Shown: in pieces, positions 1 through 64,000 of the stretch
Layout of the letters: each line of letters opens with the position of its first letter
Numbering within the stretch: the stretch's first letter is position 1
The notes under the pieces: generated by a model
Databases searched by the model: none
What the model was told of the DNA's origin: nothing
Seen by the model: only the letters and a program-made list of their open reading frames with translations
Translations under genes and position numbers: made by a program
DNA from: Bacillota bacterium
GTDB taxonomy: Bacteria > Bacillota > Clostridia > Christensenellales > DTU072
Assembly (NCBI GenBank): GCA_009781445.1
Contig: WQYD01000003.1
Span: 2,464-66,463, forward strand
DNA: 64,000 bases
Direction of reading: 5' to 3'

Positions 1-156
1 GTTGCCGAGAGAAATATACGAAACACCCTGCGGTTTTAGCATATTTCTAAGCATTGTGCTTTTCCCAACCTGCCTCGGGCCGGTAACTATAACAACTTTC
101 TTCTTGTTTTTTACTCTTTCCACAACGGCTTCAATGTGCCTTTCTATATAATTCAT
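1..156 (-). CDS. AAA-family ATPase, N-terminal fragment (gene continues beyond left edge)
   Basis: Reverse translation from ATG at 154-156 gives MNYIERHIEAVVERVKNKKKVVIVTGPRQVGKSTMLRNML... with a Walker A loop (GPRQVGKST). Absent from the ORF track because it runs off the window. Confidence 0.6.
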   Translation of the reverse strand, partial: MNYIERHIEAVVERVKNKKKVVIVTGPRQVGKSTMLRNMLKPQGVSYISLGN

Positions 157-269
157 TACAACCTCTATTCGGAAATTATGATATCCAATGTCATTTTAGC
201 CGAAATTTAAAAGATTGTCAATTAGAACTGCGAAGTAATATAACTTTTCTGCAGGAAAAATTTCATTGC

Positions 270-299
270 AAAAGAACCGCACTAAAATGCGGTTCTTTT
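270..299 (-). terminator. Rho-independent terminator-like hairpin
   Basis: 10-bp stem aagaaccgca/tgcggttctt (272-281 / 288-297) with a 6-nt loop and a T-run on the minus strand, just downstream of CDS 357..737. Confidence 0.6.
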
Positions 300-356
300 G
301 CATGGGGGTTTTATATTTAAGTTTTAAGTTGTTTTAAGTTTTAAATTGTTTTTTGA

Positions 357-737
357 CTACAGCGGAACATCTTCGTCTATTATGATAAGTTCTTCAAAAT
401 CGTCAGGTTCAAAATATGCAGAGAGAGTGAAACGCATTGCCCTTACTAGCGGAACTTGGGGTTCGTCAAGAGTCATAGAGAAGCGTAAAGGCATAGGATC
501 GTCAAATATTATGATTTCAAGTTCGGGTTCAGGTACTACTTCAATTGTACTAAAGAAGCGTAGGGGGATGGGTTCGTCAACTATGTCAAGAGAAACTTTG
601 GCACGCAATGGAACTTCGTCATCAATTAAGTCAATAAAACTTGCCCTGATTGCGAATGCCCCTGCACCGAGTGCTAAGCATAGAACTAATGTTGCGCCGA
701 TTATTTTTTTAAGTTTATTTGTTTTAGTTGTTTTCAT
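357..737 (-). CDS. Small secreted repeat protein (hypothetical)
   Basis: Signal-like N-terminus (KKIIGATLVLCLALGAGAFA) followed by about 5 degenerate acidic D(D/E)xxPLR repeats. AAAGGAAA lies upstream of the ATG. The overlapping plus ORF 346..762 is judged a shadow. Confidence 0.5.
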   Translation of the reverse strand: MKTTKTNKLKKIIGATLVLCLALGAGAFAIRASFIDLIDDEVPLRAKVSLDIVDEPIPLRFFSTIEVVPEPELEIIIFDDPMPLRFSMTLDEPQVPLVRAMRFTLSAYFEPDDFEELIIIDEDVPL

Positions 738-1110
738 TTTAGTTGTTTCCTTTTTATTTTAGTTATTTGGTAGCCGTCCCACGGTGTGTTCTTTGGCTAA
801 CTTCAACCTATCATGTTATATTTTCATTGTCAATACCCCAAATTTTAGTAAATTAAAAGTAAAACCATGAAAGGAATATCGGCTGAATATTTGTGCTTTT
901 TGCGGTTTTTGTGAGAAACGGCAGATTTTTGAACGCGCGCGAAAACTTAGGTGCGTTTTGAGAGAATTTTTACCCAAATTTATCCCAAATTTTGTAAAAG
1001 TTATGCTAAAAATTATTATACTTTGTGGTATAATAATTTTGACACTACCAAGGTTGCTATTGTTTAAGGATTGTATCTTTAAGGTAGCAACAAAGCATGA
1101 GAGGCGGTTA

Positions 1111-2511
1111 ATGGGTGAATTCGTAGGCAGGCACGCGGAATTGAACACGCTTGAGAAAGAATACGCGAGGGAAAGTTCTTCACTCGTGGTTCTTTACGGC
1201 AGGTTGCGTGTGGGTAAAACCCGCCTTATCTCTGAATTTAAAAAACGCCACGGAAACTCTTTATACTTCCTTGCCACAGAGGAATCCGAGGCGCAGAATT
1301 TAAAAGCCTTTAAAGAACTTGTGGCAGATTTCACGGGAAATGTCCTTTTAAAAACCGCTGATGCGGATTGGGCTTTGGTTTTTAAACTTCTTGCTTCACA
1401 CAAAACGGAAACCAAGAAAATAATCGTCATGGACGAATTTCAATATATCGGACACCGCAACCCTTCATTCCCCTCAGAAATGCAAAAGATTTGGGACACG
1501 GTTTTGCAAGACGCGAATGTGATGCTGATTTTATCGGGTTCAATAGTATCCATGATGCGCGCGCAGATTTTGGATTACGATAGCCCCCTTTACGGCAGAA
1601 AAACAAGCAGAATTAAATTAAAGCAAATTGAATTTAAGCACTTTGGTGAATTTTTTAACGGTGAAAAACCTTCCATGGAATTGCTACCATATTATGCAAT
1701 CACGGGCGGTGTTCCCAAGTACATAGAAATTTTTAAGCCTTACGCTAACATTTATGAGGCAATTGAACAAACCGTTCTCTCTCATGATAGCTTTTTGTGC
1801 GAAGAACCTTTCTTCCTTTTGCAACGCGAAGTTAGCGAAATCGGCACTTACTTCTCACTGATTAAGGCTATTGCCTCAGGAAATTCCCGCCTATCCGATA
1901 TCGCTGAGGTTGCCGATATGCAAGCCACAAGCCTAACCAAATATCTTAAGGTTCTCACGGATTTAAACCTCGTGAAGCGCGAAGTGCCTGCCACGGAAGA
2001 TAACCCCGAATCAAGTAAATCGGGGCAATATAGCATAACGGATAATTACCTAACCTTTTGGTTTAGATTTATTTACCCCTACCGCGCCAATCTTGAACAA
2101 GGCGAAACCGCGCTTGTGCTTGAAAGGATTAAAACGGATTTCATGAAAAGCTATGTCCCACTTGTGTACGAACAAGTTTGCCATGAAACTATGTGGGAAT
2201 TATCCCGCCAAGAAAAATTTAAATTTCTTTTTAACAAACTTGGTAGCCATTGGGGCAAAAAAATTGAGGACACGGGCATAGTAGCCGTGGATTCAATCGG
2301 GAAAAACATTATCGTGGGTTGCTGTGAATATGCCACTGAACCCAAAGGCTTAAGCGTGCTTCGTGAACTTGAAAGCAAGGTAGATGCCCTAAAAGAACTC
2401 ACAGGAAGCAAAGGCGCGCAATTCGTAATCTTCAGCCCCTCAGGTTTCACCCAAGAACTAATTGAAGAAGCCATGGAAAGCCAAGATGTGGTTTTGGTGG
2501 AAGGGTTTTAA
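1111..2511 (+). CDS. ATP-binding protein, archaeal-type AAA ATPase with DUF234-like C-terminal region
   Basis: P-loop YGRLRVGKT and Walker B IIVMDEF. The ATG at 1111 is preceded by GAGAGG; the 958 start in the ORF track only adds a hydrophobic extension. Confidence 0.65.
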   Translation: MGEFVGRHAELNTLEKEYARESSSLVVLYGRLRVGKTRLISEFKKRHGNSLYFLATEESEAQNLKAFKELVADFTGNVLLKTADADWALVFKLLASHKTETKKIIVMDEFQYIGHRNPSFPSEMQKIWDTVLQDANVMLILSGSIVSMMRAQILDYDSPLYGRKTSRIKLKQIEFKHFGEFFNGEKPSMELLPYYAITGGVPKYIEIFKPYANIYEAIEQTVLSHDSFLCEEPFFLLQREVSEIGTYFSLIKAIASGNSRLSDIAEVADMQATSLTKYLKVLTDLNLVKREVPATEDNPESSKSGQYSITDNYLTFWFRFIYPYRANLEQGETALVLERIKTDFMKSYVPLVYEQVCHETMWELSRQEKFKFLFNKLGSHWGKKIEDTGIVAVDSIGKNIIVGCCEYATEPKGLSVLRELESKVDALKELTGSKGAQFVIFSPSGFTQELIEEAMESQDVVLVEGF

Positions 2512-2613
2512 TTACTTAACGCAAAGAACATTTTACATAAAAACATGGGCTACTTGATATAAAAACTAATTATATGGTATAATTTAAACATAAATTTAAG
2601 TAAAGAGGTTTAT

Positions 2614-2883
2614 ATGCCGTCAATATCTATGTTCTACGGAATTATAATATATATGTATGGGCGAGATAACAAGCAACATAATCTGCCACACATTCATGCG
2701 AAGTATGCTGGCGAATATGCGGTGTTTGACATTGCCACAGGCGAACTGCTTGACGGTAAAATACCGCAAAAGCAAATTCAGCTTGTTAAAACATGGATAT
2801 TGCTTAGGCAAGAAGAATTGTTTGCAAATTGGGAACTTGCCGTATCGGGCGATGTTCCTTACAAAATTTTGCCGTTGCAATAA
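2614..2883 (+). CDS. DUF4160-like small protein
   Basis: The N-terminus FYGIIIYMY...HNLPHIHAKY is the pattern I associate with DUF4160. An AGAGG RBS precedes it. Confidence 0.6.
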   Translation: MPSISMFYGIIIYMYGRDNKQHNLPHIHAKYAGEYAVFDIATGELLDGKIPQKQIQLVKTWILLRQEELFANWELAVSGDVPYKILPLQ

Positions 2884-2898
2884 GCACAGGGGCGGACT

Positions 2899-3135
2899 AT
2901 GATACGGATTACAAGCGTAATGCCACAAGACGATTATAAATTAGCCTTGGTTTTCTCAGACGGGAAAGCAGGGGTTTTTGATGCAAAGCCCTATTTGTAC
3001 ATGGGTGTTTTTAAAGAACTGCTTTGCCCTTCGCTTTTTAAAAGCGTTAGGATTGCCGATGCCACGATAGAGTGGGCAAACGGTGCAGACTTATGCCCAG
3101 ATTGCGTTTATTTGGAAACTAAATTTGTGCAATAA
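2899..3135 (+). CDS. DUF2442-like small protein
   Basis: 78-aa protein with ...I.W.NG.DL.PD.. at the C-terminus. It sits immediately after the DUF4160-like gene, a commonly seen pairing. Confidence 0.5.
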   Translation: MIRITSVMPQDDYKLALVFSDGKAGVFDAKPYLYMGVFKELLCPSLFKSVRIADATIEWANGADLCPDCVYLETKFVQ

Positions 3136-3168
3136 ACACTCTGCCGTAATTTTTGCAGGGTTCTTTTT

Positions 3169-3684
3169 TTAAAATTCTTTTTTAATCAAAACTTCCATTA
3201 TTTCGCCGATATAGAAATGGTGGAAATCTTTGTTAGGATAGACGGCTTTGGGGATTTCGCTGTTTACGAAGTGGGATTCGCAAATTTGCTGATTGCCGAA
3301 AAGTTTTTTGCAGATAAACACGCGGTTTGCTTCCTCAAATGTGGTTGTGCCGTTAATGAAGAGGGGGGTTAATCCTGATTCTTTAACCTTATCGCAATTT
3401 TTGCCTGATTTTGAACCAAGAAGCGAAAGTGCCTTTTTATACTCAGCAGGGAAAAAACTTACGGTAAATAATTCGTTATTATCAATAAACTCTTTGGTGA
3501 ACCGTTGGGGGCGCAAAACAATGTTAAGCACAGGCTTATACCACATTACGCCCATAAAGCCCCAACTTATCGTCATTGTGTTAAAGCTATCCTTGCTTCC
3601 TGCCGTAACCAAAGCCCATTCGTCATTAAGCATGGTAAACGGATTCATGTTAAGCGTTCTTAAATCTTGAACTTCAAATGCCAT
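3169..3684 (-). CDS. Flavin reductase-like (FMN-binding split-barrel) protein
   Basis: 171 aa. The motif ALVTAGSKDSFNTMTISWG...RPQRFT resembles the flavin reductase-like domain family. Confidence 0.6.
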   Translation of the reverse strand: MAFEVQDLRTLNMNPFTMLNDEWALVTAGSKDSFNTMTISWGFMGVMWYKPVLNIVLRPQRFTKEFIDNNELFTVSFFPAEYKKALSLLGSKSGKNCDKVKESGLTPLFINGTTTFEEANRVFICKKLFGNQQICESHFVNSEIPKAVYPNKDFHHFYIGEIMEVLIKKEF

Positions 3685-3844
3685 TTTAAACCTCTTTATG
3701 TTTTAAACCTTTTTATGTTTTGAAACCTATTTATATAATGATACGCACGCGCACACGCGTATATATTAACTATATCATATATTAAATGAAATATATTTGT
3801 TTTGGTTTGAAAATACCCCTAAAGTAGTATATACTTTTAATATT

Positions 3845-4699
3845 ATGAGTTATCAAATTGAACTTGTGTGTAAAATCGGCTCTATGGCACTTATCAATAA
3901 GGCTTACGGCGATGTGGATTATAACATTATCGCAAGGCTTTCGCGTGAATTAAAACCGGGGTATGTTTTGGTTACTTCGGGCGCAACCGAAATCGGGCGG
4001 ATTGATTATTTCAAACGGAACGGCAAAGAACTTGAGGGCGGTTGCAAGGAAGATATTAAAACCGATTATGCCTCTCAAGGGCAAATTGTGCTAATGGAAA
4101 CTTACAGAAGATTTATGAATTCTTCCTATTCCTTGCGCCAATTTTTGGTGGAACACCAACATTTTAATGACGAAAAGAAGCGCGAACACCTTAAAAACGC
4201 ATTGCTTCGTTGCCCTCTCGCCAACGCTGTGCCGATAATTAATTATAACGATCCTGTGAGTGATGAGGAAAACCGCAAACTTGAAATCCGCGCCCTGCGT
4301 GAAAAGCACAGCGGAAAAGCAGTGGCGGAATGCGTGGATAATGACGAAACCGCCTCTGAAATAGCCTGCCTTTTAAAGCCTAAGAACTTAATAATCTTCA
4401 CAGGGGTAGACGGAATTTTTACAAATGTAAACGATCCCGATTCATTAGTGAAAGAAATTTCGGCAAAAACCGCAAGCGAAACGGTGGAAAAAATTAACTA
4501 CTACCAAACCTTTTGCTCAGGCGCAAGCCGTGAGGGCGCAAACGGCGCAGGCATGAAACTGGAATTTATTAAGCAAGCGGTAATAAACGGCACAATCGTG
4601 TTTGTGGCGAACAGCAAATATTCTATTTCGGAAATCTTAAGCGGTGCTAAACCGTGTACGAAGATATTTATCAGCGCACAGCGCACAGTGAAGGAATGA
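3845..4699 (+). CDS. Amino-acid kinase family protein (glutamate-5-kinase-like)
   Basis: KIGSMALIN...VLVTSGATEIGR resembles the aspartate/glutamate/uridylate kinase fold. I prefer the ATG at 3845 over the TTG at 3797. The last residues (SAQRTVKE) and the stop codon lie inside repeat 4672-4804. Confidence 0.45.
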   Translation: MSYQIELVCKIGSMALINKAYGDVDYNIIARLSRELKPGYVLVTSGATEIGRIDYFKRNGKELEGGCKEDIKTDYASQGQIVLMETYRRFMNSSYSLRQFLVEHQHFNDEKKREHLKNALLRCPLANAVPIINYNDPVSDEENRKLEIRALREKHSGKAVAECVDNDETASEIACLLKPKNLIIFTGVDGIFTNVNDPDSLVKEISAKTASETVEKINYYQTFCSGASREGANGAGMKLEFIKQAVINGTIVFVANSKYSISEILSGAKPCTKIFISAQRTVKE

Positions 4700-4804
4700 T
4701 TTATAAGATATTTGATCCACGCCTGTTGCCTATTGCCTAATCAATAATGAGATTTAGAATCCACCATTGTGCGCTGTGCGCTGTGCGCTGTGCGTTGTGC
4801 GCTG
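4672..4804. repeat. Family-1 heptamer-array palindromic element
   Basis: (CAGCGCA)x2.5 - agtgaaggaatga - TTGCCTA-type array - core aataatgagatttagaatccacc - (TGTGCGC)x5. The closest copy is 44863-45015 in the opposite orientation. Confidence 0.9.
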
Positions 4805-4812
4805 AATTAATC

Positions 4813-5709
4813 TTATTTTTCCTCAAACTTGCCAAAAAATTGTGCGGTACTATACGCCGAATCCCTGTTAAACCGATTAAGCCTAAGCAGTGTTTCGGGG
4901 TTACCGCGTGAGATAATGTTTTCCCTTTCACAGCAATTAAAAATCATTTTAAAGCCCATTTCTTTTAAATATCCGCGGGTGGTTTTTTCAAATTTTCCGA
5001 AAGGATAAGCAAAGGTTACAGGGGTGAAATCACATTCCTTGATAATCTTATCTTGCAGGCGTTTAATATCTTTTTGAAGTTCTTCTTTGTAACCACATTC
5101 AGATTCACCGCCCTTTTTGCCCACGCCGTAACGCGGTGCGAATTTGTGCATATTGTAAGTATGGTTTCCTATTTCATAATTTTTGGAATCCGAAAGTGCT
5201 TTAATTTGATTCCATGTCATATAAGAATATTGGGGCTTGCTGTGTTCACCGCTTGCGGTGCTGAATTCGCAATGCGCGCCTATCACATTAAAAACCGCCT
5301 TGCACCCAAGTTTTTCAAGAATAGGAACGCCGTAATGAATGTTGTTATAATGCCCGTCATCAAAGGTTATCATAATGGGCTTTTTGGGAAGTGAACCGCC
5401 GTTTTCGCAAAAATTAATTACCTCGTGGGGAAGCACCGTTTCGTAGCCCCGCTTTTTAAGTTCGCGCAAATCATTTTCAAAATCCTTTGCAGAAACCACA
5501 TAGGTGCTGTTCTTGCGGGAATTTAAAATTTGGTGATACATTATTATAATCAACCGCCTTTCATTTGAATTAAAAACTTCGCTTGCCTCTGCTTTAGGGC
5601 TTTCCGCGGTTGAGGATAAACCTTTTTTAACAGAGAAACTTGCACCAAAAAATGCTAACGCGCAAATAAAAACCAAAGCTACCACGCTTAATAATACTTT
5701 CTTTACCAT
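4813..5709 (-). CDS. Polysaccharide deacetylase (NodB-homology) family protein, membrane anchored
   Basis: MITFDDGHYNN and later His motifs, with an N-terminal TM (VVALVFICALAFF). The start is set to the ATG at 5709; the longer ORF-track start overlaps the upstream gene. Confidence 0.75.
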   Translation of the reverse strand: MVKKVLLSVVALVFICALAFFGASFSVKKGLSSTAESPKAEASEVFNSNERRLIIIMYHQILNSRKNSTYVVSAKDFENDLRELKKRGYETVLPHEVINFCENGGSLPKKPIMITFDDGHYNNIHYGVPILEKLGCKAVFNVIGAHCEFSTASGEHSKPQYSYMTWNQIKALSDSKNYEIGNHTYNMHKFAPRYGVGKKGGESECGYKEELQKDIKRLQDKIIKECDFTPVTFAYPFGKFEKTTRGYLKEMGFKMIFNCCERENIISRGNPETLLRLNRFNRDSAYSTAQFFGKFEEK

Positions 5710-5740
5710 GCTTTTAGGGTGCGCGGTTTGTAAAAAATTA

Positions 5741-6676
5741 TTACTCAACCGCTTCCGCGGGCGCGCTTTCTTTGGCTTTTTTGGCGCGCGGATAAGAGGC
5801 AAGGGCTGTGCCGAGGCTAAAAAATGCCACAAGCGAAATGGTATCCGCAGGGTAAGGGAATGAAAACGATTCTTTAGGCGGTGCGATAACCTCGCGTGAT
5901 TCATATTGCGCAGTTGCGCCTGATATATAGTTAAATCCCTTGTTGCAAAGTATAAGCGTAAGGGGGCAAAACTTTGAACAGGCAGTACACCTTAATCGGC
6001 TTAAGAATTCTTTTAATGTTAGTTCGTTACCGCTTTCGTCCTCATAAACTGCGTCTGGGTAGCTATATTTTCCGCTTGGCGCACCGCCCGATAACGCCGA
6101 ATTAACTTCGTTTTTATAGGTAAAGGGTGCAACAATGTTTTCCCTTTCAGAGGTAAAGCCAAGCGTAAACACCCCTATTCCGCCTGCCACAATCACCACC
6201 ACGGCAAGCGCAGTTTTGGCTACTGCCAAAGGAATCTTTTTATTATTTAAAATTCTTCTAACAGGAATATGAAGCCCCAAGTGAACAGAGGCAAGAATTA
6301 AAAATGAATAAGCCACAAACCTGTGGATATTTAGCCACTGCCCGATTTCCGCACGCGGGTGATAAATTACCCCGCTAATAATAAATCCGCTTATCAATAT
6401 GATTACCGCCTGCGCTAAAAGGGTGAAATTTATTAAAAATGCGAATTTGGTTTTTAGTTTAATCTTCCACGAAAACAGCAACGGAACTATTTTCTTAATG
6501 CTTTTAAAGTTCAAAGAAAGATGCAAAACGAACAAAGAAAGCAACACATATCCCAAAACTTCATGCAGTAAAACATTGCCGTTAATTAACCGCATGGATA
6601 ATAGAAGCAATATTAGCATAACCGCGTCAAGGCAGATTTTGGTGATTTTTAAAGCTTTCCGCTTTGTTCTTTCCAT
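5741..6676 (-). CDS. Integral membrane protein, DUF4405-like (cytochrome-b-like His pairs)
   Basis: Multiple TM helices carry H...G......H..N patterns (LHEVLGYVLLSLFVLHLSLN; NIHRF...SVHLGLH). The C-terminal part is Cys-containing. Confidence 0.45.
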   Translation of the reverse strand: MERTKRKALKITKICLDAVMLILLLLSMRLINGNVLLHEVLGYVLLSLFVLHLSLNFKSIKKIVPLLFSWKIKLKTKFAFLINFTLLAQAVIILISGFIISGVIYHPRAEIGQWLNIHRFVAYSFLILASVHLGLHIPVRRILNNKKIPLAVAKTALAVVVIVAGGIGVFTLGFTSERENIVAPFTYKNEVNSALSGGAPSGKYSYPDAVYEDESGNELTLKEFLSRLRCTACSKFCPLTLILCNKGFNYISGATAQYESREVIAPPKESFSFPYPADTISLVAFFSLGTALASYPRAKKAKESAPAEAVE

Positions 6677-6727
6677 TTTTTTACTGTAACACTTCTTGCC
6701 TTAAAATGCAACTTCTTTGTTTTTTAA

Positions 6728-6756
6728 TTGCGTTGTTTGTTTTTTTATGTTAAAAT
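6728..6756 (+). promoter_or_regulatory. Sigma-70-like promoter for the 6868.. operon
   Basis: TTGCGT, a 17-nt spacer, then TAAAAT with TGT immediately upstream (extended -10). It would give a leader of about 100 nt. Confidence 0.4.
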
Positions 6757-6867
6757 TAGCTATCACAAAAATCCGATTGCGCTTACCTAAGGGGTTTTTA
6801 TCTACGGAAGCGTAACAATGGGTATAGTTGGAAACGGCTATGCCTCCCGTATTGGAAAGGAAGCAAT

Positions 6868-8886
6868 ATGAAGAAGTTTTTTAAAGTTACCACATTGTTA
6901 TTAGTTCTTGTGTTTGCAGGCACGCTTATTTTAACGGCTTGCAATGACGGAAATCCGAATAGTGCTATAAGCGATGACGATTACACGCTTACTATCAAAG
7001 GCTATTTAGATGACGGCAAAGATCTTGTAATCAAAAAGAGTGTTATCAAAGAGTTTTATGCAGAAAACCCCGATAAGCGCGCACCCGAAGACGGCGAACG
7101 CGTGGCAGGAATCCGCACCCACAAGGTAGACGGAAAGGACGAACTTATCACTTATGAGGTAAGCGGGGTTTATCTTGACGATATTTTGGCACTTTACGGC
7201 GAAAAAACCGCGTCTGACTTTGATGTTATGACGGTTATTTCCTTAGATGACGGCTATGAGAATATTTTAAAGCCCGACATTTTTGATACAACCAAGGGTG
7301 GCGTTAAAATGATTATTGCCCTATTTTATGAGGGTGAAGAATTAACGCAAGAATCCCAATCGGGCGCACTTCGTGCAGTTTTCCCCACAAAGGCTAACAA
7401 CGCTTGGGCAAAGCACCTTTGTGAAATAAGGTTTGGCGAAACCGCCCCTATGCAAGACGCAACCACCACTGCTTACTTTATGGAAACGCTAACGGACTTC
7501 GTGGATACCTTCTCAAAAGGTAACGCTTGGTACAGCGGTGTAAGCATTTCCGCACTTCTTGACGCAGGAATTCTTGCAGATAATGAAGATCTTTATATGT
7601 TCATTACAGGGTTTGACGAAGAAGAAGATTACCTCGTGGTAAAGAATTATCTTAATTACGCAAGCGCATTTTTAACTGATAAAATTTCTTTAACGGGCGA
7701 AAACGGGCAGTATAACGCACTTGCAAAAAGCCCTGTGTTTGACGGCGCGGATTATCTTAACGCATTAAAAATCAGCAACACAGCTTTCTTAACCCTTGGC
7801 AAAACCGCACTTGTTTCTTTTGCACAGCTTGCAGAACGCCACGCAAACGCACAAGGCGATTTAAAAGTTTCAGACATTTTAACCGAACTCAATATGCCTA
7901 AAACAGGCTTAGTTAATTACGAAGTTAAAGATACTAACGGTGAAATGGCGGTGCTTACCGCAGACATTTTCAACTCGGCAACTATTAAATCTGAGGGCGG
8001 TAATTTCGTACTTACCCACGCAAACGGCACGCTTAATATAGCTTCGTTTGTTTGTAAAGAATTTTCATTTTTGTTGGATATTCTTGACGGAAACGGTGAA
8101 TTGCTTCGCACAATAACCACCGCAGATTTAAATAAGCTTAAAGGTACAGTTCTGACGGTAACAAGTGGCGGTGGCGCAGTAACAGAATACCTCGGCTATG
8201 ATTTGGGGCAAGTTTTAACAACTGTTGGCGTGAGAGGCACATTTACAAGCATAACCGTAATAGAAAATGACGGTGGCGAATGGGGCAGAGATATTACCAC
8301 GCTTAACGGCGCGTTTATATCTGTGGGCATTGTAAATGCCAATAACGAACTAACAACGGACGCAAACGGCCCGCGTTATATAGGTGGCTTAAATGTGGGT
8401 GGCAGTAGCACCCGTTCAAGAACGGCTAAAATCCGCTTAGAGGGCTTTGAACCTGCACCCCTACCAATCTATTTTGACGACATTGAGGTTAATATTGAAA
8501 TCGTGCATGACGGAAATTTGCTATTCACTATAAAGAATGAACATTTTGCGGGAATAACCCCAACAGTTCTTATTGCCACCGATAACAACGACCGCCATTA
8601 TTTTTGCTACAGCATTGAGGCAATTTTGGCAAAGGCGAATGTGGACATTAGCGCGCTTGACTTTAACCGCATTGTTGCAAACGGCAAAACCTCACAGGGC
8701 GACCAAAACCAAGATAGGACTTACACCGCTTCGTCTTTGGCAAACACATATATCTCAGTGGCTTTTGGTAGCAATGCTTCAAATATAACCACCGATAGAG
8801 TAAGGTTCTTTATCTATGACCATGAGAAAAACCAAATCGGAACATTCTCACAGTTTACTTACAGGCTTAACCTTGTAACTATTTAA
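6868..8886 (+). CDS. Large extracytoplasmic lipoprotein (hypothetical)
   Basis: Lipobox LILTAC. 672 aa with several internally similar domains. One segment (GALRAVFPTKANNAWAKHLCEIRF) resembles the SUOX-fold Moco-domain C-terminal motif. Confidence 0.55.
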   Translation: MKKFFKVTTLLLVLVFAGTLILTACNDGNPNSAISDDDYTLTIKGYLDDGKDLVIKKSVIKEFYAENPDKRAPEDGERVAGIRTHKVDGKDELITYEVSGVYLDDILALYGEKTASDFDVMTVISLDDGYENILKPDIFDTTKGGVKMIIALFYEGEELTQESQSGALRAVFPTKANNAWAKHLCEIRFGETAPMQDATTTAYFMETLTDFVDTFSKGNAWYSGVSISALLDAGILADNEDLYMFITGFDEEEDYLVVKNYLNYASAFLTDKISLTGENGQYNALAKSPVFDGADYLNALKISNTAFLTLGKTALVSFAQLAERHANAQGDLKVSDILTELNMPKTGLVNYEVKDTNGEMAVLTADIFNSATIKSEGGNFVLTHANGTLNIASFVCKEFSFLLDILDGNGELLRTITTADLNKLKGTVLTVTSGGGAVTEYLGYDLGQVLTTVGVRGTFTSITVIENDGGEWGRDITTLNGAFISVGIVNANNELTTDANGPRYIGGLNVGGSSTRSRTAKIRLEGFEPAPLPIYFDDIEVNIEIVHDGNLLFTIKNEHFAGITPTVLIATDNNDRHYFCYSIEAILAKANVDISALDFNRIVANGKTSQGDQNQDRTYTASSLANTYISVAFGSNASNITTDRVRFFIYDHEKNQIGTFSQFTYRLNLVTI

Positions 8887-8892
8887 GAAGTA

Positions 8893-9747
8893 ATGAAAAA
8901 ACAACGGTTTTTGCAAGCGTTTAGCGCGTATGATTTGATTTTAATCGCGATGCTTACCGCGCTTGCCGTTGCTTTTAAAGTTGTAGTAAAAATGCTTATA
9001 GGACTCATTGCCACACCCCTCGGAATACCGGGGGGTGCTTTGGCAGGCGGATTTTATATGCTTTGGATTCCGCTTACCGTGGCAATAGTGGGAAAGCGCG
9101 GTTCGGCTTTTTTAATGACATTTGTGCAATGCCTTGTGATAATAATCACCGCCATGCCGGGTAGCCACGGTATTTGGACATTTGCCACATACCTGCCACC
9201 TGCTATTTTGGCGGAAGTGGTTATGCTACGCAGAACGCAGGCAAAGCCTGCGAGAGACGAGAGACGAGAGACGAGAGACGAGATAAGGAATGATAACAAT
9301 ATAATTACGAATGACGACTTACGACTTACGAATGATAGAGGTATCAATGAAGATTTCGCAAATCAAAATTCACCACCTCTCGTCTCTCGTCTCTCGTCTC
9401 TCGTCTCTAATCCCTCACAATACACAGTTCTTCACTTCATATTCGCCTGCATTCTTGCAAACCTTGCGGGGACATTCGGAAGTAACCTGCTATTCTTCCG
9501 CCTAGGGTTTGTGCCGTTGTTTTTTGCAATGTCGGCGGGTGCGTTTTCGGGCGCAATGGGCGGTGTGCTTGGGTATTTGGTTTATAAACTTGTGGCAAAA
9601 TCAGGCATTTTTACTGCACACGCAACGCAGTATAAAAATTATAACGAAGAATCGCCAAGTGAATTCTGTGCGCCGAAAGGTGAAACGCCGTGGGAAGAAA
9701 TGAGTCAGCGCACAGCGCATGAAGATATGAAGACGCTACGCTTGTGA
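8893..9747 (+). CDS. Putative ECF-transporter substrate-capture (S) component, carrying an in-frame repeat insertion
   Basis: Polytopic membrane protein (DLILIAMLTALAVAFKVV...) next to ECF A/T genes. Residues encoded by 9253-9408 come from a palindromic element. The C-terminal tail runs into repeat 9705-9958. Confidence 0.45.
   Translation: MKKQRFLQAFSAYDLILIAMLTALAVAFKVVVKMLIGLIATPLGIPGGALAGGFYMLWIPLTVAIVGKRGSAFLMTFVQCLVIIITAMPGSHGIWTFATYLPPAILAEVVMLRRTQAKPARDERRETRDEIRNDNNIITNDDLRLTNDRGINEDFANQNSPPLVSRLSSLVSNPSQYTVLHFIFACILANLAGTFGSNLLFFRLGFVPLFFAMSAGAFSGAMGGVLGYLVYKLVAKSGIFTAHATQYKNYNEESPSEFCAPKGETPWEEMSQRTAHEDMKTLRL
9253..9408. repeat. Family-1 element inserted in frame in a CDS
   Basis: Perfect 30-bp inverted arms, (GAGACGA)x4 at 9253-9282 and (TCGTCTC)x4 at 9379-9408, flank a centre with an ACGACTT array. 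Near-identical copy at 12556-12708. Confidence 0.9.
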
Positions 9748-9958
9748 AGTGCGCCTTTGGCGCGTGAAGACGCTACGCTTGTGAAGACGGCTTCGCCTTA
9801 TTATGGATAATTATATAAACATTCCGCCACGAAAGCAAAGCAACACTTCACAAGTGAACGATAGACGAACGGCTTCACAAGCGTAGCGTCTTCACAAGGC
9901 GAAGCCGTCTTCACTAAACTTCCACCACTATGCCCGTAGCCCAAACACCTATGCCCTA
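9705..9958. repeat. Family-2 element (GTGAAGAC-word type) with GCGCACA and CTATGCC array remnants at its ends
   Basis: Left arm gtgaagacgctacgcttgtgaagacggcttcgcctt is complementary to right arm aaggcgaagccgtcttcacaagcgtagcgtcttcac. The centre is ...cattcc...gcaaagcaaca. Confidence 0.85.
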
Positions 9959-9965
9959 AGAAAAT

Positions 9966-11366
9966 ATGAAAAAACTAACTTTCCTTATCTTCATTTCCCT
10001 ACTCTTCGCCCTGCTGTTTGCTTGTGGTGGTGATTTGGGTGAAAATTTATCCCCTCTTTATATTGAGGTAAACGGCGATATTGTCGGCGTGTCTTTAGCG
10101 GTGGATTTAAATAAGGTTGCAAAGGCGGAATTTAGCACGCAGGACGGAAATCTTAAAGGGCATGAACTTGATAAGATTCTTGCAAAAACTTCCCTAAACT
10201 TTAGCGGTGGCGGAAGCGTAATGATAACCGCTAAGGACGGAACAAGCGCGCTTATTGATTTGGAAAATGCCAAAGGTTGCTTTGTGGTTGAAACTGAAAA
10301 CGGCTTTAACCTCGTTGCGCCCAATCACCCCCGCGTGCTTGGCATTAAGGAAATTAAAGAACTAACGGTGATTTCCAAAAGTAAGGGTGCTGATTTTAAA
10401 ATCCTATACCTTTACGGCGAAGAAAGCTATTCCTTTGGAAATGCGAAAATGCTTTTTTACGAACAAGAAGGGGGCGTGCAAACGCTTAACGGAATAACTG
10501 CACGAAAGTTTACCCCCCTTGCAAAAGCCGTTACCGCGCAGTCTCTTGTGGGTGAAAGCTGTTTTATATATCTTGATAATTTCAATATTGTTAAGAGTGA
10601 TAACAGCAAGGTTTTCTCTTGGGAAAGCGGAAGAGTTTGTTATGACGGCGAAGCGGTTTTCGGCATTGTGGCAGGCGCGGGGGATTTAATTAGTAAAGCG
10701 TTTTATGATATTAAATCCGCACTTGACGGCGGTGAAAAGGTTATTGCTGTGCTACTGGACGGGCTTTCTTTAAACCAAGTGAATATCTTTAATTCTCAGT
10801 TAAGCATTTTAAAAAGCGGTTACTCTGCCACGGCTTCGGTGTATCCTGCGATTTCCAATGTTGCGCTTGCCTCAATTATCACAGGCGCAACCCCTTTTGA
10901 AACGGATATTTACGAAAGAAATGTAAAATTCCCTGCCGTCCCCGATATCTTTGACTATGCAACCGAAACGCTTGGGCTTGAAGCCATTTTCGTGGAAGGA
11001 AATTCCCGCCTTGTGCGCACAAATATAAAGCAGGAATTGCACCCTACAGACGATAACGGATTTACGGATTCAGCCGTGTATCAAACTGCGCGCCAAGCGG
11101 TTATAAATGAGGTTGATTTTGTGTTTGCGCATTTCCACGGAATAGACGATATAAATCATGATTATTCGCCGAACAGTGCCGAAGCCCTTGCAAAAATTAA
11201 AGAAATTGAGGATTATATTGAAAGGCTGATAAGGGGCTTCAGCGGTAAGCTGATAATCATTAGCGATCACGGGCATTCAACCGTGGACGGCAAGGGCGTA
11301 CACGAAGGTGTTTTTGATATTTATAATATGTTCGTACCGTATTACATTTTGGATATAACAGCATGA
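9966..11366 (+). CDS. Lipoprotein with alkaline-phosphatase-superfamily (nucleotide pyrophosphatase/phosphodiesterase-like) domain
   Basis: Lipobox LLFAC. Motifs VLLDGLS, HFHGIDDINHDYSP and IIISDHGHS. The N-terminal domain ends in a SUOX-like motif (NHPRVLGIKEIKELTVI). Confidence 0.6.
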   Translation: MKKLTFLIFISLLFALLFACGGDLGENLSPLYIEVNGDIVGVSLAVDLNKVAKAEFSTQDGNLKGHELDKILAKTSLNFSGGGSVMITAKDGTSALIDLENAKGCFVVETENGFNLVAPNHPRVLGIKEIKELTVISKSKGADFKILYLYGEESYSFGNAKMLFYEQEGGVQTLNGITARKFTPLAKAVTAQSLVGESCFIYLDNFNIVKSDNSKVFSWESGRVCYDGEAVFGIVAGAGDLISKAFYDIKSALDGGEKVIAVLLDGLSLNQVNIFNSQLSILKSGYSATASVYPAISNVALASIITGATPFETDIYERNVKFPAVPDIFDYATETLGLEAIFVEGNSRLVRTNIKQELHPTDDNGFTDSAVYQTARQAVINEVDFVFAHFHGIDDINHDYSPNSAEALAKIKEIEDYIERLIRGFSGKLIIISDHGHSTVDGKGVHEGVFDIYNMFVPYYILDITA

Positions 11367-11920
11367 AAAAACCGATTTCAAAAAATGCGATAATCGCCAT
11401 AGTTCTTATCTTCGTTCTCGCCGTGGCATTCGGGGTGGGGCTTTATTTGATTCTTGATTTTAATAAGGAATTTAAAGAACTTTACGAAAGCGAAAAAATC
11501 CGCATAATATCCAAAGATTTTGTGAAAGATTTTTCTTTTGACGAACTTAAAGAATTAGCAACGCCCAAAACCTTTACCGCAACTTACAAGCCAAACCAAC
11601 GCTTGCCGATAACGCGTGAGTACACGGGCTTTTGCCTTTTGGATATTTTTTCAGCACTTGATATTGAACTAAGCAAAAGTAAGGGCGTTTCATTCATGCC
11701 GTCTGACGGGCGCGAAACGGTTTATAATATAAACGACATACTAACCCCAAACAATGTGTTTATTGCTTTTAAGTGGGACGGAAAGGCTTTCCCCAAAGGC
11801 AATGCGGGCATTTCGCCGTATCCAGACGAAAACGGCGGGCCTTTTGTGGTTATCCGTGCCAAAGATTTAGTAAGCACGAACAGAGTAAAGTGGCTTGTGC
11901 AAATTGAGGTTTTATTTTAA
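11363..11920 (+). CDS. Membrane-anchored protein with SUOX-fold (Moco-domain-like) module
   Basis: N-terminal TM. The C-terminal GGPFVVIRAKDLVSTNRVKWLVQIEV resembles the G.P.R..vP......VKW...IEV motif of YedY/sulfite-oxidase-type domains. ATGA overlap with the upstream gene. Confidence 0.45.
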   Translation: MKKPISKNAIIAIVLIFVLAVAFGVGLYLILDFNKEFKELYESEKIRIISKDFVKDFSFDELKELATPKTFTATYKPNQRLPITREYTGFCLLDIFSALDIELSKSKGVSFMPSDGRETVYNINDILTPNNVFIAFKWDGKAFPKGNAGISPYPDENGGPFVVIRAKDLVSTNRVKWLVQIEVLF

Positions 11921-13350
11921 TGGAAACCGTGCTTGAAATTAAAAATTTAACCTTATCTTACGGCGAAAGGATTTTGTGTGAAAACCTTAATTTTAGCGTG
12001 AACGCAGGCGAAATTGTGGGGGTAAGGGGCGGTAACGGCACAGGAAAATCCACCCTGATAAAGCGGATTTCCGCACTTATGCCCGCAAATTTAAACAGTG
12101 AAGGCAGTGTGCTTTTGTACGGTGCGGAAACGCTTGATTTAAACATTAAGGATAGGTGTACCGCCATTGCCACGATTTTCCAAGAACCCGAAGCACAGCT
12201 TTTTTCCTCTTTCGTGGAAGACGAACTTTCCTTTGCAAACGAAAACCTGCGTGTTCAGCGTGAAGAGATAAGAAAAAGGATAAACGCCGTTTCAGAACTT
12301 ACGGGCATTAGCCATTTAACTGATAGCAAATCCGAAAAGCTATCAGGCGGTGAAAAACAGCTTGTGGCAATAGCCTCTGCTATTTCTTCTTATCCGCGCG
12401 TAATCCTCGCAGACGAAATCACCGCACGGCTTGATTTAGAAGCCCGCACAAGAATAAGAACCCTCTTAAAAGATTTTGCCAAAGCAGGCGGTGCGGTTAT
12501 ATTCGTTCACCACACGGAAGAAGACGGGGGGGTTTGTGATAGGGTTATTGAAATTAGAGACGAGAGACGAGAGACGAGAGACGAGATAAGGAATAATAAT
12601 ATAATTACGAATGACGACTTACGACTTACGAATGATAGAGGTATCAATAATGATTCTATAAATCAAAACTCACCACCTCTCGTCTCTCGTCTCTCGTCTC
12701 TCGTCTCTAATCCCCAACAAACAATCGTCCTCAACAACCTTTCTTTCTCATACCTCAAAACTAAAGCCCTGATAAGCAATTTAAGCATGAGTTTTGAAAG
12801 CGGTAAGTGCTATCTTATTACAGGCAAAAACGGTGCAGGGAAAACTACTCTCGGCAAACTTATTTTGGGGCTTTTAAAGCCTCAAAGCGGAAGTGTGGAA
12901 ATCGGCGGTGAGTGCGTGGCTAAAATGCGGATAGGCAGTGTGGCAAAGAAGATAGGTTATGTGTTTCAGAACCCTGATTTGCAGTTTTTCACAAATTCCG
13001 TTGGGGAAGAATGTGAGTTTAGTTTTAAACTTACAAGCGCATTAACCGATAGTGTAAAAGAAAGAATCAATGATTGTTTAGTTAAGTTTGGGCTACAAGA
13101 CTTTAGAGAACGGAATCCCTTAACGCTGTCTACAGGCGAAAAGCAAAGGCTTGCCCTTGCCATAACTTCTTTAAGCGGTGTTAGTTTTTTATTGCTTGAC
13201 GAACCCACTTCTTCTCTTGATAATGAAGCTAAAAACTTTGTGGTTGATTATATTAAACGCTTTGTGGCGGACGGTGGTGGCGCGATAATTATCACGCATG
13301 ACAGCACGCTTTTAAGCCACTTGCCAGAGGGGGTAATTTATGAAATTTGA
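11920..13350 (+). CDS. ECF/ABC transporter ATPase, fused duplicated NBDs (EcfA-EcfA'), with in-frame repeat insertion in the linker
   Basis: Two Walker A sites (GGNGTGKST, GKNGAGKTT), two signatures (LSGGEKQ, LSTGEKQ) and Walker B motifs (ILADE, LLLDEP). TAATG overlap with the upstream gene. Confidence 0.85.
   Translation: METVLEIKNLTLSYGERILCENLNFSVNAGEIVGVRGGNGTGKSTLIKRISALMPANLNSEGSVLLYGAETLDLNIKDRCTAIATIFQEPEAQLFSSFVEDELSFANENLRVQREEIRKRINAVSELTGISHLTDSKSEKLSGGEKQLVAIASAISSYPRVILADEITARLDLEARTRIRTLLKDFAKAGGAVIFVHHTEEDGGVCDRVIEIRDERRETRDEIRNNNIITNDDLRLTNDRGINNDSINQNSPPLVSRLSSLVSNPQQTIVLNNLSFSYLKTKALISNLSMSFESGKCYLITGKNGAGKTTLGKLILGLLKPQSGSVEIGGECVAKMRIGSVAKKIGYVFQNPDLQFFTNSVGEECEFSFKLTSALTDSVKERINDCLVKFGLQDFRERNPLTLSTGEKQRLALAITSLSGVSFLLLDEPTSSLDNEAKNFVVDYIKRFVADGGGAIIITHDSTLLSHLPEGVIYEI
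12556..12708. repeat. Family-1 element inserted in frame between the two ATPase domains
   Basis: Same 30-bp GAGACGA/TCGTCTC arms as 9253-9408. It differs by one 3-nt indel and a few central substitutions, and is translated in the same frame. Confidence 0.9.
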
Positions 13351-14068
13351 TCCCCGTACAAAGCTATTTATTATCGCAGTTTTAACCGCTGTTTCGGTGT
13401 TTGCGCCAAGCATTTTTTACCTCTTGGGAATCCTATTTGTTACGCTTGTTTTTGATATTATCTTAAAGGTGAATTTTTTAACCGTGCTTAAGCGGTTAAA
13501 GTTTTTATTATCTGCAATCGTGTTTGTGTCCTTAATTCAAAGTTTAACAATTAAGGGCGAACCGCTTATCACAATAAACGGTTTTACCTTAATTAGCTAT
13601 CAAGGCTTAATGCTTGGGCTTGAATTTTTGGTGCGCATGAGTATAATTATATTTGCCTCGGCAATCGCGCTTACCTCAAGCGGTAAGGAAATGACGGACG
13701 CGCTTATTCGGTTAAAGTTTCCTTATGAGGTTGCTTTTATGGTTAGCACGGCAATATCGTTTTTGCCAATGTTCCGTGAGGAATTTTTGCACCGCGTTAC
13801 AGCGGTTAAGCTAAGGGGCATTGATATTAAAAAGCTACCGATAGGCAAAAAATTTAAGGTTTATGCTTTTGTTCTGTCCCCCGCGGTGGTGGGTGGCGCG
13901 ATAAAAAGCCGTGCGCTTGCAGATTCAATGACTGCCAAAGCCTTCCGCGCGCACAGTTCGCGCACAATGCTTAGAGAATTAAAGTTAAAACCGCGTGATT
14001 TTATTGCTATAATATTAGTAGCCTTACTTATGGCAGGGTTCTTTGCAACCCTCATGATTATCGGCTAA
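13340..14068 (+). CDS. ecfT: Energy-coupling factor transporter transmembrane (T) component, CbiQ family
   Basis: 242-aa polytopic protein directly after the double ATPase, with an 11-nt overlap. Typical EcfT size and the coupling-helix region ...ALADSMTAKAFR. Confidence 0.7.
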   Translation: MKFDPRTKLFIIAVLTAVSVFAPSIFYLLGILFVTLVFDIILKVNFLTVLKRLKFLLSAIVFVSLIQSLTIKGEPLITINGFTLISYQGLMLGLEFLVRMSIIIFASAIALTSSGKEMTDALIRLKFPYEVAFMVSTAISFLPMFREEFLHRVTAVKLRGIDIKKLPIGKKFKVYAFVLSPAVVGGAIKSRALADSMTAKAFRAHSSRTMLRELKLKPRDFIAIILVALLMAGFFATLMIIG

Positions 14069-14099
14069 CACGGCAAAAAATGCGGTTATAGGGGGATTT

Positions 14100-14750
14100 A
14101 TGAAAATTTTTAGCGTAACAGGCTTAACGGGTTCGGGAAAAACCACGGTTATTGAAGCTATCATTAGGGAACTTAAATCAAGAGGTTTCAGCGTTGGCAC
14201 GGTTAAAAACATTCACGCGGAAAGTTTTAAAATGGACACTGAGGGAAAAAATACTTGGCGACACCGCAACGCAGGCGCGGATACGGTGGTGGCGCACGCG
14301 CACTATGAAACGGATATTTTATATAATTACCGCCTTCCGCTTCACACTCTTTTAAAGCATTTTACTGAGGATTTTGTGATTCTTGAGGGAATGGGCGAAG
14401 CAAGTGTGGAAAACATTGCCGTGTGCAAAGAGGGTGAAACGCCTCAAATCGGCGATTTAACCGTTGCCGTTAGCGGTAGGTTTGCAAACTCAGGGGTTAA
14501 GGAATTTAAGGGGTTGCCTGTGTTTAACCTAAGTGATATAAAAGCCCTTACGGATTTAATTATAAATAAGGTTTCTTTTGTGCCTGCTAAGGATTTAATT
14601 CATGGCGGAAATGTTGAGGTAAAGGTGAACGGCGAAGTGCTTACCCTTGTGCCGTTTGTGCAAAATATTTTAAAAAATGCGGTTCTTGGGGTAATTAAGG
14701 AACTTAGAGGCTATAACGAAGGCGCAGAAGTTGAGGTTATTTTAAAATGA
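14100..14750 (+). CDS. mobB: MobB-like P-loop protein (molybdopterin-guanine dinucleotide biosynthesis adapter) with C-terminal extension
   Basis: MKIFSVTGLTGSGKTTVIEAIIRELKSRGFSVGTVKNIH...KNTWRHRNAGADTVV matches my recollection of the MobB N-terminal domain. At 216 aa it is longer than typical MobB. Confidence 0.65.
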   Translation: MKIFSVTGLTGSGKTTVIEAIIRELKSRGFSVGTVKNIHAESFKMDTEGKNTWRHRNAGADTVVAHAHYETDILYNYRLPLHTLLKHFTEDFVILEGMGEASVENIAVCKEGETPQIGDLTVAVSGRFANSGVKEFKGLPVFNLSDIKALTDLIINKVSFVPAKDLIHGGNVEVKVNGEVLTLVPFVQNILKNAVLGVIKELRGYNEGAEVEVILK

Positions 14751-15292
14751 AAAACAAGGTAACCTTTAGCGAAAACGGAACGGTTATTAAAGAATTTTTA
14801 ACCTTAAAGGGCTATAAGAAAGAACTTTCCGTGCTTAAAAAAATGAATTGCAACCTTGCCCCAAAAATTATCCGCACGGAAAAAGGCATTATTGAAATGA
14901 GTTTTATAAGCGGTGTAAGCCTTATTGATAAACTTATTGACTTAGAAAAGAACGGCGAATGCCCTGCCCCTACCGCTTCTGCGCTTGCAGAGTTTTTTAA
15001 GGTTTTCCACAGCTTAAATAAATATAAATCATTGGGGGATTTAAATTTTCATAACTTTATTGCCACTGAAAACGGTGAAATTTTCGGTATAGATTACGAA
15101 GAAGTAACGGTGGGAAGTATCTACAGCACTACCGCACGCGCCCTTGCCTTTCTTTATTCGTATAATGATTTATCTGATACAACCAAAGAAACATTTTCCC
15201 AAACCCTTTTATCCGAACTAAAAATCCCCCCCCACCGAATAATTACCCGAATTTTCCGCCATATTATCTTTTTAAAAAAGAGAAGGGGTTGA
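14747..15292 (+). CDS. Small atypical protein-kinase-like protein (Bud32/RIO/Kdo-kinase-like)
   Basis: 181 aa with the pattern ...IIEMSFISGVSL...LGDLNFHNFIATENGEIFGIDYEE (catalytic-loop and DFG-like). ATGA overlap with mobB. Confidence 0.4.
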   Translation: MKNKVTFSENGTVIKEFLTLKGYKKELSVLKKMNCNLAPKIIRTEKGIIEMSFISGVSLIDKLIDLEKNGECPAPTASALAEFFKVFHSLNKYKSLGDLNFHNFIATENGEIFGIDYEEVTVGSIYSTTARALAFLYSYNDLSDTTKETFSQTLLSELKIPPHRIITRIFRHIIFLKKRRG

Positions 15293-15381
15293 AATCTATA
15301 TAAACTTATGGTATAATTTTCCTTAAGGAAACAATGAATAGACAGACGGTATTTATTCAGTGATTCATTAAAGGTGATATA

Positions 15382-16278
15382 ATGAGTTCTTTTTGGGGTA
15401 AAACTTTAAAGCTAAGTATGTTCGGCGAAGTTCAGGGCGACATTGTGGGCGGGACGCTTCATGATTTTCCTATAGATGTTGCTGTTAATTTGGATAGGAT
15501 TAAGCTGGGATTAAAGCTAAGGCAAGGTTCTGTAAATTTTGCAAGCGCGAACAGAGCGGAAGATAGGCCAGAAATTATTTCGGGCATTACCGCAGGCGTA
15601 ACTAACGGCGCGCCGATTACCGTGCAGTTTCAAAATAAACAAAAAACGGATAGGGTTTTCAGCAGTTATTTTTCACCGCGGTTTACGCTTCCAATGGTGT
15701 TTTTCGGAATGCTTGCGTCCGATTATCTTTCCAAACGCGGAATTGAGATTTGTTCTCACATTAAATCCGTGGGTTCAACTGAGGACGATTCTTTACCGCT
15801 TGTGTGCGATCAAGTTTTGTTTGACAGGCTGAACGCAAGCCCCCTTGCCACAATAAATCCAGACGCAAGAAAGCAAATGGTTTCATTGCTTGAAAGCGTG
15901 AAAGCCACAGGGGATTCCGTGGGCGGTACGGTGGAAACGGTGGTTGTGGGCATGCCCGATAGCCTAAAAAGCCCTCTTTTTGACAGCTTGGATGCGCGCA
16001 TTGCAAGGACGGTTTTTCCCATTCCGGGGGTGAAAGCGGTTAGCTTTGATAAACTTATAACCAATTCGGTTGTTATGACAACCACATTCCGCCCCACACC
16101 CACAGTTAAGCAACAGCAAGCCTTTTTGCAACAGCAGGCAGATTCTTCCAAGCACATGGATTTAGATTTAAAGCGCGAACATGTGCCGTGTGCAGGAATA
16201 AGAGGTTCTATTGTGGTAACCTCTGCCGTGGCACTTGCGGTTCTTGACGCACTTCTTGAAAGGGATTTAAGAGTATGA
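15382..16278 (+). CDS. Chorismate-synthase-like protein, short and divergent (possibly non-catalytic)
   Basis: Colinear similarity to AroC (FGEVQG vs FGESHG; GDSVGG; C-terminal ...VPCAGIRGSIVVTSAVALAVLDALL). It is only 298 aa and core motifs are replaced or missing. Confidence 0.5.
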   Translation: MSSFWGKTLKLSMFGEVQGDIVGGTLHDFPIDVAVNLDRIKLGLKLRQGSVNFASANRAEDRPEIISGITAGVTNGAPITVQFQNKQKTDRVFSSYFSPRFTLPMVFFGMLASDYLSKRGIEICSHIKSVGSTEDDSLPLVCDQVLFDRLNASPLATINPDARKQMVSLLESVKATGDSVGGTVETVVVGMPDSLKSPLFDSLDARIARTVFPIPGVKAVSFDKLITNSVVMTTTFRPTPTVKQQQAFLQQQADSSKHMDLDLKREHVPCAGIRGSIVVTSAVALAVLDALLERDLRV

Positions 16279-17030
16279 CGGGTTTACCCTATCTTGCACC
16301 AAAAACCGTGCTTATCACAGGCGCGGGCGGTGGCATAGGTGGCGAGATTGCAAGAGGCTTTGCAAAACTTGGCTACACCTTGGTGCTTGCCTATAACAAT
16401 TCCGAAAAGGAATGCCTTTCACTTTGCGAGGAACTTAAAGGGCAATGCTTAACTTATGCTTTTAAGGCGGATTTAAGCAACGGCGAGGGGATTGATTCCC
16501 TTGTGGATTTTTGCAAAAAAAGCATTGGCTATCCCGAAATTTTAATTAACAACGCAGGGATTTCCTTAATTGCGCCCTTAAATGAAGTTAGCGGTGAAGA
16601 TATTGATTTGCTTTTAAAAACGAACCTTTACGCACCCATAAAGCTAACCAAAGCATTTTATGATAAACTTCTTTTAAACGAACGGGGCTTGGGGCGGATT
16701 ATAAATATTTCAAGCGTGTGGGGAATATCGGGCGGTTCGTGCGAAGCCGTGTATTCCGCGTCCAAAGCTGGGCTTATCGGGTTTACGAAAGCACTTTCTA
16801 AAGAAATAGGGCTTTACGGCACAACGGTAAACTGCATTGCCCCCGGGTACATTGAAACCGCCATGAACAACGCGCTTTCGGAAAGCGAAAAAGAAAATAT
16901 AATTAAAGATATCCCCATGCGCCGTGCAGGCACACCAAAAGACATTGCCGATTCCGTACTATTCCTTGCAAGCGAAAATGCAAAGTATATCACGGGTGAG
17001 GTTTTGAGTGTGAGTGGGGGGTGGAAGTAG
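16275..17030 (+). CDS. SDR-family oxidoreductase (3-oxoacyl-ACP reductase FabG-like)
   Basis: TGAGGGIG, NNAG and YSASK motifs, 251 aa. ATGA overlap with the upstream gene. Confidence 0.8.
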   Translation: MTGLPYLAPKTVLITGAGGGIGGEIARGFAKLGYTLVLAYNNSEKECLSLCEELKGQCLTYAFKADLSNGEGIDSLVDFCKKSIGYPEILINNAGISLIAPLNEVSGEDIDLLLKTNLYAPIKLTKAFYDKLLLNERGLGRIINISSVWGISGGSCEAVYSASKAGLIGFTKALSKEIGLYGTTVNCIAPGYIETAMNNALSESEKENIIKDIPMRRAGTPKDIADSVLFLASENAKYITGEVLSVSGGWK

Positions 17031-17205
17031 GTATGATGTGCGCCTTTGGCGCATGATGATATGATGACGCTACGCTAATGATGGGCGGGCAAGCCCGCAT
17101 GAACTGATTTAATTTAGCATTCCTTAATGTTGCGAAGCAACACATCATAAGGCGAAGCCGACATCATACCATCATAAGCGAAGCGACATCATAAGCGCAC
17201 GCGCC
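17031..17205. repeat. Family-2 element (ATGATG-word type)
   Basis: Left half has ATGATG words separated by GC-rich mini-palindromes. The conserved centre is gggcgggcaagcccgcatgaactgatttaatttagcattccttaatgttgcgaagcaaca. The right half has CATCAT words. Confidence 0.85.
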
Positions 17206-17209
17206 CAAC

Positions 17210-17626
17210 CTATTCCCCAATAACCTTTATCAGCACCCTCTTTGGCCGTTTGCCGTCATATTCGCCGTAAAAAATTTGTTCCCAAGTGCCGAAGTCAAGT
17301 GCGCCGTTTGTGATTGCGCAAACTACTTCGCGCCCCATAATTTGGCGTTTTAGGTGTGCGTCTGCGTTATCCTCATAGCCGTTGTGCTTATATTGGCTGT
17401 GGGGTTTTTCGGGCGCAAGGGTTTCAAGCCATTTTTCAAAATCACTGTGAAGCCCGCTTTCGTTATCGTTTATAAAAACGCTTGCGGTTATATTCATTGC
17501 GTTCACAAGCACAAGCCCCTCTTTAACCGTGCTGTCATTAATCGCTTTTTGAATATCGGGGGTTATGTTCACATAACCTCTGCGTGAGGGAACTATCAGC
17601 GTTAATTCCTTTCTAAAAGATTTCAT
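17210..17626 (-). CDS. YjbQ/UPF0047 family protein (secondary thiamine-phosphate synthase-like)
   Basis: 138 aa with YVNITP...[14 protein letters not shown]...WL..L.P....Y.HN...DNADAHLK, typical of UPF0047. Confidence 0.8.
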
Positions 17627-18963
17627 TATTCCTCCTTGGCTAATTCAGCCCTTTTATTTAAATACTTTAATATCAGCATCATTGCTATGCCTGCTACGGC
17701 GCAAGAGGATGATATTATAAATGCAGGTAACATTAGTGTAACATTTGTTGAAGCCAAATCCTTATAATATCCTGCAATAAATGAAGAAATTATCGCGCCT
17801 GCGCCAAAACCCAAAAGCACAACGCCGTAATTTGTGGCTTGGCTTTTTGCGCCGAATGTATCCGCAGTTAAGGACGGGAACACGCTTAACAGCCCCCCGT
17901 AGAAGAATCCGATTAGTGCGATAAGCGCGTAAATGAAGTATCCGTTTGCAAGGATAACGAACGGCGCAACAACGGCACTGCCCGAAAGCAATATTAAAAG
18001 TGTGTTCACACGCCCAAGTTTATCCGAAGCTATGCCCCATGTAAGCCTGCCGAGGGAATTAAATATTGATATTATCATTACCCCCACATAGGCGGTATCG
18101 CCAAGCCCTTTTGCCACAGCAATAGGTTTTGCAAACCCGATAATCATTAAACCGCCCATGCAAGCAAGCATAAATGTAAATATAATTAGGTAAAATTCGG
18201 GCTTTTTAAGCATTTCGCTTGTGGAATAGCTTTGCTTTGTGCAAGGAACTGCGGATTTCGGCACTATTTTGCTTATCAGATAATTATCAGGCGGATTTTT
18301 AAGAAAAATGCTACTAACCGAACAAACCACAAGAAAGATTCCGCTTAAAACCATAAATGCGAATGATTCGCCCACGCCCTCACCGCCGAAAGCCTTAATT
18401 AACGCTTCCACAACGGGGGTGAAGATAACCCCGCCAAAGCCGAGCGCGGAAACTATTATGCCCGTAACAAGCCCCTTTTTGTGCGGATACCATTTTTGCG
18501 CGCAAGCAATGGTGGTGGAATATGTGAAGCCCATGCCCACACCGCCCATTACGCCATAGGTAAACCATAAAAGCCAAGGCGCATTTGCGGTAACGAAAGA
18601 TGCGAGGAAAAACCCAAGGCTTAAAATCACACCGCCCAAGAGAATAACCGATCTTAGAGGGATTTTGGTGGCAAGTTTTCCGCCTATTACACTGCCGATT
18701 GTGAGTGTGGCAAGAAGAAGCGAAAAGGTTAGGCTTGCTTGCGCGCTGTTTCCGCCAAAAAGCGTAACCGCAACCCCAGTTTGAAACAAACTCCACAAAT
18801 ACGCAATCCCAAGCGTAAGCTGAATTGCAATAGCGGAAATTTCAGAAAGAAGCCCTTGCCTTGCAAGCGGTTTTTTACTGCCCTTTTCTTCTGCCACTTC
18901 CCTTTTTAAATCAAGCGCGGTGGCATTGTTGTTTGAAACTTCATGAGTGGTTTCGTTTTCCAT
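17626..18963 (-). CDS. MFS transporter, oxalate/formate antiporter (OFA)-like
   Basis: 445 aa with about 12 predicted TM segments and a composition and order like OFA/L-lactate-type MFS proteins. Confidence 0.7.
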
Positions 18964-18982
18964 AACTTCTTCCTTATGCGAA

Positions 18983-19012
18983 CAAAAAACCCTACGGCGT
19001 TGTACCGTAGGG
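18983..19012 (-). terminator. Leader terminator (attenuator) upstream of the MFS gene
   Basis: On the minus strand: ccctacgg-tacaacg-ccgtaggg followed by TTTTTTG, only about 20 nt before the AAGGAAG RBS and ATG of 17626..18963. Confidence 0.55.
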
Positions 19013-19036
19013 TGAATAACTTAATTATTCGTTAGC

Positions 19037-19117
19037 CTATTCGGTACAACGCGAAACTGCCTTACTAATAATAAGGATAATCAGCGATATTCCGAACACG
19101 AAAACGATATTTAACAT
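19037..19117 (-). CDS. Candidate 26-aa hydrophobic leader peptide
   Basis: ATG at 19117 preceded by AAAGGAC encodes MLNIVFVFGISLIILIISKAVSRCTE*. Its last codons (cgttgtaccg) are complementary to part of the downstream terminator. Confidence 0.3.
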   Translation of the reverse strand: MLNIVFVFGISLIILIISKAVSRCTE

Positions 19118-19295
19118 TTTGTCCTTTTGTAATTTTCTTAATGATAGCACGGCGCAAACCTAATGTAAAGGATTATTTACTGCTTTTTTTGCGATTTTTC
19201 GCATTTAAAATTTTGTTTGAATCTTGCCGTGATTTTATTCAGAGTTTTTTAAGTTTTTTAGGTTTTACATTTGTTTTATATGGTAAAATATAATT

Positions 19296-20534
19296 ATGAA
19301 AAAGCATATTATTGAAGACGCGCAAAGATGTTTGCAGTGCAAAAATCCGCTTTGTGAAAGCGGTTGCCCTATCGGCACGCCTATTAAAGAGGCAATTCAG
19401 CTACTAATCGGAAGCAATCTTAACGAAGCAGGCAAACTTCTTTTTGAAAACAATCCGCTTTCTATCGTTTGTAGCCACATTTGCCCCCAAGAAAACCAAT
19501 GCGAAGGGCATTGCGTTCTCGGCAAAAAGGGTTCACCTGTTTTTATAAGCGCGATAGAAGGTTATATTTCTGACTATTATTTAAATATCCACAAGCCTGC
19601 CACTATCGCGGATAAAAACGCGCCGAAAGTTGCCCTAATCGGTTCTGGCCCTGCTGGGCTTGCCATTGCTTTTATGCTTTGCACGAAGTACCGCGTAACC
19701 ATTTTTGAGGGAAATGATAGGCTTGGCGGTATCCTCAGATACGGAATTCCCGAATTTCGCTTACCAAAGGACATTGTGGACAGGCTTAGCGACATTTTGA
19801 TTAAAAGCGGTGTATCCGTCCGCCCCAATACCGCCATAGGTTCAAATTTAACAATAGACGATCTTTTTAGGGACGGCTTTAAGGCAATTTTCATGGGTAC
19901 GGGGGTTTGGCGTCCGCGAAAGCTAAATATAAAGGGCGAAAGCCTCGGGCATGTTCATTTTGCCATTGAATATTTAAGAAGCCCTGACGCCTATCGCCTT
20001 GGCAAGGAAGTAAGCGTGATAGGTGCGGGCAATGTGGCAATGGATGTGGCAAGAACTGCCCTAAGGCAAGGCGCAAGAGAAGTTACAATTTTTTGCAGGG
20101 GCGGTGAGGATGCTATTGCCGCAGGCAAATCCGAAGTGCAATATGCAAAAATTGAGGGCGCGAAGATAGAGGTTTTAAAATCCCCCGTGGAAATTACAGA
20201 CGAAGGCTTAATACTTGTGGATAACGAAGTGAAAATCAATGAGGACGGCACTAAATCAATAATTCCGATTGCAGGCAGTGAAAAACTTCACCCCTCAAGT
20301 TCCGTGATAATTGCCGTAAGCCAAGGCCCGCGTTCGGTGGTAATTTCTTCCACTAAGGGAATCAATATTAAAGATAGCGGGCTTGTTGCCGTGGACGAAT
20401 TCGGACACACTTCGCGCGCAGGGGTTTTTGCAGGCGGTGATGTGGTAACAGGCGCAAAAACCGTGGTTGAAGCCGTGGTTGCGGCGCGAAAAGTGGCGAA
20501 GGCGATTGAAGAATATCTTATGCATAATGCGTAA
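19296..20534 (+). CDS. GltD/NfnB/SudA-family NAD(P)H-dependent oxidoreductase (glutamate synthase small-subunit-like)
   Basis: N-terminal Cys clusters (CLQCKNPLCESGCP; CSHICPQENQCEGHC) and two dinucleotide-binding motifs (GSGPAGL, GAGNVAMD). Confidence 0.75.
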   Translation: MKKHIIEDAQRCLQCKNPLCESGCPIGTPIKEAIQLLIGSNLNEAGKLLFENNPLSIVCSHICPQENQCEGHCVLGKKGSPVFISAIEGYISDYYLNIHKPATIADKNAPKVALIGSGPAGLAIAFMLCTKYRVTIFEGNDRLGGILRYGIPEFRLPKDIVDRLSDILIKSGVSVRPNTAIGSNLTIDDLFRDGFKAIFMGTGVWRPRKLNIKGESLGHVHFAIEYLRSPDAYRLGKEVSVIGAGNVAMDVARTALRQGAREVTIFCRGGEDAIAAGKSEVQYAKIEGAKIEVLKSPVEITDEGLILVDNEVKINEDGTKSIIPIAGSEKLHPSSSVIIAVSQGPRSVVISSTKGINIKDSGLVAVDEFGHTSRAGVFAGGDVVTGAKTVVEAVVAARKVAKAIEEYLMHNA

Positions 20535-20546
20535 ACGCATTATGCA

Positions 20547-20683
20547 ATGCACAACGCACAACGCACAGCGCACAATGAAGGATTAATTCAGAATTAAGAA
20601 TTCAGAATGCAGAATTATGGATTAATTAACTAATAATGAGATTTAGAATCTATCATTGTGCGCTGTGCGCTGTGCGCTGTGCA
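20547..20683. repeat. Family-1 heptamer-array palindromic element
   Basis: (CA[A/G]CGCA)x4 - aatgaaggattaatt - (CAGAATT-type)x4 - atggattaattaactaataatgagatttagaatc - (TGTGCGC)x3.5. Confidence 0.9.
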
Positions 20684-20706
20684 TTTTTAACGCTTTGCGT
20701 TAAAAA
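20684..20706. terminator. Bidirectional terminator-like palindrome overlapping a stop codon
   Basis: tttttaacgc-ttt-gcgttaaaaa. The right arm contains the TAA (complement) of CDS 20700..21614. Confidence 0.5.
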
Positions 20707-21614
20707 TTCACCCTCACATTCCCCGTTGTGGCTTTGGCGGTGAGGCTTTTTTCGCCGTCTATCTTGATATAGGGTTTTCCTACGCTTTGGTGATTTAAGT
20801 AGCATTTTCCTGTGTTTGCGGAAAGGTGCAATCTGTAATCTGAAAGCGTGCCGTTAACTTTAATGTCAATATCCCCTGTGGTTACCTCTACGGAAATTTT
20901 TGGTGAGGTTACACCGCTTAAAGATACCGCGCCTGTGGTGGCTTTTGCGCTAAGTTCGCTACTCGCGGTAACATTTTCACACCTTATGTACCCTGTGGTT
21001 GAATTAAGCCTTACCGCGAGGGCTTGAGAATTTGCAAGCCTTATATAACCTGTGGTGCTTTTTACATTAATTTCGTTTGCGGTTATTCCGCCTAAGTTCA
21101 CATATCCTGTGGTTACCTCAGCTTGAAACTTTGAAAATGCGCCAAGGTTGCTTCCTCTTATATCTGCGGTTTTTGCGCTTACGCTTAATTCGCCGTTAAA
21201 TCCGCTTGGCAAAAGAATCTTAACCGCAAAAAAACTTGAAGGCAATCTTGCGAAACCTATGAACCCCCATGCTTGCCATTGCTTTTTGCTTTGGGCATCG
21301 TCATGATAGATTCTAAGGCTTTCCCCCTGCTGGTTTATCTTAATATCTAATAGCCTAATGTGCTTTTCACTTTTGGGGTAAGATATTGTGATAGCTTCCA
21401 CATTCGCCCTTTCAATTACCACAGGGCTTCGGCTACCGCCTTCCATGGATATTTTGCTAATATTGCCCTCTGCCGTATATTCTTCCCTTGTAAAATCTTC
21501 CGCCACGGCGAAATTGAGGTTTTCAATATCAAACCCTATAACCGAAAAGCCTGCAAGCGCAAGCACCAAACCAAGTGCTATGCACACAACTAAAACTCCT
21601 ACTAATGCTTTCAT
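20700..21614 (-). CDS. DUF4097-family beta-repeat protein (putative adhesin-like), membrane anchored
   Basis: N-terminal TM, then repeated ..TTG.I.L.. strands (TTGYVNL, TTGYIRL, TTGAVSL, TTGDIDI, TTGNVRV). Confidence 0.7.
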   Translation of the reverse strand: MKALVGVLVVCIALGLVLALAGFSVIGFDIENLNFAVAEDFTREEYTAEGNISKISMEGGSRSPVVIERANVEAITISYPKSEKHIRLLDIKINQQGESLRIYHDDAQSKKQWQAWGFIGFARLPSSFFAVKILLPSGFNGELSVSAKTADIRGSNLGAFSKFQAEVTTGYVNLGGITANEINVKSTTGYIRLANSQALAVRLNSTTGYIRCENVTASSELSAKATTGAVSLSGVTSPKISVEVTTGDIDIKVNGTLSDYRLHLSANTGKCYLNHQSVGKPYIKIDGEKSLTAKATTGNVRVNF

Positions 21615-21663
21615 AATCTTTCTCCTTTTTAATAAAACCGTTCTTACGCCGATTCGTGCTAAT

Positions 21664-22431
21664 TTAAATTTGAGGATTGGGGCTATTAACCGCCTTGTTC
21701 TTTTTTCCGTAAAACGCTTTCGCCGATGCCACCGCGCCTTTTAAAAGATATTTAAGGAATATCTTTCCAAGTTTGTAAGAAATTATTGCAAGAATTCCAA
21801 GAACCCCTGTGGCAATAAGCAATCCCCCTGCCGTGAATAACGCCCACGGCGTTCCCTCTGTGGCAGAAAGCACCGCCCCTGGGATAACCGCAAGCAGGCA
21901 AGCAAAGGAAGAAACCGCAAGCCCAAGAATCGTACCGCCCACCGCAAACACCGCACTTATAAACAGCACAAAAAACACAATCCCCACAGGAATCAAAATC
22001 GGCGCACTAAAAAGCCTTGCAACCATTGCAATGGTACTGCCTTTTTTAGAGGGTGCAGCTTGCAGGTTGCAGGGTGCAGGGTTGGATTGGTGATTGGTGA
22101 TTGGTGGTTGGTGATTGGTGGCGGAATTATTATTATTAAATAATCCTTCATTCTGAATTCTGAATTCTGAATTCTTAATTAGTCCTTCATTGTGCGCTGT
22201 GCGCTGTGCGCTGTGCATTGAAGAAAGCCTTTCCCCCGCAAGTTCAGCTTGAATTTGACGGCTAATCATTCTTATATCGCCAAGGTTATGCACCACGCGA
22301 TATTCATTTTCGCCTGCCTCAATTTTATCGCTGATAAGTTCGTCATAATAATTTAGCACCCTGTTAAGTTCGTCTGCACTGAACCCTTTTAGGTAAGACG
22401 ATAGTACACTTAAAAATTCATGTTTGTTCAT
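21664..22431 (-). CDS. DUF1700-like membrane protein with repeat-derived linker
   Basis: N-terminus MNKHEFLSVLSSYLKGFSADE...YYDELI is DUF1700-like and the C-terminal half has TM helices. The central ~55 aa are encoded by element 22051-22217. Confidence 0.6.
   Translation of the reverse strand: MNKHEFLSVLSSYLKGFSADELNRVLNYYDELISDKIEAGENEYRVVHNLGDIRMISRQIQAELAGERLSSMHSAQRTAHNEGLIKNSEFRIQNEGLFNNNNSATNHQPPITNHQSNPAPCNLQAAPSKKGSTIAMVARLFSAPILIPVGIVFFVLFISAVFAVGGTILGLAVSSFACLLAVIPGAVLSATEGTPWALFTAGGLLIATGVLGILAIISYKLGKIFLKYLLKGAVASAKAFYGKKNKAVNSPNPQI
22051..22217. repeat. Family-1 module concatenate inside a CDS (non-palindromic)
   Basis: TGCAGGG-type array, GGTGATT array, CTGAATT array, tccttcat junctions, then a (TGTGCGC)x3 array. 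All are read through in frame on the minus strand. Confidence 0.85.
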
Positions 22432-22452
22432 TTTCGTTTCCTCTTAATTCTT

Positions 22453-22764
22453 TTATCTAAAATTCGCAATTATAAAATCGTACGCTTTAACTAACTCACG
22501 CCATTCTTCGGTGAAGTTAAAAAGTTTTTCGCGCCCTTCACGCGTTATACCGTAATACTTCCTTAGCCTGCCGTTGTGTTCCCTGCTATAGGTAATCAGC
22601 GCGCCTTGCAATTCAAGCCTTCTCAAAATCGGATATAGCGTTGATTCACTGATTTCCACCACAGGGGTTATATCTTGAATAATCCTATAGCCGTAAGAAT
22701 CCCCGCGCATTAGCGAGGCAAGCACTATCGCATTTAACAGCCCTTTCTTTAATTGAACTTCCAC
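22453..22764 (-). CDS. PadR-family transcriptional regulator
   Basis: GTG start at 22764, 6 nt after GGGAGG, giving (M)EVQLKKGLLNAIVLASL...GYRI...LYPILRRLE. The ORF-track start at 22815 would include the promoter. Confidence 0.8.
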   Translation of the reverse strand: MEVQLKKGLLNAIVLASLMRGDSYGYRIIQDITPVVEISESTLYPILRRLELQGALITYSREHNGRLRKYYGITREGREKLFNFTEEWRELVKAYDFIIANFR

Positions 22765-22786
22765 GGAATACCTCCCACTGCGGTAT

Positions 22787-22815
22787 ATTATACATTGCAT
22801 AGTATGCGGTGTCAA
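22787..22815 (-). promoter_or_regulatory. Consensus sigma-70 promoter of the padR operon
   Basis: On the minus strand: TTGACA (22815-22810), a 17-nt spacer, TATAAT (22792-22787). Confidence 0.65.
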
Positions 22816-22859
22816 GAGAATTTGTAAAAAAATTTAAAAATTTTTTGCAGGGCATTTTT

Positions 22860-23016
22860 CAGCGCACAACGCACAGCGCACAGCGCACAATGAAGGAATC
22901 ATTTATTGATGAGATTTAGATTCCACCATTCGTAAATCGTAAGTCGTAAGTCGTCATTACTCTTAATGAGATTTAGAATCCACCATTGTGCGCTGTGCGC
23001 TGTGCGTTGTGCGCTG
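22860..23016. repeat. Family-1 element with duplicated core
   Basis: (CAGCGCA)x4 - aatgaaggaatc - core 1 (gatgagatttagattccaccatt) - (CGTAAGT)x3 - core 2 (taatgagatttagaatccaccatt) - (GTGCGCT)x4. Confidence 0.9.
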
Positions 23017-23689
23017 TTTTGCGGTTTATGAAATAAACAATAAAAAAGAACCCCGCAAGCAAAGCAAACAGCCCAACATAATATATCGCGTAAAATCCGC
23101 TTATCGCACTTGAGTCAATAATGCCGTTAAAGAGGTTTCCTTCCGCAAGATCCAAAATTACATAACTGCCCTGCGGGTTTATAAGCCACCTCATAAAGAA
23201 TGCGTAGCCCACGGATATGCCCGTGAAAAGAGGGGCTTGCCTTATGTAATGCCTATCAAGTTTGTGGGTAATTAAAAGCGTAAGCCCTGATAGATATAGC
23301 AGTGCGTGATTAAAAGTTGCCATTATAAAAAGGAAAGTTCCGTCATTTTCAAAGAGGTATATTGCTGGGGTGGCAATCCCTGTAAGGAAGTAAAAGAACC
23401 CTGCCACAGGCGCGCAAAACACGGCAAAATTTATTAGCGGTTTTTTATTGGTAAGCACTGCAAGCGAAAAAACAAAATAGCTGATTGCGCTGAATTCAAT
23501 AGGCACTTTGTGGTGAAGCCCCACTATTTGCCAATAAATATATTCAGTAATTTTATATGTTAAGAAAAATATTGCTGAGGAATAAAGCAGAATTTTTGAC
23601 GCTTTTTTGTTATCTTTAAATATGCCGAACACGGCAAGATTTAAGCCTATAAAAATCAGAATTAACAGCAGAGAAAACAGATAAATCAT
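22973..23689 (-). CDS. Polytopic membrane protein (hypothetical)
   Basis: About 7 hydrophobic segments. I prefer the ATG at 23689 (MIYLFSLLL...). The C-terminal [15 protein letters not shown] and the stop lie in repeat 22860-23016. Confidence 0.45.
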   Translation of the reverse strand: MIYLFSLLLILIFIGLNLAVFGIFKDNKKASKILLYSSAIFFLTYKITEYIYWQIVGLHHKVPIEFSAISYFVFSLAVLTNKKPLINFAVFCAPVAGFFYFLTGIATPAIYLFENDGTFLFIMATFNHALLYLSGLTLLITHKLDRHYIRQAPLFTGISVGYAFFMRWLINPQGSYVILDLAEGNLFNGIIDSSAISGFYAIYYVGLFALLAGFFFIVYFINRKTAHNAQRTAHNGGF

Positions 23690-23756
23690 ATGTAATTTTA
23701 TCTTATCACAGTAAAAAAGCCTAAGCAAGCGTGTTTACAAAAAAGGATAAATTCCA

Positions 23757-23790
23757 CCAAAAAACCGCCTCAAAATTGAAGCGGTTTTTG
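23757..23790 (-). terminator. Rho-independent terminator downstream of the ferredoxin gene
   Basis: aaaaccgc / gcggtttt stem with a 12-nt loop and a T-run on the minus strand. Confidence 0.55.
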
Positions 23791-23812
23791 GATTAAAAAC
23801 TGTGTTCCGATA

Positions 23813-23986
23813 TTAGCCCGAAATTGCTTCCGTGGGGCAAGTGCCTTCACAGATGCCACAATCAATGCACTTGTCTGCAATGATTTCGTACTTGTTATCA
23901 GGTGCGGGAACTATTGCTTCTGTGGGGCAAGCGCCTTCACATTCACTGCAACCAATACACTTTTCTTTTTCAATTACATATGCCAT
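23813..23986 (-). CDS. 2x[4Fe-4S] ferredoxin (57 aa)
   Basis: Hand translation gives [57 protein letters not shown], with two CxxCxxCxxxCP motifs. It is below the ORF-track size cut-off; plus ORF 23832..24035 is its shadow. Confidence 0.8.
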
Positions 23987-24065
23987 ATTCAATCTCCTTA
24001 AATCTCATGTGTTATCTCATTATAACCTGTTTTAGTTAGCTTGGCAAGCGTTTTATGTTTAATTT

Positions 24066-27000
24066 TTATCTACGCGGTGAACGGCTGTAACGGCGTCCTG
24101 CGTGAGTTCTGTCTTTCCGCTTGAAAATCATGCTAAAGAAGAACAGAATGATTAACAGCGCAACACCGCCGATTGCAAACCCAAGAACATAATTCATATA
24201 TTCAGGCATTTCAGGAATCCTTAATCCGCCCACGCTTATGGAACGCACAGGGATATAATTCTCTGAATCAAAGTTCTCGCCTGCAAACAGCACCTCAACC
24301 ACAAACGCTTGGTTCGCGCTTATGCCGTTAAACACATTACTGCTTTGCCCCGGTGCAATTTCATTGCCCTCCAAATCAATCAATCTGTACACAGTGCCTG
24401 CGGGCGCATTGGTTGAAATAACATGGATAGTACCGTCCTCATTTCTTGTTACGCGGATATCAATATTAAATTCTGCCCTGTTTATAGTTAGAATTGCACC
24501 TATGCGGGCAACCTCAAAGCCGTAGTGCATTATAACAGCGGTAACATCGTATTGCCCTGCGTTCACTGGGAATGTGGTAAGCTGAAGCCCGTCCGACATT
24601 CTTATAAAGCTATAGTAAACCGATACGCCCTCTTGGGTAAAGCCTTGCGGTTGCGAACCGAAGTTCACTGCCCCTGGGGATTTCGCATTGCCGTCATACA
24701 CATATTCTGCGTCCCCCACAACTATTGCATTGAACGCATTGGCGGTAATCCTCAATGTGGTTGTTACCGTTTCAAATGTGTAGTTATCCGCCACTATTGA
24801 AAGCACGAATTCGTAATCACCAAGAAGCGTGGGGTTAGCTTCGCTTCCGTCTTTATAATAATTGGTAAACACTGTGATATTCTCAATATCGTTTCCGAAC
24901 AGCCCCAATATATTATATGTTGCTTGCTTAGCCGTACCGCTGTACTTGTGTTCAAGCCCTGCGATTGACGCGGTAAGAATTGCTTTAAAGATTTCAAAGT
25001 GGAACATGGTTTCGCCGTCATAGCTATAGTTTCCGAATTCGTCTTCAAAGCTGATAACCACAATGTATTTGCCTGCACCGCTTGCGTTTTCCACGATTTC
25101 ATAACCGCTTGGCACGCTGATTCCGAATGCGCCCCCGCTTGCGTTTTTGGGTGCGGGATTTCCTGCATTTACATATGTTTCACGCATGAAAATCATATGC
25201 GGAATAACCTTATAATCTTCGTCATACTGCGCAAATAAATTGATATTTGCGTTACCGCCGTTGAAGCTTAATTCGCTAATAAATTCTTCTTTTAGTTCCA
25301 CTTCGCGTGCGTGAATATCAAAGGAATAAGCGTAAACCTCAGTGAGTTCGCTGTTAGGATTTTGAAGCCTTACTTCCACGCTGTAAGTTCCCACATTACG
25401 CACTTGGCTTACTGGAATCTCATTTCCGTTTCTAAAGTACACGAATATTAAATCGCTTGAAATTTCCTCACCGCCGTCAAAAGCGAATGCTTTTAAGGTT
25501 TGCGTAAGCGCGCCGATTCCGTTTTCTTTTGCAGAGAACTGGAATGTTTTTCCGTTAGGCGCGTCCGATTCGTCAAGCACAGCTTCCGCCCTGCTTATCG
25601 TAAATGTTATGCCCGAAACCACGAAGGGGTGAATTGTGTTAGGCGAAGAAACGGTGAACGAAACAACGAAACTTCCTGCGCCCCTAATTTCCTTACCGCC
25701 TAAATCTGCCACGAACGATAAGCCGTGCGCATTGGGCAGGTTGGTTATTACAGGGGTTGTGATTTCGCCGTTGTACACCCTTGTGGCGTTATTGAATAAA
25801 AGTTCGGCTTGCAAGAAGTCCTCTGTGTACATTGCCCTTGCAATCACGAACACCGCGCTTAGCCCTGCGCTTGGCATTTCAAAATTAGAATCGTTTACCA
25901 CAAGGTTAACCACATATTCGCCTGCGTTCACGGGGACTACTTGGGTGCTTAAATCGTCTGAACGGAAGAAGTATTTTTCTAAATCCGCAACGGTGAAGCC
26001 GTTTCCTTGGGCATCTTTAAATAAGAAGGAAGCAATGTAATGCTTGCTTAGCCCGTCATACACCACCGCGTTTCCAGTTGCCTCTGCAAGGCTTAAAGCC
26101 CTTGGCATAACAACGATTTCAAAAGCGGTTTCGCTTAACTCATAATATGCGTTTGCCAAGGTGTTAAGGCTTAAGGTAACCAAGTACGCGCCTGCGTTCT
26201 TAACCGCGCTTGCAACCGCGCCGTTAAGCCTTATATCCTTATCAATAGTAAGGGCAACGCCACTTACAACAGGGAATGCTTGTGTGGAAGCCACCACTTC
26301 AAACTCTTCGCCAGAGTAAACGAACTGCGTGCTTGAAGTAAGTGAGGACTGAACCAAAATCTTGCTTATATAAATAAGGATACTAATATTAGCTGAGGAC
26401 GCGTCAAGCAACACATTACCGCCAACCACATTCACGGTTATGGCGTTTGCACCCACGCTAAGAGGTTGGTTGCTTATGAATCCGCCGAACTGCGTGCTTG
26501 CAATAAAGCTGTTCACAATGAATGCGTTATCAGGGAATAAGGAATTAAGAACTGAGTTAATCTCTTCCGTAATACCGCCTTGGAACGCGCTAAACGATGC
26601 AAGATATTCCACCCTTTCGCTTTCGCCGATTGAGATATCAATGCTAAAGTTTTCCACCGTAAACGGCGCAACATTTAGCGTGATTACATATGTTGCATTG
26701 TAATAAACACTGTTTTCATTGAGGCTTAAAGCGAACAAATCGTTATAGCTGTTCACGGTTAATTCATTAAGATTTACACCGCCGTTTGGTTGAAAGATTA
26801 GCCCCTTACTTGCAAAGTTAGCCTCTGCCCTGTTCACGGCAAATGCTCTGCCAAGTTCGTCAATATCATTTATATCAAGGGTATCCGTGCTAACGCTTTC
26901 CACGGTGTAATCACTTAAGGAATAAAGTTTTGAAAGCTCAATTTCCGCAAGCACATTAGCACGGCGCATTGTAAGCGTTACGGATAAATCCGCCACCTCA

Positions 27001-30000
27001 TAGTTAGAAGCCAAGCCGTTTAACATTGCGTAAGGGTTATTATCAAAATCGTTTTCCTTATTGAAATCAATTCTGAATTCATAGCCCACACCGCTGATAA
27101 ATTGAAGCTGTGTAACCGAAAGCGTGATTAAACCAAGTGCCTCAGAGGGCTTAACGAAATCACTTGCATTAGCATGAAGAACATATGCGGAAGCACTTGA
27201 GAAATCATTTCCGCCTGCTGTGTAATTGATTACCGCACCGCTGTTAACCGCGCCACCGCCAAAGAAGTTTATGGAAACAGGCAGGTTCTTTTTTGTAACC
27301 TCAAACACATATTGGGGAACTGCCGAAGCCACCACATAGTTCACGCTTGCAAAGCCTGCCGAATTGGCTACATATGCAAGGGTGTAAGAATCTGCATTAA
27401 GATATTCGTCATTAAGCGGAACGGAAACACCGAAGCCGTTTCTTAAAGTAAGCCCAAGCCTTATTAGGCGGTTATCCGTTTCACCCACCACAAGCTGTTC
27501 GCCGAACAAATTAAGCGCGTTGATTTCGGCTATCGTCATGCTTTCAAAGTCAAGATCCACCGAACTTGCGCGCATACTTCCGTACTCGTTTTGAAGGTTC
27601 GCAAGCCTGCTTAAGTTAAGCGTGAGTTGCCTCGGGCGGATTTGCACCACAAGCCTATTGCCGTTTGCAAGAAGCAAATAGCTTCCGATTGCCTCAATGT
27701 TATCTATATCATAATTCCTTTGCGCGCTTAAATAATTTATGCTTGCAAAGTAGTCGCCCACATCACCAAGAGTTCCCGCGCCTATTCTCTCAAGATTCAC
27801 TTCCACCGTGCTTCTAACTTCTGCACCAGCGGGAAGGTTCGTAACATTTGCGCCACCGTTAAACACGCTGAAATCATTTAACGCGCCAAGTTCGTCATAG
27901 GTAAGGGCGAATGTTCCGCTGTAATTTATGCTTAGAAGCAAGCGCAGAATCTCAATTGGGAAACTGCCGATATCAAGCGCAAAATTAAAGTTTTGGCTTT
28001 GGTTTGCGCCTGCTTGAAGCGACCAGAAATAGTTGCCTGCGTTCACTGCCTGCACGCCGTTTTCGTCCGAAGCCGTAACGGTAACGCCTGCAAAATACCC
28101 TGCCACATAAGTGCGCAAGTTGCCCTCAACTATATTTCCGTTTAAGTATACTTCATATGAAAGTGCGGTTAAAAGCCTTGTGATTACTGCGCCTGTGTAG
28201 TTCGCGCTGTTAGAGGTTGAACCTATAGCAATGTCTATTGTAATCGCTTCAATTACATATGTTAACACCACATTGCCGAAGCTATAATTGGCTACAGTTT
28301 CGTCACTTAAATTAACCGTGTAAATGCCTGCGTTTCTAAAGCCCACAGCGGTTATATTATCACCCGCGGGATTCTTAAATTGATACGCGCCTTGCAACAC
28401 ATTGTATATACCTGCGCTGTCCTTTGAATTATCCCATGCGGTAACGCCAAGCATTTCATAATCATTAAGCACGATATATCCGCTTGCGTCAAACGCACGG
28501 CTGAATGCTGTTTTGCTGAACGATACAGCGCGCCTTGTGATTGAGAGTGCGCCGTTCACAAACGAAATATTATAGTTATCCGAAGTGAAACCGCCTATGC
28601 TGATTACATATGAATCACCCACCGCACTCTGTTCGTTTGCGCTAAGGATTTGGATATTTAGAGTACCGCCTAAGTCTTGATAAGTGTCCTCACCAAGTAA
28701 CGAATCGCCGATTGAAGTTCTGAAAATTACATTGCTAATGCTTAAAGAAGGATTAGCTTCACCGTACACACGGCTTATGTTTTTGGCTATAACTTGAAGC
28801 GAAGCAGGGGTTATTATTTTTGTTTCTGTAAGCCCCGAAACCGCAAGCTGATAGTTATCATTGCTTGGTGCGTTAAAGCCCGTTACGGTTAATGTGTGCG
28901 TTCCCACATTCCTAAAATCATTTTGTTCTTGCGTAACAAAGGAAACAACTTCGCCGTACGCAGCGGCTAAAGGAAGGGCAACAGGGTTAAATTTTACACC
29001 CGAATAAACCGCCGTTTCAAAACCGCTGAACGAAACGGTAAGAGTGAATTTGGTAACGGTGAGCGTACCGCCCACAAATGCAATATCATAGTTTGGTGAA
29101 GAAACACCGTCCACGATAATCTCATATTCCGCCACATTTAAATGCCCCGTTTCGGCAAGCCTTGCGTTAAGCGTGCCACTTAGAACAGAGGCATTTTCGC
29201 CCTGTGCAAACGGTGAGAATCCATATGAAAAGCTTGGCGTTCCGCCGTAAACCATGGCGATGTTATCTGCCCTTACGGTTAATGCCATGGGGGCAATGTT
29301 CCATGTTACTGAAAGATCAAAAACACTGATTTCATATAGGTTTGTGGTTTCCGCACTTATGGTTGTGGTGTGCGTTCCTGCGTTTCTTGCGCTTGCATTA
29401 ACTAATTGAATTATATCGCCGTTAACGGTTGCACCGCTTATTGAAACAGTCTTATCTTCGTTGCTGTAAATTGCGTTTTGCGGTAGTAGCCAAGTAACAT
29501 TTAGGTTTCGTTTATTTACAGTTATGGTTGAACCTGAAAACAGAATGTCATAATTATCTGAAGTCAGCCCGCTTACCGTAACAGGATATGTGCCGGGTAC
29601 GGAACGCGCGTCAGCCACGGTGGAAATAACTAATTTACTGTTAGTTGCCGTTTCCACAGATTCTATTGTTTGCCCCCCAACCAATCCGCTAACGCTATAT
29701 TGCAGTACGGGGTTAGGATTGCCGTACTGTCTGCTACCGGCAGGATTGGCTTGAATTGATAGGCTTGCCCTGTTGATTACATATGAAATTTCGTCCACGG
29801 AAGGAATTTCGTAATTATTGCGATCCGATAAATCAATAACTTTTGCAGTGTATGTTCCTGCGTTTATTGCACTTCCGCCCGAAACGGTGGTGGTGATTGT
29901 TTCGCCGTTTGCAGGGTTGGTAACAGTGGCGGTAACGCTAACCGGCCCACCGATATAAGTAAGCCCTGTATGCCCGTTCCATTGAAGCCCTACCACGCGT

Positions 30001-32327
30001 TTGGTAATTGTGATTGTGCCTGTGGGGAAAGAGATATCATAGTTGTTAGACGAGAATCCGCTTGGGGTAACCACGCGCTGAGAACCTGCCACGGTGGTTG
30101 TGGTGGCATCGTGTGCATAGCTTATTGAACCGCTGAGGACACTAACCGTTTCGCCGTTCACAAAACCGCTTGCGGTGTAGCCAAGCATGCTTGCATTAAA
30201 ACTGCCGTAATCAGTGGTTACATTGTTTGCCCTTATCGTGAGAGGCGCAGGGAAGATTGACCATGTTTCAGAGGTGTTACCCATAACCACATTGTACCTT
30301 GTGAGGGTGGTTTGGATTATGGAAGCGGTGTAACCCCCTGCGTTCGTTTCGGTGTTTCCCGAAAGCAAAATGCTATCACCGTTCACAAGGTTGGTGCTTG
30401 ACGCGGTAACCGTTTGAGGCACGCCTGTGTAAAGCGCGTAACCATTCCCCGGTTTGTGCCATGTAACGCTTATGCTTCTTCTTTCTATCGTGAGTTGCGC
30501 GTTGGTGGTTGAAATTTCATAGTTGCCCGAAGTGAGGGAATTAACCGTTATTGTGTAAGTCCCCGGTAAATCCGTAACAGTCGCATTTGTGGTTGCGCCG
30601 TGCGTTCCCCAACCGGTGAGAACCGTGCTTGCTTGTTCGCCGTTCACCAGCCCGGTAACCGTTAGGCTTGGGGCAGGGTTGGCGTCACCGTATTGGCGGG
30701 ATTGGTTTCCTGCCACCACTGAAAGCGTTGCCCTTGTTATGTTCCATGCTTGGGAAGAGTTAGAGGGTAACGCATAGTTAGAATTTTGAATAGTTGCCGA
30801 AGCGGTATAGCTTCCCACATTGGTTGCCTTAGTGTTAGCAAAACTTACCACGCTTGCTTGGCTTGCACCAAGTAAGCCCGACACGGTAGGTTCATGCGTT
30901 TGTTCCACACCCGAATAGGGGCGCGAACTGCTTGGCCACGAAAAAACTAAAGGCGCAGGGTTTATGGTGAACGCATAGTTTACCTCACCTATCGTGGTAC
31001 TGCTACCATTCCTCAGCACCGCCCGCAGTCGGTAACTGCCTGCATTTGTGGGGGCGGTAACACCTATGTTCGTGCCTGCCGAATTTTGGTAATACGGCGA
31101 GGTAGACCAAGCTACCCCTGTGGGCAGTCCCCCCCCGCTTGGCAAGGTTACAGTAGGCCCTTGCGCCGAACCGCTGAATGTGTACGAACTACCGCCCGAA
31201 ATTGTAAAAGATACGAAGTTTGCAGTAAGTGTGATTGCCCTGCCGTTATAGCTTACCTCACCTGCAATTGAGGGGGTTAGCGTGGGGCTTGCGTTGCTTA
31301 TATAGGTTGCACCTGTAATGTTTGCAGACCAATCTCTAAAGTAATAGTTAGCGTTAGGGCTTGCGGTGTTTGCAAGCATACCAGTAGTGCCGTTAGACGG
31401 AAGCGTAACGGCAAGGCTTGTTCTTGTAAGAGAACCGCCCGCACCGCCTGCCGCACCGTTAGTGGTGATGCCATAGGTGTGCGTTGAAGCGCTGTAAGTC
31501 CATGTAATTGTAACGCTATTTACAGTTAGATTCGCATAAACCCTCGCCCTGCTTCCGCCTGCTGAACCTGAGTTGCAGGTTGCGTGCTGATAGGATTGGT
31601 ATTCAAGGCGGATACCCGTCATGTTAGTTGCTGCGGCAAAGCTCGCAGTGTTGCTATTTCTTGCGCCGGTATTTGAGCCGGTAAAGGTGGTTGTGCCACG
31701 GCTTGTAACTGTGCCACTTACATTAGAGTATATTTCTGACCAGCCTTCGTATCTGCTCCCGCCACCAGTGCTTCCGCTTATAGAACCGCTCCATATGCCG
31801 TTTGTAACCACAGATATATTGGTAATCTTGCCACTAGATATTGCACGCAAAACATCCCCTGTAAATGTAATGTTATATTGGAATCTGAGCATTGCGTGCG
31901 CCCTTTTATCATTACCTGCGATAACCGCCTTGTAATCTGATTCCATATCCGCTGTCCAACCGCCTCTTACTGTGGAGTTTGACCAGCTTGCACCGGGAGT
32001 CCCGCCGGCATCTATATTCACCACATGGAGTGCGTTGCTACTTGGGGCTGCGTTGGGAATATTTGTGCTTCCGTTGTTGTTACCAGAACGGTTACCCGAA
32101 AGATCATGGTTCATACGGCGGTTATTATGGCTATTATTATTGTTATCCCTGCCGTTCCACCCAGGTAAAGCGGCATCTGCCGATTCAATAACTTCTCTAT
32201 CAAAAATTGCAGGGGCAAGCCGTCCAAGGCTGAACACCCCCATGGTAAATAACAGCGTAAAGCAAATAAACAGCCCTAAGCCAAGCAGTAAATATGCTGA
32301 TAATCTTCTTTTTGTGTTTGTTTTCAT
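24066..32327 (-). CDS. Giant cell-surface repeat protein (MBG-domain-like repeats), 2753 aa
   Basis: N-terminal signal/anchor and an Asn-rich segment. At least a dozen repeats carry YG..NP.L.....G.VNGE...L.G...GTY.I......S.NY.I.F..G.L.I. C-terminal TM (FAIGGVALLIILFFFSMIF) plus a basic tail; AGAGGTGA RBS. Confidence 0.85.
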   Translation of the reverse strand: MKTNTKRRLSAYLLLGLGLFICFTLLFTMGVFSLGRLAPAIFDREVIESADAALPGWNGRDNNNNSHNNRRMNHDLSGNRSGNNNGSTNIPNAAPSSNALHVVNIDAGGTPGASWSNSTVRGGWTADMESDYKAVIAGNDKRAHAMLRFQYNITFTGDVLRAISSGKITNISVVTNGIWSGSISGSTGGGSRYEGWSEIYSNVSGTVTSRGTTTFTGSNTGARNSNTASFAAATNMTGIRLEYQSYQHATCNSGSAGGSRARVYANLTVNSVTITWTYSASTHTYGITTNGAAGGAGGSLTRTSLAVTLPSNGTTGMLANTASPNANYYFRDWSANITGATYISNASPTLTPSIAGEVSYNGRAITLTANFVSFTISGGSSYTFSGSAQGPTVTLPSGGGLPTGVAWSTSPYYQNSAGTNIGVTAPTNAGSYRLRAVLRNGSSTTIGEVNYAFTINPAPLVFSWPSSSRPYSGVEQTHEPTVSGLLGASQASVVSFANTKATNVGSYTASATIQNSNYALPSNSSQAWNITRATLSVVAGNQSRQYGDANPAPSLTVTGLVNGEQASTVLTGWGTHGATTNATVTDLPGTYTITVNSLTSGNYEISTTNAQLTIERRSISVTWHKPGNGYALYTGVPQTVTASSTNLVNGDSILLSGNTETNAGGYTASIIQTTLTRYNVVMGNTSETWSIFPAPLTIRANNVTTDYGSFNASMLGYTASGFVNGETVSVLSGSISYAHDATTTTVAGSQRVVTPSGFSSNNYDISFPTGTITITKRVVGLQWNGHTGLTYIGGPVSVTATVTNPANGETITTTVSGGSAINAGTYTAKVIDLSDRNNYEIPSVDEISYVINRASLSIQANPAGSRQYGNPNPVLQYSVSGLVGGQTIESVETATNSKLVISTVADARSVPGTYPVTVSGLTSDNYDILFSGSTITVNKRNLNVTWLLPQNAIYSNEDKTVSISGATVNGDIIQLVNASARNAGTHTTTISAETTNLYEISVFDLSVTWNIAPMALTVRADNIAMVYGGTPSFSYGFSPFAQGENASVLSGTLNARLAETGHLNVAEYEIIVDGVSSPNYDIAFVGGTLTVTKFTLTVSFSGFETAVYSGVKFNPVALPLAAAYGEVVSFVTQEQNDFRNVGTHTLTVTGFNAPSNDNYQLAVSGLTETKIITPASLQVIAKNISRVYGEANPSLSISNVIFRTSIGDSLLGEDTYQDLGGTLNIQILSANEQSAVGDSYVISIGGFTSDNYNISFVNGALSITRRAVSFSKTAFSRAFDASGYIVLNDYEMLGVTAWDNSKDSAGIYNVLQGAYQFKNPAGDNITAVGFRNAGIYTVNLSDETVANYSFGNVVLTYVIEAITIDIAIGSTSNSANYTGAVITRLLTALSYEVYLNGNIVEGNLRTYVAGYFAGVTVTASDENGVQAVNAGNYFWSLQAGANQSQNFNFALDIGSFPIEILRLLLSINYSGTFALTYDELGALNDFSVFNGGANVTNLPAGAEVRSTVEVNLERIGAGTLGDVGDYFASINYLSAQRNYDIDNIEAIGSYLLLANGNRLVVQIRPRQLTLNLSRLANLQNEYGSMRASSVDLDFESMTIAEINALNLFGEQLVVGETDNRLIRLGLTLRNGFGVSVPLNDEYLNADSYTLAYVANSAGFASVNYVVASAVPQYVFEVTKKNLPVSINFFGGGAVNSGAVINYTAGGNDFSSASAYVLHANASDFVKPSEALGLITLSVTQLQFISGVGYEFRIDFNKENDFDNNPYAMLNGLASNYEVADLSVTLTMRRANVLAEIELSKLYSLSDYTVESVSTDTLDINDIDELGRAFAVNRAEANFASKGLIFQPNGGVNLNELTVNSYNDLFALSLNENSVYYNATYVITLNVAPFTVENFSIDISIGESERVEYLASFSAFQGGITEEINSVLNSLFPDNAFIVNSFIASTQFGGFISNQPLSVGANAITVNVVGGNVLLDASSANISILIYISKILVQSSLTSSTQFVYSGEEFEVVASTQAFPVVSGVALTIDKDIRLNGAVASAVKNAGAYLVTLSLNTLANAYYELSETAFEIVVMPRALSLAEATGNAVVYDGLSKHYIASFLFKDAQGNGFTVADLEKYFFRSDDLSTQVVPVNAGEYVVNLVVNDSNFEMPSAGLSAVFVIARAMYTEDFLQAELLFNNATRVYNGEITTPVITNLPNAHGLSFVADLGGKEIRGAGSFVVSFTVSSPNTIHPFVVSGITFTISRAEAVLDESDAPNGKTFQFSAKENGIGALTQTLKAFAFDGGEEISSDLIFVYFRNGNEIPVSQVRNVGTYSVEVRLQNPNSELTEVYAYSFDIHAREVELKEEFISELSFNGGNANINLFAQYDEDYKVIPHMIFMRETYVNAGNPAPKNASGGAFGISVPSGYEIVENASGAGKYIVVISFEDEFGNYSYDGETMFHFEIFKAILTASIAGLEHKYSGTAKQATYNILGLFGNDIENITVFTNYYKDGSEANPTLLGDYEFVLSIVADNYTFETVTTTLRITANAFNAIVVGDAEYVYDGNAKSPGAVNFGSQPQGFTQEGVSVYYSFIRMSDGLQLTTFPVNAGQYDVTAVIMHYGFEVARIGAILTINRAEFNIDIRVTRNEDGTIHVISTNAPAGTVYRLIDLEGNEIAPGQSSNVFNGISANQAFVVEVLFAGENFDSENYIPVRSISVGGLRIPEMPEYMNYVLGFAIGGVALLIILFFFSMIFKRKDRTHAGRRYSRSPRR

Positions 32328-32341
32328 AGTTCACCTCTTTT

Positions 32342-32470
32342 TCAGCGCGAAGCGCACAATGGTGGTTTTTTTAATAATGATATTTAGAATCCTTCTCGTT
32401 TCATGTTTCTCGTTTCATGTTTCTCGTTTCATGTTTCTCGTTTCACACGCTACGCATACGCGTAGCGCGC
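32342..32470. repeat. Family-1 element with 14-nt tandem repeat, in the 5' leader of the giant gene
   Basis: cagcgcgaagcgcacaatggtgg - core taataatgatatttagaatcc - (TTCTCGTTTCATGT)x4 - hairpin cgctacg..cgtagcg. Confidence 0.85.
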
Positions 32471-32508
32471 AGGGTTGGCAAACAATCCGCCCCCCGTGCG
32501 GTACTTTT

Positions 32509-32537
32509 ATTGTATCACAGGTTGCGCGTGCGTGCAA
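32509..32537 (-). promoter_or_regulatory. Sigma-70-like promoter for the giant surface-protein gene
   Basis: On the minus strand: TTGCAC (32537-32532), a 17-nt spacer, TACAAT (32514-32509) preceded by TGA (extended -10-like). Confidence 0.45.
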
Positions 32538-32668
32538 TAGCAATATATGCGCGCATGAGGGGAAAAAGGTAAAAAATAGCAAAAACACGCGAAAACGCGG
32601 TAAAATGAACTTAAACTTATGAATTTTAATGGTAAGATTTACTAAGTTTTTACTAAAAGGCATTATTT

Positions 32669-32833
32669 CAGCGCACAGCGCACAGCGCACAGCGCACAGC
32701 GCACAGCGCACAATGGTGGATTCTAAATCTCATTATTGGTTAACTAATCCATAAATTCGTACTTCGTACCTTGTACTTCGTACCTAAATAAATCATTCCT
32801 TCACTGTGCGCTGTGCGCTGTGAATTGTGCGCT
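32669..32833. repeat. Family-1 heptamer-array palindromic element
   Basis: (CAGCGCA)x6 - aatggtggattctaaatctcattatt (core, reverse) - TTCGTAC-type array - aatcattccttcac - (TGTGCGC)x3. Confidence 0.9.
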
Positions 32834-32859
32834 ATTCCGTAGCCTCAGCTACCAAATTT

Positions 32860-33522
32860 CTACAAAATCCCGTTATCCCTAAAACTAAACCACCCACCGC
32901 TTGGCGTTACAATAACATGTTCGTCCAGCGTGATTCCAAGGCATTCAAGCACATTTTTAATCTTTTGTGTGGCTTCAATGTCGTGGGAAGAGGGTTCTGT
33001 ACTGCCCGAAGGGTGGTTGTGTGCTAAAATTACGCGTGAAGCACCTGCGGAAACCACTTCGTCTGCAATTTTTCTAATTTCGCAAACGGTAAAATCAATA
33101 TCGCCGTTAAAAATCTTTCGGCGGATAAATTTGTGGCGCGAATTAAGCGAAATTACCTCAAGAAACTCTGAATTCGTGTCAATTCCCCTTGCGCTTAAGT
33201 ATTCTTTAAGTTTTTGAGGGGTTAAAATGCTGATATCTTCAACTTCGTCAAGCAAAACTCTTTCATAAAACGGCTGAAACTGCCCAAAGAAATATGCCGC
33301 GCTTTTTGGCATTAAAGGAACTTCAAGAAGTTCTTCCTCTTTTGCAAGAATCACACCGCGAAGTGAACCGAACCGCTTTAAAAGCTCTCTTGCAAGCATA
33401 CCCGTATCCTTGCGCTTTTCAAACGCATAAAGCATGGCTTCAAGGCATTCATGGCTTGCAAGCGCGTCAAAGCCCACTTCGGTTAGCTTTGATTTGGTTC
33501 GCTGTCGTCTGCCTTCAGCCAT
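32860..33522 (-). CDS. radC: RadC-family JAB/MPN-domain protein
   Basis: C-terminal ILAHNHPSGSTEPSSHDIEAT (JAMM motif), 220 aa. It directly abuts the upstream HTH gene. Confidence 0.8.
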   Translation of the reverse strand: MAEGRRQRTKSKLTEVGFDALASHECLEAMLYAFEKRKDTGMLARELLKRFGSLRGVILAKEEELLEVPLMPKSAAYFFGQFQPFYERVLLDEVEDISILTPQKLKEYLSARGIDTNSEFLEVISLNSRHKFIRRKIFNGDIDFTVCEIRKIADEVVSAGASRVILAHNHPSGSTEPSSHDIEATQKIKNVLECLGITLDEHVIVTPSGGWFSFRDNGIL

Positions 33523-33837
33523 TTACTTTTTTTGGCGGAAACTTCTAACTATCGCCCTTACAGCTTCTTTTTCGGAGGAGGAAAGCGCACACCAGCTATC
33601 ATAAAGCTCTTGTTTTTCTTTTGTAAGCTCAATGGTGTTATCTTCTGCAAAAAAATCTGAAAGTGTCATTTGAAATACTTCGCAAACTTTTTCAACTGCG
33701 GGCAATGAGGGAATCACATCTTTCCCAAACCATTTATGAAGCGTTTGAGGATAGATACCGCTTTCCTGCGCTAACTTATATAGCGACATTCCGCGTTCTG
33801 CCCGCAATTTATCTATTTTTGCAACATATTTGTTCAT
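33523..33837 (-). CDS. XRE-family helix-turn-helix transcriptional regulator
   Basis: N-terminal KIDKLRAERGMSLYKLAQESGIYPQTLHKW is a typical Cro/C1 HTH. Confidence 0.7.
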   Translation of the reverse strand: MNKYVAKIDKLRAERGMSLYKLAQESGIYPQTLHKWFGKDVIPSLPAVEKVCEVFQMTLSDFFAEDNTIELTKEKQELYDSWCALSSSEKEAVRAIVRSFRQKK

Positions 33838-33907
33838 ACTTACTTAAGATTATACAACATAACGAACATTAAGTTAATAATTTTATGTATAGAAAAATAT
33901 CCCCTAA

Positions 33908-33934
33908 AATTGATTAGTTTCTCACAAATCAATT
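33908..33934. promoter_or_regulatory. Candidate operator (inverted repeat) upstream of the XRE gene
   Basis: aattgatt-N11-aatcaatt lies about 70-95 nt upstream of the ATG at 33837. A TATAAT sits about 20 nt upstream of the ATG, implying a near-leaderless transcript. Confidence 0.35.
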
Positions 33935-33965
33935 ATACCTAATTGGTGTTAGAATTGCGCTACGG

Positions 33966-33994
33966 CAAAAAGGCAACACCCCGTTGCCCTTTTC
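33966..33994 (-). terminator. Rho-independent terminator downstream of the nitroreductase gene
   Basis: On the minus strand: ggcaac-ggggt-gttgcc followed by TTTTT. Confidence 0.5.
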
Positions 33995-33996
33995 CC

Positions 33997-34698
33997 TTAT
34001 CCCTCAAAAACGATTTCAGTCCCAAAAGTATTCCCCTTATCAATAGGGGTAATGGAAACGATTTGTTTGCCTTCGTTTAAAAGCGCAAGTTCTGTAAAGC
34101 GCGTTACGATACCAATATCAAATTTACTCATTTTCTTTTTAAGGATAAATTTAAGAGGCCCTCTTCCGAAGTAATCAATATTAACCTTGTTTTCACTAAA
34201 GGTTAATTTCCAAGGCTGATCGTTAACAGCAGAGGGGGCAATTCTTGCGGTGCGGGCGATTTTATTATCTTCATTACTCATTTCTAAAACGCTAACGCGC
34301 TTAAAATCCTGTTCGCCTTTTCTTAACGGCACTTCGGTTTTGCCGAAAGCTATCATGATTGCATATTCCTGCCGTTCGGTTTTGGATTTGGGGCGCGCCA
34401 GCCCAAGCCAAAGCGAACCAAGCCCTTTTGCTTGAAGCCATAAATCAAATTCCTGAATAACGAAACCCGCGTTAATATATTCTAAAGTTAACGGTTCGCA
34501 GTAAGCAAGCGCGTAATGCGGTGCGTGGTTATCATTAACCGCTTCGCCTGTGCTAAGTTCAAACCTCACCGTGCAACCGCTTAATTGCTTAATGCCGTTA
34601 AGATAATCTTTAATTTCATTTAATTCTAATTCGGATAATTTTTCATTTAAAAATTTTCTTACCGAACGCCTTTTAAACATTGTTTCATATAAGTTCAT
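33997..34698 (-). CDS. Nitroreductase-family protein
   Basis: MNLYETMFKRRSVRKF is a typical nitroreductase N-terminus. The start is set to the ATG at 34698, preceded by GGGGAATGAGG. Confidence 0.7.
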   Translation of the reverse strand: MNLYETMFKRRSVRKFLNEKLSELELNEIKDYLNGIKQLSGCTVRFELSTGEAVNDNHAPHYALAYCEPLTLEYINAGFVIQEFDLWLQAKGLGSLWLGLARPKSKTERQEYAIMIAFGKTEVPLRKGEQDFKRVSVLEMSNEDNKIARTARIAPSAVNDQPWKLTFSENKVNIDYFGRGPLKFILKKKMSKFDIGIVTRFTELALLNEGKQIVSITPIDKGNTFGTEIVFEG

Positions 34699-34969
34699 TT
34701 GCCTCATTCCCCTTAATATTTGTTCTGTGATTCCTTTAAAACATACTAACACAAAGGTTGACAAATGTAAACCAATGCCACATAATTAGGTGTGTCCACT
34801 GCGTGGATTTAAAAAAATTAGCAATGAGTTTTAGGTTTAGTTTTGGCTTTTGCGGGCTTCGGGCGTACTTGCTGTACGCTAAAAAGCACGCAAAAGGCGG
34901 AAATAAGCCAAAAATGCAAGCTAAGGTTTTAAGTCCACGCAATGGGCGCGCCTCATATAATAAAGGAAC

Positions 34970-35875
34970 ATGGGAAAATCACAATATATTACAAAGCATG
35001 ACAAAAGCACTAAAATCGTTCTTCGCGTAACGATTATCGGCATTCTTGCCAACCTTGTGCTAGTGATTTTGAAATCCGTTTTCGGGTTTATTTTTGGCAA
35101 CCTTTCTGTGCTTTCCGATGCCGTGCATTCTGCTTCGGATTTATTTACTTCGCTTTTTATTATTGTTGCGGTTTTTATTTCAAGCCCCAAAAGGGATAAA
35201 GAACATAACTACGGGCATGAAAAGGTGGAATATCTGTTTGTGCTGTTCTTCGCTGTGGTTATTGCCGTGGTGGGCGGGCTTTTGGCTTGGCAGGGGGTTG
35301 AGGGAATTGTTTCACCCAAAAAATCCGAATTTAATTGGTACCTTGTAAGCGTAACGGTTGCGTCTATGGTTATCAAAGAGGGGCTTTTTTGGTACGAAAT
35401 CTATTACGCGAAAAAGACTGGTTCGGAAATGCTAAAAGCAGACGCTTGGCACAGCCGTTCGGATAGCTTATCCTCAGTTGCCGTACTCATTGGCTTAGTT
35501 TGCGCGAACTTTATTAAAACCAATATTGCGGAAAGCATTGCGGTACTAATCGTATCCTTAATGATGTTCAAAGTGGCTTATGACATTGCAAAGCCTGCCT
35601 TAAATCAGCTTACGGACAGGGCTGCAAGCGATAAAACCATTGAAAAGATTAAAGAAGTTACCCTATCGGTAAGCGGTGTAAATTCAGTGGAAAGCCTAAG
35701 AACAAGGCTTTTCGGAAAAAGCATTTTTGTGGATTTGATTATAGGGGTTAACGGAAATTTAACCGTTAATGAAGCGTACGAAATCGCCGAAACCGCACAT
35801 AACGCACTTGAAGCTACGGAAGAACTTACGATTAAACATTGTGTGGTGAGTGTGAAGCCAAGTAATGAAATATAA
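34970..35875 (+). CDS. Cation diffusion facilitator (CDF) family metal efflux transporter
   Basis: SDAVHSASD and HNYGHEKVE motifs, 6 TM helices and a C-terminal cytoplasmic domain. Confidence 0.8.
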   Translation: MGKSQYITKHDKSTKIVLRVTIIGILANLVLVILKSVFGFIFGNLSVLSDAVHSASDLFTSLFIIVAVFISSPKRDKEHNYGHEKVEYLFVLFFAVVIAVVGGLLAWQGVEGIVSPKKSEFNWYLVSVTVASMVIKEGLFWYEIYYAKKTGSEMLKADAWHSRSDSLSSVAVLIGLVCANFIKTNIAESIAVLIVSLMMFKVAYDIAKPALNQLTDRAASDKTIEKIKEVTLSVSGVNSVESLRTRLFGKSIFVDLIIGVNGNLTVNEAYEIAETAHNALEATEELTIKHCVVSVKPSNEI

Positions 35876-35940
35876 AATATAAAATATAAGAACCTGCCTG
35901 TGGCAGAACCTTGGTGTCGCCTTGCAGGCTTAACTAAAAA

Positions 35941-36099
35941 TATGAATTATGGAATTTTTTATTAAGAATTTATCTTAATTAGATTTAGAATCCACCATTC
36001 GTAAATCGTAAGTCGTAAGTCGTCATTACTCTTAATGAGATTTAGATTCCACCATTGTGCGCTGTGCGCTGTGCGCTGTGCGCTGTGCGCTGTGCGCTG
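35941..36099. repeat. Family-1 element (one-armed; duplicated core)
   Basis: Degenerate AAGAATT part - core - (CGTAAGT)x3 - core - (TGTGCGC)x6. The inner part is nearly identical to 22905-23016. Confidence 0.9.
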
Positions 36100-36104
36100 A
36101 CACA

Positions 36105-36767
36105 TTACGCTTCGTCCCTAAACCACTTCTCAAGTGAATCGTCCTCGGGGTTTGAGGAACTTGAACTTAAGAGGCGGAAAAGTTTTGAAAAGCCTTCTGC
36201 GCCCTTAATGATTTTTGGTTCAAGAACAGGGGAAAACTTTTTAAGTGTTTCTTTATTAAAATCTTCACCGATTCCCACAGGGAAAATTTTAATCTCTCTT
36301 GATTTAACCATTTCGCTTAGGGCTTTGGCGGATTCTTCGTAATCGTCCGTAGGTTCGCCGTCCGACATTAATAGCATAATAGGCTTATAATGTTCAATAT
36401 CATTTTCGCGGTAATAATTGCGCCGTGCTTTCAAAAGTTCTATCGCCTCGCTAACCGCCGAACCCATTGGGGTTTTGCCTCCTGCGTACAGCCCCAAAAA
36501 TTTAATGTTTTCAATGCTTTCGTAGCCCCATTTAACTTTAACCGTGTCGCCGAAAGTGATTATGGCAATATCTGCAATTCTGCCCGCCTTGGGATCGTTT
36601 TTTACATAACGCAAAAAGTCCTCAATGTTTTTATTGAGTTCTTTAATCTTCTCACCTGCCATGCTTCCGCTATCGTCAAGAACCATGCAAATAGGAACTT
36701 TGCGCGAAATCTTTATCGTTTTTGCGCTGTAATCACCGAAATCAAGTTCGTCAAAAAAATCTCTCAT
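36105..36767 (-). CDS. von Willebrand factor A (vWA) domain protein, TerY-like
   Basis: MIDAS motif VLDDSGSM, ...GGKTPMG... and LLMSDGEPTD, 220 aa. Confidence 0.75.
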   Translation of the reverse strand: MRDFFDELDFGDYSAKTIKISRKVPICMVLDDSGSMAGEKIKELNKNIEDFLRYVKNDPKAGRIADIAIITFGDTVKVKWGYESIENIKFLGLYAGGKTPMGSAVSEAIELLKARRNYYRENDIEHYKPIMLLMSDGEPTDDYEESAKALSEMVKSREIKIFPVGIGEDFNKETLKKFSPVLEPKIIKGAEGFSKLFRLLSSSSSNPEDDSLEKWFRDEA

Positions 36768-36774
36768 ATTAAAA

Positions 36775-37683
36775 TTATCCTCTATTTAAAAAGAAGTTCA
36801 GCATTTCCCTGTTAGTTTCCTCGCTTTCCTTATAATCATGGTTAATAACAGGGAAAACATGGGTTAAAGGTTTTTTAGCCTTATCCCAAAAGCGCAATTT
36901 ATATTCCGCGCCCAAATTATCAAGGATTTTTACAAAACTTTTTGTTTGGAATTTCAAAAAATCCTGTTCGCTACTCGCCACATAAATCGGGGGCAAAAGT
37001 TCTTTGTTGGCGCAGTATTTAAAGGATATATCTTTCCTGATATCCGATTTCCTATATCCCTTGCCAAGAATCATTTTAAGCATTCCGCCAGCAGGGGCGA
37101 ACAGGCGGTATTTATACACAATTTCAAGATCCGTGGCAGGGCAAATCAATCCAAGTGCCTTAATTTTTAATTCAGACGGCTTTTGGTTAAACCTTTCTTG
37201 ATACCCTTCGCAATTATTTATCATTGAAGCAAGCACGGCAAGATGCCCGCCTGCGGAATCACCCACCACAAAAAAATTATCCTTATCGCCACCGTATTTG
37301 GTTATATTTTGATTTGCCCATTCAAGCGCACTAAAAATATCCTTAACTTGTTCTTTCAACGAAACCTCAGGCACAAGGCGGTAATTGATATTAAAAACCA
37401 AAAAGCCCTCGCTTGCAATAAACATTCCGAAGTGCTTATTAAGCCTTTTTGTGCCGTAAAGCCAACCGCCACCGTGAATATTGAAAACCACAGGAAGCAT
37501 ATCGCTTGCACCCTTTTGCTTATAAATATCCAAAAGGTGCATAGGATTTTCACTGCCGTTTATGTAAGGAATATCCTCATAAATATCCGCACCCTCTGGC
37601 GCAGTTTGCTTTGCGATTCTTTTATTGTCGCACCTCGCCGTGTGATTCCAAAAAGCCTTAAGCATTAGTTTGCTGATTAACAT
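36775..37683 (-). CDS. Alpha/beta hydrolase (esterase/lipase, HSL-like)
   Basis: HGGGW oxyanion motif and GDSAGG nucleophile elbow. Confidence 0.75.
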   Translation of the reverse strand: MLISKLMLKAFWNHTARCDNKRIAKQTAPEGADIYEDIPYINGSENPMHLLDIYKQKGASDMLPVVFNIHGGGWLYGTKRLNKHFGMFIASEGFLVFNINYRLVPEVSLKEQVKDIFSALEWANQNITKYGGDKDNFFVVGDSAGGHLAVLASMINNCEGYQERFNQKPSELKIKALGLICPATDLEIVYKYRLFAPAGGMLKMILGKGYRKSDIRKDISFKYCANKELLPPIYVASSEQDFLKFQTKSFVKILDNLGAEYKLRFWDKAKKPLTHVFPVINHDYKESEETNREMLNFFLNRG

Positions 37684-37699
37684 TTGTTACACCTTCTTT

Positions 37700-37787
37700 A
37701 ATTAAGAATTCAGAATTCAGAATTCAGAATTGTGGATTAATTAATATTGAAATTAAAATTCCGCCATGTTTCTCGTTTCTCGTTTCA
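37700..37787. repeat. Family-1 element (short)
   Basis: (AAGAATT/CAGAATT)x4 - gtggattaattaat - degenerate core attccgccat - (GTTTCTC)x2.5. Confidence 0.8.
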
Positions 37788-37790
37788 CTT

Positions 37791-37823
37791 TATAAAAATA
37801 TGCAGGACTTTCGCCCTGCATAT
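37791..37823 (-). terminator. Rho-independent terminator downstream of lipoprotein gene 37849..39297
   Basis: atatgcagg / cctgcatat stem with an 8-nt loop and TTTTT on the minus strand. It directly abuts repeat 37700-37787. Confidence 0.6.
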
Positions 37824-37848
37824 ATTCTAACATATTTGTAACTAAAAG

Positions 37849-39297
37849 TTAATCGGAAATTTCCGTGTAGGTGTTTAAATCAAGCGGAAGCCTTGGAACT
37901 AAGGACGAAATCGTTTCGCTATACTCTGTTTCGCCCACTGTAAGTTTACCGCTTTTGTACTCTGTGTTATCAAAGTTAAGTGTTATTATTTCGCTTGTTT
38001 CGGTATCTGTTTCAAGAGTTAGGGTAACCGTAACCGCCAAGTTATCAAACACTACTGCCACATTGCCTTCGCTGTTAAGTGCGGTGAAAATTATGGCTTT
38101 GGGGATAAACAACTCTATATCTTCTTTATACATTGGGTTAGAATAAAGTTCTTCACTCATAACTAAAAACTTCTCAAGCCCTGTGTTAACATAGCTTAAC
38201 CGCTTACCCAACTCATTATCAATATAGGAATAGAATAGCTTTTCGCCGTTCTTGTAATAATACTTTCCGCTATCCGAATACACCCCGAAAATGTTAGTTT
38301 CTTCACCGTTTGTAACGGTTGTTTCGTAAAATTCCATGCCCCAAATTTTGCCTTTTAAGAAATCAAAAATCACCCCGTCATTAACTTCGGGAATATAATC
38401 CGAACTTTCATAAGATTCTAAATCCTCAAAAGGGACTATCGTGCTTGCCTCTTTGCTGATATTAACTTCGGAATCAAGACGGCTGTTTATGGTTATTGTT
38501 TCGGTTTCGCTGTTTTCATTTTCTGTGGCGTACACAAGCCTTATATCAAGGTTTGTTTTAATGCCTCTTATAAATCCGTCCTGAATTGTAACGATAACTT
38601 CGCCCTTTGCATGAGAGTTGCTTTTGTGTTCTTCAGCCATGGTTACATTCTCGCCACCGCCAAACGAATTGTAAAGCCCTAAAATAGTTTCTTCCTCGTT
38701 AATCGTGCGTGTTACCGTGGTAATGCCTTCTTTCATTATTCCTGTGTGCTTAGAAAAGGAAATGCCGTCAAAATCAACCATGGATTTAACGAAAGGAATA
38801 GATTTTAAGCCAAATATCTCATTTTTTAAGCAAAAATCCACATATTTTTCGGGTATTGCGCGCTTAATTTTGTGGCTATTTTCTTCGCCTGTTTCTTCCT
38901 CACTCATATAAAGCACAAAATCAGCGAAATAGGTTTTTGAAGTCCGTTCCCTTTCGGTTTCTTCCTCATAAATATCCTTTTGGATTTCGGCGGTATAAAT
39001 AACGGGCTTTCCGCCTATTTCTGCCTTATCCGCCCTTGATATAACGCGCGTTTCCTGCTTATCTTTGGTTATTTCCTCGCCGTTATCGGACAAAAATTCC
39101 TGAATTTGATTGTACTGCGCGTGAACCCCATAATTATTAAGTGCCAAAGTTTTGTCCTTTGCAGATTCCAAAACGGTGTGTGCGTTTTCAATTTCTTTAC
39201 CGTGGTTGCCGTTTTTATCGTTGCAAGCAACGGCTATTGCCATCACAAACGCGATAGAAATCAGCAAACTTACAAATAATTGTAGTTTTTTCTTCAT
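37849..39297 (-). CDS. Lipoprotein (hypothetical), 482 aa
   Basis: Lipobox AIAVAC. Acidic, Thr/Glu-rich, with no recognisable catalytic motif. Confidence 0.5.
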   Translation of the reverse strand: MKKKLQLFVSLLISIAFVMAIAVACNDKNGNHGKEIENAHTVLESAKDKTLALNNYGVHAQYNQIQEFLSDNGEEITKDKQETRVISRADKAEIGGKPVIYTAEIQKDIYEEETERERTSKTYFADFVLYMSEEETGEENSHKIKRAIPEKYVDFCLKNEIFGLKSIPFVKSMVDFDGISFSKHTGIMKEGITTVTRTINEEETILGLYNSFGGGENVTMAEEHKSNSHAKGEVIVTIQDGFIRGIKTNLDIRLVYATENENSETETITINSRLDSEVNISKEASTIVPFEDLESYESSDYIPEVNDGVIFDFLKGKIWGMEFYETTVTNGEETNIFGVYSDSGKYYYKNGEKLFYSYIDNELGKRLSYVNTGLEKFLVMSEELYSNPMYKEDIELFIPKAIIFTALNSEGNVAVVFDNLAVTVTLTLETDTETSEIITLNFDNTEYKSGKLTVGETEYSETISSLVPRLPLDLNTYTEISD

Positions 39298-39385
39298 AAA
39301 CCTCCAAATGTTTGGTTTAGTATTAGCAAATATTAAAAATGTATGCTATCATATCACCAAATGCCATTACTAAAAAGGAATTGCT

Positions 39386-40525
39386 ATGAACAAAGTTTTT
39401 TTATGTAAAGAAATTGCCAAGGGTGAAACGCGCGTTGCTTTAAACCCTGCCGATGCCAAAAAGCTTATTGAACTCGGATATGAACTATCCGTGCAAAGCG
39501 GTGCGGGTGCTGTGGCAGGATATAAGGATTCGGAATACGAATCCGCAGGTGCAAGCCTTGTGAAAACGCTTAAAGACGGCTATGCTTTTGCAGATATTAT
39601 TATAAGGATTAACAAGCCCGACAGCGTGGCAGGAATTAAGGAAAACACATTGCATGTTAGTTCGCTTGATGTTTTTAACGAAACAGGGCTTGTGCAGGAT
39701 TTTGCAAAAGCAAATGTGAAAGCCGTTAGCCTTGAAATGATGCCCCGTTCCACAATAGCGCAAAAAATGGATATTCAAAGTTCGCAAGCCTCTCTTGCAG
39801 GCTATTATGCGGTGATTCTTGCTTCCTCACGGATTCCCAAAATCTTCCCCATGATGATGACGCCTTCGGGAACAATACCCCCCGTAAGCATTTTTATTAT
39901 CGGCGTGGGCGTGGCTGGGCTTCAAGCTATTGCCACAGCTAAGAGGCTGGGCGCAAGGGTTTCCGCATTTGACACCCGCCCCGTGGTGGAAGAAGAAGTG
40001 AAATCCCTCGGTGCAAAATTCGTTAAAATTGATTTGGGCGAAACAGGGCAAACAGAACAAGGCTACGCCAAAGAACTAACCCCCGAACAAATTGAAATTC
40101 AAAGAAAAGCGCAGGCAAAAGTTTGTGCCTCGTCTAATGTGGTTATTACCACAGCTAAGGTTTTCGGACGCAAAGCCCCCTTACTTTTAACCAAAGAAAT
40201 GATAAGCCAAATGAAAAGCGGTTCAATTATTATAGATATGGCGGTTAAGACGGGCGGAAATGTGGAAGGTTCAGATCCCGAAAGAGATGTGGTTCTTGAA
40301 AACGGCGTAACCATAATCGGCGGTGATTCTCTTGAACGCTTTGTGGCAAAGGACGCAACGGATATGTTTTCAGGAAATATCCTTGCTTTCCTCTCTCACT
40401 TTTGGAATAAAGAAGCTAAATCTTTCAACCTTGACACCGAGGACGAAATTATCAGCGGTTGCTTAATAACCGCAAACGGCGAAGTTGTGAACAGCAGGGT
40501 TAAGCAAGTGTTGGGCAACGCTTAA
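39386..40525 (+). CDS. pntAA: NAD(P) transhydrogenase subunit alpha, part 1
   Basis: 379 aa with an alanine-dehydrogenase/PNT fold and a GVGVAGLQAIATAKRLGA dinucleotide motif, followed by pntAB and pntB. Confidence 0.85.
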   Translation: MNKVFLCKEIAKGETRVALNPADAKKLIELGYELSVQSGAGAVAGYKDSEYESAGASLVKTLKDGYAFADIIIRINKPDSVAGIKENTLHVSSLDVFNETGLVQDFAKANVKAVSLEMMPRSTIAQKMDIQSSQASLAGYYAVILASSRIPKIFPMMMTPSGTIPPVSIFIIGVGVAGLQAIATAKRLGARVSAFDTRPVVEEEVKSLGAKFVKIDLGETGQTEQGYAKELTPEQIEIQRKAQAKVCASSNVVITTAKVFGRKAPLLLTKEMISQMKSGSIIIDMAVKTGGNVEGSDPERDVVLENGVTIIGGDSLERFVAKDATDMFSGNILAFLSHFWNKEAKSFNLDTEDEIISGCLITANGEVVNSRVKQVLGNA

Positions 40526-40531
40526 GCGTTG

Positions 40532-40655
40532 TAATTCAGAATTAAGAATTCAGAATGCAGAATTATGGATTCTAAATATCATTAATAATATAATCTGTCA
40601 TTCGTAAGTAATAATCAATCCGCAATTCTTAATTCTGAATTCTGAATTCTTAATT
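40532..40655. repeat. Family-1 element with CAGAATT arrays on both arms, inside the pnt operon
   Basis: aattcagaattaagaattcagaatgcagaatt ... aattcttaattctgaattctgaattcttaatt flank a reversed core (ggattctaaatatcatta) and cgtaagt. Confidence 0.9.
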
Positions 40656-40674
40656 AAAAAAATAAGAGGTAAAT

Positions 40675-40962
40675 ATGGATTTCATGTTGTTAATTTTCAT
40701 TTTTGTTATCGCCGCATTTTTGGGGGTGGAACTTATATCCAAAGTTCCCTCTCAATTGCACACACCGCTAATGTCTGGCACGAATGCGATTTCGGGCGTT
40801 ACTGTGGTGGGTGCGCTTGCAATGTGCGCCACGCAGTTCACAGGCTCGCTTGGCATGGTTCTTTCATTTATTGCGGTGGTTCTTGCCACAATCAATGTGG
40901 TTGCGGGATATATCGTTACAGATAGAATGCTCGGAATGTTTAAAAATAAGGGGGCGAAATAA
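40675..40962 (+). CDS. pntAB: NAD(P) transhydrogenase subunit alpha, part 2 (membrane)
   Basis: 95 aa with 3 TM helices and AAGAGG RBS. Confidence 0.8.
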   Translation: MDFMLLIFIFVIAAFLGVELISKVPSQLHTPLMSGTNAISGVTVVGALAMCATQFTGSLGMVLSFIAVVLATINVVAGYIVTDRMLGMFKNKGAK

Positions 40963-40964
40963 TT

Positions 40965-42380
40965 ATGTATTTAAATATCGCTTACATGGTTGCATGTGTT
41001 CTTTTTATTATCGGTATCAAGAAGCTATCTAAGCCAAAGAGTGCGCGCCAAGGCAATATGCTATCCGCAGTGGGTATGCTTATTGCGGTTGTTGCGGTGT
41101 TCTTTGATAACGATGTGGTTAAATCTTGGGATACCTCAAATTGGTTGCAAAACGGATATTTGTGGATAGCTATTGCTATCGCGATAGGTTCTGTAATCGG
41201 TGTTATTTGGGCAAAAAAGGTTAAAATGACTAAAATGCCCGAATTGGTGGCAATTCTTAACGGAATCGGTGCGCTTGCGTCTGCGTTCGTTGGGTTTAGT
41301 GAATTTTTGAAAGATAACACAGGCGGAAACGCGGTAACCGCGGTTTCCATAGGGCTTGCAATACTTATCGGCGCGGCAGCTTTCACAGGTTCAATTCTCG
41401 CGTGGGGCAAACTTGCAGAAAAAATCCCGGGGAAAGCCATTGTGTTCAGAGGGCAAAACGCTTTGAACGCGCTTTTAATTCTTGTGGCGGTGGCGTCAAT
41501 TGTGCTGTTTGCAATCCCCTCTCTTGATGTTCAAATTAAAGTTATAGCGGTTTATGTGCTATGCGCGATTTCCTTAATCTTCGGTGTTACGCTTGTTCTG
41601 CCTATCGGCGGTGGCGATATGCCCGTGGTAATTTCGCTTATAAACAGCTTGACTGGTGTGGCAGTGGCAATGGTTGGCTTCATCCTTTCAAACACCGTTC
41701 TTGTGGTTACGGGTTGCTTGGTGGGTGCGTCAGGAATAATCCTAACCCTTATTATGTGCAAAGCCATGAACCGTTCTATCGGCAACCTCTTATTCAGCGG
41801 ATTCGGTTCTGATAAGAAAACCGCAGGAAAAGGCGGTTCGGCAGGTGCAGAACCAAAATCAATTTCGGTTGAAGACGCGTATGTTATGCTTGAATCCGCA
41901 AGTTCGGTTGTTTTCATTCCGGGGTACGGCATGGCGGTTGCGCAAGCCCAACACGCGGTTAAAGAACTTTCTGCAAAACTTGAAGAAAACGGTGCTGAAG
42001 TTAGCTTCGCCGTTCACCCTGTGGCAGGGCGTATGCCGGGGCATATGAATGTGCTTTTGGCTGAGGCGGATATTCCTTACGAACAGCTTAAAACCATGGA
42101 AGAAATCAATCCCACCATGCCCACGCAAGATGTGGCAATAGTTATAGGCGCGAACGATGTGGTTAACCCTTCCGCCGAAACGGATAAATCTTCCCCCATT
42201 TACGGAATGCCGATAATCAAAGCCCACGAAGCAAGAACCGTGTTTGTTCTAAAGCGCGGAAAAGGAAAAGGCTTCTCAGGCATTGAAAACGAATTATTCT
42301 CACGCCAAAACGCACTTATGATTTACGGCGATGCAAAGGCAACCATTTCTTCACTTGCAGGGGAATTTAAGGCGGAATAA
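40965..42380 (+). CDS. pntB: NAD(P) transhydrogenase subunit beta
   Basis: 471 aa with an N-terminal membrane domain. The C-terminal NADP(H) domain has ...GYGMAVAQAQH...VHPVAGRMPGHMNVLLAEA... Confidence 0.9.
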   Translation: MYLNIAYMVACVLFIIGIKKLSKPKSARQGNMLSAVGMLIAVVAVFFDNDVVKSWDTSNWLQNGYLWIAIAIAIGSVIGVIWAKKVKMTKMPELVAILNGIGALASAFVGFSEFLKDNTGGNAVTAVSIGLAILIGAAAFTGSILAWGKLAEKIPGKAIVFRGQNALNALLILVAVASIVLFAIPSLDVQIKVIAVYVLCAISLIFGVTLVLPIGGGDMPVVISLINSLTGVAVAMVGFILSNTVLVVTGCLVGASGIILTLIMCKAMNRSIGNLLFSGFGSDKKTAGKGGSAGAEPKSISVEDAYVMLESASSVVFIPGYGMAVAQAQHAVKELSAKLEENGAEVSFAVHPVAGRMPGHMNVLLAEADIPYEQLKTMEEINPTMPTQDVAIVIGANDVVNPSAETDKSSPIYGMPIIKAHEARTVFVLKRGKGKGFSGIENELFSRQNALMIYGDAKATISSLAGEFKAE

Positions 42381-42444
42381 CCTTAAAATGAAAAACCAAA
42401 AGCTTCTATTGTTCTGCCAGCTGAACTAAAAGTGTGCGCAAGTC

Positions 42445-42474
42445 TTGACAATTAAGCCTTGGTTTTGCTAAAAT
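42445..42474 (+). promoter_or_regulatory. Sigma-70-like promoter of the orphan two-gene cassette
   Basis: TTGACA (42445-42450), an 18-nt spacer, TAAAAT (42469-42474). Confidence 0.5.
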
Positions 42475-42571
42475 GAATATAGGAAGTGCGCCTGTCGCGG
42501 TTAAATATATCCTGATAAGCGTAAGTTTCCTGCAAACGAAGCATACTTATAAATAGGAAGAGAAACAAACA

Positions 42572-42766
42572 ATGAATACTGATATTATGGAAAGGGCTTA
42601 CATTACACCCATTGTAACGCACAAACATATTGATTTTATTGAAAAAAACCCTCACCTTCACAGGGGTAGCGTTTTGCTTGCAACGGCGCGAATTTTTACT
42701 AACGATGAATTGGAACACTTGCGTTGCAAAGAGTTTGAAAAGATTAGAACAAAGAAGAGGAAATAG
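42572..42766 (+). CDS. Hypothetical 64-aa protein
   Basis: ORF with AGGAAGAG upstream. No recognisable motif; basic C-terminus. Confidence 0.3.
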   Translation: MNTDIMERAYITPIVTHKHIDFIEKNPHLHRGSVLLATARIFTNDELEHLRCKEFEKIRTKKRK

Positions 42767-42768
42767 CC

Positions 42769-43395
42769 TTGTTTACAAAAGCTGAAATTGAGGATATTTT
42801 AAGCCTTTACAGAGAAACGAAAGCCTACATACTTAATGCCGAAACTTTTTCGGATAAAGGCTCGCCGACACTTGCGTACGAACTTAGAAATAGCTATGAC
42901 CATTTTTTGCGTGCCGCTCAATACAGAATCCATAAACAGGAAGAAAAGGCTTTAGAAGCATTAAGTCATTCTAAAAATCACATAGTAAGAACTCTTTTTG
43001 ACGCTATTGAGATGCACTTCCTTAACATAAAGTCCGCAATAATTGAGTTGGAAAATAATTACTCTTTTGGCTTGTTGATTCTCGCGATGCCTGACTATAT
43101 TGAAAAGGTGCGAACCAAATTTGAAGAACTTGCTATTGAGTTTAAAAAACTAAAAACAAAAAAGGAAGTAGAAGCCTTTGTTCCTTCGCAAGTTTTAGAA
43201 GATGGCAAAAAATATCTAACCGAAAGCATAGAGTTGTCTGACCTTTTAAAAACAAAACTGCAAACGCTGAGTAGGCTTAAAAAAGAAGAAGAAAGTAGGC
43301 GCAAAAAAGATACAACGAAAAATATACTAATCACGGTTATTGCTGGCGCGGTAATGACTGGTATAGGCTTTATTATGGGGTACTTCATTCCTTGA
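42769..43395 (+). CDS. Hypothetical tail-anchored membrane protein (helical N-domain plus single C-terminal TM)
   Basis: 208 aa. The ORF-track start is TTG and the true start is uncertain. Coiled, charged region followed by ILITVIAGAVMTGIGFIMGYFIP at the extreme C-terminus. Confidence 0.4.
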   Translation: MFTKAEIEDILSLYRETKAYILNAETFSDKGSPTLAYELRNSYDHFLRAAQYRIHKQEEKALEALSHSKNHIVRTLFDAIEMHFLNIKSAIIELENNYSFGLLILAMPDYIEKVRTKFEELAIEFKKLKTKKEVEAFVPSQVLEDGKKYLTESIELSDLLKTKLQTLSRLKKEEESRRKKDTTKNILITVIAGAVMTGIGFIMGYFIP

Positions 43396-43421
43396 TTCGC
43401 TTAAGCAAATCACAATCACCG

Positions 43422-43448
43422 CCCACCGCATTTGGTGGGTTTTGTTTG
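43422..43448 (+). terminator. Rho-independent terminator (also the 5' end of the family-3 repeat)
   Basis: cccacc-gcattt-ggtggg followed by TTTTGTTTG. Confidence 0.55.
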
Positions 43449-43568
43449 TGTGGGTTAGCTTGCTGTGCCGTTACTTTGCCACGGGTTTCACCCGTGGTTA
43501 TGCACATTGCGCCCCCTTGGGTTTCACCCAAGGTTATGCATATCCTGCCCACTACGGGGCAGTTGCGG
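43449..43568. repeat. Family-3 hairpin-cluster repeat
   Basis: gtgtgggttagcttgctgtgccgt...ccacgggtttcacccgtggttatgca...ccttgggtttcacccaaggttatgca...ctgccc..gggcag. Homologous block at 60112-60205. Confidence 0.8.
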
Positions 43569-43616
43569 AATTATTAATGAGATTTAGATTCCACAATTCG
43601 TACTTCGTACCTAAAT
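43569..43616. repeat. Family-1 fragment (core plus TTCGTAC array)
   Basis: attattaatgagatttagattccacaa-ttcgtacttcgtacc. Confidence 0.8.
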
Positions 43617-43621
43617 TTGCC

Positions 43622-44839
43622 TTAAAGTCCGTTTTCGTTAAATATCTCAACCGCCGTAATACATACTTCAAACGCTTTCTGCATACATTCAACACTCAAG
43701 TTATCCGCATTATCAAGCCTTGTGTGGTAAAAGGGCGCGGGGGTGTGTTCCATGCCGAGGATTGCCACGGCAGGAATGCCCTTTTGCGCGAATGCGGCGG
43801 CATCGGTTGAACCAAGGGGTACGCCTTTGTGGGGCAGGGGTTTATCAAAGTGCTTTTCGGCAGATTTGTCTATCAGCTTTACGGCGCGTTTATCGTGCTT
43901 AACGATTCCGTTTAAATCCTTAGATATAACTTGAAAATGTTCAAGTTGCCCCAAGGTTTCAAGCCCCACAAACACCGTTTCCACATTTTTATCTTTAAGC
44001 AAACTTAAATTTTGCTTTACAAAGGCTTTTGCACCGCGAAGTCCTGCCTCTTCACTGCCTGTGTTAAGCGCGCAAACTTCGGTGTTTTCATAATTGATAT
44101 TGTTATCTTTAAGGTATTTAAGTACGCAAACCGCCACAAGTGAGGCACTTAAATTATCGTTAGCACCGTCTACCACCGTTTTAAAATCAATAAAGAACAG
44201 AATTAAAAAGATAAACGGCAGGAAAGCCACTGAGATTCCGAAGAAAATCCATTTGTGCATATCGGTGTAACTACCAAGCATTTTAAAATGAAGCGCGGTG
44301 ATACTCATGGCAAGCGAAACCAAGATTCCCACTATGGCGGTAACAATTAACAGCTTTGCAGGTTTTGCGCCGAATTTATGCCCAAGAGTCATTTCGTAAG
44401 CGGAATCTGCGTGTCCGCCGAAGATTATCCGCCTTTTAACTTCGCCCAAGGGGGATTTAACCGCGTAAAGGTTTACCGAAGTTTTCTTTTTGAAAAACGG
44501 GTTAAGCACAAGGCGGTATAAAATCATGTGCGACACGAAGAAAAAGAGTGAAACCGCCACCGCCACAATAAGTGCGACAGGGTGAAGCAAGAACAGCCCT
44601 ATTCCTATCGCCATTAAAAACGGCAATATTTTAGTGAAAATAAGGAATGCTTTGGGCGCAACCTTAAAATCTTGAAGCGAAACCTCATTCGCCCAACCAT
44701 TTTGCTTAATTTCCCCTGCAAGGTATTCTTGAGAATCCCTCTCGCCCTTACTGCCCGGTTCGCGCTTGCCAAAACTTTCGCAAATGTGCCTGATTTGTTC
44801 TTCCGCATAGTCTGCGTACTGTTTTGTGTTGTTTGTCAT
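43622..44839 (-). CDS. M28-family metallopeptidase with membrane-spanning insert
   Basis: GGHADSAYE and GSEEAGLRGAKAF motifs, with several TM helices between them. Confidence 0.7.
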   Translation of the reverse strand: MTNNTKQYADYAEEQIRHICESFGKREPGSKGERDSQEYLAGEIKQNGWANEVSLQDFKVAPKAFLIFTKILPFLMAIGIGLFLLHPVALIVAVAVSLFFFVSHMILYRLVLNPFFKKKTSVNLYAVKSPLGEVKRRIIFGGHADSAYEMTLGHKFGAKPAKLLIVTAIVGILVSLAMSITALHFKMLGSYTDMHKWIFFGISVAFLPFIFLILFFIDFKTVVDGANDNLSASLVAVCVLKYLKDNNINYENTEVCALNTGSEEAGLRGAKAFVKQNLSLLKDKNVETVFVGLETLGQLEHFQVISKDLNGIVKHDKRAVKLIDKSAEKHFDKPLPHKGVPLGSTDAAAFAQKGIPAVAILGMEHTPAPFYHTRLDNADNLSVECMQKAFEVCITAVEIFNENGL

Positions 44840-44862
44840 TTTTTTGTCCCCCTCTTGTTGTT

Positions 44863-45015
44863 TAATTCAGAATTATTTTTCAGCGCACAGCGCACAACGC
44901 ACAGCGCACAATGTTGGATTCTAAATATCATTATTGATTAGGCAACAGGCAATAGGCGCGGAATTATTATCAATATTTCCTTCACTGTGCGCTGTGCGCT
45001 GTGCGCTGTGCGCTG
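44863..45015. repeat. Family-1 heptamer-array palindromic element
   Basis: (CAGCGCA)x4 - aatgttggattctaaatatcattatt (core, reverse) - AGGCAA[C/T] array - ttccttcac - (TGTGCGC)x4. Reverse-orientation homologue of 4672-4804. Confidence 0.9.
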
Positions 45016-45022
45016 ATTTATG

Positions 45023-45805
45023 CTATTTCGCAAACCCCGCTATTATCATCATAAACTGCCCTAACTGCCCCCCGAATTCGGGTGCGCCGTCCATAATAAG
45101 TTTGCTTTCGGCGGTGTAGCTAAGCATATCCGCTTTTTGTAGTAAGATATTAAGCGCGCTTTCAATGCTATCAAACCTCATGCGGAAAAACGGCATACAC
45201 CTTTCATATTCGCCCCTGCCCGCTTTGCTGTTGCCTGCTTTCACGCGAACCCAAGCGGAAACCTCGGGCATTCCGTTAACTGCAAAAGCATAAACCCTAT
45301 CAGGGCTTTTTTGCGCCCATTCTTTAACTTCGGGGTGTCCTGCTTTATTTAATTGGCTGATTCCGCCCGAAAGAAGATAAAAATATAGCTTAACAAGCAA
45401 AACCCTATCCGCCTCTTTCTTTGGCAAATCCTTTGCCTGCAAAAGCGATGCCATTTTCAAAAGCAACCGCATTACGGATATAAACGCGCCGAAATTCTTC
45501 ATTGCGCCCTTAATCTTGGGCAATTTCATGGTTTTTCCTGCCATAAAGTTCACAAAATGATCTATATTCGGAAAGGACAACTCTATATCGGGGCTTTCAT
45601 GCACACTAAGCACGGTTTTAAATTCACCGCTTTCAATCACGAAATGCGTGGCATACTTCACCCCCTCGTCTATCGCAGAAAGCTGTAACACAAAACTTTT
45701 GCCTTTAAGCTTTAAGCCAAGTGGCGTGTCCGTAGCCACCACTTTAAGTAGCGGTATTGCTGATTTAAAAAATATTGAACTTGCGTATTTTTGATTATCT
45801 GTCAT
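45023..45805 (-). CDS. Tandem SCP2-like domain protein (hypothetical), paralogue of 49239..49997
   Basis: Start set at the ATG at 45805 (MTDNQKY...); the ORF-track N-terminus MRCALCAEIPTTNHKSPITKKI is repeat-derived. Two halves have SCP2-like ...F.N.D.F..FM.GK....K.KG... patterns. Confidence 0.45.
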   Translation of the reverse strand: MTDNQKYASSIFFKSAIPLLKVVATDTPLGLKLKGKSFVLQLSAIDEGVKYATHFVIESGEFKTVLSVHESPDIELSFPNIDHFVNFMAGKTMKLPKIKGAMKNFGAFISVMRLLLKMASLLQAKDLPKKEADRVLLVKLYFYLLSGGISQLNKAGHPEVKEWAQKSPDRVYAFAVNGMPEVSAWVRVKAGNSKAGRGEYERCMPFFRMRFDSIESALNILLQKADMLSYTAESKLIMDGAPEFGGQLGQFMMIIAGFAK

Positions 45806-45813
45806 GATTTTTT

Positions 45814-46025
45814 TGGTGATTGGTGATTTGTGGTTGGTGGTTGGTATTTCAGCGCACAGCGCACAACGCACAGCGCACAGTGAAGGAATTATTTATTTAG
45901 ATACGAAGTGCGAATTGTGAATTACCTAATTTTCAGTTACCGACTGAAAAATTGCTTGTGTTAATTTGTTAATAATGAGATTTAGAATCCGCCATTGCGC
46001 GCTGTGCGCTGTGCGCTGTGCGCTG
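45814..46025. repeat. Family-1 composite element
   Basis: GGTGATT-type array (45814-45846) - (CAGCGCA)x4 - agtgaaggaatt - degenerate GTACGAA array - small hairpin tttcagt/actgaaa - core - (GCGCTGT)x3. Confidence 0.9.
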
Positions 46026-46048
46026 ATTAGTGCGGAACGCGTTCCGCA

Positions 46049-47056
46049 CTAAATATCATCACTCCAATCCTCGTCTGCCTCAAAGTCTGCCTTTAAGAGT
46101 TCGCCTGCGTTTTTAACTATGCCGTTAGCGTCTATCTCGTGCATTGCCATTAAATCTTCGTGTAGCCCGATTGGGGAAAATTTATCTTGAAGCCCAAGCA
46201 TTCTGAACGCACAACCCTTTCCGCTACCTGCAATAACTTCAGCTACCGCACTTCCCAAACCGCCGATAACGGAATGATCTTCCACGGTTATAATTCGGCG
46301 CGTATCTTTAACTGCCGATAAAATAGCTTCTTTATCTATTGGCTTAATTGTGTGAATATTTAAAACGCGTGCTTTTATTCCGCTTGCGTTTAAAATTTTG
46401 GACGCCTCGCGTGCTTGGAAAACGCAAGAACCTGTGGCGATAATCGTGAGATCCGTTCCCTCGCACACCTTAACCGCCTTGCCGATTTCAAAGCCGTAAT
46501 CTTCCTTATCATAAAACACATTGTCAAATCCTCTGTTAATGCGGATATAAAAAGGGCCGGGGGTTTTGTGCGCCATTTTAACTGCGTTTGCGGTTTCAAT
46601 TCCGTCTGCTGGGATAATAACCGTCATGTTCACAAAGGAACGCATTACCGCAATATCCTCAATCGCATGGTGGGTTGAACCTGCCTGCCCGAAAGAAGTT
46701 CCGCCGTGCGTGGCGATAATTTTCACATTCAAATTTTGATAGCAAACATCCGAATGCACTTGATCCGCACACCTTAAAGAGGTGAAAACGGAAAATGACG
46801 AAACGAAAGGTATCAGCCCTGCTTTCGCCATGCCTGATGCCATGCCGATCATATTTTGTTCGGCAATCCCCACATTGAAAAATCTATCGGGGTATGCGTC
46901 CCCGAACATTCCTATTTTTGTGGACTGCGCAAGATCCGCCGTAAGCGCAACTACTTTTTTATCCTTCGCTCCCAATTCCACCAAGGTTTTTCCGTAAACC
47001 TCTGAGGTGGATAGCTTTGTGGTTTCCACTGCCGTGTAAGTTAAACTTCCTGCCAT
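46049..47056 (-). CDS. Transketolase, C-terminal (pyrimidine-binding) subunit
   Basis: 335 aa with ...FNVGIAEQNMIGMASGMA... and C-terminal domain motifs, immediately downstream of the N-terminal subunit gene. Confidence 0.85.
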   Translation of the reverse strand: MAGSLTYTAVETTKLSTSEVYGKTLVELGAKDKKVVALTADLAQSTKIGMFGDAYPDRFFNVGIAEQNMIGMASGMAKAGLIPFVSSFSVFTSLRCADQVHSDVCYQNLNVKIIATHGGTSFGQAGSTHHAIEDIAVMRSFVNMTVIIPADGIETANAVKMAHKTPGPFYIRINRGFDNVFYDKEDYGFEIGKAVKVCEGTDLTIIATGSCVFQAREASKILNASGIKARVLNIHTIKPIDKEAILSAVKDTRRIITVEDHSVIGGLGSAVAEVIAGSGKGCAFRMLGLQDKFSPIGLHEDLMAMHEIDANGIVKNAGELLKADFEADEDWSDDI

Positions 47057-47065
47057 AATTCCCTC

Positions 47066-47926
47066 CTATGCCTTAATTCTTTTTTCATGGTAAGCCTTTA
47101 GGCTTAAGTTTGCTTCATTATACTTCTTTTCGTCTATCGCGCCGTAATGCCAGCGGTAATCGTCTTCCATATAATTGATGCCTGCGCCTTTAATTGTGTT
47201 TGCGATTATCACAGTGGGTTTTTCCGCCGTCTTCGCACCGTTTTTGGCTTTTTCAAGTGCGGAAACAAGTTCGGGAATGCTGTGTCCGTCCACTTCCACC
47301 ACTTCAAAACCAAAAGCGCGCCATTTATCCGCAAACGGTTCAAGTGCCATAACGCTTTCGGTGCGTCCGTCTATCATGCACTTGTTGCGATCAACAATCG
47401 TAACCAAATTTGTAATCTTAAAGTGGCTTATTGCCATTGCCGATTCCCAAATCGCGCCTTCGTTACATTCGCCGTCCCCAAGAATGCAATAGGTTATATA
47501 ATCCTTATTATTTATCTTCCCAGCCAAGGCAATGCCCGAAGCCATGGAAAGCCCGTGTCCCAATGAACCTGTGGAAGCGTCTACCCCTGCAACCTTGTTA
47601 GAGTCCAAGTGGATTCCCAGCTTTGAACCTGTGAGGTTAAAAGTTTTTAAATCCTTTTTATCAATAAAGCCAAGATCGGCAAGAACAGAGGCGTGCGCAA
47701 TGCCTGCGTGTCCTTTACTCATAATCATTCTGTCTCTATCTTCCCAATTCGGATTTTTAATATCAATTTTCATTATCTTGTGGTATAAAACCGCCAAAAT
47801 ATCCATTACACTCATGCCACCGCCGATATGCCCCGAACCTGCGTCATAAGTGGTTAACAAACACAAAGCGCGCAAATCCGCCACTTTTTGTTCAAGCCTT
47901 AGAAGTTCTTGTTTGTCCATTATCAT
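47066..47926 (-). CDS. Transketolase, N-terminal (TPP-binding) subunit
   Basis: 286 aa with SGHIGGGMS, SKGHAG and GDGECNEG motifs. Confidence 0.85.
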   Translation of the reverse strand: MIMDKQELLRLEQKVADLRALCLLTTYDAGSGHIGGGMSVMDILAVLYHKIMKIDIKNPNWEDRDRMIMSKGHAGIAHASVLADLGFIDKKDLKTFNLTGSKLGIHLDSNKVAGVDASTGSLGHGLSMASGIALAGKINNKDYITYCILGDGECNEGAIWESAMAISHFKITNLVTIVDRNKCMIDGRTESVMALEPFADKWRAFGFEVVEVDGHSIPELVSALEKAKNGAKTAEKPTVIIANTIKGAGINYMEDDYRWHYGAIDEKKYNEANLSLKAYHEKRIKA

Positions 47927-47949
47927 TCTCCTTATATTCTTTTTCTCTA

Positions 47950-49218
47950 TTAGTCCCCAAAGAATTTTGGGTTGTTTTTTCTTGTAACTTTAAATGCCTC
48001 TTCGGCTACTTCGCCTGTGAAATTGATGTCGCTATCCGTCATTGCCATGCAGGTGAAGTGGTTGTGGTGGTTTGTTAAAAACACACCTCTCTTAACGCAT
48101 TCCGCCACCCATTGTTGGTGAATTATTTGGGAATAATCATTTTTAAGCATTAAGTAAAAAAGCGCGGGTTCGCCCGATACTTCCACCTCAAAGCCGTGCA
48201 ATGCCCCTGCTTTAACTATAATATCGGTAACCTTTTGCCCCGTTTCCTTTAAAAATTTGGGTGCGTTAAGTTTTTTAAGTTTGTTAATATTCGCAATTGC
48301 CGCCGCCATTGGCGCGGAAGACATCCAATAGCTTCCCGTGAACATTATTGCACTTGCCACTGGCTTTAAAAAATCCTTACCGCAAAGCGCGGAAATGTTA
48401 TAGCCGTTTGCGATTGCCTTGCAAAAGCAGATTAAATCCGCCTCAAATCCGTAAAAATGATCAGAACCTGCCAAATCAAGCCTGAATCCGCAACGGATAT
48501 CGTCTATGATAAGCACAGAACTGTGCTTGGTGCAAAGTTCACGCACGCGTTGCCAATAGCCGTTTGCAGGGGTTACATTTGTTTTAAAATTTCCGTGCAT
48601 ATACGGCGTGCCGATAAATCCCGCAATGCTGTCCCCGTGTTCGGCAAACACTTTTTCAAGGGCGGTAAAATCATTAAATTCAATGTAAAGCGCGTTTCTT
48701 ATATCGTCCTCAATCACGCCTGCATTATCAATTTTTTGACACCACGGCATAACCCCGTGGTAAAACCCGTTCACAAACACTATCTTTTTGCGCCTTGTTG
48801 CCTCGCGCGCGATCATAATAGAATAGCTTGTGGCATCACCGCCGTTTTTCATGAAATATGCCCAATTTGCAGATTTCACGGTATCCACCAAAAGTTCCGC
48901 AAGTTCCACCATTTTAAAAGACGGTAAGGTTAAGCAATCGCCGTCTGCAAGCTGTTTTTTAAAAGCCTCGTCTACATCGGGATCACCATATCCAAGCACG
49001 CTTGGGCCATAGGCGCACATATAATCAAGAAATTTATTTCCGTCTGCGTCCCAAAAATATTGCCCTTGCGCTTTTGAGGCAAAAAACGGATACGCTTCCA
49101 CAGGCGTCATGCAACCTGAAGCAGGGCCTAAATGCCCATAAACCCCGCTTGGTATAACCTTAAGCGCGCGTTCAAAATATTCTCTTGATTTTGTGTAATC
49201 GTTTAATTTGTTTTGCAT
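47950..49218 (-). CDS. Class-III (omega/GSA-like) pyridoxal-phosphate aminotransferase
   Basis: 422 aa with ...DYMCAYGPSVLGY..., ...LIIDDIRCGFR... and ...DLICFCKAIANG (PLP-lysine context). Confidence 0.75.
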   Translation of the reverse strand: MQNKLNDYTKSREYFERALKVIPSGVYGHLGPASGCMTPVEAYPFFASKAQGQYFWDADGNKFLDYMCAYGPSVLGYGDPDVDEAFKKQLADGDCLTLPSFKMVELAELLVDTVKSANWAYFMKNGGDATSYSIMIAREATRRKKIVFVNGFYHGVMPWCQKIDNAGVIEDDIRNALYIEFNDFTALEKVFAEHGDSIAGFIGTPYMHGNFKTNVTPANGYWQRVRELCTKHSSVLIIDDIRCGFRLDLAGSDHFYGFEADLICFCKAIANGYNISALCGKDFLKPVASAIMFTGSYWMSSAPMAAAIANINKLKKLNAPKFLKETGQKVTDIIVKAGALHGFEVEVSGEPALFYLMLKNDYSQIIHQQWVAECVKRGVFLTNHHNHFTCMAMTDSDINFTGEVAEEAFKVTRKNNPKFFGD

Positions 49219-49238
49219 TATAAATCCGTAGCCTCTCT

Positions 49239-49997
49239 TTAATCCTTAAGATAGATTGATACTCTGTTCAATATATTGTTAAGGTTCATCATTATGGGAA
49301 AATAGCCCTTGGTTTCAAGCGTACCCTTGCCGATTTCCGCCATGGCGTCCTTTTCGCCACTAAATACGCCTTTTGCCGTAGCCAAGCTATCAAAGCGCAT
49401 GATTGCGCGCGGGTTAGGGCTTTCCGATTTAATTAAGGAAAGTTTATTTTCTTCTGTGCGGATAGTTAGCTTAACTTCGCCTGCCTCAAAACTTAAATCC
49501 CCGTTTGGAATTCTTTTTGCGGAAGTTTTGCCCACAGGATCATGGTTGCCGATTTCACAAATCGCGCCTGCCACCACACTGCACATAATCTTGGTGCTGA
49601 TTTCGCTAAACTCTTTATCTTCATGCTTTTCGGGCGGGGCTTTTAAATAGCTTTCAAGCATTGCGCCAAGTTTTTTAAAATTATTAAGCACAAAACCAAG
49701 TTTTAAAAACCCTTTTATCGGCAAAGGGTTGCCCTTGCCGTTTGCCATATCGTTAAGTGCCTCGGGGCTTTTAAACCAAAGCGTAACAGAGGGTTTTGCA
49801 CTTTCGGGCAAAATTTCGCACTTTCCGCCAAAAAATTTAAACACCGCTTTGGGGCCGTTTTTAACAGAAAATTTAATAAGCACAGGCTTTTTGGGCGAAG
49901 CAAGCGCAGTGGCTTCGCTATCCAAAGCGCAAAGCGTTTCAATCGCGCCGAAAACCGCGAAGAGGTTTATGTAAGAGAGAGTTAGTGTGTCTTTCAA
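49239..49997 (-). CDS. Tandem SCP2-like domain protein (hypothetical), paralogue of 45023..45805
   Basis: 252 aa. Two halves each end in ...F.S.E/A....G...........KG... patterns reminiscent of SCP2 sterol-carrier folds. Confidence 0.45.
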   Translation of the reverse strand: MKDTLTLSYINLFAVFGAIETLCALDSEATALASPKKPVLIKFSVKNGPKAVFKFFGGKCEILPESAKPSVTLWFKSPEALNDMANGKGNPLPIKGFLKLGFVLNNFKKLGAMLESYLKAPPEKHEDKEFSEISTKIMCSVVAGAICEIGNHDPVGKTSAKRIPNGDLSFEAGEVKLTIRTEENKLSLIKSESPNPRAIMRFDSLATAKGVFSGEKDAMAEIGKGTLETKGYFPIMMNLNNILNRVSIYLKD

Positions 49998-50012
49998 TTT
50001 TGGAACTCCTTT

Positions 50013-50163
50013 TTTAATTCAGAATTCAGAATGCAGAATTATGGAATTATTTATTTAGGTACGAAGTACAAGGTACGAAGTACGAATTATGGATTAATTA
50101 ACTAATAATGAGATTTAGATTCCTTCATGTTTATCGTTTATCGTTTCTCGTTTCTCGTTTCAT
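50013..50163. repeat. Family-1 module concatenate in a divergent intergenic region
   Basis: (CAGAATT)x3 - atggaattatttatttag - (GTACGAA)x4 - ttatggattaattaactaataatgagatttagattccttcat - (GTTT[A/C]TC)x4. Confidence 0.9.
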
Positions 50164-50238
50164 ATTCCATTATATACCATTTTTTCGCTTCCGTAAATAG
50201 GGAAAATCGCAATAAAAGTGCAATAAAAGTGCGGTTGC

Positions 50239-50267
50239 TTGCTTTTGGGGTTAAAAGAGAGTATAAT
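50239..50267 (+). promoter_or_regulatory. Sigma-70-like promoter for prfB
   Basis: TTGCTT (50239-50244), a 17-nt spacer, TATAAT (50262-50267). Confidence 0.5.
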
Positions 50268-50297
50268 TCCTGATAATGCGTAAAGCGCGGTGAGAGA

Positions 50298-51392
50298 ATG
50301 GATTTTTATAATCAGAAAGAACAGCTTAAAGAATATTTAGCGTCCTTAAGAACTTCAGAGGACGCGCTTAATGTTTCCGCGCTTAACGCGGAACTTTCCG
50401 CAATTAAAATTAAGCAGGAAAATCCTGACTATTGGCAAAATGCAGACGAAGCGAAAAAGGACGGGCAAAGGCTATCCTTCATTGAAAAAAAACTTGGCGC
50501 GGTGAGTGCGCTTAATGAAAAAATTAAGTACCTTAGCGAACTTTTTGAACTTGCCGAACTAATGCAGGATAATGAAGTTAAAGCGGAAGCGGATTCGCTT
50601 TTGGTTGAGGTGGGAAAAGAAAGCGAAGCGTTGTTTTTGGAAACGCTTATGAACGGAAAGTACGATAATTTAAACGCAATTTTAAGCCTGCACGCAGGCG
50701 CAGGCGGTACGGAAGCGCAGGATTGGGCAGAGATGCTTTACCGAATGTATTCCCGCTATGCAGAACGCGCAGGATTTATAGTTACAGAACTTGACAGGCT
50801 TCAAGGGGACGAGGCAGGCATTAAAAGTGCCTCGTTCTTAATTTCGGGAAACAACGCGTATGGGTTCCTAAAAGCCGAGAAAGGGGTACACAGACTGGTG
50901 AGAATAAGCCCTTTTGATTCCAATAAAAGAAGGCACACTTCGTTCGCTTCTCTTGAGGTTATGCCCGAAATTTTGGATAGTAATGAGATAACCATTAACC
51001 CAGAAGAACTAAGGATAGACACCCTTAGAAGCGGTGGCGCAGGCGGACAGCATGTGAACAAAACCGAAAGCGCAGTGCGGATTACCCACCTGCCCACAGG
51101 CATAGTAACCCAATGCCAAAACGAACGATCTCAAATCCAAAACCGCGAAACCGCCATGAAAATGCTGATTTCCAAGCTAACCGAAAAGCGCGAAAGAGAA
51201 CTGCTTGAAAGAGATCAAAGCATAAAGGGCGACATTAAAAAAATTGAATGGGGTTCACAAATCCGTTCGTATGTCTTTTGCCCTTACACCCTCGTAAAAG
51301 ATCACCGCACCGCCTACGAAAACACAAATGTGGGTGCTGTTATGGACGGGGACATTGAGGGGTTTATTTTTGATTATCTTAAAAGAGTTTAG
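50298..51392 (+). CDS. prfB: Peptide chain release factor 2
   Basis: SPF tripeptide (RISPFDS), GGQ (SGGAGGQHVNKTESAVRITHLPTGI) and 364 aa as a single uninterrupted ORF. Confidence 0.9.
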   Translation: MDFYNQKEQLKEYLASLRTSEDALNVSALNAELSAIKIKQENPDYWQNADEAKKDGQRLSFIEKKLGAVSALNEKIKYLSELFELAELMQDNEVKAEADSLLVEVGKESEALFLETLMNGKYDNLNAILSLHAGAGGTEAQDWAEMLYRMYSRYAERAGFIVTELDRLQGDEAGIKSASFLISGNNAYGFLKAEKGVHRLVRISPFDSNKRRHTSFASLEVMPEILDSNEITINPEELRIDTLRSGGAGGQHVNKTESAVRITHLPTGIVTQCQNERSQIQNRETAMKMLISKLTEKRERELLERDQSIKGDIKKIEWGSQIRSYVFCPYTLVKDHRTAYENTNVGAVMDGDIEGFIFDYLKRV

Positions 51393-51611
51393 TGAAGACG
51401 GCTACGCCTTATGAAGTCGCGTGCGCTGCACGCTTGTGAAGACGGCTACGCCTCATGAAGACGCTACGCTTATGGAGCGCGGGCGCGCCCGCATGAACTG
51501 ATTAAATTTAGCATTCCTTCATGTTGCAAAGCAACACTTCACAAGTGAACGAAGTGAACGACTTCACAAGCAAACTTGTTTGCGTCTTCACGCGCAAAAG
51601 GCGCACTTCAT
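51393..51611. repeat. Family-2 element (GTGAAGAC/ATGAAG-word type)
   Basis: Left words are gtgaagac/atgaag plus GC-rich mini-hairpins. The centre is gcgcgggcgcgcccgcatgaactgattaaatttagcattccttcatgttgcaaagcaaca. Right words are cttcac. Confidence 0.85.
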
Positions 51612-51714
51612 TAATATTGCATTCTGCCGAAAGCAGAATGTAATTATTCATTGCGCATTTTGTTTTTATAATATATAATTATTTATAACACAAAATATGA
51701 AGTGAGGAATTTTT

Positions 51715-52434
51715 ATGAAAAAGAATTTTGAAAAGATTGTATCTATCGCACTCGGCACGATGTCTTTGATTTTCGTGGTTGCTTTGTTGATATTTATTTT
51801 TAACACCGATGCCGCTATTGAGGCAAATAATTCAGTGGTTCATGCCCTGTTTGTGGTTTTCTTTGTTATCTTTGCCGCGCTTACCGCACTCAATATCTAT
51901 TCCGCTTTCACGGATAATGACAAGGTAAACCAAGTTTTGATTTTCAAATCCAAGGGTGGCAAAACTGAGGCGACAGTGGGCGTTATCGGCAAACTTTCCA
52001 AGAAAGCCGTTACCATGGCAGGCGGGGTTAAGGTTGGCAAGCCTCACCTTTTAGTAGACGATAATTTTGAAGTTACCATGAGGATAGCTATAAAATTAAC
52101 AGACGAAAAGGTGGAAGCAGTTGTGCCTGTTATCCGTGAATCCCTTGAAATTGCGTTTGCAGAAGAACTTGGGCTTAAGTTTAAAGCTATAGACTTTAAG
52201 GTTACAAGCATGAAGAGTAAAAAAGCGAAAGCTGAAAAAGCGGAAGATAGCCCTGCTAAATTTTATAATGAAGAACCTGTTCTTGCCACAACTGAGGACA
52301 TTGTGCCTTTTGAAGTAAGTTCGGCTTACGATAAGTTTGCAGAAGAAAAAGCAAGCGAAATTAAAGCGGAAGAAATTATTGCAGAAGAACCTATTGCCCA
52401 AGAAGTAGCAGAAGAAGCAGATACGGACAAATAA
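51715..52434 (+). CDS. Membrane protein with Asp23/AmaP-like region and acidic tail (tentative)
   Basis: Two N-terminal TM helices, a central region with a pattern like alkaline-shock-family proteins, and a Glu/Ala/Lys-rich C-terminus. Confidence 0.35.
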   Translation: MKKNFEKIVSIALGTMSLIFVVALLIFIFNTDAAIEANNSVVHALFVVFFVIFAALTALNIYSAFTDNDKVNQVLIFKSKGGKTEATVGVIGKLSKKAVTMAGGVKVGKPHLLVDDNFEVTMRIAIKLTDEKVEAVVPVIRESLEIAFAEELGLKFKAIDFKVTSMKSKKAKAEKAEDSPAKFYNEEPVLATTEDIVPFEVSSAYDKFAEEKASEIKAEEIIAEEPIAQEVAEEADTDK

Positions 52435-52451
52435 CCCTTTAAAATACCAAA

Positions 52452-54698
52452 ATGAACGATTTAAAACTAATAGCCGAACGCATTAAATATTTAAGAGATA
52501 TTTTCGGGCTATCCCAACCTGCCATGGCTGAAGTGGCAGGCGTTAGCCTTGAAGAATACGCGCTTTACGAAGAGGGTAAGGCGGATTTCACCTTTAGCTT
52601 TTTGCAAAAACTTGCCAAATTTTACTCTGTGGACATAGTTGAGATTATATCGGGCGGTTCGCCCAAGCTTTCGGGCTTTCAAGTTATGCGTGCGGGTGAG
52701 GGCATGCCTTTTGAAAGGCGCAAGGGGTTTTCCTACTTACATAAAGCGTCCAAGTTTAAGAATAAACTTGCCGAACCCTTTGTGGTTACCGCGCCTTTTA
52801 ACGCAAGCATTAAGGAATTAAGCCTTTCTGCGCACAATGACGATGAACTCAATTTTATTTTAAAAGGTAGCCTCAGATTTAAGATAGGTGATTACGAAAC
52901 CGTGCTTAATGAGGGTGATTCCGTTTATTATAACGCGCTTGTACCACACGGAATGTCTGCCACGAACGGCAAAGAATGCACATTTTTATCCGTTGTGGTT
53001 AAAAAAGATTTGGCGGATAACGGCATTGCCACAGTGATAGGCGCAGACGAAGTTAAGAAAATTAAGGATAAAACCGCAATTTACCGCAAGTTCGTTATTC
53101 CCGAAGAAAATGAAAAAGGTAATTTAACCAAAATATCATTTGATATCCCCACAAATTTTAACTTCGCTTACGATGTGGTAGACGCCTTGGCTAAGAAATG
53201 CCCCGATAAGCCTGCCATGCTTTGGGTGGGCGCGGATAAAAATGAAAAAGTTTTCACATTCGCGGATATGAAAAGGCTATCCGATAAATGCGCTAATTTC
53301 TTTTTATCTGAGGGCATAAAGAAGGGTGATAAAGTTATGCTTGTGCTAAAACGCTATCACCAATTTTGGCCTGCGATTCTCGCGCTTCATAAAATCGGCG
53401 CAATCGCGATTCCTGCCACCCACCTTTTAACTAAAAAGGATTATCTTTATAGATTTGAGTCCGCAGGGGTTAACCATGTGGTTATCACTTCAGACGGCGA
53501 TGCCACGGCGGAATGCGAAGAAGCGGGCAAAGAATATAAGAAGATTGATAAAAAATTCATAGTGGGCGCGGATAGAAAGGGTTGGATAAATTTTGACAGT
53601 GGTTTGGAATCGGCAAGCGAAAGCCTAAACCGCATAAATAATTTTGCGGACGATCTTATGCTTATGTACTTCACCTCAGGCACAACGGGCTATCCTAAAA
53701 TCACCGCGCATTCTTACAAATACCCCCTTGGGCATTTAATAACCGCCAAATATTGGCAAAATGTGGATCCAGACGGTTGCCACTTTACCGTGGCGGACAC
53801 AGGTTGGGCAAAATCTGTGTGGGGTAAACTTTACGGACAATGGCTTTGCGAAGCCTGTGTATTCACTTACAATATGGAAAAGTTTGTGCCTCAAGATTTG
53901 CTTGAAATGTTTGCAAGGTATAACATTACCACATTTTGCGCACCGCCCACCATGTACCGCTTTTTCATAAAAGAGGATTTATCAAAATATGATTTATCCT
54001 CATTAAAGCACTGTTGCATTGCAGGTGAAGCACTTAACCCCGAAGTTTACGAACAATGGCAAAAAGCCACAGGCTTAAAGCTAATGGAAGGTTTCGGGCA
54101 AACTGAAATGACGGTTTGCGTGGCAAATCAACCCGCAGACGAACCAAAACCCGGTTCAATGGGCAAGCCCATGCCTCTTTATGATATTGCGATAGTTGAT
54201 TCGGATAACAAGCCCGTGAAAAGCGGTGAAATCGGCGAAATCGTGATAAGAACTGATAAAGGCGTTCCCCCCGGAATGTTTTTAGGATATTATAATGACG
54301 AAACGGCAACCAAAAAGGCTTGGAACAAGAATGTTTACCACACAGGCGATGTGGCATGGCAGGACGAGGACGGATATATTTGGTATGTGGGCAGAACGGA
54401 CGATGTGATAAAATCCGCAGGCTACCGCATAGGGCCTTTTGAAGTGGAATCCGTGATTATGGAAATTCCTTACATTCTTGAATGCGCTGTAACGGGCGTG
54501 CCAGACGAAGTCCGCGGGCAAGTAATCAAAGCCACAATCGTGCTTAAAGGAAAACCCCCTTCGGAAGAACTTAAAAAGGAAATCCAAAAATATGTTAAAG
54601 AACACACCGCCCCTTACAAATACCCGCGCATAATAGAATTTGTGGACGCTTTGCCAAAAACAATAAGCGGAAAGATTATGAGGAAAGACTTGAGATAA
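52452..54698 (+). CDS. Fusion protein: XRE HTH + cupin + AMP-forming acyl-CoA synthetase/ligase
   Basis: N-terminal HTH (IKYLRDIFGLSQPAMAEVAGVS), a cupin (GDSVYYNALVPHGM), then the AMP-binding signature MYFTSGTTGYPK, ...YHTGD... and a C-terminal ...PKTISGKIMR. Confidence 0.8.
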   Translation: MNDLKLIAERIKYLRDIFGLSQPAMAEVAGVSLEEYALYEEGKADFTFSFLQKLAKFYSVDIVEIISGGSPKLSGFQVMRAGEGMPFERRKGFSYLHKASKFKNKLAEPFVVTAPFNASIKELSLSAHNDDELNFILKGSLRFKIGDYETVLNEGDSVYYNALVPHGMSATNGKECTFLSVVVKKDLADNGIATVIGADEVKKIKDKTAIYRKFVIPEENEKGNLTKISFDIPTNFNFAYDVVDALAKKCPDKPAMLWVGADKNEKVFTFADMKRLSDKCANFFLSEGIKKGDKVMLVLKRYHQFWPAILALHKIGAIAIPATHLLTKKDYLYRFESAGVNHVVITSDGDATAECEEAGKEYKKIDKKFIVGADRKGWINFDSGLESASESLNRINNFADDLMLMYFTSGTTGYPKITAHSYKYPLGHLITAKYWQNVDPDGCHFTVADTGWAKSVWGKLYGQWLCEACVFTYNMEKFVPQDLLEMFARYNITTFCAPPTMYRFFIKEDLSKYDLSSLKHCCIAGEALNPEVYEQWQKATGLKLMEGFGQTEMTVCVANQPADEPKPGSMGKPMPLYDIAIVDSDNKPVKSGEIGEIVIRTDKGVPPGMFLGYYNDETATKKAWNKNVYHTGDVAWQDEDGYIWYVGRTDDVIKSAGYRIGPFEVESVIMEIPYILECAVTGVPDEVRGQVIKATIVLKGKPPSEELKKEIQKYVKEHTAPYKYPRIIEFVDALPKTISGKIMRKDLR

Positions 54699-54700
54699 TA

Positions 54701-54726
54701 AAAAACCGCCGAAAGGCGGTTTTTTC
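54701..54726 (+). terminator. Rho-independent terminator
   Basis: aaaaaccgcc-gaaa-ggcggttttt followed by T. Repeat 54727-54856 starts immediately after it. Confidence 0.75.
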
Positions 54727-54856
54727 AGCGCACAATGCACAGCGCACAATGATTGATTCTAAATATCATTATAGATTAATCCATAATTCTGCATTCTGAA
54801 TTCTTAATTCTGAATTAATCCTTCATTGTGCGCTGTGCATTGTGCGCTGTGCGCTG
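54727..54856. repeat. Family-1 heptamer-array palindromic element
   Basis: (CAGCGCA/CAATGCA)x3 - aatgattgattctaaatatcatta (core, reverse) - AATTCTG-type array - aatccttcat - (TGTGCGC/TGTGCAT)x4. Reverse orientation of 20547-20683. Confidence 0.9.
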
Positions 54857-54858
54857 AA

Positions 54859-55293
54859 TTAAATCAATCCAATAACCGCCGTTGCCCTTTCTTCCCTTGC
54901 AAGGATTATATCCACATTCGTGGTTTGGTTGTGGGCTTTCATGGTGTCAAGGGCGGTGAGTAAACTTATTTGCAAATCAATAAGCAAATCTTTTCCGCGC
55001 GGATAGTTACCGTTTCTTTTTTGGCAACAAGACGGGTGGGCAATACCGCTACCCCTTAAATTGCACAAATCCACAAGCGTTAACCGCTTAAGGCTTTCAA
55101 GATATGTAAGCGCGCTGTTAGTTTGCCGTCCGCACGCAAGCGCAACGGTTATAATATCAAGCTGTTTTTCCACTATTTCAATAAGTTCGTCTGCATGGGC
55201 GAACGGCATACCGTGCGTTTTTAAGGCTTTGCCGTATTCCCTCGCAAGTTCTTCCATATATCCTATTTCCACTTTTAACCCCGCTTTTTGCAT
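54859..55293 (-). CDS. Hypothetical protein (144 aa)
   Basis: ORF with plausible codon usage and no motif I recognise. Confidence 0.35.
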   Translation of the reverse strand: MQKAGLKVEIGYMEELAREYGKALKTHGMPFAHADELIEIVEKQLDIITVALACGRQTNSALTYLESLKRLTLVDLCNLRGSGIAHPSCCQKRNGNYPRGKDLLIDLQISLLTALDTMKAHNQTTNVDIILAREERATAVIGLI

Positions 55294-55360
55294 TGTTTTT
55301 AATGGTGAGAAAACAACGCCACACTATATATATGCGTGGCGCGCGCTATGTGTTCATTAT

Positions 55361-55440
55361 ATTGCAAATTATTGCACACATTTTTGCTTTAAATGTGTTA
55401 GAATATTTACACAAACAATAATTGCAATATTTTGCACACG
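55361..55440. promoter_or_regulatory. Two 20-nt direct repeats bracketing an extended -10 element
   Basis: ATTGCAAATTATTGCACACA (55361-55380) and ATTGCAATATTTTGCACACG (55421-55440) flank TGTTAGAAT (55396-55404). Confidence 0.35.
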
Positions 55441-55448
55441 AGGTGAAT

Positions 55449-55820
55449 ATGTTACTTGATACAACGGGCAAATTAGTTAAAAAACTTGATTTCCGTGGCA
55501 CAAAGTTTTCCTACCTTGATAAGGTTTCCGCAAAGGATTTACTTCTTATCATGGCTTCGGCACAGCAGTTGGTTAACGCTAAGGATAGCTTTAAGGCAAC
55601 CGATCTTTTACCTAAAGATTGGTCTAAAACCATTTATCAGCCAATAATGCAGGCTTGCGAAGAAAACGAAGCGGATCACGCAAAAGCAAGGGCTGCGGCT
55701 AACCGCCTGTTCGGCGTAATTATTAAGCAAGCCCTAATAATGACACCCCTATTATTCAGCCAAACAAGTGGCGGTGAATGGGAAGGGGTTGTGTACTCAA
55801 GGGAATCGCTTGATTTCTAA
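55449..55820 (+). CDS. Hypothetical protein (123 aa)
   Basis: ATG at 55449 preceded by GAGGTG. No recognisable motif. Confidence 0.35.
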   Translation: MLLDTTGKLVKKLDFRGTKFSYLDKVSAKDLLLIMASAQQLVNAKDSFKATDLLPKDWSKTIYQPIMQACEENEADHAKARAAANRLFGVIIKQALIMTPLLFSQTSGGEWEGVVYSRESLDF

Positions 55821-55855
55821 TTACTTAAGTATAGAATCTAAGTGTCGCGGTGTGT

Positions 55856-56006
55856 CAGCGCACAATGCACAGCGCACAGCGCACAATGAAGGATTCTAAA
55901 TCTTATTATTAGTTAACTAATCCATAATTCGTACTTCGTACCCTGTACTTCGTACTTAAATAAATAATTCCACCATTGTGCGCTGTGCATTGTGCGCTGT
56001 GCGCTG
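55856..56006. repeat. Family-1 heptamer-array palindromic element
   Basis: (CAGCGCA/CAATGCA)x4 - aatgaaggattctaaatcttattatt (core, reverse) - TTCGTAC array - aattccaccat - (TGTGCGC/TGTGCAT)x4. Confidence 0.9.
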
Positions 56007-56019
56007 AAAAAACAGAAAA

Positions 56020-57279
56020 ATGCTTGATTTTAGATTTGTTGCAGAAAATATAGAACTTATTGAGAAAAAGTGCCGTGATAGACGGCTTAGCCTTGATTTA
56101 ACGCCCGTTAAAGAACAGGCTACTAAAAGGAAAAACCTCATAAGAGATGTTGAGGCTTTGAAGGCACGCAAAAATACCGTGAGTGCGGAAGTTGCCACGA
56201 TTAAAAAGGCGGGTGGAAATTGTGATAGCCTTATCCTTGAAATGCGCGAAACTGGCGATAAGATTAAGGAAATGGATTCACTTCTTTCCGAAGTTGAAGA
56301 ATGGTTAAGCGAATTTATGTTTAACATTCCTAACCTTGTGGACGACAGCGTGCCAATCGGCAAGGACGCAGAGGATAACAAAGAGGTTAGGAAATTTCTT
56401 GAACCCACCAAATTTAGCTTTAAGCCCCTGCCTCATTGGGAAATAGGTGAAAAGCATGATATTCTTTCGGCTTCACTCGGCGCAAGGATAGCGGGCGCGC
56501 GGTTCACCGTTTATAAAGGAATGGGGGCAAAACTTGAACGCGCAATTATCAATTTAATGCTTGATACGCACGGCGAAGCAGGCTATACCGAAATTTTTCC
56601 GCCCTTCCTTGCAAACCGCGAAAGCATGATTGGCACGGGGCAACTTCCCAAATTTGAGGAAGATATGTTCCGCGTGGCAAACACTAATTTTTATTTAGTG
56701 CCTACCGCCGAAGTTCCCGTAACGAATTTATTCAGAAATGATATTATAGACGGCGCAAAACTTCCAATTAAATACACCGCTTACACGGCTTGCTTCCGCG
56801 CGGAAGCTGGAAGTGCTGGCAGAGATACAAGGGGGCTTATCCGCCAACACCAATTTAATAAGGTGGAACTTGTGAAGTTTGCGCACCCGGACGAAAGTTT
56901 TAAAGAACTTGAAAGCCTAACGGCAGACGCTGAAAAAATCCTAAAACTATTAAAACTTCCTTACAGAGTTGTTATGCTATGTTCGGGCGATACGGGGTTT
57001 AGCAGTTGCAAAACTTACGATTTAGAAGTTTATATGCCAAGCTATGAAAGATATGTGGAAATCTCAAGCTGTTCTAACTTTGTGGATTTTCAAGCACGGC
57101 GTGCAAATATCAAATTCAGGGACGAAAGCGGAAAATTGCGCCTTGCCCACACCTTAAACGGTTCGGGGCTTGCCGTGGGCAGAACTGTGGCGGCAATTTT
57201 AGAAAATTACCAACAAGCAGACGGCAGTGTGATAATCCCCGAAGTGCTGAGGAAATATGTGGGGGCGGAAAGGATTTAG
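56020..57279 (+). CDS. serS: Seryl-tRNA synthetase
   Basis: [17 protein letters not shown]..., the N-terminal coiled-coil arm and class-II motifs (...[24 protein letters not shown]...; ...GSGLAVGRT). Confidence 0.9.
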
Positions 57280-57466
57280 CGCACAACGCACAGCGCACAG
57301 CGCACAATGAAGGAATTATTTATTAAGTACGAAGTACGAATTGTGGATTAATTAACTAATAATGATATTTAGATTCCAACCCTGCACCCTGCATCCTGCA
57401 ACCTGCACCCTCAATAATAATATATAGAATCCACCATTGTGCGCTGTGCGCTGTGCATTGTGCGCT
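57280..57466. repeat. Family-1 element with five modules
   Basis: (GCGCACA)x4 - atgaaggaatt - (GTACGAA)x2 - ttgtggattaattaactaataatgatatttagattcc - (CCTGCA[C/T/A])x4 - second partial core - (TGTGCGC)x4. Confidence 0.9.
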
Positions 57467-57478
57467 GAATTAAGAAAT

Positions 57479-58117
57479 ATGTCCAAAAAAGATAAAGAAA
57501 AAGCTGAAAAGAAAGAAAAAACGGGTTCGGGTGAGGCACTCGGTTCTTTGCTACGCGTTATTGTGGGCTTTTTTAAGGTTTTATTTAAAATAATTACCTT
57601 TTTCGGGCTTTGGGCGCCTGCGCTTTACGCACTTTTCGGCGTTATTCTGCATTATTCTTCGGGGTTTGATCCCTTTCAGGACGGCGGAAATTCGCGCCTT
57701 TTTTGGGTGGGATTCGCGCTGTGCCTTGTTACCACAATAATAATTTTTATAAACAATTTATTCGTTAAGCCTATTAAGAATATTAGAAAGGGCTATAAAA
57801 ACCCTGTTTGGAAAAAGGGCGAAGAGGAAAGCGAAGATAAAAAGGGTGCGAAAAAAACCAAAAGCAAGGAAAGCGCAAAGCCTAATCAAAAGGCAGAACC
57901 TCAAAACGCCCCCAAAGGAAAAGTGCCACCCAAGCGCGAAGAGATTCAAAGGCCAAAACCGCAAGGCGGGCAATCTTACGCGCCTGAAAGAGAAATGCCA
58001 CAAATCTATTTTAGCGCACGCGAACCCGATACGCTTGTGCATGAATATAAGGATAGATTTGAGGTTTATAAAATAAGAAACGGCAAACCTTATATAGATA
58101 GGGTTGAATTTAAATAA
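57479..58117 (+). CDS. Hypothetical membrane protein with Lys-rich N- and C-terminal regions
   Basis: Start set at the ATG at 57479 (MSKKDKEKAEKK); the ORF-track N-terminus [14 protein letters not shown] is repeat-derived. Has 3 hydrophobic segments. Confidence 0.4.
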   Translation: MSKKDKEKAEKKEKTGSGEALGSLLRVIVGFFKVLFKIITFFGLWAPALYALFGVILHYSSGFDPFQDGGNSRLFWVGFALCLVTTIIIFINNLFVKPIKNIRKGYKNPVWKKGEEESEDKKGAKKTKSKESAKPNQKAEPQNAPKGKVPPKREEIQRPKPQGGQSYAPEREMPQIYFSAREPDTLVHEYKDRFEVYKIRNGKPYIDRVEFK

Positions 58118-58133
58118 TTTTAAGAGTTAGCTA

Positions 58134-59018
58134 ATGGATTCAAATATAACCGCCGAAAAGGTTAAAAAAGAGAGAAAAAAGCGCGCATGGGAACTGGACT
58201 TTTTGCGCGGTTTATCCATTCTCTTGGTTGCAATGGATCACACTTTTTACGATATGGCGCACCTGTTCGGTTGGGGCTGGAAAGATTCTGGGGTTACCGC
58301 GCTTGAAAAAGCGCAAGCCTTTTCGCTTGGCTATCTACAATCAGCTTTGCGCTTTTTTTGGTGGCCTATCTTTATTTTTATCTTCTTTTGCGTGTCGGGC
58401 ATTTGCACTGCCTTTAGCAGAAATAACCTTTGGCGCGGAATTAAACTTTCCATAGTCGCCCTTGCACTATCTGGCGCTACTTATCTTCTGGACACTTCGG
58501 GCGTTGCCGAAGGTTCAACAATAGTATTCGGGGTTATCCACTGCATTGCGGTGTGCATAATTGTTTATGCGTTTATTGAGGTTGCGGTTAACTTTTTTGC
58601 CAAAAACAAAAATGTTAAAAAGTACATTAAAGCAGGAATTTCCTTTGCAATTGCTTTAACCGTGCTTATCCTTAACGCGGTTTATAATGTGAATTATAGA
58701 AATGTAAGCGTTTCCGCTGAATATGTGGTAACAAGCCACTTCTTGGGGGGGCTGTTTGTGTACACAAGAGATTTTTGGCTTATAAGTTCGGATTACTTCC
58801 CCCTGCTTCCGCACCTTGGGTTTTTTATGTTCGGCGCAGGGCTATCCGCCATTATATATCCTAATAAAAAATCCCTTCTTCCCTCTCTTGATCGCGCTTG
58901 GCATTTGCCCGTTACTATCCCCGGCAGATTCTCACTAATCGTATATGTGGGTTCCCAAATAGCTGTTATCGGAATCCTTGTAATAGTTAATTACGCATAT
59001 TTGGGGTATTGGTTTTAA
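58134..59018 (+). CDS. DUF1624-like acyltransferase-type membrane protein (HGSNAT-like)
   Basis: ELDFLRGLSILLVAMDHTFYD is the DUF1624 N-terminal pattern. About 8 TM helices. Confidence 0.6.
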   Translation: MDSNITAEKVKKERKKRAWELDFLRGLSILLVAMDHTFYDMAHLFGWGWKDSGVTALEKAQAFSLGYLQSALRFFWWPIFIFIFFCVSGICTAFSRNNLWRGIKLSIVALALSGATYLLDTSGVAEGSTIVFGVIHCIAVCIIVYAFIEVAVNFFAKNKNVKKYIKAGISFAIALTVLILNAVYNVNYRNVSVSAEYVVTSHFLGGLFVYTRDFWLISSDYFPLLPHLGFFMFGAGLSAIIYPNKKSLLPSLDRAWHLPVTIPGRFSLIVYVGSQIAVIGILVIVNYAYLGYWF

Positions 59019-59021
59019 AAT

Positions 59022-59918
59022 ATGAAAGCATTCTATATTGAAAAAGACATTTATATAAACCCTGTGGACACGGAAAACATTGATTATGTTTTCTCGCCAC
59101 GATATGGGTATTTGAAGTTAAATAAAAATAAGAAGATAAGGGGCGGTGAAGCGTTTTTGTTCGGCACTTATAACAACTTGTTTTTAAAACTATATCACGC
59201 AAGCCACCTTTCGTACACTAATCTTAAAAAACTTCAAGCCATGCTTGAGATTGATATAAGGAATCCTTTTATCCTTTGGCCCAAAGATTTAATTTTTTAC
59301 GAAAATAATTTCGTGGGCTATGTTATGGACGAATTAAAGGATTGCCGTTCTATAGACGAACTACGGGACGAAAATTTTGCGTCTTTTAAAACGCTTGATA
59401 GGTTCGTTATCGTTAAAAACTTTTTGAAAAATATTGCGTATCTTCACAAGAAAAATATCCTTGTGGGGGATATGAAGCTGGATAATATCCTTGTTAAGCA
59501 AAATAAGGAAGTTTATATTATAGACACGGGAAGTTTCCAAGTAGAGGATTACCCTTGCGCCGTTTACCACAGAGATTACACAGAAAGGAAATTAACGGAA
59601 GAGGAACTAAAGCAAAGCCTAAGAGAATTAAAGGACGAATTTTACCCGATAAATAAAATTATATTTGAAATCCTTATGCTTAAAACCCCCTATTATAATA
59701 AGGATAATATAGAGATAGACGCCGAGGGTAGCCGTGAATTTCATTACCCAATGAACGCAGACGAAGCAGGCAAAAACCCCCCTCTTCACATAAAAATTTG
59801 GCTTTCGCTTAGCCCTGCCATGCGTGGATTTTTTAAGGATTACTATAAGGACGGAAAAATTACACCGCTAAATGTGTGGATTGAGGAACTTGAGAGGTTT
59901 ATCGGGGAAAAGCAGTAA
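59022..59918 (+). CDS. Protein-kinase-like protein
   Basis: Catalytic-loop-like HKKNILVGDMKLDNILV and an IIDTGSF (DFG-like) motif. No obvious glycine-rich loop. Confidence 0.55.
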   Translation: MKAFYIEKDIYINPVDTENIDYVFSPRYGYLKLNKNKKIRGGEAFLFGTYNNLFLKLYHASHLSYTNLKKLQAMLEIDIRNPFILWPKDLIFYENNFVGYVMDELKDCRSIDELRDENFASFKTLDRFVIVKNFLKNIAYLHKKNILVGDMKLDNILVKQNKEVYIIDTGSFQVEDYPCAVYHRDYTERKLTEEELKQSLRELKDEFYPINKIIFEILMLKTPYYNKDNIEIDAEGSREFHYPMNADEAGKNPPLHIKIWLSLSPAMRGFFKDYYKDGKITPLNVWIEELERFIGEKQ

Positions 59919-59986
59919 GTACGAAGTACGAATTAAGGATTAATTCAGAATTAAGAATTCAGAATGCAGAATTGTGGATTAATTCC
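59915..59986. repeat. Family-1 fragment (GTACGAA and CAGAATT arrays), overlapping the kinase stop codon
   Basis: gtaagtacgaagtacgaattaaggattaattcagaattaagaattcagaatgcagaattgtggattaatt. Confidence 0.85.
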
Positions 59987-60232
59987 TAACAGAACCCCGC
60001 AGGGGTGAAATGTGCATAACCCCATGCAAGCGGTAGCGAAGCTTGGGGTAAGGCAAAGGAATGTGGGTAGCAACACAAAACCCACCTTTCTGCCATTGGC
60101 AGAAAGGTGGGTTTTGTTTGTGTAGGTTAGCTTGCCGTACCGTCCTTAGCCACGGGTTTCACCCATGGTTATCCAAATTCTGCCCGCTTGGGGGCAGTTA
60201 CGGATTTTTCCATAATTTGTACTTCATAATTC
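59987..60232. repeat. Family-3 hairpin-cluster repeat (includes a bidirectional terminator)
   Basis: Shares ggtgggttttgtttgtgt[a/g]ggttagcttgc.gt.ccgt...ccacgggtttcaccc.tggttat...ctgccc..gggcag with 43434-43560. Extra left part has gcaggggtgaaatgtgcataacc. Confidence 0.8.
60081..60120. terminator. Bidirectional rho-independent terminator between convergent genes
   Basis: 14-bp stem cccacctttctgcc / ggcagaaaggtggg with a 3-nt loop, an A-run before it and TTTTGTTTG after it. Confidence 0.7.
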
Positions 60233-61603
60233 TTACTGTTTCATTTTCCTCACCTCATATAAAATCAAACTTCCCGCAACTATCGCGGCGGCGAAGTCTG
60301 CCACTGCGCCAGAGTAAAGCACGCCGTCTATTCCAAAAAAGAGTGGCAGGATTAGAATTAAGGGTAGCAGGAATATAACTTGCCGTGTGAGTGCAACCGT
60401 TACCCCCCTAATGGGCTTGCCTATGCCCGAAAATAGGTGCGCGCCAAGGGGTTGAACCCAATTAAGCGCGGTTAGCATTAAAAATATTCTAAAGTATTTT
60501 ACGGCAAATTCATTAAATAGTTCCCCTTTTACCCCAAAAATCCCTATTATTTGCAATGGGAAAATTTGAAACAGCAAAAAAGCAATTATGGAAACGGCAC
60601 TAACGGCAATAAACGCCTCAAAAAGCACGCGCTTTACGCGTTCGTACTGCCCTGCCCCAAAGTTATAGCTGATTATGGGGTGCGCGCCCTGCGCCGTGCC
60701 GATTACTATGGAAAGATAAATTATGTTAATTTTTGTGATAATTGCAAAAACCGCTTGAGGGATTTCCGCGCCGTACACGCTTGCTTCGCCGTACTTTTTA
60801 AGCATATTGTTCATAACAATTTGAAGTGCCATAAGCGAAGTTTGGTTCACAAGGGGGCTTGCGCCCAGCCCTGCGATTTTTAGCATTAAATTAAAATCAG
60901 GCTTAAAATGCTTTTTAGTAAGTTTAACCCTTTTGAATCTAAAGAAGTACGCCACCGTGAACGAAGCAGACACAAACTGCGCAATAACCGATGCCCACCC
61001 TGCGCCCTTTATGCCAAGGTTTAGCCAAAGAATAAAAACTGCGTCCAAAATCACATTCAGCACCGCGCCCGAAAGCACGCAGAACATTGCGTATTTGGGG
61101 CTACCGTCCCCACGGATTATCACGCTACCGCCCACCGTAAAAGTTATTAACGGAAAGCCTAACAGCACAATGCGCGCATAATCTTTTGCAAGCGGAAAAG
61201 TAATATCGGTTGCGCCGAACGCAACCAACACCGAATCAAGAAACACGCTTAAAAATATGGCAAGAAGAACGCTTAAAACGCCAAGCATTACGATTCCGTT
61301 TCCCACCGCCTTTCCTGCGCTTTCGCGGTTTTCTCTGCCAAGTTCCAAATTATAGAATGCAGTTGTGCCTATTCCGCAAAGAAGTGAAACGGCTGTGGTA
61401 AGCGTGGCAAGCGGAATAACTGAGGCAATAGCGGCGTTGCCCGCACTGCCGATAACATGCCCGATAAAAATCTGATCCACAATTTTATAAAGCGCGCTAA
61501 CGAGGTTTGCAATTATCGCAGGCACAGCAAAACGCACAAGTAGCCTTGTGATTTTTTCATACCCGAGGGGATTTTTATCATTTAGCGCAACCGTATCATT
61601 CAT
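60233..61603 (-). CDS. MATE-family efflux transporter
   Basis: 456 aa with 12 TM helices and the N-terminal ...LLVRFAVPAIIANLVSALYKIVDQIFIGH pattern typical of MATE. Confidence 0.85.
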   Translation of the reverse strand: MNDTVALNDKNPLGYEKITRLLVRFAVPAIIANLVSALYKIVDQIFIGHVIGSAGNAAIASVIPLATLTTAVSLLCGIGTTAFYNLELGRENRESAGKAVGNGIVMLGVLSVLLAIFLSVFLDSVLVAFGATDITFPLAKDYARIVLLGFPLITFTVGGSVIIRGDGSPKYAMFCVLSGAVLNVILDAVFILWLNLGIKGAGWASVIAQFVSASFTVAYFFRFKRVKLTKKHFKPDFNLMLKIAGLGASPLVNQTSLMALQIVMNNMLKKYGEASVYGAEIPQAVFAIITKINIIYLSIVIGTAQGAHPIISYNFGAGQYERVKRVLFEAFIAVSAVSIIAFLLFQIFPLQIIGIFGVKGELFNEFAVKYFRIFLMLTALNWVQPLGAHLFSGIGKPIRGVTVALTRQVIFLLPLILILPLFFGIDGVLYSGAVADFAAAIVAGSLILYEVRKMKQ

Positions 61604-61670
61604 TTACAAATTTATTCTAACACGAACAACACGCTGTATGATATACTTTAAAGAGAGTTTGGAGGCGGTA

Positions 61671-63299
61671 ATGAAATTAAATTATGTTAAAACTATTAAA
61701 GTGGGCATAGCATTTGCTATTTGCATGGCATTTTGGACGACTTATAACTTCGCAATGCCCCTGCTTCTTGAAAATGCTTACGGATTTTCAAATACCTTAA
61801 GGGGTTTGATTATGGGCGCGGGTAGCTTTATCGGGCTTATTCTTTTGCCTATATTCGGCAAACTTTCGGATAACACAAAAGGCAAGGTGGCAAGGTTCGG
61901 CAAAAGAACGCCTTACATATTTATAGGCACAATCGTAACGGTTTTGCTTATGGCGTTTGTTCCGCTTTCGGCAACTTCGCAACTAAATAAAGCGGTTGAT
62001 TTAAGAAAAGAGATTACAAATACGGCAGTTGAGGGATATTCGTATACGGACAGCAAAGGAAAAACTTATAACAACGCAAGCGAACTTTACACAATGATTT
62101 ACGAAAAAGGCGCGGAAAATTCAGACTATGCGGATTACGCATATTTAAAAAACAACGGCATTGATTCCTTAGCCAAGTACCTTGCTATTGCAGAAAACCC
62201 AAGTTCGGGGGATTACGATAAGTTCGTGAAAACAGGCATAAACACTTACGCAAGCGATGAAGTTTTTGAAAAGCTAACCAAAACCAACGGTGGCGGTGTG
62301 GCGGGGTTTATGGTGATTTTATTCTTCGCGCTTGTGGCGGTGGCAACCTTTAGAAGCCCTGCCGTTGCCCTCATGCCCGATGTTACCCCCAAACCTTTAA
62401 GAAGCCCCGCGAACGCAATAATCAACCTTGCAGGGGGGCTTGGCGGTGCGCTTGCTTTCATAATTTACACGGCGGTTTTCCTATTTAACCCCACGGGGTA
62501 CACCCTTGTTTTCGGGCTTACTGCGGGGGTTATGCTAATTTTGCTTGCGCTTTTTGTGAAATTCGTTAATGAACCGAAAATGGTTAAGGAATGTGAGGAT
62601 TTATGCCTTGAATATAACTTAACTGACGAAGAAGAACAAAAAGCAGAAAGTGAGAACAGCGAACTCATATCCGCAGACGCAGGGCAGGACACAAAGAAAC
62701 GCGCAAAACTTGTTTCGTTTTGCTTGATTCTTGCGTCCATTTTCATGTGGTTTTTGGGATACCAAGCGATAAACGCGAACCTATCCATATATTTAACCAA
62801 AACGCTGAACATTGAACCGGGGTTCGGCGGAATAATCACAGGGGTTTCTATGGGAATATCCGCAGTGGCGTTTATCCCAGTGGGAATGCTTGCAGGGAAA
62901 ATCGGCAGAAAGAAATCAATTATAATAGGATTCTTTTTGGCACTCGTTTCATTTATATTGATTTTCTTCTTTGCTTCCGCGCCTGTAACCGCGGTTGCCG
63001 TTCTGTTTACCGCGTTCTTCTTGATTTCGGGATTCGGCATGATAATTGCGAATGTGAACACTTTCCCTATGGTTGTGGAACTTTCAGATAAAAAAAGCAT
63101 AGGAAAATACACTGGGCTATATTACACCGCAACTATGAGTTCGCAAGCAATAACCCCCTTTATTGCAGGGCTTATTATGGATAGGTGGGGCAATAAATTT
63201 ATGTTTCTTTACGCAGTGTTCGCAATCGCGGTGGGAATTGTGCTAATGATGCTTGTGAAGCATGGGGATAGTAAGCCTGTACCAAAAAGCAACGCATAA
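61671..63299 (+). CDS. MFS transporter (GPH/SLC45-like) with a large hydrophilic insert
   Basis: ATG at 61671 preceded by GGAGG. GKLSDNTKGKVARFGKRTPYIFIG motif, and an insert of about 115 aa after the early TM helices. Confidence 0.7.
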   Translation: MKLNYVKTIKVGIAFAICMAFWTTYNFAMPLLLENAYGFSNTLRGLIMGAGSFIGLILLPIFGKLSDNTKGKVARFGKRTPYIFIGTIVTVLLMAFVPLSATSQLNKAVDLRKEITNTAVEGYSYTDSKGKTYNNASELYTMIYEKGAENSDYADYAYLKNNGIDSLAKYLAIAENPSSGDYDKFVKTGINTYASDEVFEKLTKTNGGGVAGFMVILFFALVAVATFRSPAVALMPDVTPKPLRSPANAIINLAGGLGGALAFIIYTAVFLFNPTGYTLVFGLTAGVMLILLALFVKFVNEPKMVKECEDLCLEYNLTDEEEQKAESENSELISADAGQDTKKRAKLVSFCLILASIFMWFLGYQAINANLSIYLTKTLNIEPGFGGIITGVSMGISAVAFIPVGMLAGKIGRKKSIIIGFFLALVSFILIFFFASAPVTAVAVLFTAFFLISGFGMIIANVNTFPMVVELSDKKSIGKYTGLYYTATMSSQAITPFIAGLIMDRWGNKFMFLYAVFAIAVGIVLMMLVKHGDSKPVPKSNA

Positions 63300-63317
63300 T
63301 GCGGGGCATTATGTGTT

Positions 63318-63476
63318 AGGCCATAGGCCATAGGGCATAGGCCATAGTAATTGAATTTTCTAATTCAGAATTGTGGATTAAATAATAAATTGAATTTTCT
63401 AATTCAGAATTGTGGATTAAATAATAATGAGATTTAGAATCCACCCCTATGCCCTATGCCCTATAACCTATGCCCT
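63318..63476. repeat. Family-1 element with GGCATAG/CTATGCC arms and a 39-bp internal tandem duplication
   Basis: aggccataggccatagggcataggccatag ... 2 x (aattgaattttctaattcagaattgtggattaaataata) ... tgagatttagaatccacc - cctatgccctatgccctataacctatgccct. Confidence 0.9.
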
Positions 63477-63477
63477 C

Positions 63478-64000
63478 TTATAAATCATAATACTTCTTAA
63501 ACTCAATCGGGTGTGGCATCATGTTAACTTCTTCTGCGTCTTTTCTTAATTTTTTAAGCTGACTTGTGATTAGTTCTTTGCTGAAAACACCGCCGTTTAA
63601 TAAAAACTCGTGATCTTTTTCTAATGCGTCTGCGGCTTCGTCTAAAGATTTGGGAAGAGATTTAACGGTTTTCTTTTCTTCCTCTGTGAGGTTGTACATA
63701 TTTTTATCATAAGGCCCGAAACCGAGTGCAGTGGGGCAGGATTTCTTTTGAATGCCGTCTATCGCCGCCATTGCTATTGCCGAAAAGCAAAGATAAGGGT
63801 TGGCGGTGGCATCTGCGGGGCGGAATTCAAAGCGTTTGTCCTCTGGTTTAATTGCGTACCCCGGGATTCTTATAACGCTACTGCGGTTGGCAGTGGCAAA
63901 GCAAATTGTTACAGGGGCTTCATACCCCGGGACAAGCCTTTTATACGAATTTGTGGAAGGGCAACAAAACGCGGTAAGCGCAGAGGAATGTTCTAAAATT
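63478..64000 (-). CDS. glnA: Glutamine synthetase type I, C-terminal part (gene continues beyond right edge)
   Basis: The frame stays open to the window end. It reads ...CCPSTNSYKRLVPGYEAPVT... and a C-terminal ...LPKSLDEAADALEKDHEFLLNGGVFSKELI...PHPIEFKKYYDL. Confidence 0.85.
   Translation of the reverse strand, partial: ILEHSSALTAFCCPSTNSYKRLVPGYEAPVTICFATANRSSVIRIPGYAIKPEDKRFEFRPADATANPYLCFSAIAMAAIDGIQKKSCPTALGFGPYDKNMYNLTEEEKKTVKSLPKSLDEAADALEKDHEFLLNGGVFSKELITSQLKKLRKDAEEVNMMPHPIEFKKYYDL

Follow-up and report, generated by a model that had tools for sequence, protein, structure and literature searches.

Host genes and copies of the element

The window, that is, the whole 64-kb stretch of DNA analysed here, contains two ORFs for ECF-transporter components, an S-component and an ATPase, each carrying an in-frame copy of the same palindromic element (Table 1). 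The host genes showed the composition of an ECF-transporter ATPase pair, with two ABC_tran domains (ECF_ATPase_1/2), an adjoining EcfT (CbiQ) gene, and an S-component.

Table 1. Positions of the element copies, their host ORFs, and related repeats in the window
Feature	Position	Strand	Description
ECF S-component ORF	8893–9747	+	PF09819 (ABC_cobalt); 284 aa, versus 180–240 aa in most homologues
Possible extra module beside copy A	9229–9252	+	Two-unit heptamer ACGCAGA ACGCAGG plus 7-bp hairpin CGCAGGC-AAA-GCCTGCG
Copy A	9253–9408	+	156 nt; aa 121–172 of the ECF S-component, in frame; between predicted helices 4 and 5
Copy A arms	left 9253–9282, right 9379–9408	+	30 nt each; same as copy B arms
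Fused ECF ATPase ORF	11920–13350	+	NBD1 11920–12555, element, NBD2 12709–13350; Pfam ABC_tran twice, TIGR04520/TIGR04521
Copy B	12556–12708	+	153 nt; aa 213–263 of the fused EcfA-EcfA' protein, in frame
Copy B left arm	12556–12585	+	AGAGACGAGAGACGAGAGACGAGAGACGAG; 4.4 tandem AGAGACG units; identical in copies A, B, and C
Copy B inner heptamer block	12605–12631	+	ACGAATG ACGACTT ACGACTT ACGAATG; TRF period 7
Copy B right arm	12679–12708	+	CTCGTCTCTCGTCTCTCGTCTCTCGTCTCT; 4.6 CTCTCGT units; exact reverse complement of the left arm
Copy B 3' tail	12709–12717	+	AATCCCCAA; next codons CAA ACA at the position of the relatives' ecfA' start codon
E06, third in-frame family member	22050–22220	-	171 nt; inside the HAAS-domain membrane protein ORF 21664–22431
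Intergenic family member with the inner heptamer block of copies A/B	22927–22958	-	Block present as reverse complement
Second intergenic match to the inner heptamer block	35996–36027		

The first-pass annotation had described copy B as a near-identical counterpart of copy A with identical 30-nt arms, a single 3-nt indel, a few central substitutions, and the same reading frame. Direct reading and alignment agreed on every point: the inverted arms, (AGAGACG)4.4, were identical between the copies and perfectly complementary, the centres differed by one extra GAT codon in copy A and by eight substitutions in 86 aligned positions, and both copies were read in the same frame within intact ORFs. A 22-mer of the arm occurred eight times in the window, always within copies A and B, against 0.00 occurrences expected from shuffles. 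RNA folding of copies A and B gave a perfect outer stem of 31–34 bp (34 bp in copy B), with minimum free energies of −69.5 and −71.1 kcal/mol and z-scores of −8.1 and −9.9, respectively.

Another contig from the same sample, L122, carries a third DNA copy (copy C) at positions 2372–2524, again with these arms. The three copies had exact boundaries in common, identical arms, and centres 91–97% identical, and their contexts were unrelated. Two further copies were recognised at the protein level (P0002), giving three DNA and two protein-level copies; the right arm was followed by AATC in all three of the former and by an Asn codon in all five. Alignment shows the element to be a discrete unit, and relatives have empty sites in its place. 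The 24 nt preceding copy A encode loop residues without alignment to S-component homologues and may represent an extra module of that copy; an (AGAACGC GGAACGC) block resembling their heptamers lies upstream of copy C.

Both inserts were modelled by AlphaFold with low confidence between well-predicted helices or domains. In the ATPase, pLDDT was <50 at residues 217–225 and 231–263 and mostly 84–96 in both NBDs; in the S-component, helices 95–115 and 179–202 stood on either side of the low-confidence insert, which was absent from 15 of 15 aligned homologues. No solved structure matched the S-component by sequence or profile, and its topology was derived by applying the positive-inside rule to the predicted helices, which would make the loop between helices 4 and 5 cytoplasmic. 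The earlier suggestion that the insertions are tolerated at permissive sites thus gained support from the homologues without insert, from the low-confidence inserts in the models, and from the empty sites in a close relative described below.

Reading frame

In copies A, B, and C, stop codons interrupt every frame but +0, which leaves the element one open frame of six. The presence of at least one open frame is unremarkable, because 43–50% of centre shuffles had one, and the common frame of the copies is uninformative beyond stop-codon content, because only one frame in six could be used. The first-pass annotation had regarded the shared frame as a meaningful sign and had proposed a test for bias beyond stop-codon content; stop-codon content predicts the frame, and no such bias was left. 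We therefore rejected the idea that the element itself has a frame bias.

A modular, mostly intergenic repeat family

The element had been treated as a stand-alone unit. Comparison within the window instead revealed a family of hairpin repeats with heptamer blocks, comprising approximately 20 loci and 33% of the intergenic DNA; 17 of the 20 loci were intergenic, though the window is 89% coding. Its members consist of period-7 arrays of approximately 10 different units, linked by recurring connectors with the motifs AATGRWGGAWT... and ...GAGATTTAGAATCCACCATT, which the connectors of copies A and B resemble. The inner block of these copies matched positions 22937–22958 and 36006–36027 of the window and 3430–3451 of L122 exactly over 22 nt (E = 3e-7). 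These shared modules place copies A and B in a subfamily of a modular repeat family whose other members are nearly all intergenic.

In keeping with a normal exclusion of the family from genes, none of the 11 intergenic loci of at least 130 nt had an open frame; each of the three intragenic loci had exactly one, the frame in use, and a length divisible by 3. The third intragenic locus, E06, is built from different heptamers (CAGCGCA, AATTCAG, ACCAATC, and CCCTGCA) and is translated as SAQRTAH...NSEFRIQNEG...TNHQPPITNHQ in the one open frame of its six.

The same MAG contained at least three further in-frame copies of the element. MCL2629974, MCL2630030, MCL2630033, and MCL2631151 are neighbouring protein accession numbers, and from this closeness we take the five copies to derive from a single MAG. 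Those beyond the window were located with protein searches, in which only in-frame copies are visible. In other proteins the element was seen in N- and C-terminal tails and in a β-hairpin loop; copy C lies in an N-terminal tail, which could be 5' UTR instead if the called start is wrong.

An exhaustive HMMER search of 1.84 billion representative proteins returned three representatives, all from this organism. The 53-aa peptide had no match in a word-index protein search, and none was obtained in scans of metagenome contigs with the element centre and with a family connector, in scans of viral contigs, or by blastn against plasmids and phages. Among the matches listed when genome contigs were scanned with the arm 22-mer were solo (GAGACGA)3 arrays from Fibrobacter, Gemmatimonadota, Rikenellaceae, Sorangium, and others, and GAGACGA-armed hairpins of a similar kind were seen in Gemmatimonadota. 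Short-read contigs of the organism were observed to break at repeats of the family.

The ecfA–ecfA' junction

In the ATPase, Pfam matches to NBD1 ended at approximately aa 218 and those to NBD2 began at aa 266–269. The location between NBD1 and NBD2 given by the first-pass annotation therefore holds in that copy B separates the two ABC_tran domains, but the pre-existing linker that it had assumed was absent. The comparison with ecfA of relatives that it had proposed revealed empty sites, albeit in separate, overlapping genes rather than in one linker-bearing gene. In the two closest relatives, L123 and L124, which are syntenic with the window, the S-component has no insert and the boundary between ecfA and ecfA' falls exactly at the element position. 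L124 has the same operon order, a 213-aa S-component, and empty sites at both insert places; its ecfA (6908–7543) and ecfA' (7540–8196) overlap at TTATGA, and those of L123 overlap at the same junction point by GTG...TGA. NBD1 was 63% and 59% identical to its counterparts in the two relatives, and NBD2 was 57% identical to that of L124.

The alignment resumes directly behind the element, residue 6 past it corresponding to residue 3 of L124 EcfA'. Were the element absent, VIEI at the end of NBD1 would run into NPQ and then into QT, which aligns with the first two EcfA' residues of the relatives (MK), and the ATPase gene would be left with essentially no linker. No ATG, GTG, or TTG occurs from the element to the first conserved strand of NBD2, and NBD2 accordingly has no start codon of its own and would be made solely by translation through the element. 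As the separate overlapping genes of the relatives end and start exactly at this position, the fusion of ecfA with ecfA' most likely came about when the element took the place of their stop/start junction.

A second ATPase pair in the same MAG bears on this interpretation. In protein P0002, EcfA1 (aa 81–314) is joined to EcfA2 (aa 359–635), and the junction carries NSEFRIQNEG, a peptide also encoded by E06; by this match, it is another module of the repeat family that lies between EcfA1 and EcfA2.

The opposite order of events, in which ecfA-ecfA' was already one gene, the element dropped into a permissive linker, and the separate genes of the relatives reflect a secondary split, would fit the many distant homologues (30–36% identity, 460–610 aa) that are fused ATPases with linkers of their own of 30–40 aa. 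We consider it unlikely, given that the two closest relatives both have two genes with differently formed overlaps at the element position, that hardly any linker would remain in the window gene without the element, and that the second pair of the MAG is joined by another module. We infer that the derived state is the fusion and that the relatives have not undergone a split.

An assembly artefact, i.e., the joining of unrelated fragments through a collapsed repeat by a short-read assembler, has next to no probability in our estimate. The breakage of short-read contigs of this organism at the repeats speaks for it; however, both flanks of each copy were collinear with single orthologous genes or with an orthologous operon, reading frames were intact on either side, each of the three copies had private substitutions, and the identical protein was on record from NCBI, JGI, and ENA sources. 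An assembly chimera was rejected on the collinearity of the flanks with orthologues.

Variation among copies, RNA signals, and the encoded peptide

The first-pass annotation had suggested that the hairpin arms are under constraint. Among the copies, changes affected 0 of 62 arm positions versus 10 of approximately 91 centre positions, which gives p ~0.006 if the changes are independent. However, six of the 10 changes fell within one 11-nt patch, p rose to ~0.07 when the patch was counted as one event, and the inner heptamer block was as invariant as the arms, so that the comparison does little more than hint at such constraint. In the wider family, arm variants were compensated in E07 and E17 and uncompensated in E05, E14, and E15. 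Regeneration of the arms afresh at each insertion was rejected: they comprised 4.4 and 4.6 units in all three copies, versus 2.4 to 6.3 units in other members.

A role as intrinsic terminator or promoter was rejected, with no T-run after the arms and no terminator-like site at either copy, as was membership in a known RNA family: Rfam 15 at the gathering score gave no match for the element, the only match in the window being a Moco riboswitch at 6762–6876. REP-type elements act as processing, stabilising, and translational signals. The hairpin might likewise be a functional RNA or DNA signal, such as an RNase III site, an mRNA stabiliser, or a translational brake on subunit ratios, the peptide being incidental. 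The very stable and perfect stems of 31–34 bp, the invariance of the arms across three copies, and the occurrence of family members in operon-internal spacers (e.g., 40522–40659 between pnt genes) would accord with this proposal. We nevertheless regard it as improbable: within an ORF, as here, the stem of each copy would be melted by ribosomes during translation, and a cut at the stem would yield an ecfA message lacking its stop codon and an ecfA' message lacking its start codon. Moreover, the absence of a T-run, a terminator-like site, and an Rfam match counts against it, the sites in N- and C-terminal tails and in a β-hairpin loop of other proteins suit no common regulatory logic, and the arms of intergenic relatives decay uncompensated at several loci.

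Codon changes among the copies comprised two synonymous and five non-synonymous ones; on this comparison, the encoded peptide is not conserved. Four proteins of a single genome contained the peptide of approximately 52 aa, three being components of ECF transporters, as might be expected of a selected interaction or regulatory module recruited into several proteins, with the palindromic DNA being secondary; a fused EcfAA' would, we presume, also physically need some linker. To this proposal we assign slightly less weight still than to a nucleic-acid signal, considering that five of seven codon differences were non-synonymous, that the insert was of low confidence in both AlphaFold models, that the peptide was found nowhere else among the 1.84 billion representative proteins, and that it follows directly from a DNA architecture common to non-coding intergenic elements.

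Proposed origin and spread

We consider it probable (roughly 80%) that a small dispersed repeat, non-autonomous and hairpin-forming, gave rise to the feature and fused ecfA and ecfA'. The element comprises inverted outer arms built from tandem heptamers, a pair of connectors, and an inner heptamer block. In the subfamily of copies A and B, with a length of 3n and one stop-free frame in six, genic copies would persist only in that orientation and phase, and only where approximately 52 extra polar residues are harmless, namely in the S-component loop, at protein termini, and at gene junctions. Copy B would have landed on the overlapping stop/start junction of adjacent ecfA and ecfA' and removed the stop, the start having since been lost or replaced, and both ATPase subunits would now form one polypeptide tethered by an element-encoded linker.

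According to this scheme, the element spreads by copying, selection probably removes copies in other phases, and the element is presumably translated. No target-site duplication was seen at the flanks of copies A, B, and C. Since the Pfam annotations of the 64-kb window included neither a transposase nor a gene resembling the REP-associated tyrosine transposases (RAYT), it is from the distribution of the copies alone that we infer mobility.

Comparison with known repeat elements

The closest analogues appear to be the Rickettsia palindromic elements (RPEs) and the heptamer-repeat/SDR elements of cyanobacteria. In the account of RPEs consulted here, these are dispersed palindromic repeats of approximately 150 bp that lie in frame in unrelated protein-coding genes (Ogata et al., 2000, via PMC10969869); the same account states that they give a conserved peptide at fold-compatible sites and that only some families are ORF-compatible (PMC10969869). 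The window element is similarly palindromic, in frame, and peptide-encoding, in unrelated genes and at fold-compatible sites. It differs in its host, a Bacillota (Firmicutes) MAG rather than Rickettsia, in a peptide without a match outside the organism among 1.84 billion representative proteins, in its tandem heptamer arms and modular composition held in common with a mostly intergenic family, and in that one window copy fuses two genes.

The heptamer tandem repeats (STRR) of cyanobacteria, in which small dispersed repeats (SDR) are embedded, said to have been described by Elhai et al. in 2008, reportedly combine varied tandem heptamer arrays with short conserved units that are often inverted, form hairpins, and are mainly intergenic. 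The window family likewise has variable heptamer arrays around short dispersed units and is mainly intergenic, but it belongs to another phylum, and the likeness is one of architecture. To our knowledge, in-frame coding copies or gene fusion are not features of cyanobacterial STRR/SDR.

Bacterial MITEs that form in-frame fusions with host ORFs include ERIC, QMITE1 of Coxiella, and MITEb/e of Anabaena (PMC10969869; PMC5896051). The window element resembles them in being short (153–156 nt), multicopy, and devoid of a transposase, MITEs being likewise small, non-autonomous, and occasionally translated, and its perfect 30-nt terminal arms constitute terminal inverted repeats. In contrast to MITEs, it has no target-site duplication, no parent IS with matching ends was found in the 64-kb window, and its arms are simple heptamer arrays that vary between family members, unlike transposase-binding ends. 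REP/REPIN elements are mobilised by RAYT transposases (PMC3116915). Both these and the window family form hairpins, are highly repeated, and are mostly intergenic, often beside gene 3' ends and terminators, whereas the window contained no Pfam match to RAYT or Y1 transposases and its family consists of heptamer arrays and connectors instead of REP doublets.

Implications

A wider proposal, which we put forward tentatively and with less than even odds, is that heptamer-armed modular elements constitute a distinct class of mobile DNA, without transposase-type ends or target duplication, in an uncultured lineage of Bacillota; that one ORF-compatible subfamily serves as a "linker cassette" by which proteins were remodelled more than once; and that these events include two independent fusions of neighbouring ECF ATPase genes, the resulting single-chain ATPases now depending on translation of the element. 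Such a class would have its parallel, by analogy, in the SDR/heptamer elements of cyanobacteria. In practical terms, elements of this kind interrupt short-read assemblies and cause the gene calls of MAGs to be inflated or fused.

If the interpretation of copy B as a fusing repeat holds, it would be a natural case of a selfish palindromic repeat engineering proteins constructively, by making a single-chain ATPase out of two subunit genes that were coupled in translation and by giving a membrane protein long loops that are probably disordered. It would also extend the RPE phenomenon to free-living or host-associated Bacillota and link it to the poorly understood heptamer-repeat elements.

Two in-frame copies of a heptamer-armed hairpin

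Direct reading and alignment confirmed the near-identical pair of repeats described in the first-pass annotation, including the identical 30-nt arms and a single 3-nt indel (a GAT codon additionally present in copy A), together with 8 substitutions at 86 aligned centre positions. Each copy lies within a long ORF, and the two are read in the same frame, as had been stated. The left arm consists of 4.4 units of AGAGACG, and the right arm is its exact reverse complement. A 22-mer of the arm occurred eight times in the window, each time within copy A or B (shuffle expectation, 0.00). RNA folding gave a perfect outer stem of 31–34 bp in each copy, with minimum free energies of −69.5 and −71.1 kcal/mol (z-scores, −8.1 and −9.9). 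A function of the intragenic copies at the RNA level is unlikely: the arms are not followed by a T-run, neither copy A nor copy B coincides with a terminator-like site, the element has no Rfam match, and stem cleavage would orphan both mRNA halves.

A short two-unit heptamer of the (R)GAACGC type and a small hairpin precede copy A (9229–9252; CGCAGGC-AAA-GCCTGCG) and copy C, a copy on a different contig from this sample (L122 ~2345–2362; AACGCG-GAA-CGCGTT); copy B has neither. At these two sites, the insertion may have been built from more than one module.

Positions of the repeat copies and associated features (window coordinates unless prefixed by L122)
Feature	Position	Strand	Length	Basis or remark
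Copy A	9253–9408		156 nt	Read and aligned with copy B
Copy B	12556–12708		153 nt	Read and aligned with copy A
Copy C	L122 2372–2524		153 nt	
ECF S-component (host of copy A)	8893–9747			PF09819
Double ABC ATPase, ECF type (host of copy B)	11920–13350			Domain matches
E06, in-frame family element	22050–22220	−	171 nt	In ORF 21664–22431; only the used frame open
Intergenic family locus	4672–4804			
Intergenic family locus	20537–20685			
Intergenic family locus	22860–23017			
Intergenic family locus	32343–32450			
Intergenic family locus	32668–32833			
Intergenic family locus	35972–36100			
Intergenic family locus	37689–37788			
Intergenic family locus	40522–40659			
Intergenic family locus	44873–45016			
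Intergenic family locus	45813–46026			
Intergenic family locus	50016–50162			
Intergenic family locus	54719–54858			
Intergenic family locus	55856–56006			
Intergenic family locus	57277–57467			
Intergenic family locus	59917–59984			
Intergenic family locus	63317–63476			
Second palindromic family	9720–9965			
Second palindromic family	17031–17209			
Second palindromic family	51420–51600			
Small GC-rich hairpin repeats	43474–43557			
Small GC-rich hairpin repeats	60145–60192			
Moco riboswitch	6762–6876	+		RF01055; 57.7 bits; E = 3e-11
Operon	6868–15292			

A modular repeat family

Approximately 20 loci in the window were assembled from tandem-heptamer blocks, with units including CAGCGCA, GTACGAA, AATTCAG, TTTCTCG, AAGTCGT, GATTGGT, CCCTGCA, and TAGGCCA, and with recurring connectors between blocks, such as AATGAAGGAATnATTTATT, AATAATGAGATTTAGAATCCACCATT, and TTATGGATTAATTAAC. 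In most loci of at least 130 nt, the outer blocks are complementary and folding gives a long stem. At their centre, copies A and B carry an inner heptamer block; its 22-nt core, AATGACGACTTACGACTTACGA, matches, as an exact reverse complement, blocks at 22937–22958 and 36006–36027 (intergenic) and at L122 3430–3451 (E = 3e-7). Since this core is common to intergenic elements, the element of copies A and B is a subfamily (AGAGACG) of the modular family. The family accounts for 33% of the intergenic DNA in the window, and 17 of 20 loci are intergenic despite 89% of the window being coding, indicating that the family is normally excluded from genes. Intergenic members often span the spacer from the stop codon of one gene to the next gene.

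The element E06 has heptamers unlike those of copies A and B (CAGCGCA, AATTCAG, ACCAATC, and CCCTGCA) and, in its host protein, separates the HAAS domain from the membrane part. Some gene 3' ends extend into family elements (4672–4699, 9706–9719, and 22973–23017); ORFs 3845–4699 and 22973–23686 take their final codons and stop from repeat, and (CAGCGCA)2 at 9706–9719 encodes SQRTAH in the S-component tail. On L124, a contig of a relative, the orthologue of ORF 14747–15292 gains 10 residues from a 30-nt in-frame heptamer array (ACGATTC/ACGATGC; 9940–9975), and heptamer arrays with a family-like connector lie directly 3' of a cation-efflux gene stop (1657–1740). Because this syntenic relative contains heptamer arrays, the repeat family appears to predate the insertion of copies A and B.

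Other repeats were also observed. A second palindromic family (three intergenic copies; 65% mean column identity) has arms ATGAAGACGCTACGC...GCGTAGCGTCTTCA and a conserved centre ...ATTTAATTTAGCATTCCTTCATGTTGCAAAGCAACA..., and small GC-rich hairpins of the CCACGGGTTTCACCCGTGG type, in tandem and adjoining heptamer modules, look like a third, REP-like repeat type.

Reading frames of intragenic and intergenic loci

We found no frame bias beyond that predicted from stop codons. Only one of the six frames is stop-free in copies A, B, and C, so any surviving intragenic copy uses that frame and orientation, and the shared frame is uninformative beyond stop-codon content. At least one frame was open in 43–50% of centre shuffles, so that one open frame is not unusual. 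The informative point is the contrast within the family: the fully intragenic loci (A, B, and E06), all with lengths divisible by three, have exactly one open frame each, which is the frame in use, whereas 0 of 11 intergenic loci of at least 130 nt have an open frame. The canonical connectors contain TGA, TAA, and TAG in several frames, and the AGAGACG subfamily has ATA AGG AAT at the stretch where the canonical motif would read TGA AGG AAT. Both window members of this subfamily are intragenic, compared with 1 of the 18 other loci (Fisher p = 0.016).

Insertion into the S-component

The proposal that insertions are tolerated at permissive sites was supported. The insert is absent from all 15 aligned homologues (43–56% overall identity), which have a loop of ~6 residues compared with an element-containing stretch of ~60 residues. 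The AlphaFold model places the insert between helices 95–115 and 179–202, with a mean pLDDT of ~47–57 versus 85–97 for the helices. Since sequence and profile searches found no solved structure homologous to the S-component, the loop was placed by the positive-inside rule, which predicts a cytoplasmic location.

Apparent fusion of ecfA and ecfA'

Copy B separates the two ATPase domains, as previously noted, with matches to the first (NBD1) extending to approximately residue 218 and those to the second (NBD2) starting from residue 266–269. That it entered an existing inter-domain linker appears unlikely, as two relatives have separate, overlapping ecfA and ecfA' genes that end and start at the element position. 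L124 (13 kb; 42% GC) carries the same operon, encoding a phosphodiesterase-like protein, an S-component (213 aa), a small Oxidored_molyb-like protein, two ATPases, CbiQ, and MobB, with ecfA (6908–7543) and ecfA' (7540–8196) overlapping in TTATGA. In the other relative (L123), ecfA ends with ...IIEVKSED*, and ecfA' starts with a GTG 11 nt upstream of the ecfA stop. NBD1 showed 63% and 59% identity to the two relatives, and NBD2 57% to L124. The window protein proceeds from ...CDRVIEI through the element to NPQQTIVLNNLSFSY; the relatives' ecfA ends (...IDL* and ...IEVKSED*) coincide with the start of the element, QT after the element aligns with residues 1–2 (MK) of a relative's EcfA', and no ATG, GTG, or TTG occurs after the element and before the first NBD2 strand. 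These observations are most economically read as an insertion of the element at the stop/start junction that joined the two genes into one, such that NBD2 would be made only via translation through the element. In the AlphaFold model of the fused protein, the NBDs mostly showed pLDDT values of 84–96, and the insert 28–60 (<50 at residues 217–225 and 231–263).

The Moco riboswitch lies directly upstream of the operon, which encodes an Oxidored_molyb-like lipoprotein, the S-component, a phosphodiesterase-like protein, EcfAA', EcfT/CbiQ, and MobB. This riboswitch and the gene content suggest that the ECF transporter is tied to molybdenum or tungsten cofactor metabolism.

When the 53-aa peptide was searched exhaustively with HMMER against 1.84 billion representative proteins, only three matched: the hosts of copies A and B and P0121, a membrane-anchored protein of 329 aa encoded on a different contig from this sample. 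Copy C, located in the N-terminal tail of P0121, has the same arms and adjoins other heptamer modules. A 704-aa protein (P0002; MCL2629974.1), from the same MAG as the window judging by neighbouring accession numbers, contains two copies of the RDERRE... element peptide, in the first beta-hairpin of EcfA1 and in a C-terminal extension; the copies in P0121 and P0002 came from protein search and are thus biased to in-frame cases and unusable for estimating frame preference. P0002 is an EcfA1–EcfA2 fusion, with residues 81–314 matching EcfA1 and 359–635 matching EcfA2 chains from residue 2–4 on. The stretch between them, NSEFRIQNEGNIDNNSTPMPYALCPMPS, corresponds to translated AATTCAG- and CCCTATG-type heptamer modules, and NSEFRIQNEG of this junction (NSEFRIQNEG...PMPYALCPMPS) is also encoded by E06. 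The sequence points to a probable second gene fusion of the ecfA–ecfA' kind. Short-read assemblies of this organism stop at or near repeats (window ~51346, the start of ENA contig k141_6335072, and the end of contig L129); element-bearing genes are therefore likely to be absent or truncated in many assemblies.

Conservation of the arms

The three DNA copies do not vary in the arms (62 nt) or in the 44 nt that comprise the inner block and its flanks; all 10 substitutions and the indel are confined to two connector patches. The lack of arm changes gave p ~0.006 assuming independent substitutions, and ~0.07 if the six substitutions inside 11 nt, perhaps one event, are counted as such. Codon changes among the copies (2 synonymous, 5 non-synonymous) show no sign of purifying selection on the peptide. 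In the wider family, arm variants are compensated by the other arm in loci E07 and E17 and uncompensated in E05, E14, and E15. The suggested constraint on the arms thus drew support from their invariance and was weakened by the clustered substitutions, the equally invariant inner block, and the uncompensated variants, so that hairpin maintenance is plausible but not demonstrated. Alternatively, all three insertions may be very recent, and the variable patches may represent source-copy diversity at module junctions. As a whole, the earlier interpretation was partly supported, while its observation was confirmed.

Proposed mechanism and relation to known repeats

We propose that the element is a non-autonomous palindromic repeat spreading by copying; the window annotations include no transposase-like gene, and the flanks of copies A, B, and C show no target-site duplication. 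Gene insertions would normally be lost. The AGAGACG subfamily would persist in one phase only, since that phase is free of stops and its length is a multiple of three, and only at sites where a polar stretch of ~52 residues, modelled at low confidence, does no harm. Operon-internal gene junctions, such as 40522–40659 between pnt genes, are a normal habitat of the family, and insertion at such a junction would turn two genes into one.

Rickettsia RPEs are palindromic repeats of ~150 bp found in frame in unrelated genes at folding-compatible sites (PMC10969869). The element described here is functionally the same phenomenon, but falls outside the RPE families, because its host differs and its peptide is absent elsewhere. 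In-frame MITE fusions have been reported for ERIC, QMITE1, and Anabaena MITEs; the present element differs from classical MITEs in the lack of target-site duplication. Elhai and co-workers (2008; cited in PMC3116915) reportedly described heptamer arrays in cyanobacteria that have small dispersed repeats embedded in them, and the architecture of our element resembles these arrays. Heptamer arrays are common across bacteria (PMC4679880), and (GAGACGA)n arrays occurred in many phyla among the matches listed, including contigs L053, L088, and L092; solo (GAGACGA)3+ arrays were frequent in Fibrobacter, Gemmatimonadota, Rikenellaceae, and Sorangium genomes among these matches. A Gemmatimonadota genome of 65% GC (MAG contig L107; JANYLJ010000067.1) contains an inverted-repeat element with (GAGACGA)n arms and a structured centre (1447–1604). 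Given this element and the solo arrays, heptamer-armed hairpins may be widespread. In-frame palindromic repeat insertions are a kind already known; modular elements with heptamer arms, found in an uncultured lineage of Bacillota and apparently responsible for a fusion of ECF ATPase genes, appear to be an undescribed variant.

Follow-up and report, generated by a model that had tools for sequence, protein, structure and literature searches.

A two-armed mosaic of short words and mini-hairpins in a Clostridia genome, a putative divergent relative of the Gut-1 motif

The segment at 17031-17205 (175 nt, copy A) of the window, by which we mean the whole 64-kb stretch of DNA that was analysed, is one of three related copies of a repeat, here family 2. 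Each arm is an array in which the word RTGAWG(A) alternates with tiny GC hairpins, mostly d(GCGNAGC), and the two arms are inverted around an AT-rich centre. From its sequence, family 2 appears to be a divergent and distant relative of the Gut-1 RNA motif (RF01706), the closest thing described. The evidence favours a DNA-level explanation over a structured RNA. The reading we prefer, with roughly even confidence, is that copy A belongs to a lineage-specific group of non-coding mosaic palindromic DNA repeats that resemble REP/BIME/REPIN or BOX elements and are divergently related to Gut-1.

Read on the plus strand, the left side of copy A is GT-ATGATG-TGCGCCTTTGGCGC-ATGATG-AT-ATGATG-ACGCTACGCTA-ATGATG-GGCGGGCAAGCCCGC-ATGAAC, followed by the centre, and the right side is TTGCGAAGCAA-CA-CATCAT-AAGGCGAAGCCGA-CATCAT-AC-CATCAT-AAGCGAAGCGA-CATCAT-AAGCGCACGCGCC. 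In the left arm (17033-17083) the ATGATG words start at 17033, 17053, 17061 and 17078, with TGCGCCTTTGGCGC (17039-17052), AT and ACGCTACGCTA (17067-17077) as spacers. The inner left hairpin GGCGGGCAAGCCCGC (17084-17098) has a 6-bp stem, the AT-rich centre ATGAACTGATTTAATTTAGCATTCCTTAATG occupies 17099-17129, and the inner right hairpin TTGCGAAGCAA (17130-17140) is a GCGAAGC mini-hairpin. The right arm (17143-17205) carries CATCAT at 17143, 17162, 17170 and 17187, spaced by AAGGCGAAGCCGA, AC and AAGCGAAGCGA and closed by the terminal piece AAGCGCACGCGCC; tandem-repeat analysis resolves it into 2.0 copies of a 25-nt unit at 92% identity. The first-pass annotation had described ATGATG on the left and CATCAT on the right, alternating with GC-rich mini-hairpins, and this is what we find, four words to a side. 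It had also bracketed ACGCTACGCT as a local hairpin, which folds poorly: the piece is an (ACGCT)2 repeat with its GCGTAGC mini-hairpin on the opposite strand, and GCGTAGC is contained in the reverse complement of ACGCTACGCTA. The segment holds 4 of the 10 ATGATG and 4 of the 8 CATCAT hexamers of the whole window. None of 5000 shuffles of it exceeded one left plus one right complementary hexamer, against the four plus four observed. The earlier proposal of a second repeat family is supported.

Copy B lies at 51391-51612 and copy C at 9706-9915, both on the plus strand. In copy B, the left words are GTGAAG or ATGAAG (four), ATGGAG and ATGAAC, and the right words are CTTCAC (three) and CTTCAT (two), around a centre at 51493-51523; its hairpin CGCGGGCGCGCCCGC (51478-51492) is the counterpart of the inner left hairpin GGCGGGCAAGCCCGC of copy A. 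Copies A and B have in common a 91-nt block of 87% identity that includes the centre, ATGAACTGATT(T/A)AATTT, after which come the CATCAT and CTTCAC arms, respectively. Inspection of the left arm of copy B shows a repeated 25-nt block, with 24 of 25 positions matching. Copy C opens with (CAGCGCA)2 and has ATGAAG (two) and GTGAAG (three) between hairpins on the left and CTTCAC (four) on the right, with tandem periods of 17 and 19 nt. Its centre (9800-9845), ATTATGGATAATTATATAAACATTCCGCCACGAAAGCAAAGCAACA, differs from that of copies A and B, with only CATTCC and GCAAAGCAACAC(TTCACAAGTGAACGA) in common with copy B. The centre ascribed by the first-pass annotation to both other copies is therefore that of copy B, and copy C has a centre of its own; it also ends near 9915, rather than at 9958 as first annotated. 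The hairpin modules TGCGCCTTTGGCGC, ACGCTACGCT and AAGGCGAAGCCG are identical in copies A and C at 36 of 36 nt, and all eight words differ.

The word consensus is RTGAWG, with A as the next base. Spacing between words is irregular (8, 17, 19, 20, 25 and 27 nt), and where neighbouring words lack a hairpin they stand 8 nt apart (ATGATGAT beside ATGATGAC, CATCATAC beside CATCATAA). ATGATG and CATCAT are absent from copies B and C, RTGAAG and CTTCAY are absent from copy A, and none of the three copies mixes word types. GTGAAG on the left and CTTCAC on the right had been given as the pair used by copies B and C; the arms are indeed complementary, but the left words are a mixture of GTGAAG, ATGAAG, ATGGAG and ATGAAC. 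The claim that both arms switched word together holds to the extent that each element keeps to one word type, with differences from element to element. However, with ATGAAG already among the left words in copies B and C, the switch to ATGATG amounts to one substitution per word, made in all 4 + 4 words, and since three copies were found in about 75 kb (the window plus a ~10 kb extension), it is a single event in the data set. No further family-2 copy was found in the ~10 kb beyond the window.

All three copies begin at or within the stop codon of an upstream gene in the same orientation, and occupy the intergenic gap. Copy A starts 2 nt after the stop of an SDR reductase gene (YmfI/FabG-like, 16275-17030, plus strand) and ends 4 nt from the stop of a convergent YjbQ family gene (17210-17626, minus strand). 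The start of copy B falls inside the prfB stop codon, and a separate terminator-like hairpin lies 3' of it at 51616-51644. The ORF at 8893-9747 takes its last ~14 codons and its stop from the left arm of copy C. All three copies lie in a housekeeping region, densely filled with mosaic repeats, of a MAG from an uncultured member of the Clostridia. In relatives at 73-78% prfB identity the element is absent after prfB, and the intergenic DNA there is unrelated. A coding role for the element was rejected, given that every long frame contains stops and that no gene is called there. A CRISPR-like array was rejected too, because conservation is confined to a unit of 6-7 nt and the would-be "spacers" are palindromes that recur.

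Family 2 is tied to the heptamer arrays (family 1) of the same DNA. The window contains 51 such arrays and 19 heptamer-array composites, with GGATT/AATCC junctions. At least 12 of the 19 composites have complementary outer arrays, using 3-4 different heptamers, and the rule of one word for both arms is common to these composites and family 2. A link between the two families had been proposed, and we recovered it in three places. The family-2 word RTGAAG is the family-1 boundary motif (A/G)TGAAGGAWT, the first 14 nt of copy C are two family-1 heptamers (CAGCGCA), and the family-2 centre and family-1 junction both carry ATTTAG(C)ATTCCTTCATGTT. For the last of these, ATTTAGCATTCCTTCATGTT, the form found in copy B, matches ATTTAG-ATTCCTTCATGTT at 50113-50128, one base off the 50114-50129 first reported; the copy A centre also resembles the junction at 50113. 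Apart from the first 14 nt of copy C, head-to-tail 7-nt units are not the family-2 pattern, in which periods are 17, 19 and 25 nt. Family 2 may be a heptamer-type array invaded by mini-hairpins.

Gut-1 was described as a 77-nt RNA with three hairpins (Weinberg et al. 2010, PMC2864571), and was rated a likely RNA on the covariation of those hairpins (NUM_COV 18). It has been in Rfam since 2010 as an uncharacterised "RNA" known from human-gut metagenomes only, and our literature search found it mentioned solely in that paper (PMC2864571). The Rfam gathering threshold for Gut-1 is 50 bits, and genuine loci score 50.8-77.5 bits. No Rfam family reached its threshold on a family-2 element. The covariance model gave only two matches in the 64-kb window, both on family-2 arms and at about half of the threshold: the right arm of copy B on the minus strand (24.9 bits) and the left arm of copy C (20.3-22.3 bits). 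Copy A gave no match at E<=10. A sequence profile of Gut-1 loci likewise has its two best window matches on the corresponding family-2 arms, and these are collinear. The Rfam comparison suggested by the first-pass annotation thus finds a relative, below threshold, which names a class without explaining the element.

Genuine Gut-1 loci proved to be two-armed as well: the flanks of the published seed alignment, and 7 loci from IMG/VR, carry the complementary words on the right. The words of the two arms match in three allelic forms: GUGAAAU/AUUUCAC, GUGAUAU/AUAUCAC and AUGAAAU/AUUUCAU. The same layout (a left arm, an AT-rich GGATTTATTTC-like centre and a complementary right arm) is present in copies A and B. 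Gut-1 also has three hairpins with a RUGAnAU linker; family 2 shows the alternation, but its word is RTGAWG(A), and some of its "hairpins" are only GCGNAGC mini-hairpins. Mixed words, proposed earlier as a check on joint switching, occur in none of the three window copies but in two of the 16 Gut-1 loci with two arms.

So, is the element a structured RNA? As a Gut-1-like ncRNA or 3'-UTR element, its local hairpins and paired words would form a ladder of four-way junctions and the word change would be compensatory evolution, a reading that we take seriously but consider doubtful. Single-strand folds of the three copies are far more stable than those of shuffles (z-scores of -3.6 to -6.7), but the minus strand folds equally well or better (plus/minus, in kcal/mol: copy A, -65.4/-70.2; copy B, -82.6/-87.6; copy C, -87.8/-94.0). 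The family-2 mini-hairpin stems are all Watson-Crick, and among 555 stem pairs of 23 genuine Gut-1 relatives, 549 are Watson-Crick, 2 are G·T and 4 are A·C. G·U pairing is therefore nearly absent and no commoner than A·C. Moreover, the loops are mirror images between arms (UUC/UAC versus GAA/GUA), rather than one favoured RNA loop type on a single strand. The family-2 arms carry 13 C-GNA-G motifs on the outward strand (12 of them exactly GCGNAGC) and none on the inward strand, against an expectation of 1.4. In the 23 Gut-1 loci, CTNCG and CGNAG occur 24 and 0 times in the left arm and 6 and 23 times in the right. The GCGNAGC loops follow DNA dyad symmetry, not one transcribed strand. The motif is also exceptionally stable as DNA and not as RNA, with melting at 76.5 C for d(GCGAAGC) and at 39 C for r(GCGAAAGC) (PMC13037366). 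Template switching is documented to homogenise the arms of inverted repeats, producing seemingly compensatory changes (PMC8794818, PMC8604942). With both strands folding alike, Watson-Crick stems, dyad loops and words recently duplicated in tandem within an arm, the RNA-type compensatory covariation implied by the first-pass annotation is not supported.

Position speaks for the RNA reading: all three copies lie directly 3' of a stop codon and in one orientation, sense relative to the upstream gene, and copy B, between the prfB stop and the terminator-like hairpin, is therefore probably transcribed. The three matched alleles across Gut-1 subfamilies point the same way, as does the hairpin covariation in the discoverers' account; their likely-RNA rating (PMC2864571) also counts against a DNA repeat. 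Against these stand the existence of mixed-word Gut-1 loci, the half-threshold Rfam score, and the terminator-like hairpin with a T-run immediately upstream of many Gut-1 loci, which leaves no room for a promoter. No promoter consensus was found inside the family-2 elements, and a terminator consensus scan found none on the long stem or ends of any copy; the only matches within the elements were background-level short stems, one at 9781-9796 in copy C and one on the minus strand of copy B at 51556-51535. An intrinsic terminator was rejected for lack of a T-run.

If copy A is instead a palindromic DNA repeat, as we prefer, arms would have grown by tandem duplication of word-plus-hairpin blocks, which would account for the uniformity of words within an arm. 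Complementarity between the arms may have been kept by intramolecular template switching or by hairpin-templated repair, and, the words being alike, no particular pairing register would be needed for a change in one of them to spread. We infer template switching and gene conversion for family 2 rather than observe them. Such elements would be selfish or close to neutral DNA that spreads, or simply persists, at the 3' ends of genes; as part of a transcribed 3' UTR, their effect would at most be REP-like, a 3' structure that influences mRNA decay. On the other side are the small number of copies at hand (three), the ends of all three, where neither MITE-like target-site duplications nor flanking direct repeats were seen, and the ORFs of the window and flanks (~75 kb), none of which has a transposase domain. 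Identical hairpins with different words in copies A and C are not predicted by simple duplication plus drift, and therefore require either a homogenisation that is fast and specific to the words, or hairpin modules that were recruited independently.

Another reading, which we consider rather unlikely, is a nested origin, in which plain inverted word arrays like those of family 1 were later invaded by very small mobile hairpin modules (GCGNAGC-type, 9-14 nt). Such an insertion was reportedly proposed by Elhai et al. in 2008 for the small dispersed repeats inside the heptamer arrays of Nostoc. The uniform words would then be ordinary tandem-array uniformity, and identical hairpins among different words, such as the 36 nt that copy A (ATGATG) has in common with copy C (RTGAAG), would be expected. 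Hairpin-less words at the spacing of an uninterrupted array, the family-1 composites as the needed starting state, and the family-1 heptamers that open copy C fit as well. But solitary hairpin modules were not found inside the window's 51 heptamer arrays, no insertion polymorphism was observed, and the clear duplication of words together with their hairpins makes block duplication at least partly responsible for the pattern. A further reading, similarly improbable in our judgement, is that Gut-1-type elements including family 2 are signals acting as single-stranded DNA and not RNAs. Their arrays of extraordinarily stable d(GCGNAGC) mini-hairpins, spaced by a fixed word and displayed in each arm on the strand that points 5' to 3' outward from the centre, would be the substrate of a single-strand-specific enzyme that could also write uniform words. 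Candidates are a hairpin-recognising transposase or nuclease, or a primase or restart factor (compare the ssi mini-hairpins of phage G4 and RSF1010). The words might also be binding sites of a cooperative sequence-specific protein, with hairpins as spacers, and the whole element a site for loading that protein onto DNA (or RNA). Direct and inverted arrays of WATCACW heptads are bound in this manner by the omega repressor of pSM19035, and the Gut-1 right-arm word TATCAC(A/T) fits this consensus. Conserved words between variable hairpins, arranged with dyad symmetry, suit such a site, but the irregular spacing does not; no gene linked to the elements is a candidate for such a protein; and at least two word alleles in one genome and about a dozen family-1 heptamers would demand many proteins. 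We consider this very improbable. We give almost no credence to chance similarity or an assembly artefact. Repeats are generally at risk of mis-assembly, and one ENA assembly breaks near 51346-51350, but copy A is base-for-base identical in ENA and Logan assemblies, as are copies B and C in the ENA assembly, the shuffles never reproduced the pattern, and its grammar recurs in unrelated public sequences, both those of the Gut-1 seed alignment and contigs of IMG/VR.

Exact-pattern scans for the family-2 centre gave no match in GTDB representative genomes or JGI metagenome contigs, collections that do not contain this organism. The family-1 junction matched singly in three unrelated taxa of the genome collection, about the chance expectation, and nowhere in IMG/VR. 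In JGI metagenomes it marked three short contigs of one sample (Ga0123356) that carry real family-1 elements and no family 2. IMG/VR scans for GTGATAT, ATGAAAT and TGAAGAC arrays returned at least 120 matches each, mostly coding or low-complexity, with no further two-armed element among them. A protein query made by joining the six-frame translations of the elements scored nothing, and neither did the peptide from an in-frame repeat insertion, the latter probably due to low-complexity filtering. Searches of PLSDB plasmids by blastn with copy B and with a Gut-1 element found no match, and a literature search by sequence string found no relevant one.

Gut-1 and family 2 both alternate a short conserved word with short variable GC hairpins, have an AT-rich centre (TGAGCTGATTTATTTC / GGATTTAATTTCAT in Gut-1, which the centre of copy A resembles, and ATGAACTGATTTAATTT in family 2), agree in GCGNAGC loop polarity and in a word variable at position 5 (A/U), and sit just 3' of a co-oriented gene. 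They differ in the word itself (RUGAWAU versus RTGAWG(A)), and family 2 lacks the 5' AAATCC-loop-GGATTT hairpin and the upstream terminator-like hairpin and has a longer centre that carries the family-1 junction motif. The second arm and the word matching go without mention in the available text of the published description (PMC2864571). The window supplies a divergent Gut-1 relative inside an assembled genome context, and gives evidence for two arms in the Gut-1 class, along with co-varying words and DNA-type mini-hairpins. If the DNA-level reading is true, this apparent "covariation" is a by-product of palindrome maintenance, which would call for caution in RNA-motif discovery pipelines. Should the elements act as single-stranded DNA, the Rfam family would be reclassified, and gut Clostridia would have a hairpin-array element of a new kind.

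REP, BIME and REPIN sequences are short GC-rich extragenic palindromes with a conserved word at the 5' side, found in mosaic clusters with linkers at gene 3' ends. Family 2 resembles them in being extragenic, multi-copy (three) and composed of inverted doublets that can fold into one long hairpin. Unlike them, it has RTGAWG in place of the GTAG word, no RAYT (Y1 transposase) in ~75 kb, much smaller hairpins (2-6 bp) that vary within one element, and units in direct rather than alternating orientation within an arm; the host is a Clostridia MAG, versus proteobacteria. REP elements are thought to act as single-stranded DNA in mobilisation (REPIN: Bertels and Rainey 2011, PMC3116915). The STRR and TAACTGA repeats of cyanobacteria, Beggiatoaceae and Bacteroidetes (MacGregor 2015, PMC4679880) are intergenic 7-nt arrays, like the 51 of the window. 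However, the family-2 period is 17-27 nt versus 7, the unit sequences differ, and the window arrays form inverted pairs around conserved junctions, undescribed for STRR or TAACTGA. BOX of Streptococcus pneumoniae is a modular intergenic repeat with variable internal units and partly complementary ends that forms a long stem-loop. Its modules are 45-59 nt, with neither the word/mini-hairpin alternation of family 2 nor sequence similarity to it; what the two share is a modular Firmicutes intergenic design with a variable number of units. Among these systems, family 2 ties the Gut-1 class to a dense system of heptamer-array repeats.

The family-2 element at 17031-17205 (copy A) consists of two inverted arms, in which six-letter words alternate with GC mini-hairpins, around an AT-rich centre. 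It starts at 17031 with GT, followed by four left words ATGATG (17033, 17053, 17061 and 17078) separated in order by TGCGCCTTTGGCGC, AT and ACGCTACGCTA. The inner left hairpin GGCGGGCAAGCCCGC (17084-17098) leads into the centre ATGAACTGATTTAATTTAGCATTCCTTAATG (17099-17129), and the inner right hairpin TTGCGAAGCAA lies directly 3' of it, before four CATCAT words (17143, 17162, 17170 and 17187) separated by AAGGCGAAGCCGA, AC and AAGCGAAGCGA; the right arm ends in AAGCGCACGCGCC. The first-pass annotation described this copy correctly, since the segment contains 4 of the 10 ATGATG and 4 of the 8 CATCAT words of the window, and its four complementary left/right hexamer pairs compare with never more than one in 5000 shuffles.

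The other two copies conform less closely to what was first proposed. Copy B (51391-51612) has in common with copy A a 91-nt block of 87% identity that includes the centre. The arm grammar recurs in copy C (9706-9915), but its centre differs and only CATTCC and GCAAAGCAACACTTCACAAGTGAACGA are in common with copy B, so the claim of one centre for all copies holds for B and fails for C; copy C also stops near 9915 rather than at 9958. The words of B and C, originally given as GTGAAG on the left and CTTCAC on the right, are a mixture of GTGAAG and ATGAAG on the left and CTTCAC or CTTCAT on the right. ATGATG differs from ATGAAG by one base, which is changed in 8/8 words of copy A and in 0/19 of B and C. 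Both arms did switch together, as suggested, in all eight copy A words, with the qualification that this is one base per word. A word-agnostic search for six-mers repeated at 8-30 nt spacing (window and ~10 kb of extra flank) found no elements beyond A, B and C, protein-level searches for other contigs found no further family-2 copies, plasmid sequence searches gave no match, and noise dominated the matches in additional IMG/VR scans. Family 2 therefore still counts three copies, which makes the co-switch a single event in this genome.

The window is ordinary chromosome of an uncultured Clostridia/Firmicutes MAG. Copy A occupies the whole 179-nt gap between convergent SDR reductase and YjbQ genes, copy B starts within the prfB stop codon, and ORF 8893-9747 takes its last codons and stop from copy C. 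The sequence of copy A recurs unchanged in an ENA and a Logan assembly, as do those of copies B and C in the ENA assembly. After one 100%-identical match, prfB relatives fall to 78% and then 73% identity, and in relatives at 73-78% the DNA 3' of prfB is unrelated. No transposase domains were found among the ORFs examined, and no tRNA genes within the window. There is an assembly break at ~51346-51350, within the 3' end of prfB and immediately 5' of copy B: two same-strain ENA contigs, which match the window with 0 mismatches, meet here or overlap by no more than ~5 nt.

At its own thresholds, Rfam matches the window only at a Moco/tungsten riboswitch (RF01055, 6762-6876, plus strand, 57.7 bits), upstream of ORF 6868-8886, whose Oxidored_molyb match is faint. 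A Na+ riboswitch (DUF1646 motif, RF03071) at 44655-44698 on the minus strand is sub-threshold, at 30.3 bits versus a gathering score of 40.5. At permissive thresholds, the Gut-1 RNA motif (RF01706) matches family-2 arms only: the right arm of copy B (minus strand, 24.9 bits) and the left arm of copy C (20.3-22.3 bits). The Rfam search recommended in the first-pass annotation thus reaches Gut-1, though only below its gathering score of 50, and gives no match for copy A.

We conclude that family 2 is a divergent relative of the Gut-1 class, and not a member by the Rfam criterion. These sub-threshold matches are joined by a common grammar, two-armed loci, profile matches and alike centres. The Gut-1 consensus, CAaUGAAAU-hairpin-GUGAA-AU-hairpin-GUGAAA-hairpin-UGAAAU, has the word-plus-hairpin grammar of family 2. 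The flanks of the seed alignment show that most Gut-1 loci do not end with the annotated motif: an AT-rich centre (GGAUUUAUUUC, GGGUGGAUUUAAUUUCAU) comes next, and then a second arm of the complementary word alternating with hairpins. Seven IMG/VR loci found by word pattern are genuine Gut-1 (50.8-77.5 bits) and all two-armed, partly by selection, as the script required a second arm. The best window match to a sequence-only profile of these seven is the left arm of copy C, on the profile left arm (E 0.046), and the second best is the right arm of copy B, on the profile right arm (E 0.11). The family-2 and Gut-1 centres resemble each other (TGAGCTGATTTATTTC vs TGAACTGATTTAATTT).

tRNA genes adjoin 4/7 of the IMG/VR loci. 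Often no more than tens to a few hundred nt separate a genuine Gut-1 element from a tRNA gene (IMG/VR contigs L069, L124, L127 and L132; seed flanks); in L127 the element is 35 nt downstream of tRNA-Ser. Several seed and IMG/VR loci start directly after a similar terminator-like hairpin (GCACTTGC...GCAAGTGC) and T-run, which may be part of the element. Seed contig BAAZ01000130 carries the entire Gut-1 unit in tandem with a 240-nt period, and seed locus BAAY01013587 has an (AUUUUCA)n heptamer array nearby.

Word matching extends to Gut-1. The 16 two-armed seed loci carry the matched allele pairs GUGAAAU/AUUUCAC, GUGAUAU/AUAUCAC and AUGAAAU/AUUUCAU. Where position 5 of the left word is U-majority, 5/5 loci are A-majority on the right; where it is A-majority, 9/11 are U-majority on the right. 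This A/U position is the one separating ATGAAG from ATGATG in family 2. Mixed words, which at appreciable frequency would, by the first-pass annotation, count against joint switching, occur in 2/16 loci (BAAZ01000224, BAAZ01000130), with one odd word in a few others, and in none of the three window copies. The 16 loci group into a few subfamilies, so independent word switches number approximately three or four.

Is the element RNA or DNA? The discovery paper (PMC2864571) reports Gut-1 from human-gut metagenomes and considers it a likely RNA; no other mention of Gut-1 was found in the literature searched. An RNA role for family 2 and Gut-1 is possible, given the discoverers' covariation call and the constant orientation of all three window copies after a co-oriented gene. 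The folds of all three copies are much more stable than those of their own shuffles (z -3.6 to -6.7). However, four observations point to a DNA-level explanation. The minus strand folds as well as or better than the plus strand (plus/minus -65.4/-70.2 for A, -82.6/-87.6 for B and -87.8/-94.0 kcal/mol for C). Pairs in the hairpin stems are nearly all Watson-Crick, with no wobble in the window copies and, across 23 Gut-1 loci, a count of 549 Watson-Crick, 2 G·T and 4 A·C; G·U pairs are normally accepted on the transcribed strand of structured RNA families. The loops are dyad-symmetric: C-GNA-G occurs 13 times on the strand running 5' to 3' away from the centre (plus in right arms, minus in left arms) and 0 times on the other (1.4 expected), and Gut-1 loops show CTNCG 24/CGNAG 0 in left arms and CGNAG 23/CTNCG 6 in right arms. 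Finally, the family-2 sites are nearly always the exact heptamer GCGNAGC, known as the ‘mini-hairpin DNA’ motif; the melting temperature is 76.5 °C for d(GCGAAGC) and 39 °C for r(GCGAAAGC) (PMC13037366). In a consensus scan, neither the long stem nor the ends of the three copies carried a terminator-like site, and A and B contained no promoter-like site; the remaining matches inside the elements were all at background level, being short stems in copy C (9781-9796) and on the minus strand of copy B (51556-51535), and a weak promoter-like match at the right end of copy C (9891-9920). A separate terminator-like hairpin lies 3' of copy B.

The intergenic regions are saturated with heptamer-array mosaic repeats (family 1; 4672-63476, e.g., 4672-4804, 32669-32833, 50016-50161 and 55856-56006), with 51 period-7 arrays that draw on 13 heptamer types and make up 19 composite elements. 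Every array adjoins an (A/G)TGNNGGAWT boundary motif, then one of a few tails; an example is CTAAATCTCATTATT, the reverse complement of the ‘family-1 core’. Outer arrays are complementary in at least 12/19 composites, from 3-4 different heptamers: (CAGCGCA)n...(TGCGCTG)n, (GAGACGA)n...(TCGTCTC)n, (TTCAGAA)n...(TTCTGAA)n and, approximately, (TAGGCCA)n...(CCCTATG)n. Thus, the same word in both arms, with different words between elements, is a general rule of this genome's repeats and not a family-2 peculiarity. The tie originally drawn between the two families is borne out by three links: the family-2 word is the family-1 boundary motif ATGAAG/GTGAAG, copy C opens with the family-1 pair (CAGCGCA)2, and the family-2 centre contains ATTTAG(C)ATTCCTTCATGTT, also found at 50113.

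Other repeats were noted. A heptamer-type element of ~160-180 nt, (GAGACGA)4...(TTACGAC)n...(CTCGTCT)4, interrupts two genes in frame: ORF 8893-9747 (9251-9408) and ABC protein 11920-13350, where it separates the two ATPase domains (12556-12708). The two copies have a 128-nt block in common (92% identity) and resemble the Rickettsia palindromic elements, also in-frame. A third type (43474-43557, 60145-60192 and JGI contig L018 ~4080-4176) alternates CCACGGGTTTCACCCGTGG-type hairpins with GTTATGCACAT-like words, another word-plus-hairpin grammar, and adjoins a family-1 junction. Family-1 junctions and heptamers also occur in a related organism from another metagenome (JGI sample Ga0123356), on three short contigs (L015 840-1006, L014 1440-1490, L018 3850-3960); in L015 a unit of CCTGCAN heptamers plus AATAATGAGATTTAGAATCC is present three times in tandem, with repeats reaching the contig end. 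The 17-nt AT-rich unit TTTTAAACCTATTTATG, in 2.9 tandem copies at 3684-3734 upstream of ORF 3797-4699, appears unrelated to the other families. A single 2753-aa ORF spans 24066-32327 (minus strand), and is locally GC-richer (0.50 around 30-32 kb).

We give family 2 an even chance of being a REP/BIME-like mosaic DNA palindrome. Higher-order tandem duplications inside the arms (a 25-nt unit twice in A, 92%; periods of 17 and 19 nt in C; a 25-nt block in B, 24/25) indicate that the words of one arm are related by descent. Intramolecular template switching, or hairpin-templated repair, may keep the inverted arms complementary; template switching has been documented to homogenise the arms of inverted repeats and to produce changes that look compensatory (PMC8794818, PMC8604942). 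With all words alike, the arms could pair in several registers, so one change could spread to every word. However, three hairpin modules are identical between copies A and C (36/36 nt) while all words differ, which calls for either very fast word-specific homogenisation or a nested origin, the rival in which mini-hairpins were inserted into pre-existing inverted word arrays. At most, the element would influence the 3' end of the upstream mRNA in a REP-like way. Known from earlier work are the Gut-1 grammar, REP-like mosaics and bacterial heptamer arrays; apparently undescribed are the second arm, the matched word alleles, the GCGNAGC polarity and the absence of G·U, and the embedding of such an element in the heptamer-array repeat system of a Clostridia genome.

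Follow-up and report, generated by a model that had tools for sequence, protein, structure and literature searches.

Why do perfect palindromes lie on both stop codons that face a small repeat element between a GltD-like oxidoreductase gene and a convergent DUF4097 gene, and did the element select these hairpins or give rise to them? We addressed this question in a 64,000-nt stretch (the window) of contig WQYD01000003.1 from an uncultured, Clostridia-type Bacillota bacterium (GCA_009781445.1), and by genome-wide counts over 1.89 Mb. The left hairpin takes in the final codons of the GltD-like gene (M-H-N-A) together with its TAA stop (20532-20534), and its RNA folds at -15.7 kcal/mol (z -3.8). 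Among GltD-like homologues, the tails past EYI/EYL differ in length and sequence. The right hairpin folds at -14.0 kcal/mol (z -5.1), and its stem can be extended to 15 nt with one mismatch (20679-20711, 14/15 bp), which carries it 5 nt into the element end. The inverted arms of the element between them are 39 nt long and 90% complementary, and near-full copies with 83-96% identity occur elsewhere in the genome.

Table 1. Genes, hairpins, terminators and repeat elements at the GltD-like/DUF4097 locus and at the other hairpin-element sites of the window.
Coordinates	Strand	Feature	Details
19296..20534	+	GltD-like NAD(P)-dependent oxidoreductase gene	ORF list; Pfam Fer4_20 and Pyr_redox_2
20521..20546	+	11-bp perfect-arm hairpin, GltD-like TAA stop in loop	TGCATAATGCG-TAAA-CGCATTATGCA
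20547..20683		Family-1 heptamer-array element, 137 nt	Inverted CAGCGCA-type arms enclosing AGAATTC units and a conserved core
20684..20706	-	Hairpin with DUF4097 stop (20700-20702)	TTTTTAACGC-TTT-GCGTTAAAAA; T5-AACGC-loop-GCGTT-A5
20700..21614	-	DUF4097 (toastrack) gene, convergent with GltD-like gene	ORF list; domain match
37798..37823	-	Canonical terminator	9-bp stem, then TTTTTAT
40516..40531	+	Palindrome with pntAA stop (40523-40525) at its centre	CAACGCTTAAGCGTTG; MFE -9.5 kcal/mol
40532..40664		AGAATTC-type element	Occupies whole pntAA-pntAB spacer
46027..46052	-	Hairpin across TAG stop of minus-strand gene	TTAGTGCGGAA-CGCG-TTCCGCACTAA
54700..54725	+	Canonical bidirectional terminator	AAAAAACCGCC-GAAA-GGCGGTTTTTT; MFE -15.8 kcal/mol
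54726..54856		Family-1 element	92% identity to 20547 copy
63295..63313	+	Hairpin with MFS stop (63297-63299) in 5' arm	CATAATGC-GGG-GCATTATG; MFE -13.9 kcal/mol, z -5.9
63314..63477		GGCATAG-type heptamer element	3' of MFS hairpin

The same arrangement recurs along the window. All six palindromes of a preliminary description are present in the sequence, with only small slips of coordinates. Its two terminators next to elements need new coordinates: 54701-54726 becomes 54700-54725, and 37791-37823 becomes 37798-37823, on the minus strand, 25 nt past the stop of 37849..39297(-) and 7 nt off the element at 37697-37790. The 54700 terminator begins 1 nt past the stop of an AMP-binding-enzyme gene, and its T6 continues straight into CAGCGCA. 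The pntAA palindrome is internal to the pntAA-pntAB-pntB operon and has no T-tract; the element that follows it extends as far as the likely ribosome-binding site of pntAB (read as AGAGG, 6 nt upstream of the ATG at 40675). In sense RNA, the MFS hairpin has a stem of up to 12 bp when G.U pairs are counted. We found one further case, the hairpin at 46027-46052, which is 1 nt from a CAGCGCA-array end at 46025. In all, the window holds six perfect stems of at least 10 bp, compared with 0.35 in shuffles, and four of the six abut CAGCGCA arrays. Repeats of a second family also occur, one of which fills 17033-17207 from stop to stop.

For the genome-wide counts, repeats were mapped by a self-BLAST mask together with explicit CAGCGCA-array ends; k-mer repeat masks (K = 11, 12, 13) were over-permissive and a strict period-7 array finder split elements up, and these mappings were discarded. 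When the distances from element ends to hairpins were tabulated, as the preliminary description had proposed, 40 of the 49 perfect hairpins near CAGCGCA-array ends stopped within 3 nt of the array (binomial p = 1.6e-27). This abutment is largely confined to the stop side: it occurs at 35 of 88 stop-facing ends, 4 of 58 start-facing ends and 6 of 65 intragenic ends, with array-flank MFEs of -7.0, -2.9 and -3.9 kcal/mol, respectively. The boundary rule is stop codon, optional hairpin and element, with 0-3 nt between them. The base just before the array is T at 162/215 ends (75%), with no fixed word, and family-2 repeats show the same seam (e.g., C4:2458, C41:12985 and C54:1185).

The association is specific to hairpins on stop codons. 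Repeats are in contact with 37/49 stop-straddling hairpins compared with 10/56 hairpins located 4-60 nt downstream of a stop (OR 10.9, p = 6.6e-9, where straddlers and touching hairpins form one group and downstream hairpins the other). At least six further "free" stop hairpins abut arrays on inspection, and contact among straddlers is 76-80%, the upper figure after checking by hand. The enrichment over element-free gene ends, whose absence was to refute the earlier reading, is present: stop-straddling hairpins are found at 40 of 279 gene ends with an element and 30 of 797 without (OR 4.3, p = 1e-8). In stretches sampled from four relatives (453 ORFs), which belong to other genera and have higher GC (44-53%), stop and downstream hairpins number 9 and 49, compared with 65 and 63 here (p = 4e-6), and these sampled stretches contain no exact three-copy heptamer arrays.

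Are these hairpins ordinary terminators? The A-5'/T-3' polarity expected of a terminator is present in only 13/45 abutting stop hairpins (29%) versus 32/46 free downstream hairpins (p = 1.4e-4), and the reverse T-5'/A-3' polarity is seen in 9/45 (20%) versus 1/46. A GC-rich stem followed directly by a T tract is present at 54700-54725 and 37798-37823; these features are absent at 40516, at 63295 and at 20521, where the array follows the stem directly and T5 comes only past the element. Canonical terminators do abut arrays at 54700 and on C34 (C34:16391), C48 (C48:3398), C75 and C90, and these probably predate their elements. Sense RNA folds more stably than antisense with a weak bias (36 vs 18, p = 0.04), and the counts of G.U and A.C pairs adjoining the stems do not differ significantly. 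Given the low terminator polarity, the lack of enrichment for canonical terminators and the intra-operonic position of the pntAA palindrome, the element-abutting stop hairpins resemble a repeat-associated structure of the junction more than they do ordinary terminators serving as landing sites.

The 5' arm of these hairpins consists of the gene's own final codons and stop, and their 3' arm is the sole non-repeat DNA between stop and element. Nearly half of the abutting straddlers share the core AAYGC-loop-GCRTT: 17/37 (46%) carry AAYGC in the 5' arm, compared with 9/220 free hairpins away from stops, and this motif is the inner portion of the array-unit variants CAACGCA and CAATGCA. The word ATAATGC, noted earlier as common to the 20521 and 63295 palindromes, is indeed shared: an arm contains it in 6/65 stop hairpins and 0/353 others, and three of those six use its TAA as the stop. 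Part of the AAYGC/TAATGC similarity is due to what lies within the arms, namely the stop codon and C-terminal codons rich in A. At the protein level, C-termini ending in -NA are in excess among genes with a nearby repeat (13/386 vs 9/1124 without; OR 4.3, p = 8e-4).

Beyond this core, most hairpins are unique, with 1498 distinct cores among 1575 hairpins. Some cores recur exclusively or chiefly next to elements: ACGCGGAACGCGT has four copies and GAGGCGAAAGCCTC three, every one of them abutting, and of the three copies of ACGCATAATGCGT two abut. The outer stems are locus-specific and complementary to each gene's own last codons, e.g., TTACTC/GAGTAA over Leu-Leu of Lon, and no constant terminal module of the element was found: only the short AAYGC...GCRTT core recurs. 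The possibility that the stop comes from the element or a hairpin module, cutting the gene short, was rejected for the cases tested, in which eight enzymes align up to the end of full-length NCBIfam profiles; GpmI, Lon, CysS, OTC, NrdD, NadK and cysteine desulfurase reach the profile end with a tail of 0-3 residues, within alignments that do not resolve the final 2-3 residues. A ninth enzyme, PPi-phosphofructokinase, ends about seven positions before the profile end. Rewriting of only the last two or three codons may thus be compatible with the full-length profile matches.

We tentatively favor the formation of hairpins in situ at the gene-element junction, a reading that we hold at somewhat less than an even chance. 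From the features above we infer the following order of events, mechanism and RNA-level role. Most hairpins would have been made or perfected in place, during or after element arrival, when a T-rich, unit-like element end (...GCRTT-TTT|CAGCGCA) met an A-rich gene end (...AAY GCN TAA) and so created an imperfect palindrome. Intrastrand template switching (quasipalindrome correction and extension) could then have produced a perfect hairpin of 8-13 bp and, in some cases, altered the final two or three free codons, and this would account for the -NA excess. If purely mechanical, such a by-product should also arise at start-facing and intragenic ends, where only 7-9% have an abutting hairpin; selection must therefore be invoked. 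A compact hairpin on a stop would be harmless and so would persist there, and it might even help, as a 3' cap for an mRNA whose transcript would, without it, continue into a double-stranded hairpin of about 130 nt. A broader version of this idea is more doubtful: that the repeats remodel the 3' ends of their neighbors, with template switching writing the stop hairpin, altering the last 2-3 codons of dozens of proteins (e.g., -Asn-Ala-stop) and creating new RNA 3' caps or terminators.

We read the direction of causality from these patterns, since neither an empty site nor a polymorphism nor a close relative was found that would show the order of events. Exact-protein look-ups for the GltD-like and DUF4097 proteins returned contigs from three other samples that are 100% identical to the window and either carry the element or break inside the array. 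The best non-self GltD-like homologue is 75% identical, on non-syntenic contigs with ordinary terminators 25-40 nt past the stop. DNA and protein searches of family relatives gave nothing above homologues of 37-44% identity, and two contig scans found no other genome with the element core together with the array, the 17-mer core giving chance matches only.

The preliminary description had instead read the arrangement as a target preference, with elements inserting next to pre-existing terminator or stop-codon hairpins. The counts support flanking hairpins, abutment within 0-3 nt and a straddling of stops well in excess of element-free gene ends, with palindromes that are not a fixed part of the element and no target-site duplication; landing on pre-existing terminators or stop hairpins is unsupported as stated. 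A machinery that recognizes small hairpins or T-runs, and places elements directly 3' of existing gene-end stem-loops, is possible but rather doubtful. It would account for the exactness of the abutment, also at canonical terminators that share their T-tract with the T-rich element end (54700; C34:16391; C48:3398), and for the T before most arrays. The 9% of intragenic ends with an abutting hairpin is estimated to be far above random coding positions, and the GltD hairpin would precede TTTTT if the 20547-20683 element were removed. The absence of target-site duplications would suit hairpin-recognizing single-strand transposition, and there is precedent in group IIC introns, which sit after terminator stem-loops (PMC1702495). 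Intrinsic terminators of Firmicutes may also lie a few nt past stops, a setting of "runaway transcription," in the account of Johnson et al. (2020) given in PMC7858274. However, the downstream, mostly canonical hairpins are not enriched: 18% of them contact a repeat, close to the 19-26% of gene ends that have an element, compared with about 80% for stop-straddlers. The ancestor would have needed about twice the stop-hairpin density of the relatives, and the hairpins form a sequence family and accompany an excess of -NA ends. Where an element separates convergent genes, each gene may have a hairpin of its own next to it (5/84 pairs), whereas the element-free convergent pairs examined share one.

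Nor is a transposase linked to the heptamer elements, which are 90-200 nt long and without an ORF. The genome holds two PF01797 (Y1 transposase) matches, and its sole RAYT-like gene (152 aa, C20:1866-2321) adjoins a 1.2-kb island formed by another repeat family; we therefore rejected RAYT-driven mobility of the heptamer elements. Target-site duplications were absent, with 48/55 solo elements sharing 0-1 nt, so the elements have the inverted arms of DDE-type MITEs but not the duplication. The flanking palindromes vary by locus and overlap coding sequence, unlike the conserved hairpins of IS200/IS605 and PATEs, and the stop hairpins are mostly unique, unlike REP/BIME (REPIN) units, which are numerous, nearly identical imperfect palindromes of 20-40 nt with a conserved GTAG head. 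A separate small family, TGTAGC-N4-GCTACA, is more REP-like and rarely abuts heptamer elements. As for class C group II introns, none is present in the window: Rfam models at gathering thresholds, run over its full length, matched only a Moco riboswitch.

Two further explanations are unlikely. Elements might insert anywhere and be packed by selection alone, with survivors sparing the gene, the hairpin and the next ribosome-binding site in the very short gaps of this 1.9-Mb genome. Hairpin-less elements indeed also begin 0-12 nt past the stop (40/53), start-facing ends retain a median of 50 nt, the residual spacer is 24-37 nt in element-bearing gaps (tandem and convergent) versus 42-73 nt in element-free ones, and family 2 can fill a gap from stop to stop; but packing leaves unexplained the 4-10-fold excess of stop-straddling hairpins beside elements, the shared core and the -NA excess. 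Equally improbable, the hairpins might belong to the repeat system as one-unit mini-elements, collapsed remnants (T-tail, CAACGCA/CAATGCA-like unit, loop, complement, A-tail) or a terminal cap module arriving with the element, as would suit the 20684-20706 hairpin, whose polarity and repeat unit are exactly those expected of a minimal family-1 element, the T-5'/A-3' bias of abutting hairpins, the cores that recur only or mainly beside elements and the small variable hairpins that are an integral part of family 2; but most hairpin sequences are unique, and a fixed inserted module is insufficient because the outer stems match each gene's own codons and the proteins are full length.

That mobile DNA adjoins terminator hairpins is already known; to our knowledge, no genome has been described where repeats are in contact with about 80% of all stop-straddling hairpins. 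New to us are the hairpins on a gene's own last codons, the core that they have in common with the repeat units and the -NA excess. The boundary rule is now concrete for a poorly understood repeat family, and it raises the question of whether repeats choose hairpins or make them. If hairpins are simple targets, this is merely another example of a known insertion habit. If the repeats make them, it would show the co-evolution of small palindromic repeats and gene 3' ends and an origin of perfect inverted repeats in bacteria; if remodeling is true, selfish repeats would build the insulating structure that makes them tolerable.

Known systems resemble parts of this arrangement. The insertion sequences IS1397 and ISKpn1 insert in REP loops. 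Like these and other terminator-seeking IS (ISSen1-type IS3) and group IIC introns, the elements described here are mobile DNA directly 3' of a gene-end stem-loop. They differ in being non-coding palindromes of 90-200 nt without ribozyme, reverse transcriptase or transposase, and in favoring stop-straddling hairpins mostly without terminator polarity, canonical terminators being unenriched. With IS200/IS605, PATEs and REP/BIME with RAYT, they share hairpin-centred biology, the lack of target-site duplication, a location at gene 3' ends and a Y1 gene in the genome; there the hairpins are conserved element parts, whereas here they are locus-specific and include coding sequence. Firmicute stop-proximal terminators likewise have a stem-loop starting a few nt from the stop, and those at 54700 and 37798 are of that kind, but here weak YGC cores without a U-tract predominate among abutting hairpins, 20% are of reverse (T-5'/A-3') polarity and one lies in the pnt operon.

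Quasipalindrome correction by template switching is an established mutational mechanism, documented with E. coli thyA and lacZ reporters (PMC7202029). It converts an imperfect inverted repeat to a perfect one in a single step, which is the role that we propose for it at the seams; its known setting is point-mutation hotspots, and it is not known to have made about 50 stop hairpins beside repeats across a genome. Cyanobacterial STRR heptamer arrays (with small dispersed repeats), Rickettsia palindromic elements and MIRUs may be translated in frame and may reach a stop codon, MIRUs overlapping stop and start codons; like the elements of this genome, all of them are short and non-autonomous and fill intergenic gaps (MITE review, PMC10969869). 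We know of no description in these families of locus-specific perfect hairpins on the stop of a neighboring gene.

In the window (C3:2464-66463 of a 1.89-Mb genome of 98 contigs and 42% GC; C-numbers denote contigs), the GltD-like and DUF4097 genes are convergent, with 165 nt between their ends. This gap holds an element, one of the non-coding repeats with inverted arms of CAGCGCA-type heptamers, flanked by a hairpin at each gene end. The GltD-like gene ends in ATG CAT AAT GCG TAA, and RNA folding gives -15.7 kcal/mol (z -3.8) for the hairpin at its stop and -14.0 kcal/mol (z -5.1) for the one at the DUF4097 end. Further examples in the preliminary description, at 40516 (pntAA stop), 63295 (MFS stop) and terminators near 54700 and 37798, are all present in the sequence, although its coordinates were off by small amounts; a sixth case, at 46027, was absent from its list. 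Shuffled sequence would be expected to give 0.35 perfect stems of 10 bp or more; the window has six, four of which abut CAGCGCA arrays. Two long perfect palindromes lie away from such array ends, and other array types are abutted as well (see table).

Features of the window, with positions in window coordinates
Feature	Position	Strand	Remarks
GltD-like gene	19296..20534	+	Fer4_20 and Pyr_redox_2 domains; ORF list, domain matches
Perfect 11-bp hairpin TGCATAATGCG-TAAA-CGCATTATGCA	20521-20546		GltD-like stop in loop
Element, 137 nt	20547-20683		Arms are inverted CAGCGCA-type heptamer runs; between both hairpins
Hairpin TTTTTAACGC-TTT-GCGTTAAAAA	20684-20706		Holds DUF4097 gene end
DUF4097 protein gene	20700..21614	-	ORF list, domain matches
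AGAATTC-type element, 133 nt	40532-40664		pntAA-pntAB gap, transhydrogenase operon
11-bp stop-straddling palindrome TTAGTGCGGAA-CGCG-TTCCGCACTAA	46027-46052		1 nt from CAGCGCA-array end
Perfect palindrome, 20-bp stem	60075-60117		Away from CAGCGCA-array ends
Perfect palindrome, 15-bp stem	267-302		Away from CAGCGCA-array ends
CGCAGGC-AAA-GCCTGCG	9241-9257		Runs into AGAGACG array
CGCTACGC-ATAC-GCGTAGCG	about 32448-32467		1-2 nt after TTTCTCG-type array
Gene beside family-2 repeat	16275..17030	+	Convergent with next gene
Family-2 repeat	17033-17207		Occupies entire gap; 2-3 nt left at each stop
Gene beside family-2 repeat	17210..17626	-
Third-family hairpins	43474-43572
Third-family hairpins	60145-60207
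TGTAGC-N4-GCTACA	about 32841-32854

The association of such palindromes with elements at stop codons, as first described, is borne out genome-wide. Self-BLAST masked 549 repeat islands (4% of the genome), and we listed 418 perfect hairpins (stem >=8 bp, >=3 GC pairs), counting an unmasked hairpin within 6 nt of an island as touching it. A repeat was touched by 37/49 (76%) of the hairpins that straddle a stop codon and 8/15 of those starting 1-3 nt after it, versus 10/56 (18%) of those 4-60 nt downstream (OR = 10.9, p = 6.6e-9 for the first two classes combined); the counts were 15/79 for other intergenic hairpins and 7/117 inside coding sequence. On inspection, at least six of 19 "free" stop hairpins abut arrays that the mask had missed, which brings the share to about 80%. 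The arrays abutted are of all types: CAGCGCA, GGGCATA, AGAATTC and the unrelated family-2 repeat (GTGAAGACGC...). Of the gene ends with an element, 40/279 carry a stop-straddling hairpin, versus 30/797 of those without one (p = 1e-8). Between tandem genes, the hairpin is at the element's stop side in 44/254 gaps and at its start side in 8/254. The family-2 repeat, in which words alternate with small GC hairpins, also fills gaps from stop to stop beside a stop-in-loop hairpin at C4:2458, C41:12985 and C54:1185.

Counting from the arrays gives the same picture. We found 265 distal ends of CAGCGCA-type arrays, 215 of them without another repeat module in the outer 50 nt; the base preceding the array is T at 162/215, mostly within a short T-run. 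At 49 of these ends, the outer 50 nt include a perfect hairpin (stem >=7 bp, loop 3-9 nt), and no more than 3 nt separate it from the array in 40/49 (p = 1.6e-27 under a uniform null). Abutting hairpins occur at 35/88 stop-facing ends, versus 4/58 start-facing ends (OR 8.9) and 6/65 ends within ORFs (OR 6.5; p about 1e-5). Mean folding energies of the 34-nt flank, which involve no stem threshold, agree with these counts (-7.0, -2.9 and -3.9 kcal/mol, respectively). Where a stop-facing end lacks a hairpin, the array mostly begins 0-12 nt past the stop; a hairpin, if present, starts no later than the last base of the stop codon, or at most 5 nt past it, in 32/35. Thus, our working rule for the boundary is stop codon, optional hairpin, element, with hardly any free spacer.

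The hairpins are not a fixed module of the element: their sequences vary by locus (1498 distinct cores among 1575 hairpins), and the 5' arm overlies genuine coding sequence. The hairpin-bearing GpmI, Lon, CysS, ornithine carbamoyltransferase, NrdD, NAD kinase and a cysteine desulfurase align right up to the end of full-length NCBIfam profiles, leaving tails of 0-3 residues, so their stops are natural and these genes are not truncated by the element; Dxr ends normally and a PPi-phosphofructokinase about 7 profile positions short. Target-site duplication is absent at solo elements, 48/55 of which share 0-1 nt at both junctions.

We tentatively rank first, among four explanations, formation of the hairpins in situ. 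At the seam between gene and element, an A-rich gene end would meet a T-rich, unit-like element end, and intrastrand template switching, a mechanism known from quasipalindromes (PMC7202029), may form or perfect a hairpin there; stop-side hairpins would be retained as harmless or useful. In-situ formation explains why the enrichment is class-specific and why perfect stems extend over coding sequence, and also a shared core and an excess of -NA C-termini. Of the abutting straddlers, 17/37 carry the core AAYGC in the 5' arm, versus 9/220 free hairpins away from stops, and the array units have variants, CAACGCA and CAATGCA, whose inner parts are AACGC and AATGC. ATAATGC, whose sharing between two hairpins had been pointed out, recurs in arms of 6/65 stop hairpins versus 0/353 others, its TAA being the stop codon in half of the six. 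Asn-Ala (AAY GCN before the stop; e.g., 20523-20534, 40514-40525, 63288-63299) ranks fourth among C-terminal dipeptides genome-wide (22/1510) and first beside repeats (13/386 versus 9/1124 elsewhere, OR 4.3, p = 8e-4); about ten of the 22 genes have the hairpin form AAYGCN-stop-GCRTT. In-situ formation needs selection for the side bias. The sense RNA folds better in 36 versus 18 cases (p = 0.04), a weak bias compatible with an RNA-level role without establishing one.

Targeting of a hairpin or T-run ranks second, and we consider it somewhat less likely than in-situ formation. Some observations speak for it. Group IIC introns insert after terminator stem-loops (PMC1702495), and Firmicute terminators may sit a few nt past stops (PMC7858274). 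Elements sit exactly against even canonical terminators (54700, C34:16391, C48:3398), where the T-tract is common to the element's T-rich end rather than extra; without its element, the GltD site would read hairpin then TTTTT directly. Canonical-looking terminators are at the stop in 9/16 element-abutting cases versus 6/38 free ones (p = 0.006). The preliminary description had proposed insertion beside pre-existing terminator or stop-codon hairpins; abutment and stop-side enrichment stand, but several results argue against ordinary terminators as targets in this simple form. Element-free gene ends carry textbook A-tract/GC-stem/T-tract terminators, mostly several to about 35 nt past the stop, and downstream hairpins in general touch repeats at about the base rate of element-bearing gene ends, which is 19% with a limit of 60 nt and 26% when any repeat island up to 45 nt away is counted. 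Terminator polarity is found in just 13/45 abutting stop hairpins versus 32/46 free downstream hairpins (p = 1.4e-4), and nine of the 45 have the opposite T-5'/A-3' polarity of the elements themselves. The pntAA palindrome and its element sit between pntAA and pntAB, within an operon for one enzyme's subunits, where efficient termination is unlikely; the element, which stops at the likely pntAB ribosome-binding site, must therefore be on the operon mRNA unless it carries its own promoter. The shared core, the recurrence of ATAATGC and the Asn-Ala excess also oppose simple targeting, as do convergent pairs: in 5/84 with an element, each gene has a hairpin of its own and the element lies between the two, whereas the element-free pairs inspected have a single hairpin common to both genes. 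Finally, four relatives (same family, other genera; 671 kb, 453 ORFs sampled) have nine stop-straddling or touching versus 49 downstream hairpins, compared with 65 versus 63 here (p = 4e-6); exact three-copy heptamer arrays are absent from those 671 kb. Packing into tiny spacers by selection only is improbable, and so, to the same degree, are mini-elements or a terminal cap module.

Other repeats are present. A third family of GGGTTTCACCC..GGTTATGCACATT..CCCCTTTGGGG hairpins also occurs at C20:662-2321, where its 1.2-kb island directly adjoins a 152-aa Y1-transposase (IS200/RAYT-like) gene (C20:1866-2321); the arrangement resembles a REPIN/RAYT-type pairing, distinct from the heptamer elements. 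A REP-like small hairpin family, TGTAGC-N4-GCTACA (loops CCAAGG/CCTTGG, TATA, CACG/CGTG and TGAG; e.g., C36:7695-7718, C18:26192-26215), has 6 + 6 + 3 exact-core copies and the TGAG form at three more places, mostly away from heptamer elements.

Our search of other samples' contigs, protein homologues and other genomes found no empty site (an orthologous gene end without the element), so the order of hairpin and element is inferred. The contigs obtained from three other samples match the window at 100% identity. Among the proteins searched, the GltD-like protein has its nearest homologue at 75% identity, without synteny, and family relatives reach 37-44% for this protein. Scans of genome contigs found no other genome with both core and array. 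Nostoc calcicola FACHB-3891 (JACJRQ010000001.1, L091:4112-4382), met only via a chance 17-mer match, has inverted arrays (TCAGAAT)5 and (CTGAATT)3 about 215 nt apart, with the unit of the AGAATTC arrays in the genome studied here. It is known for mobile or repeated DNA to lie next to hairpins at gene ends; unusually, the hairpins here are linked to the repeats and not simply pre-existing.
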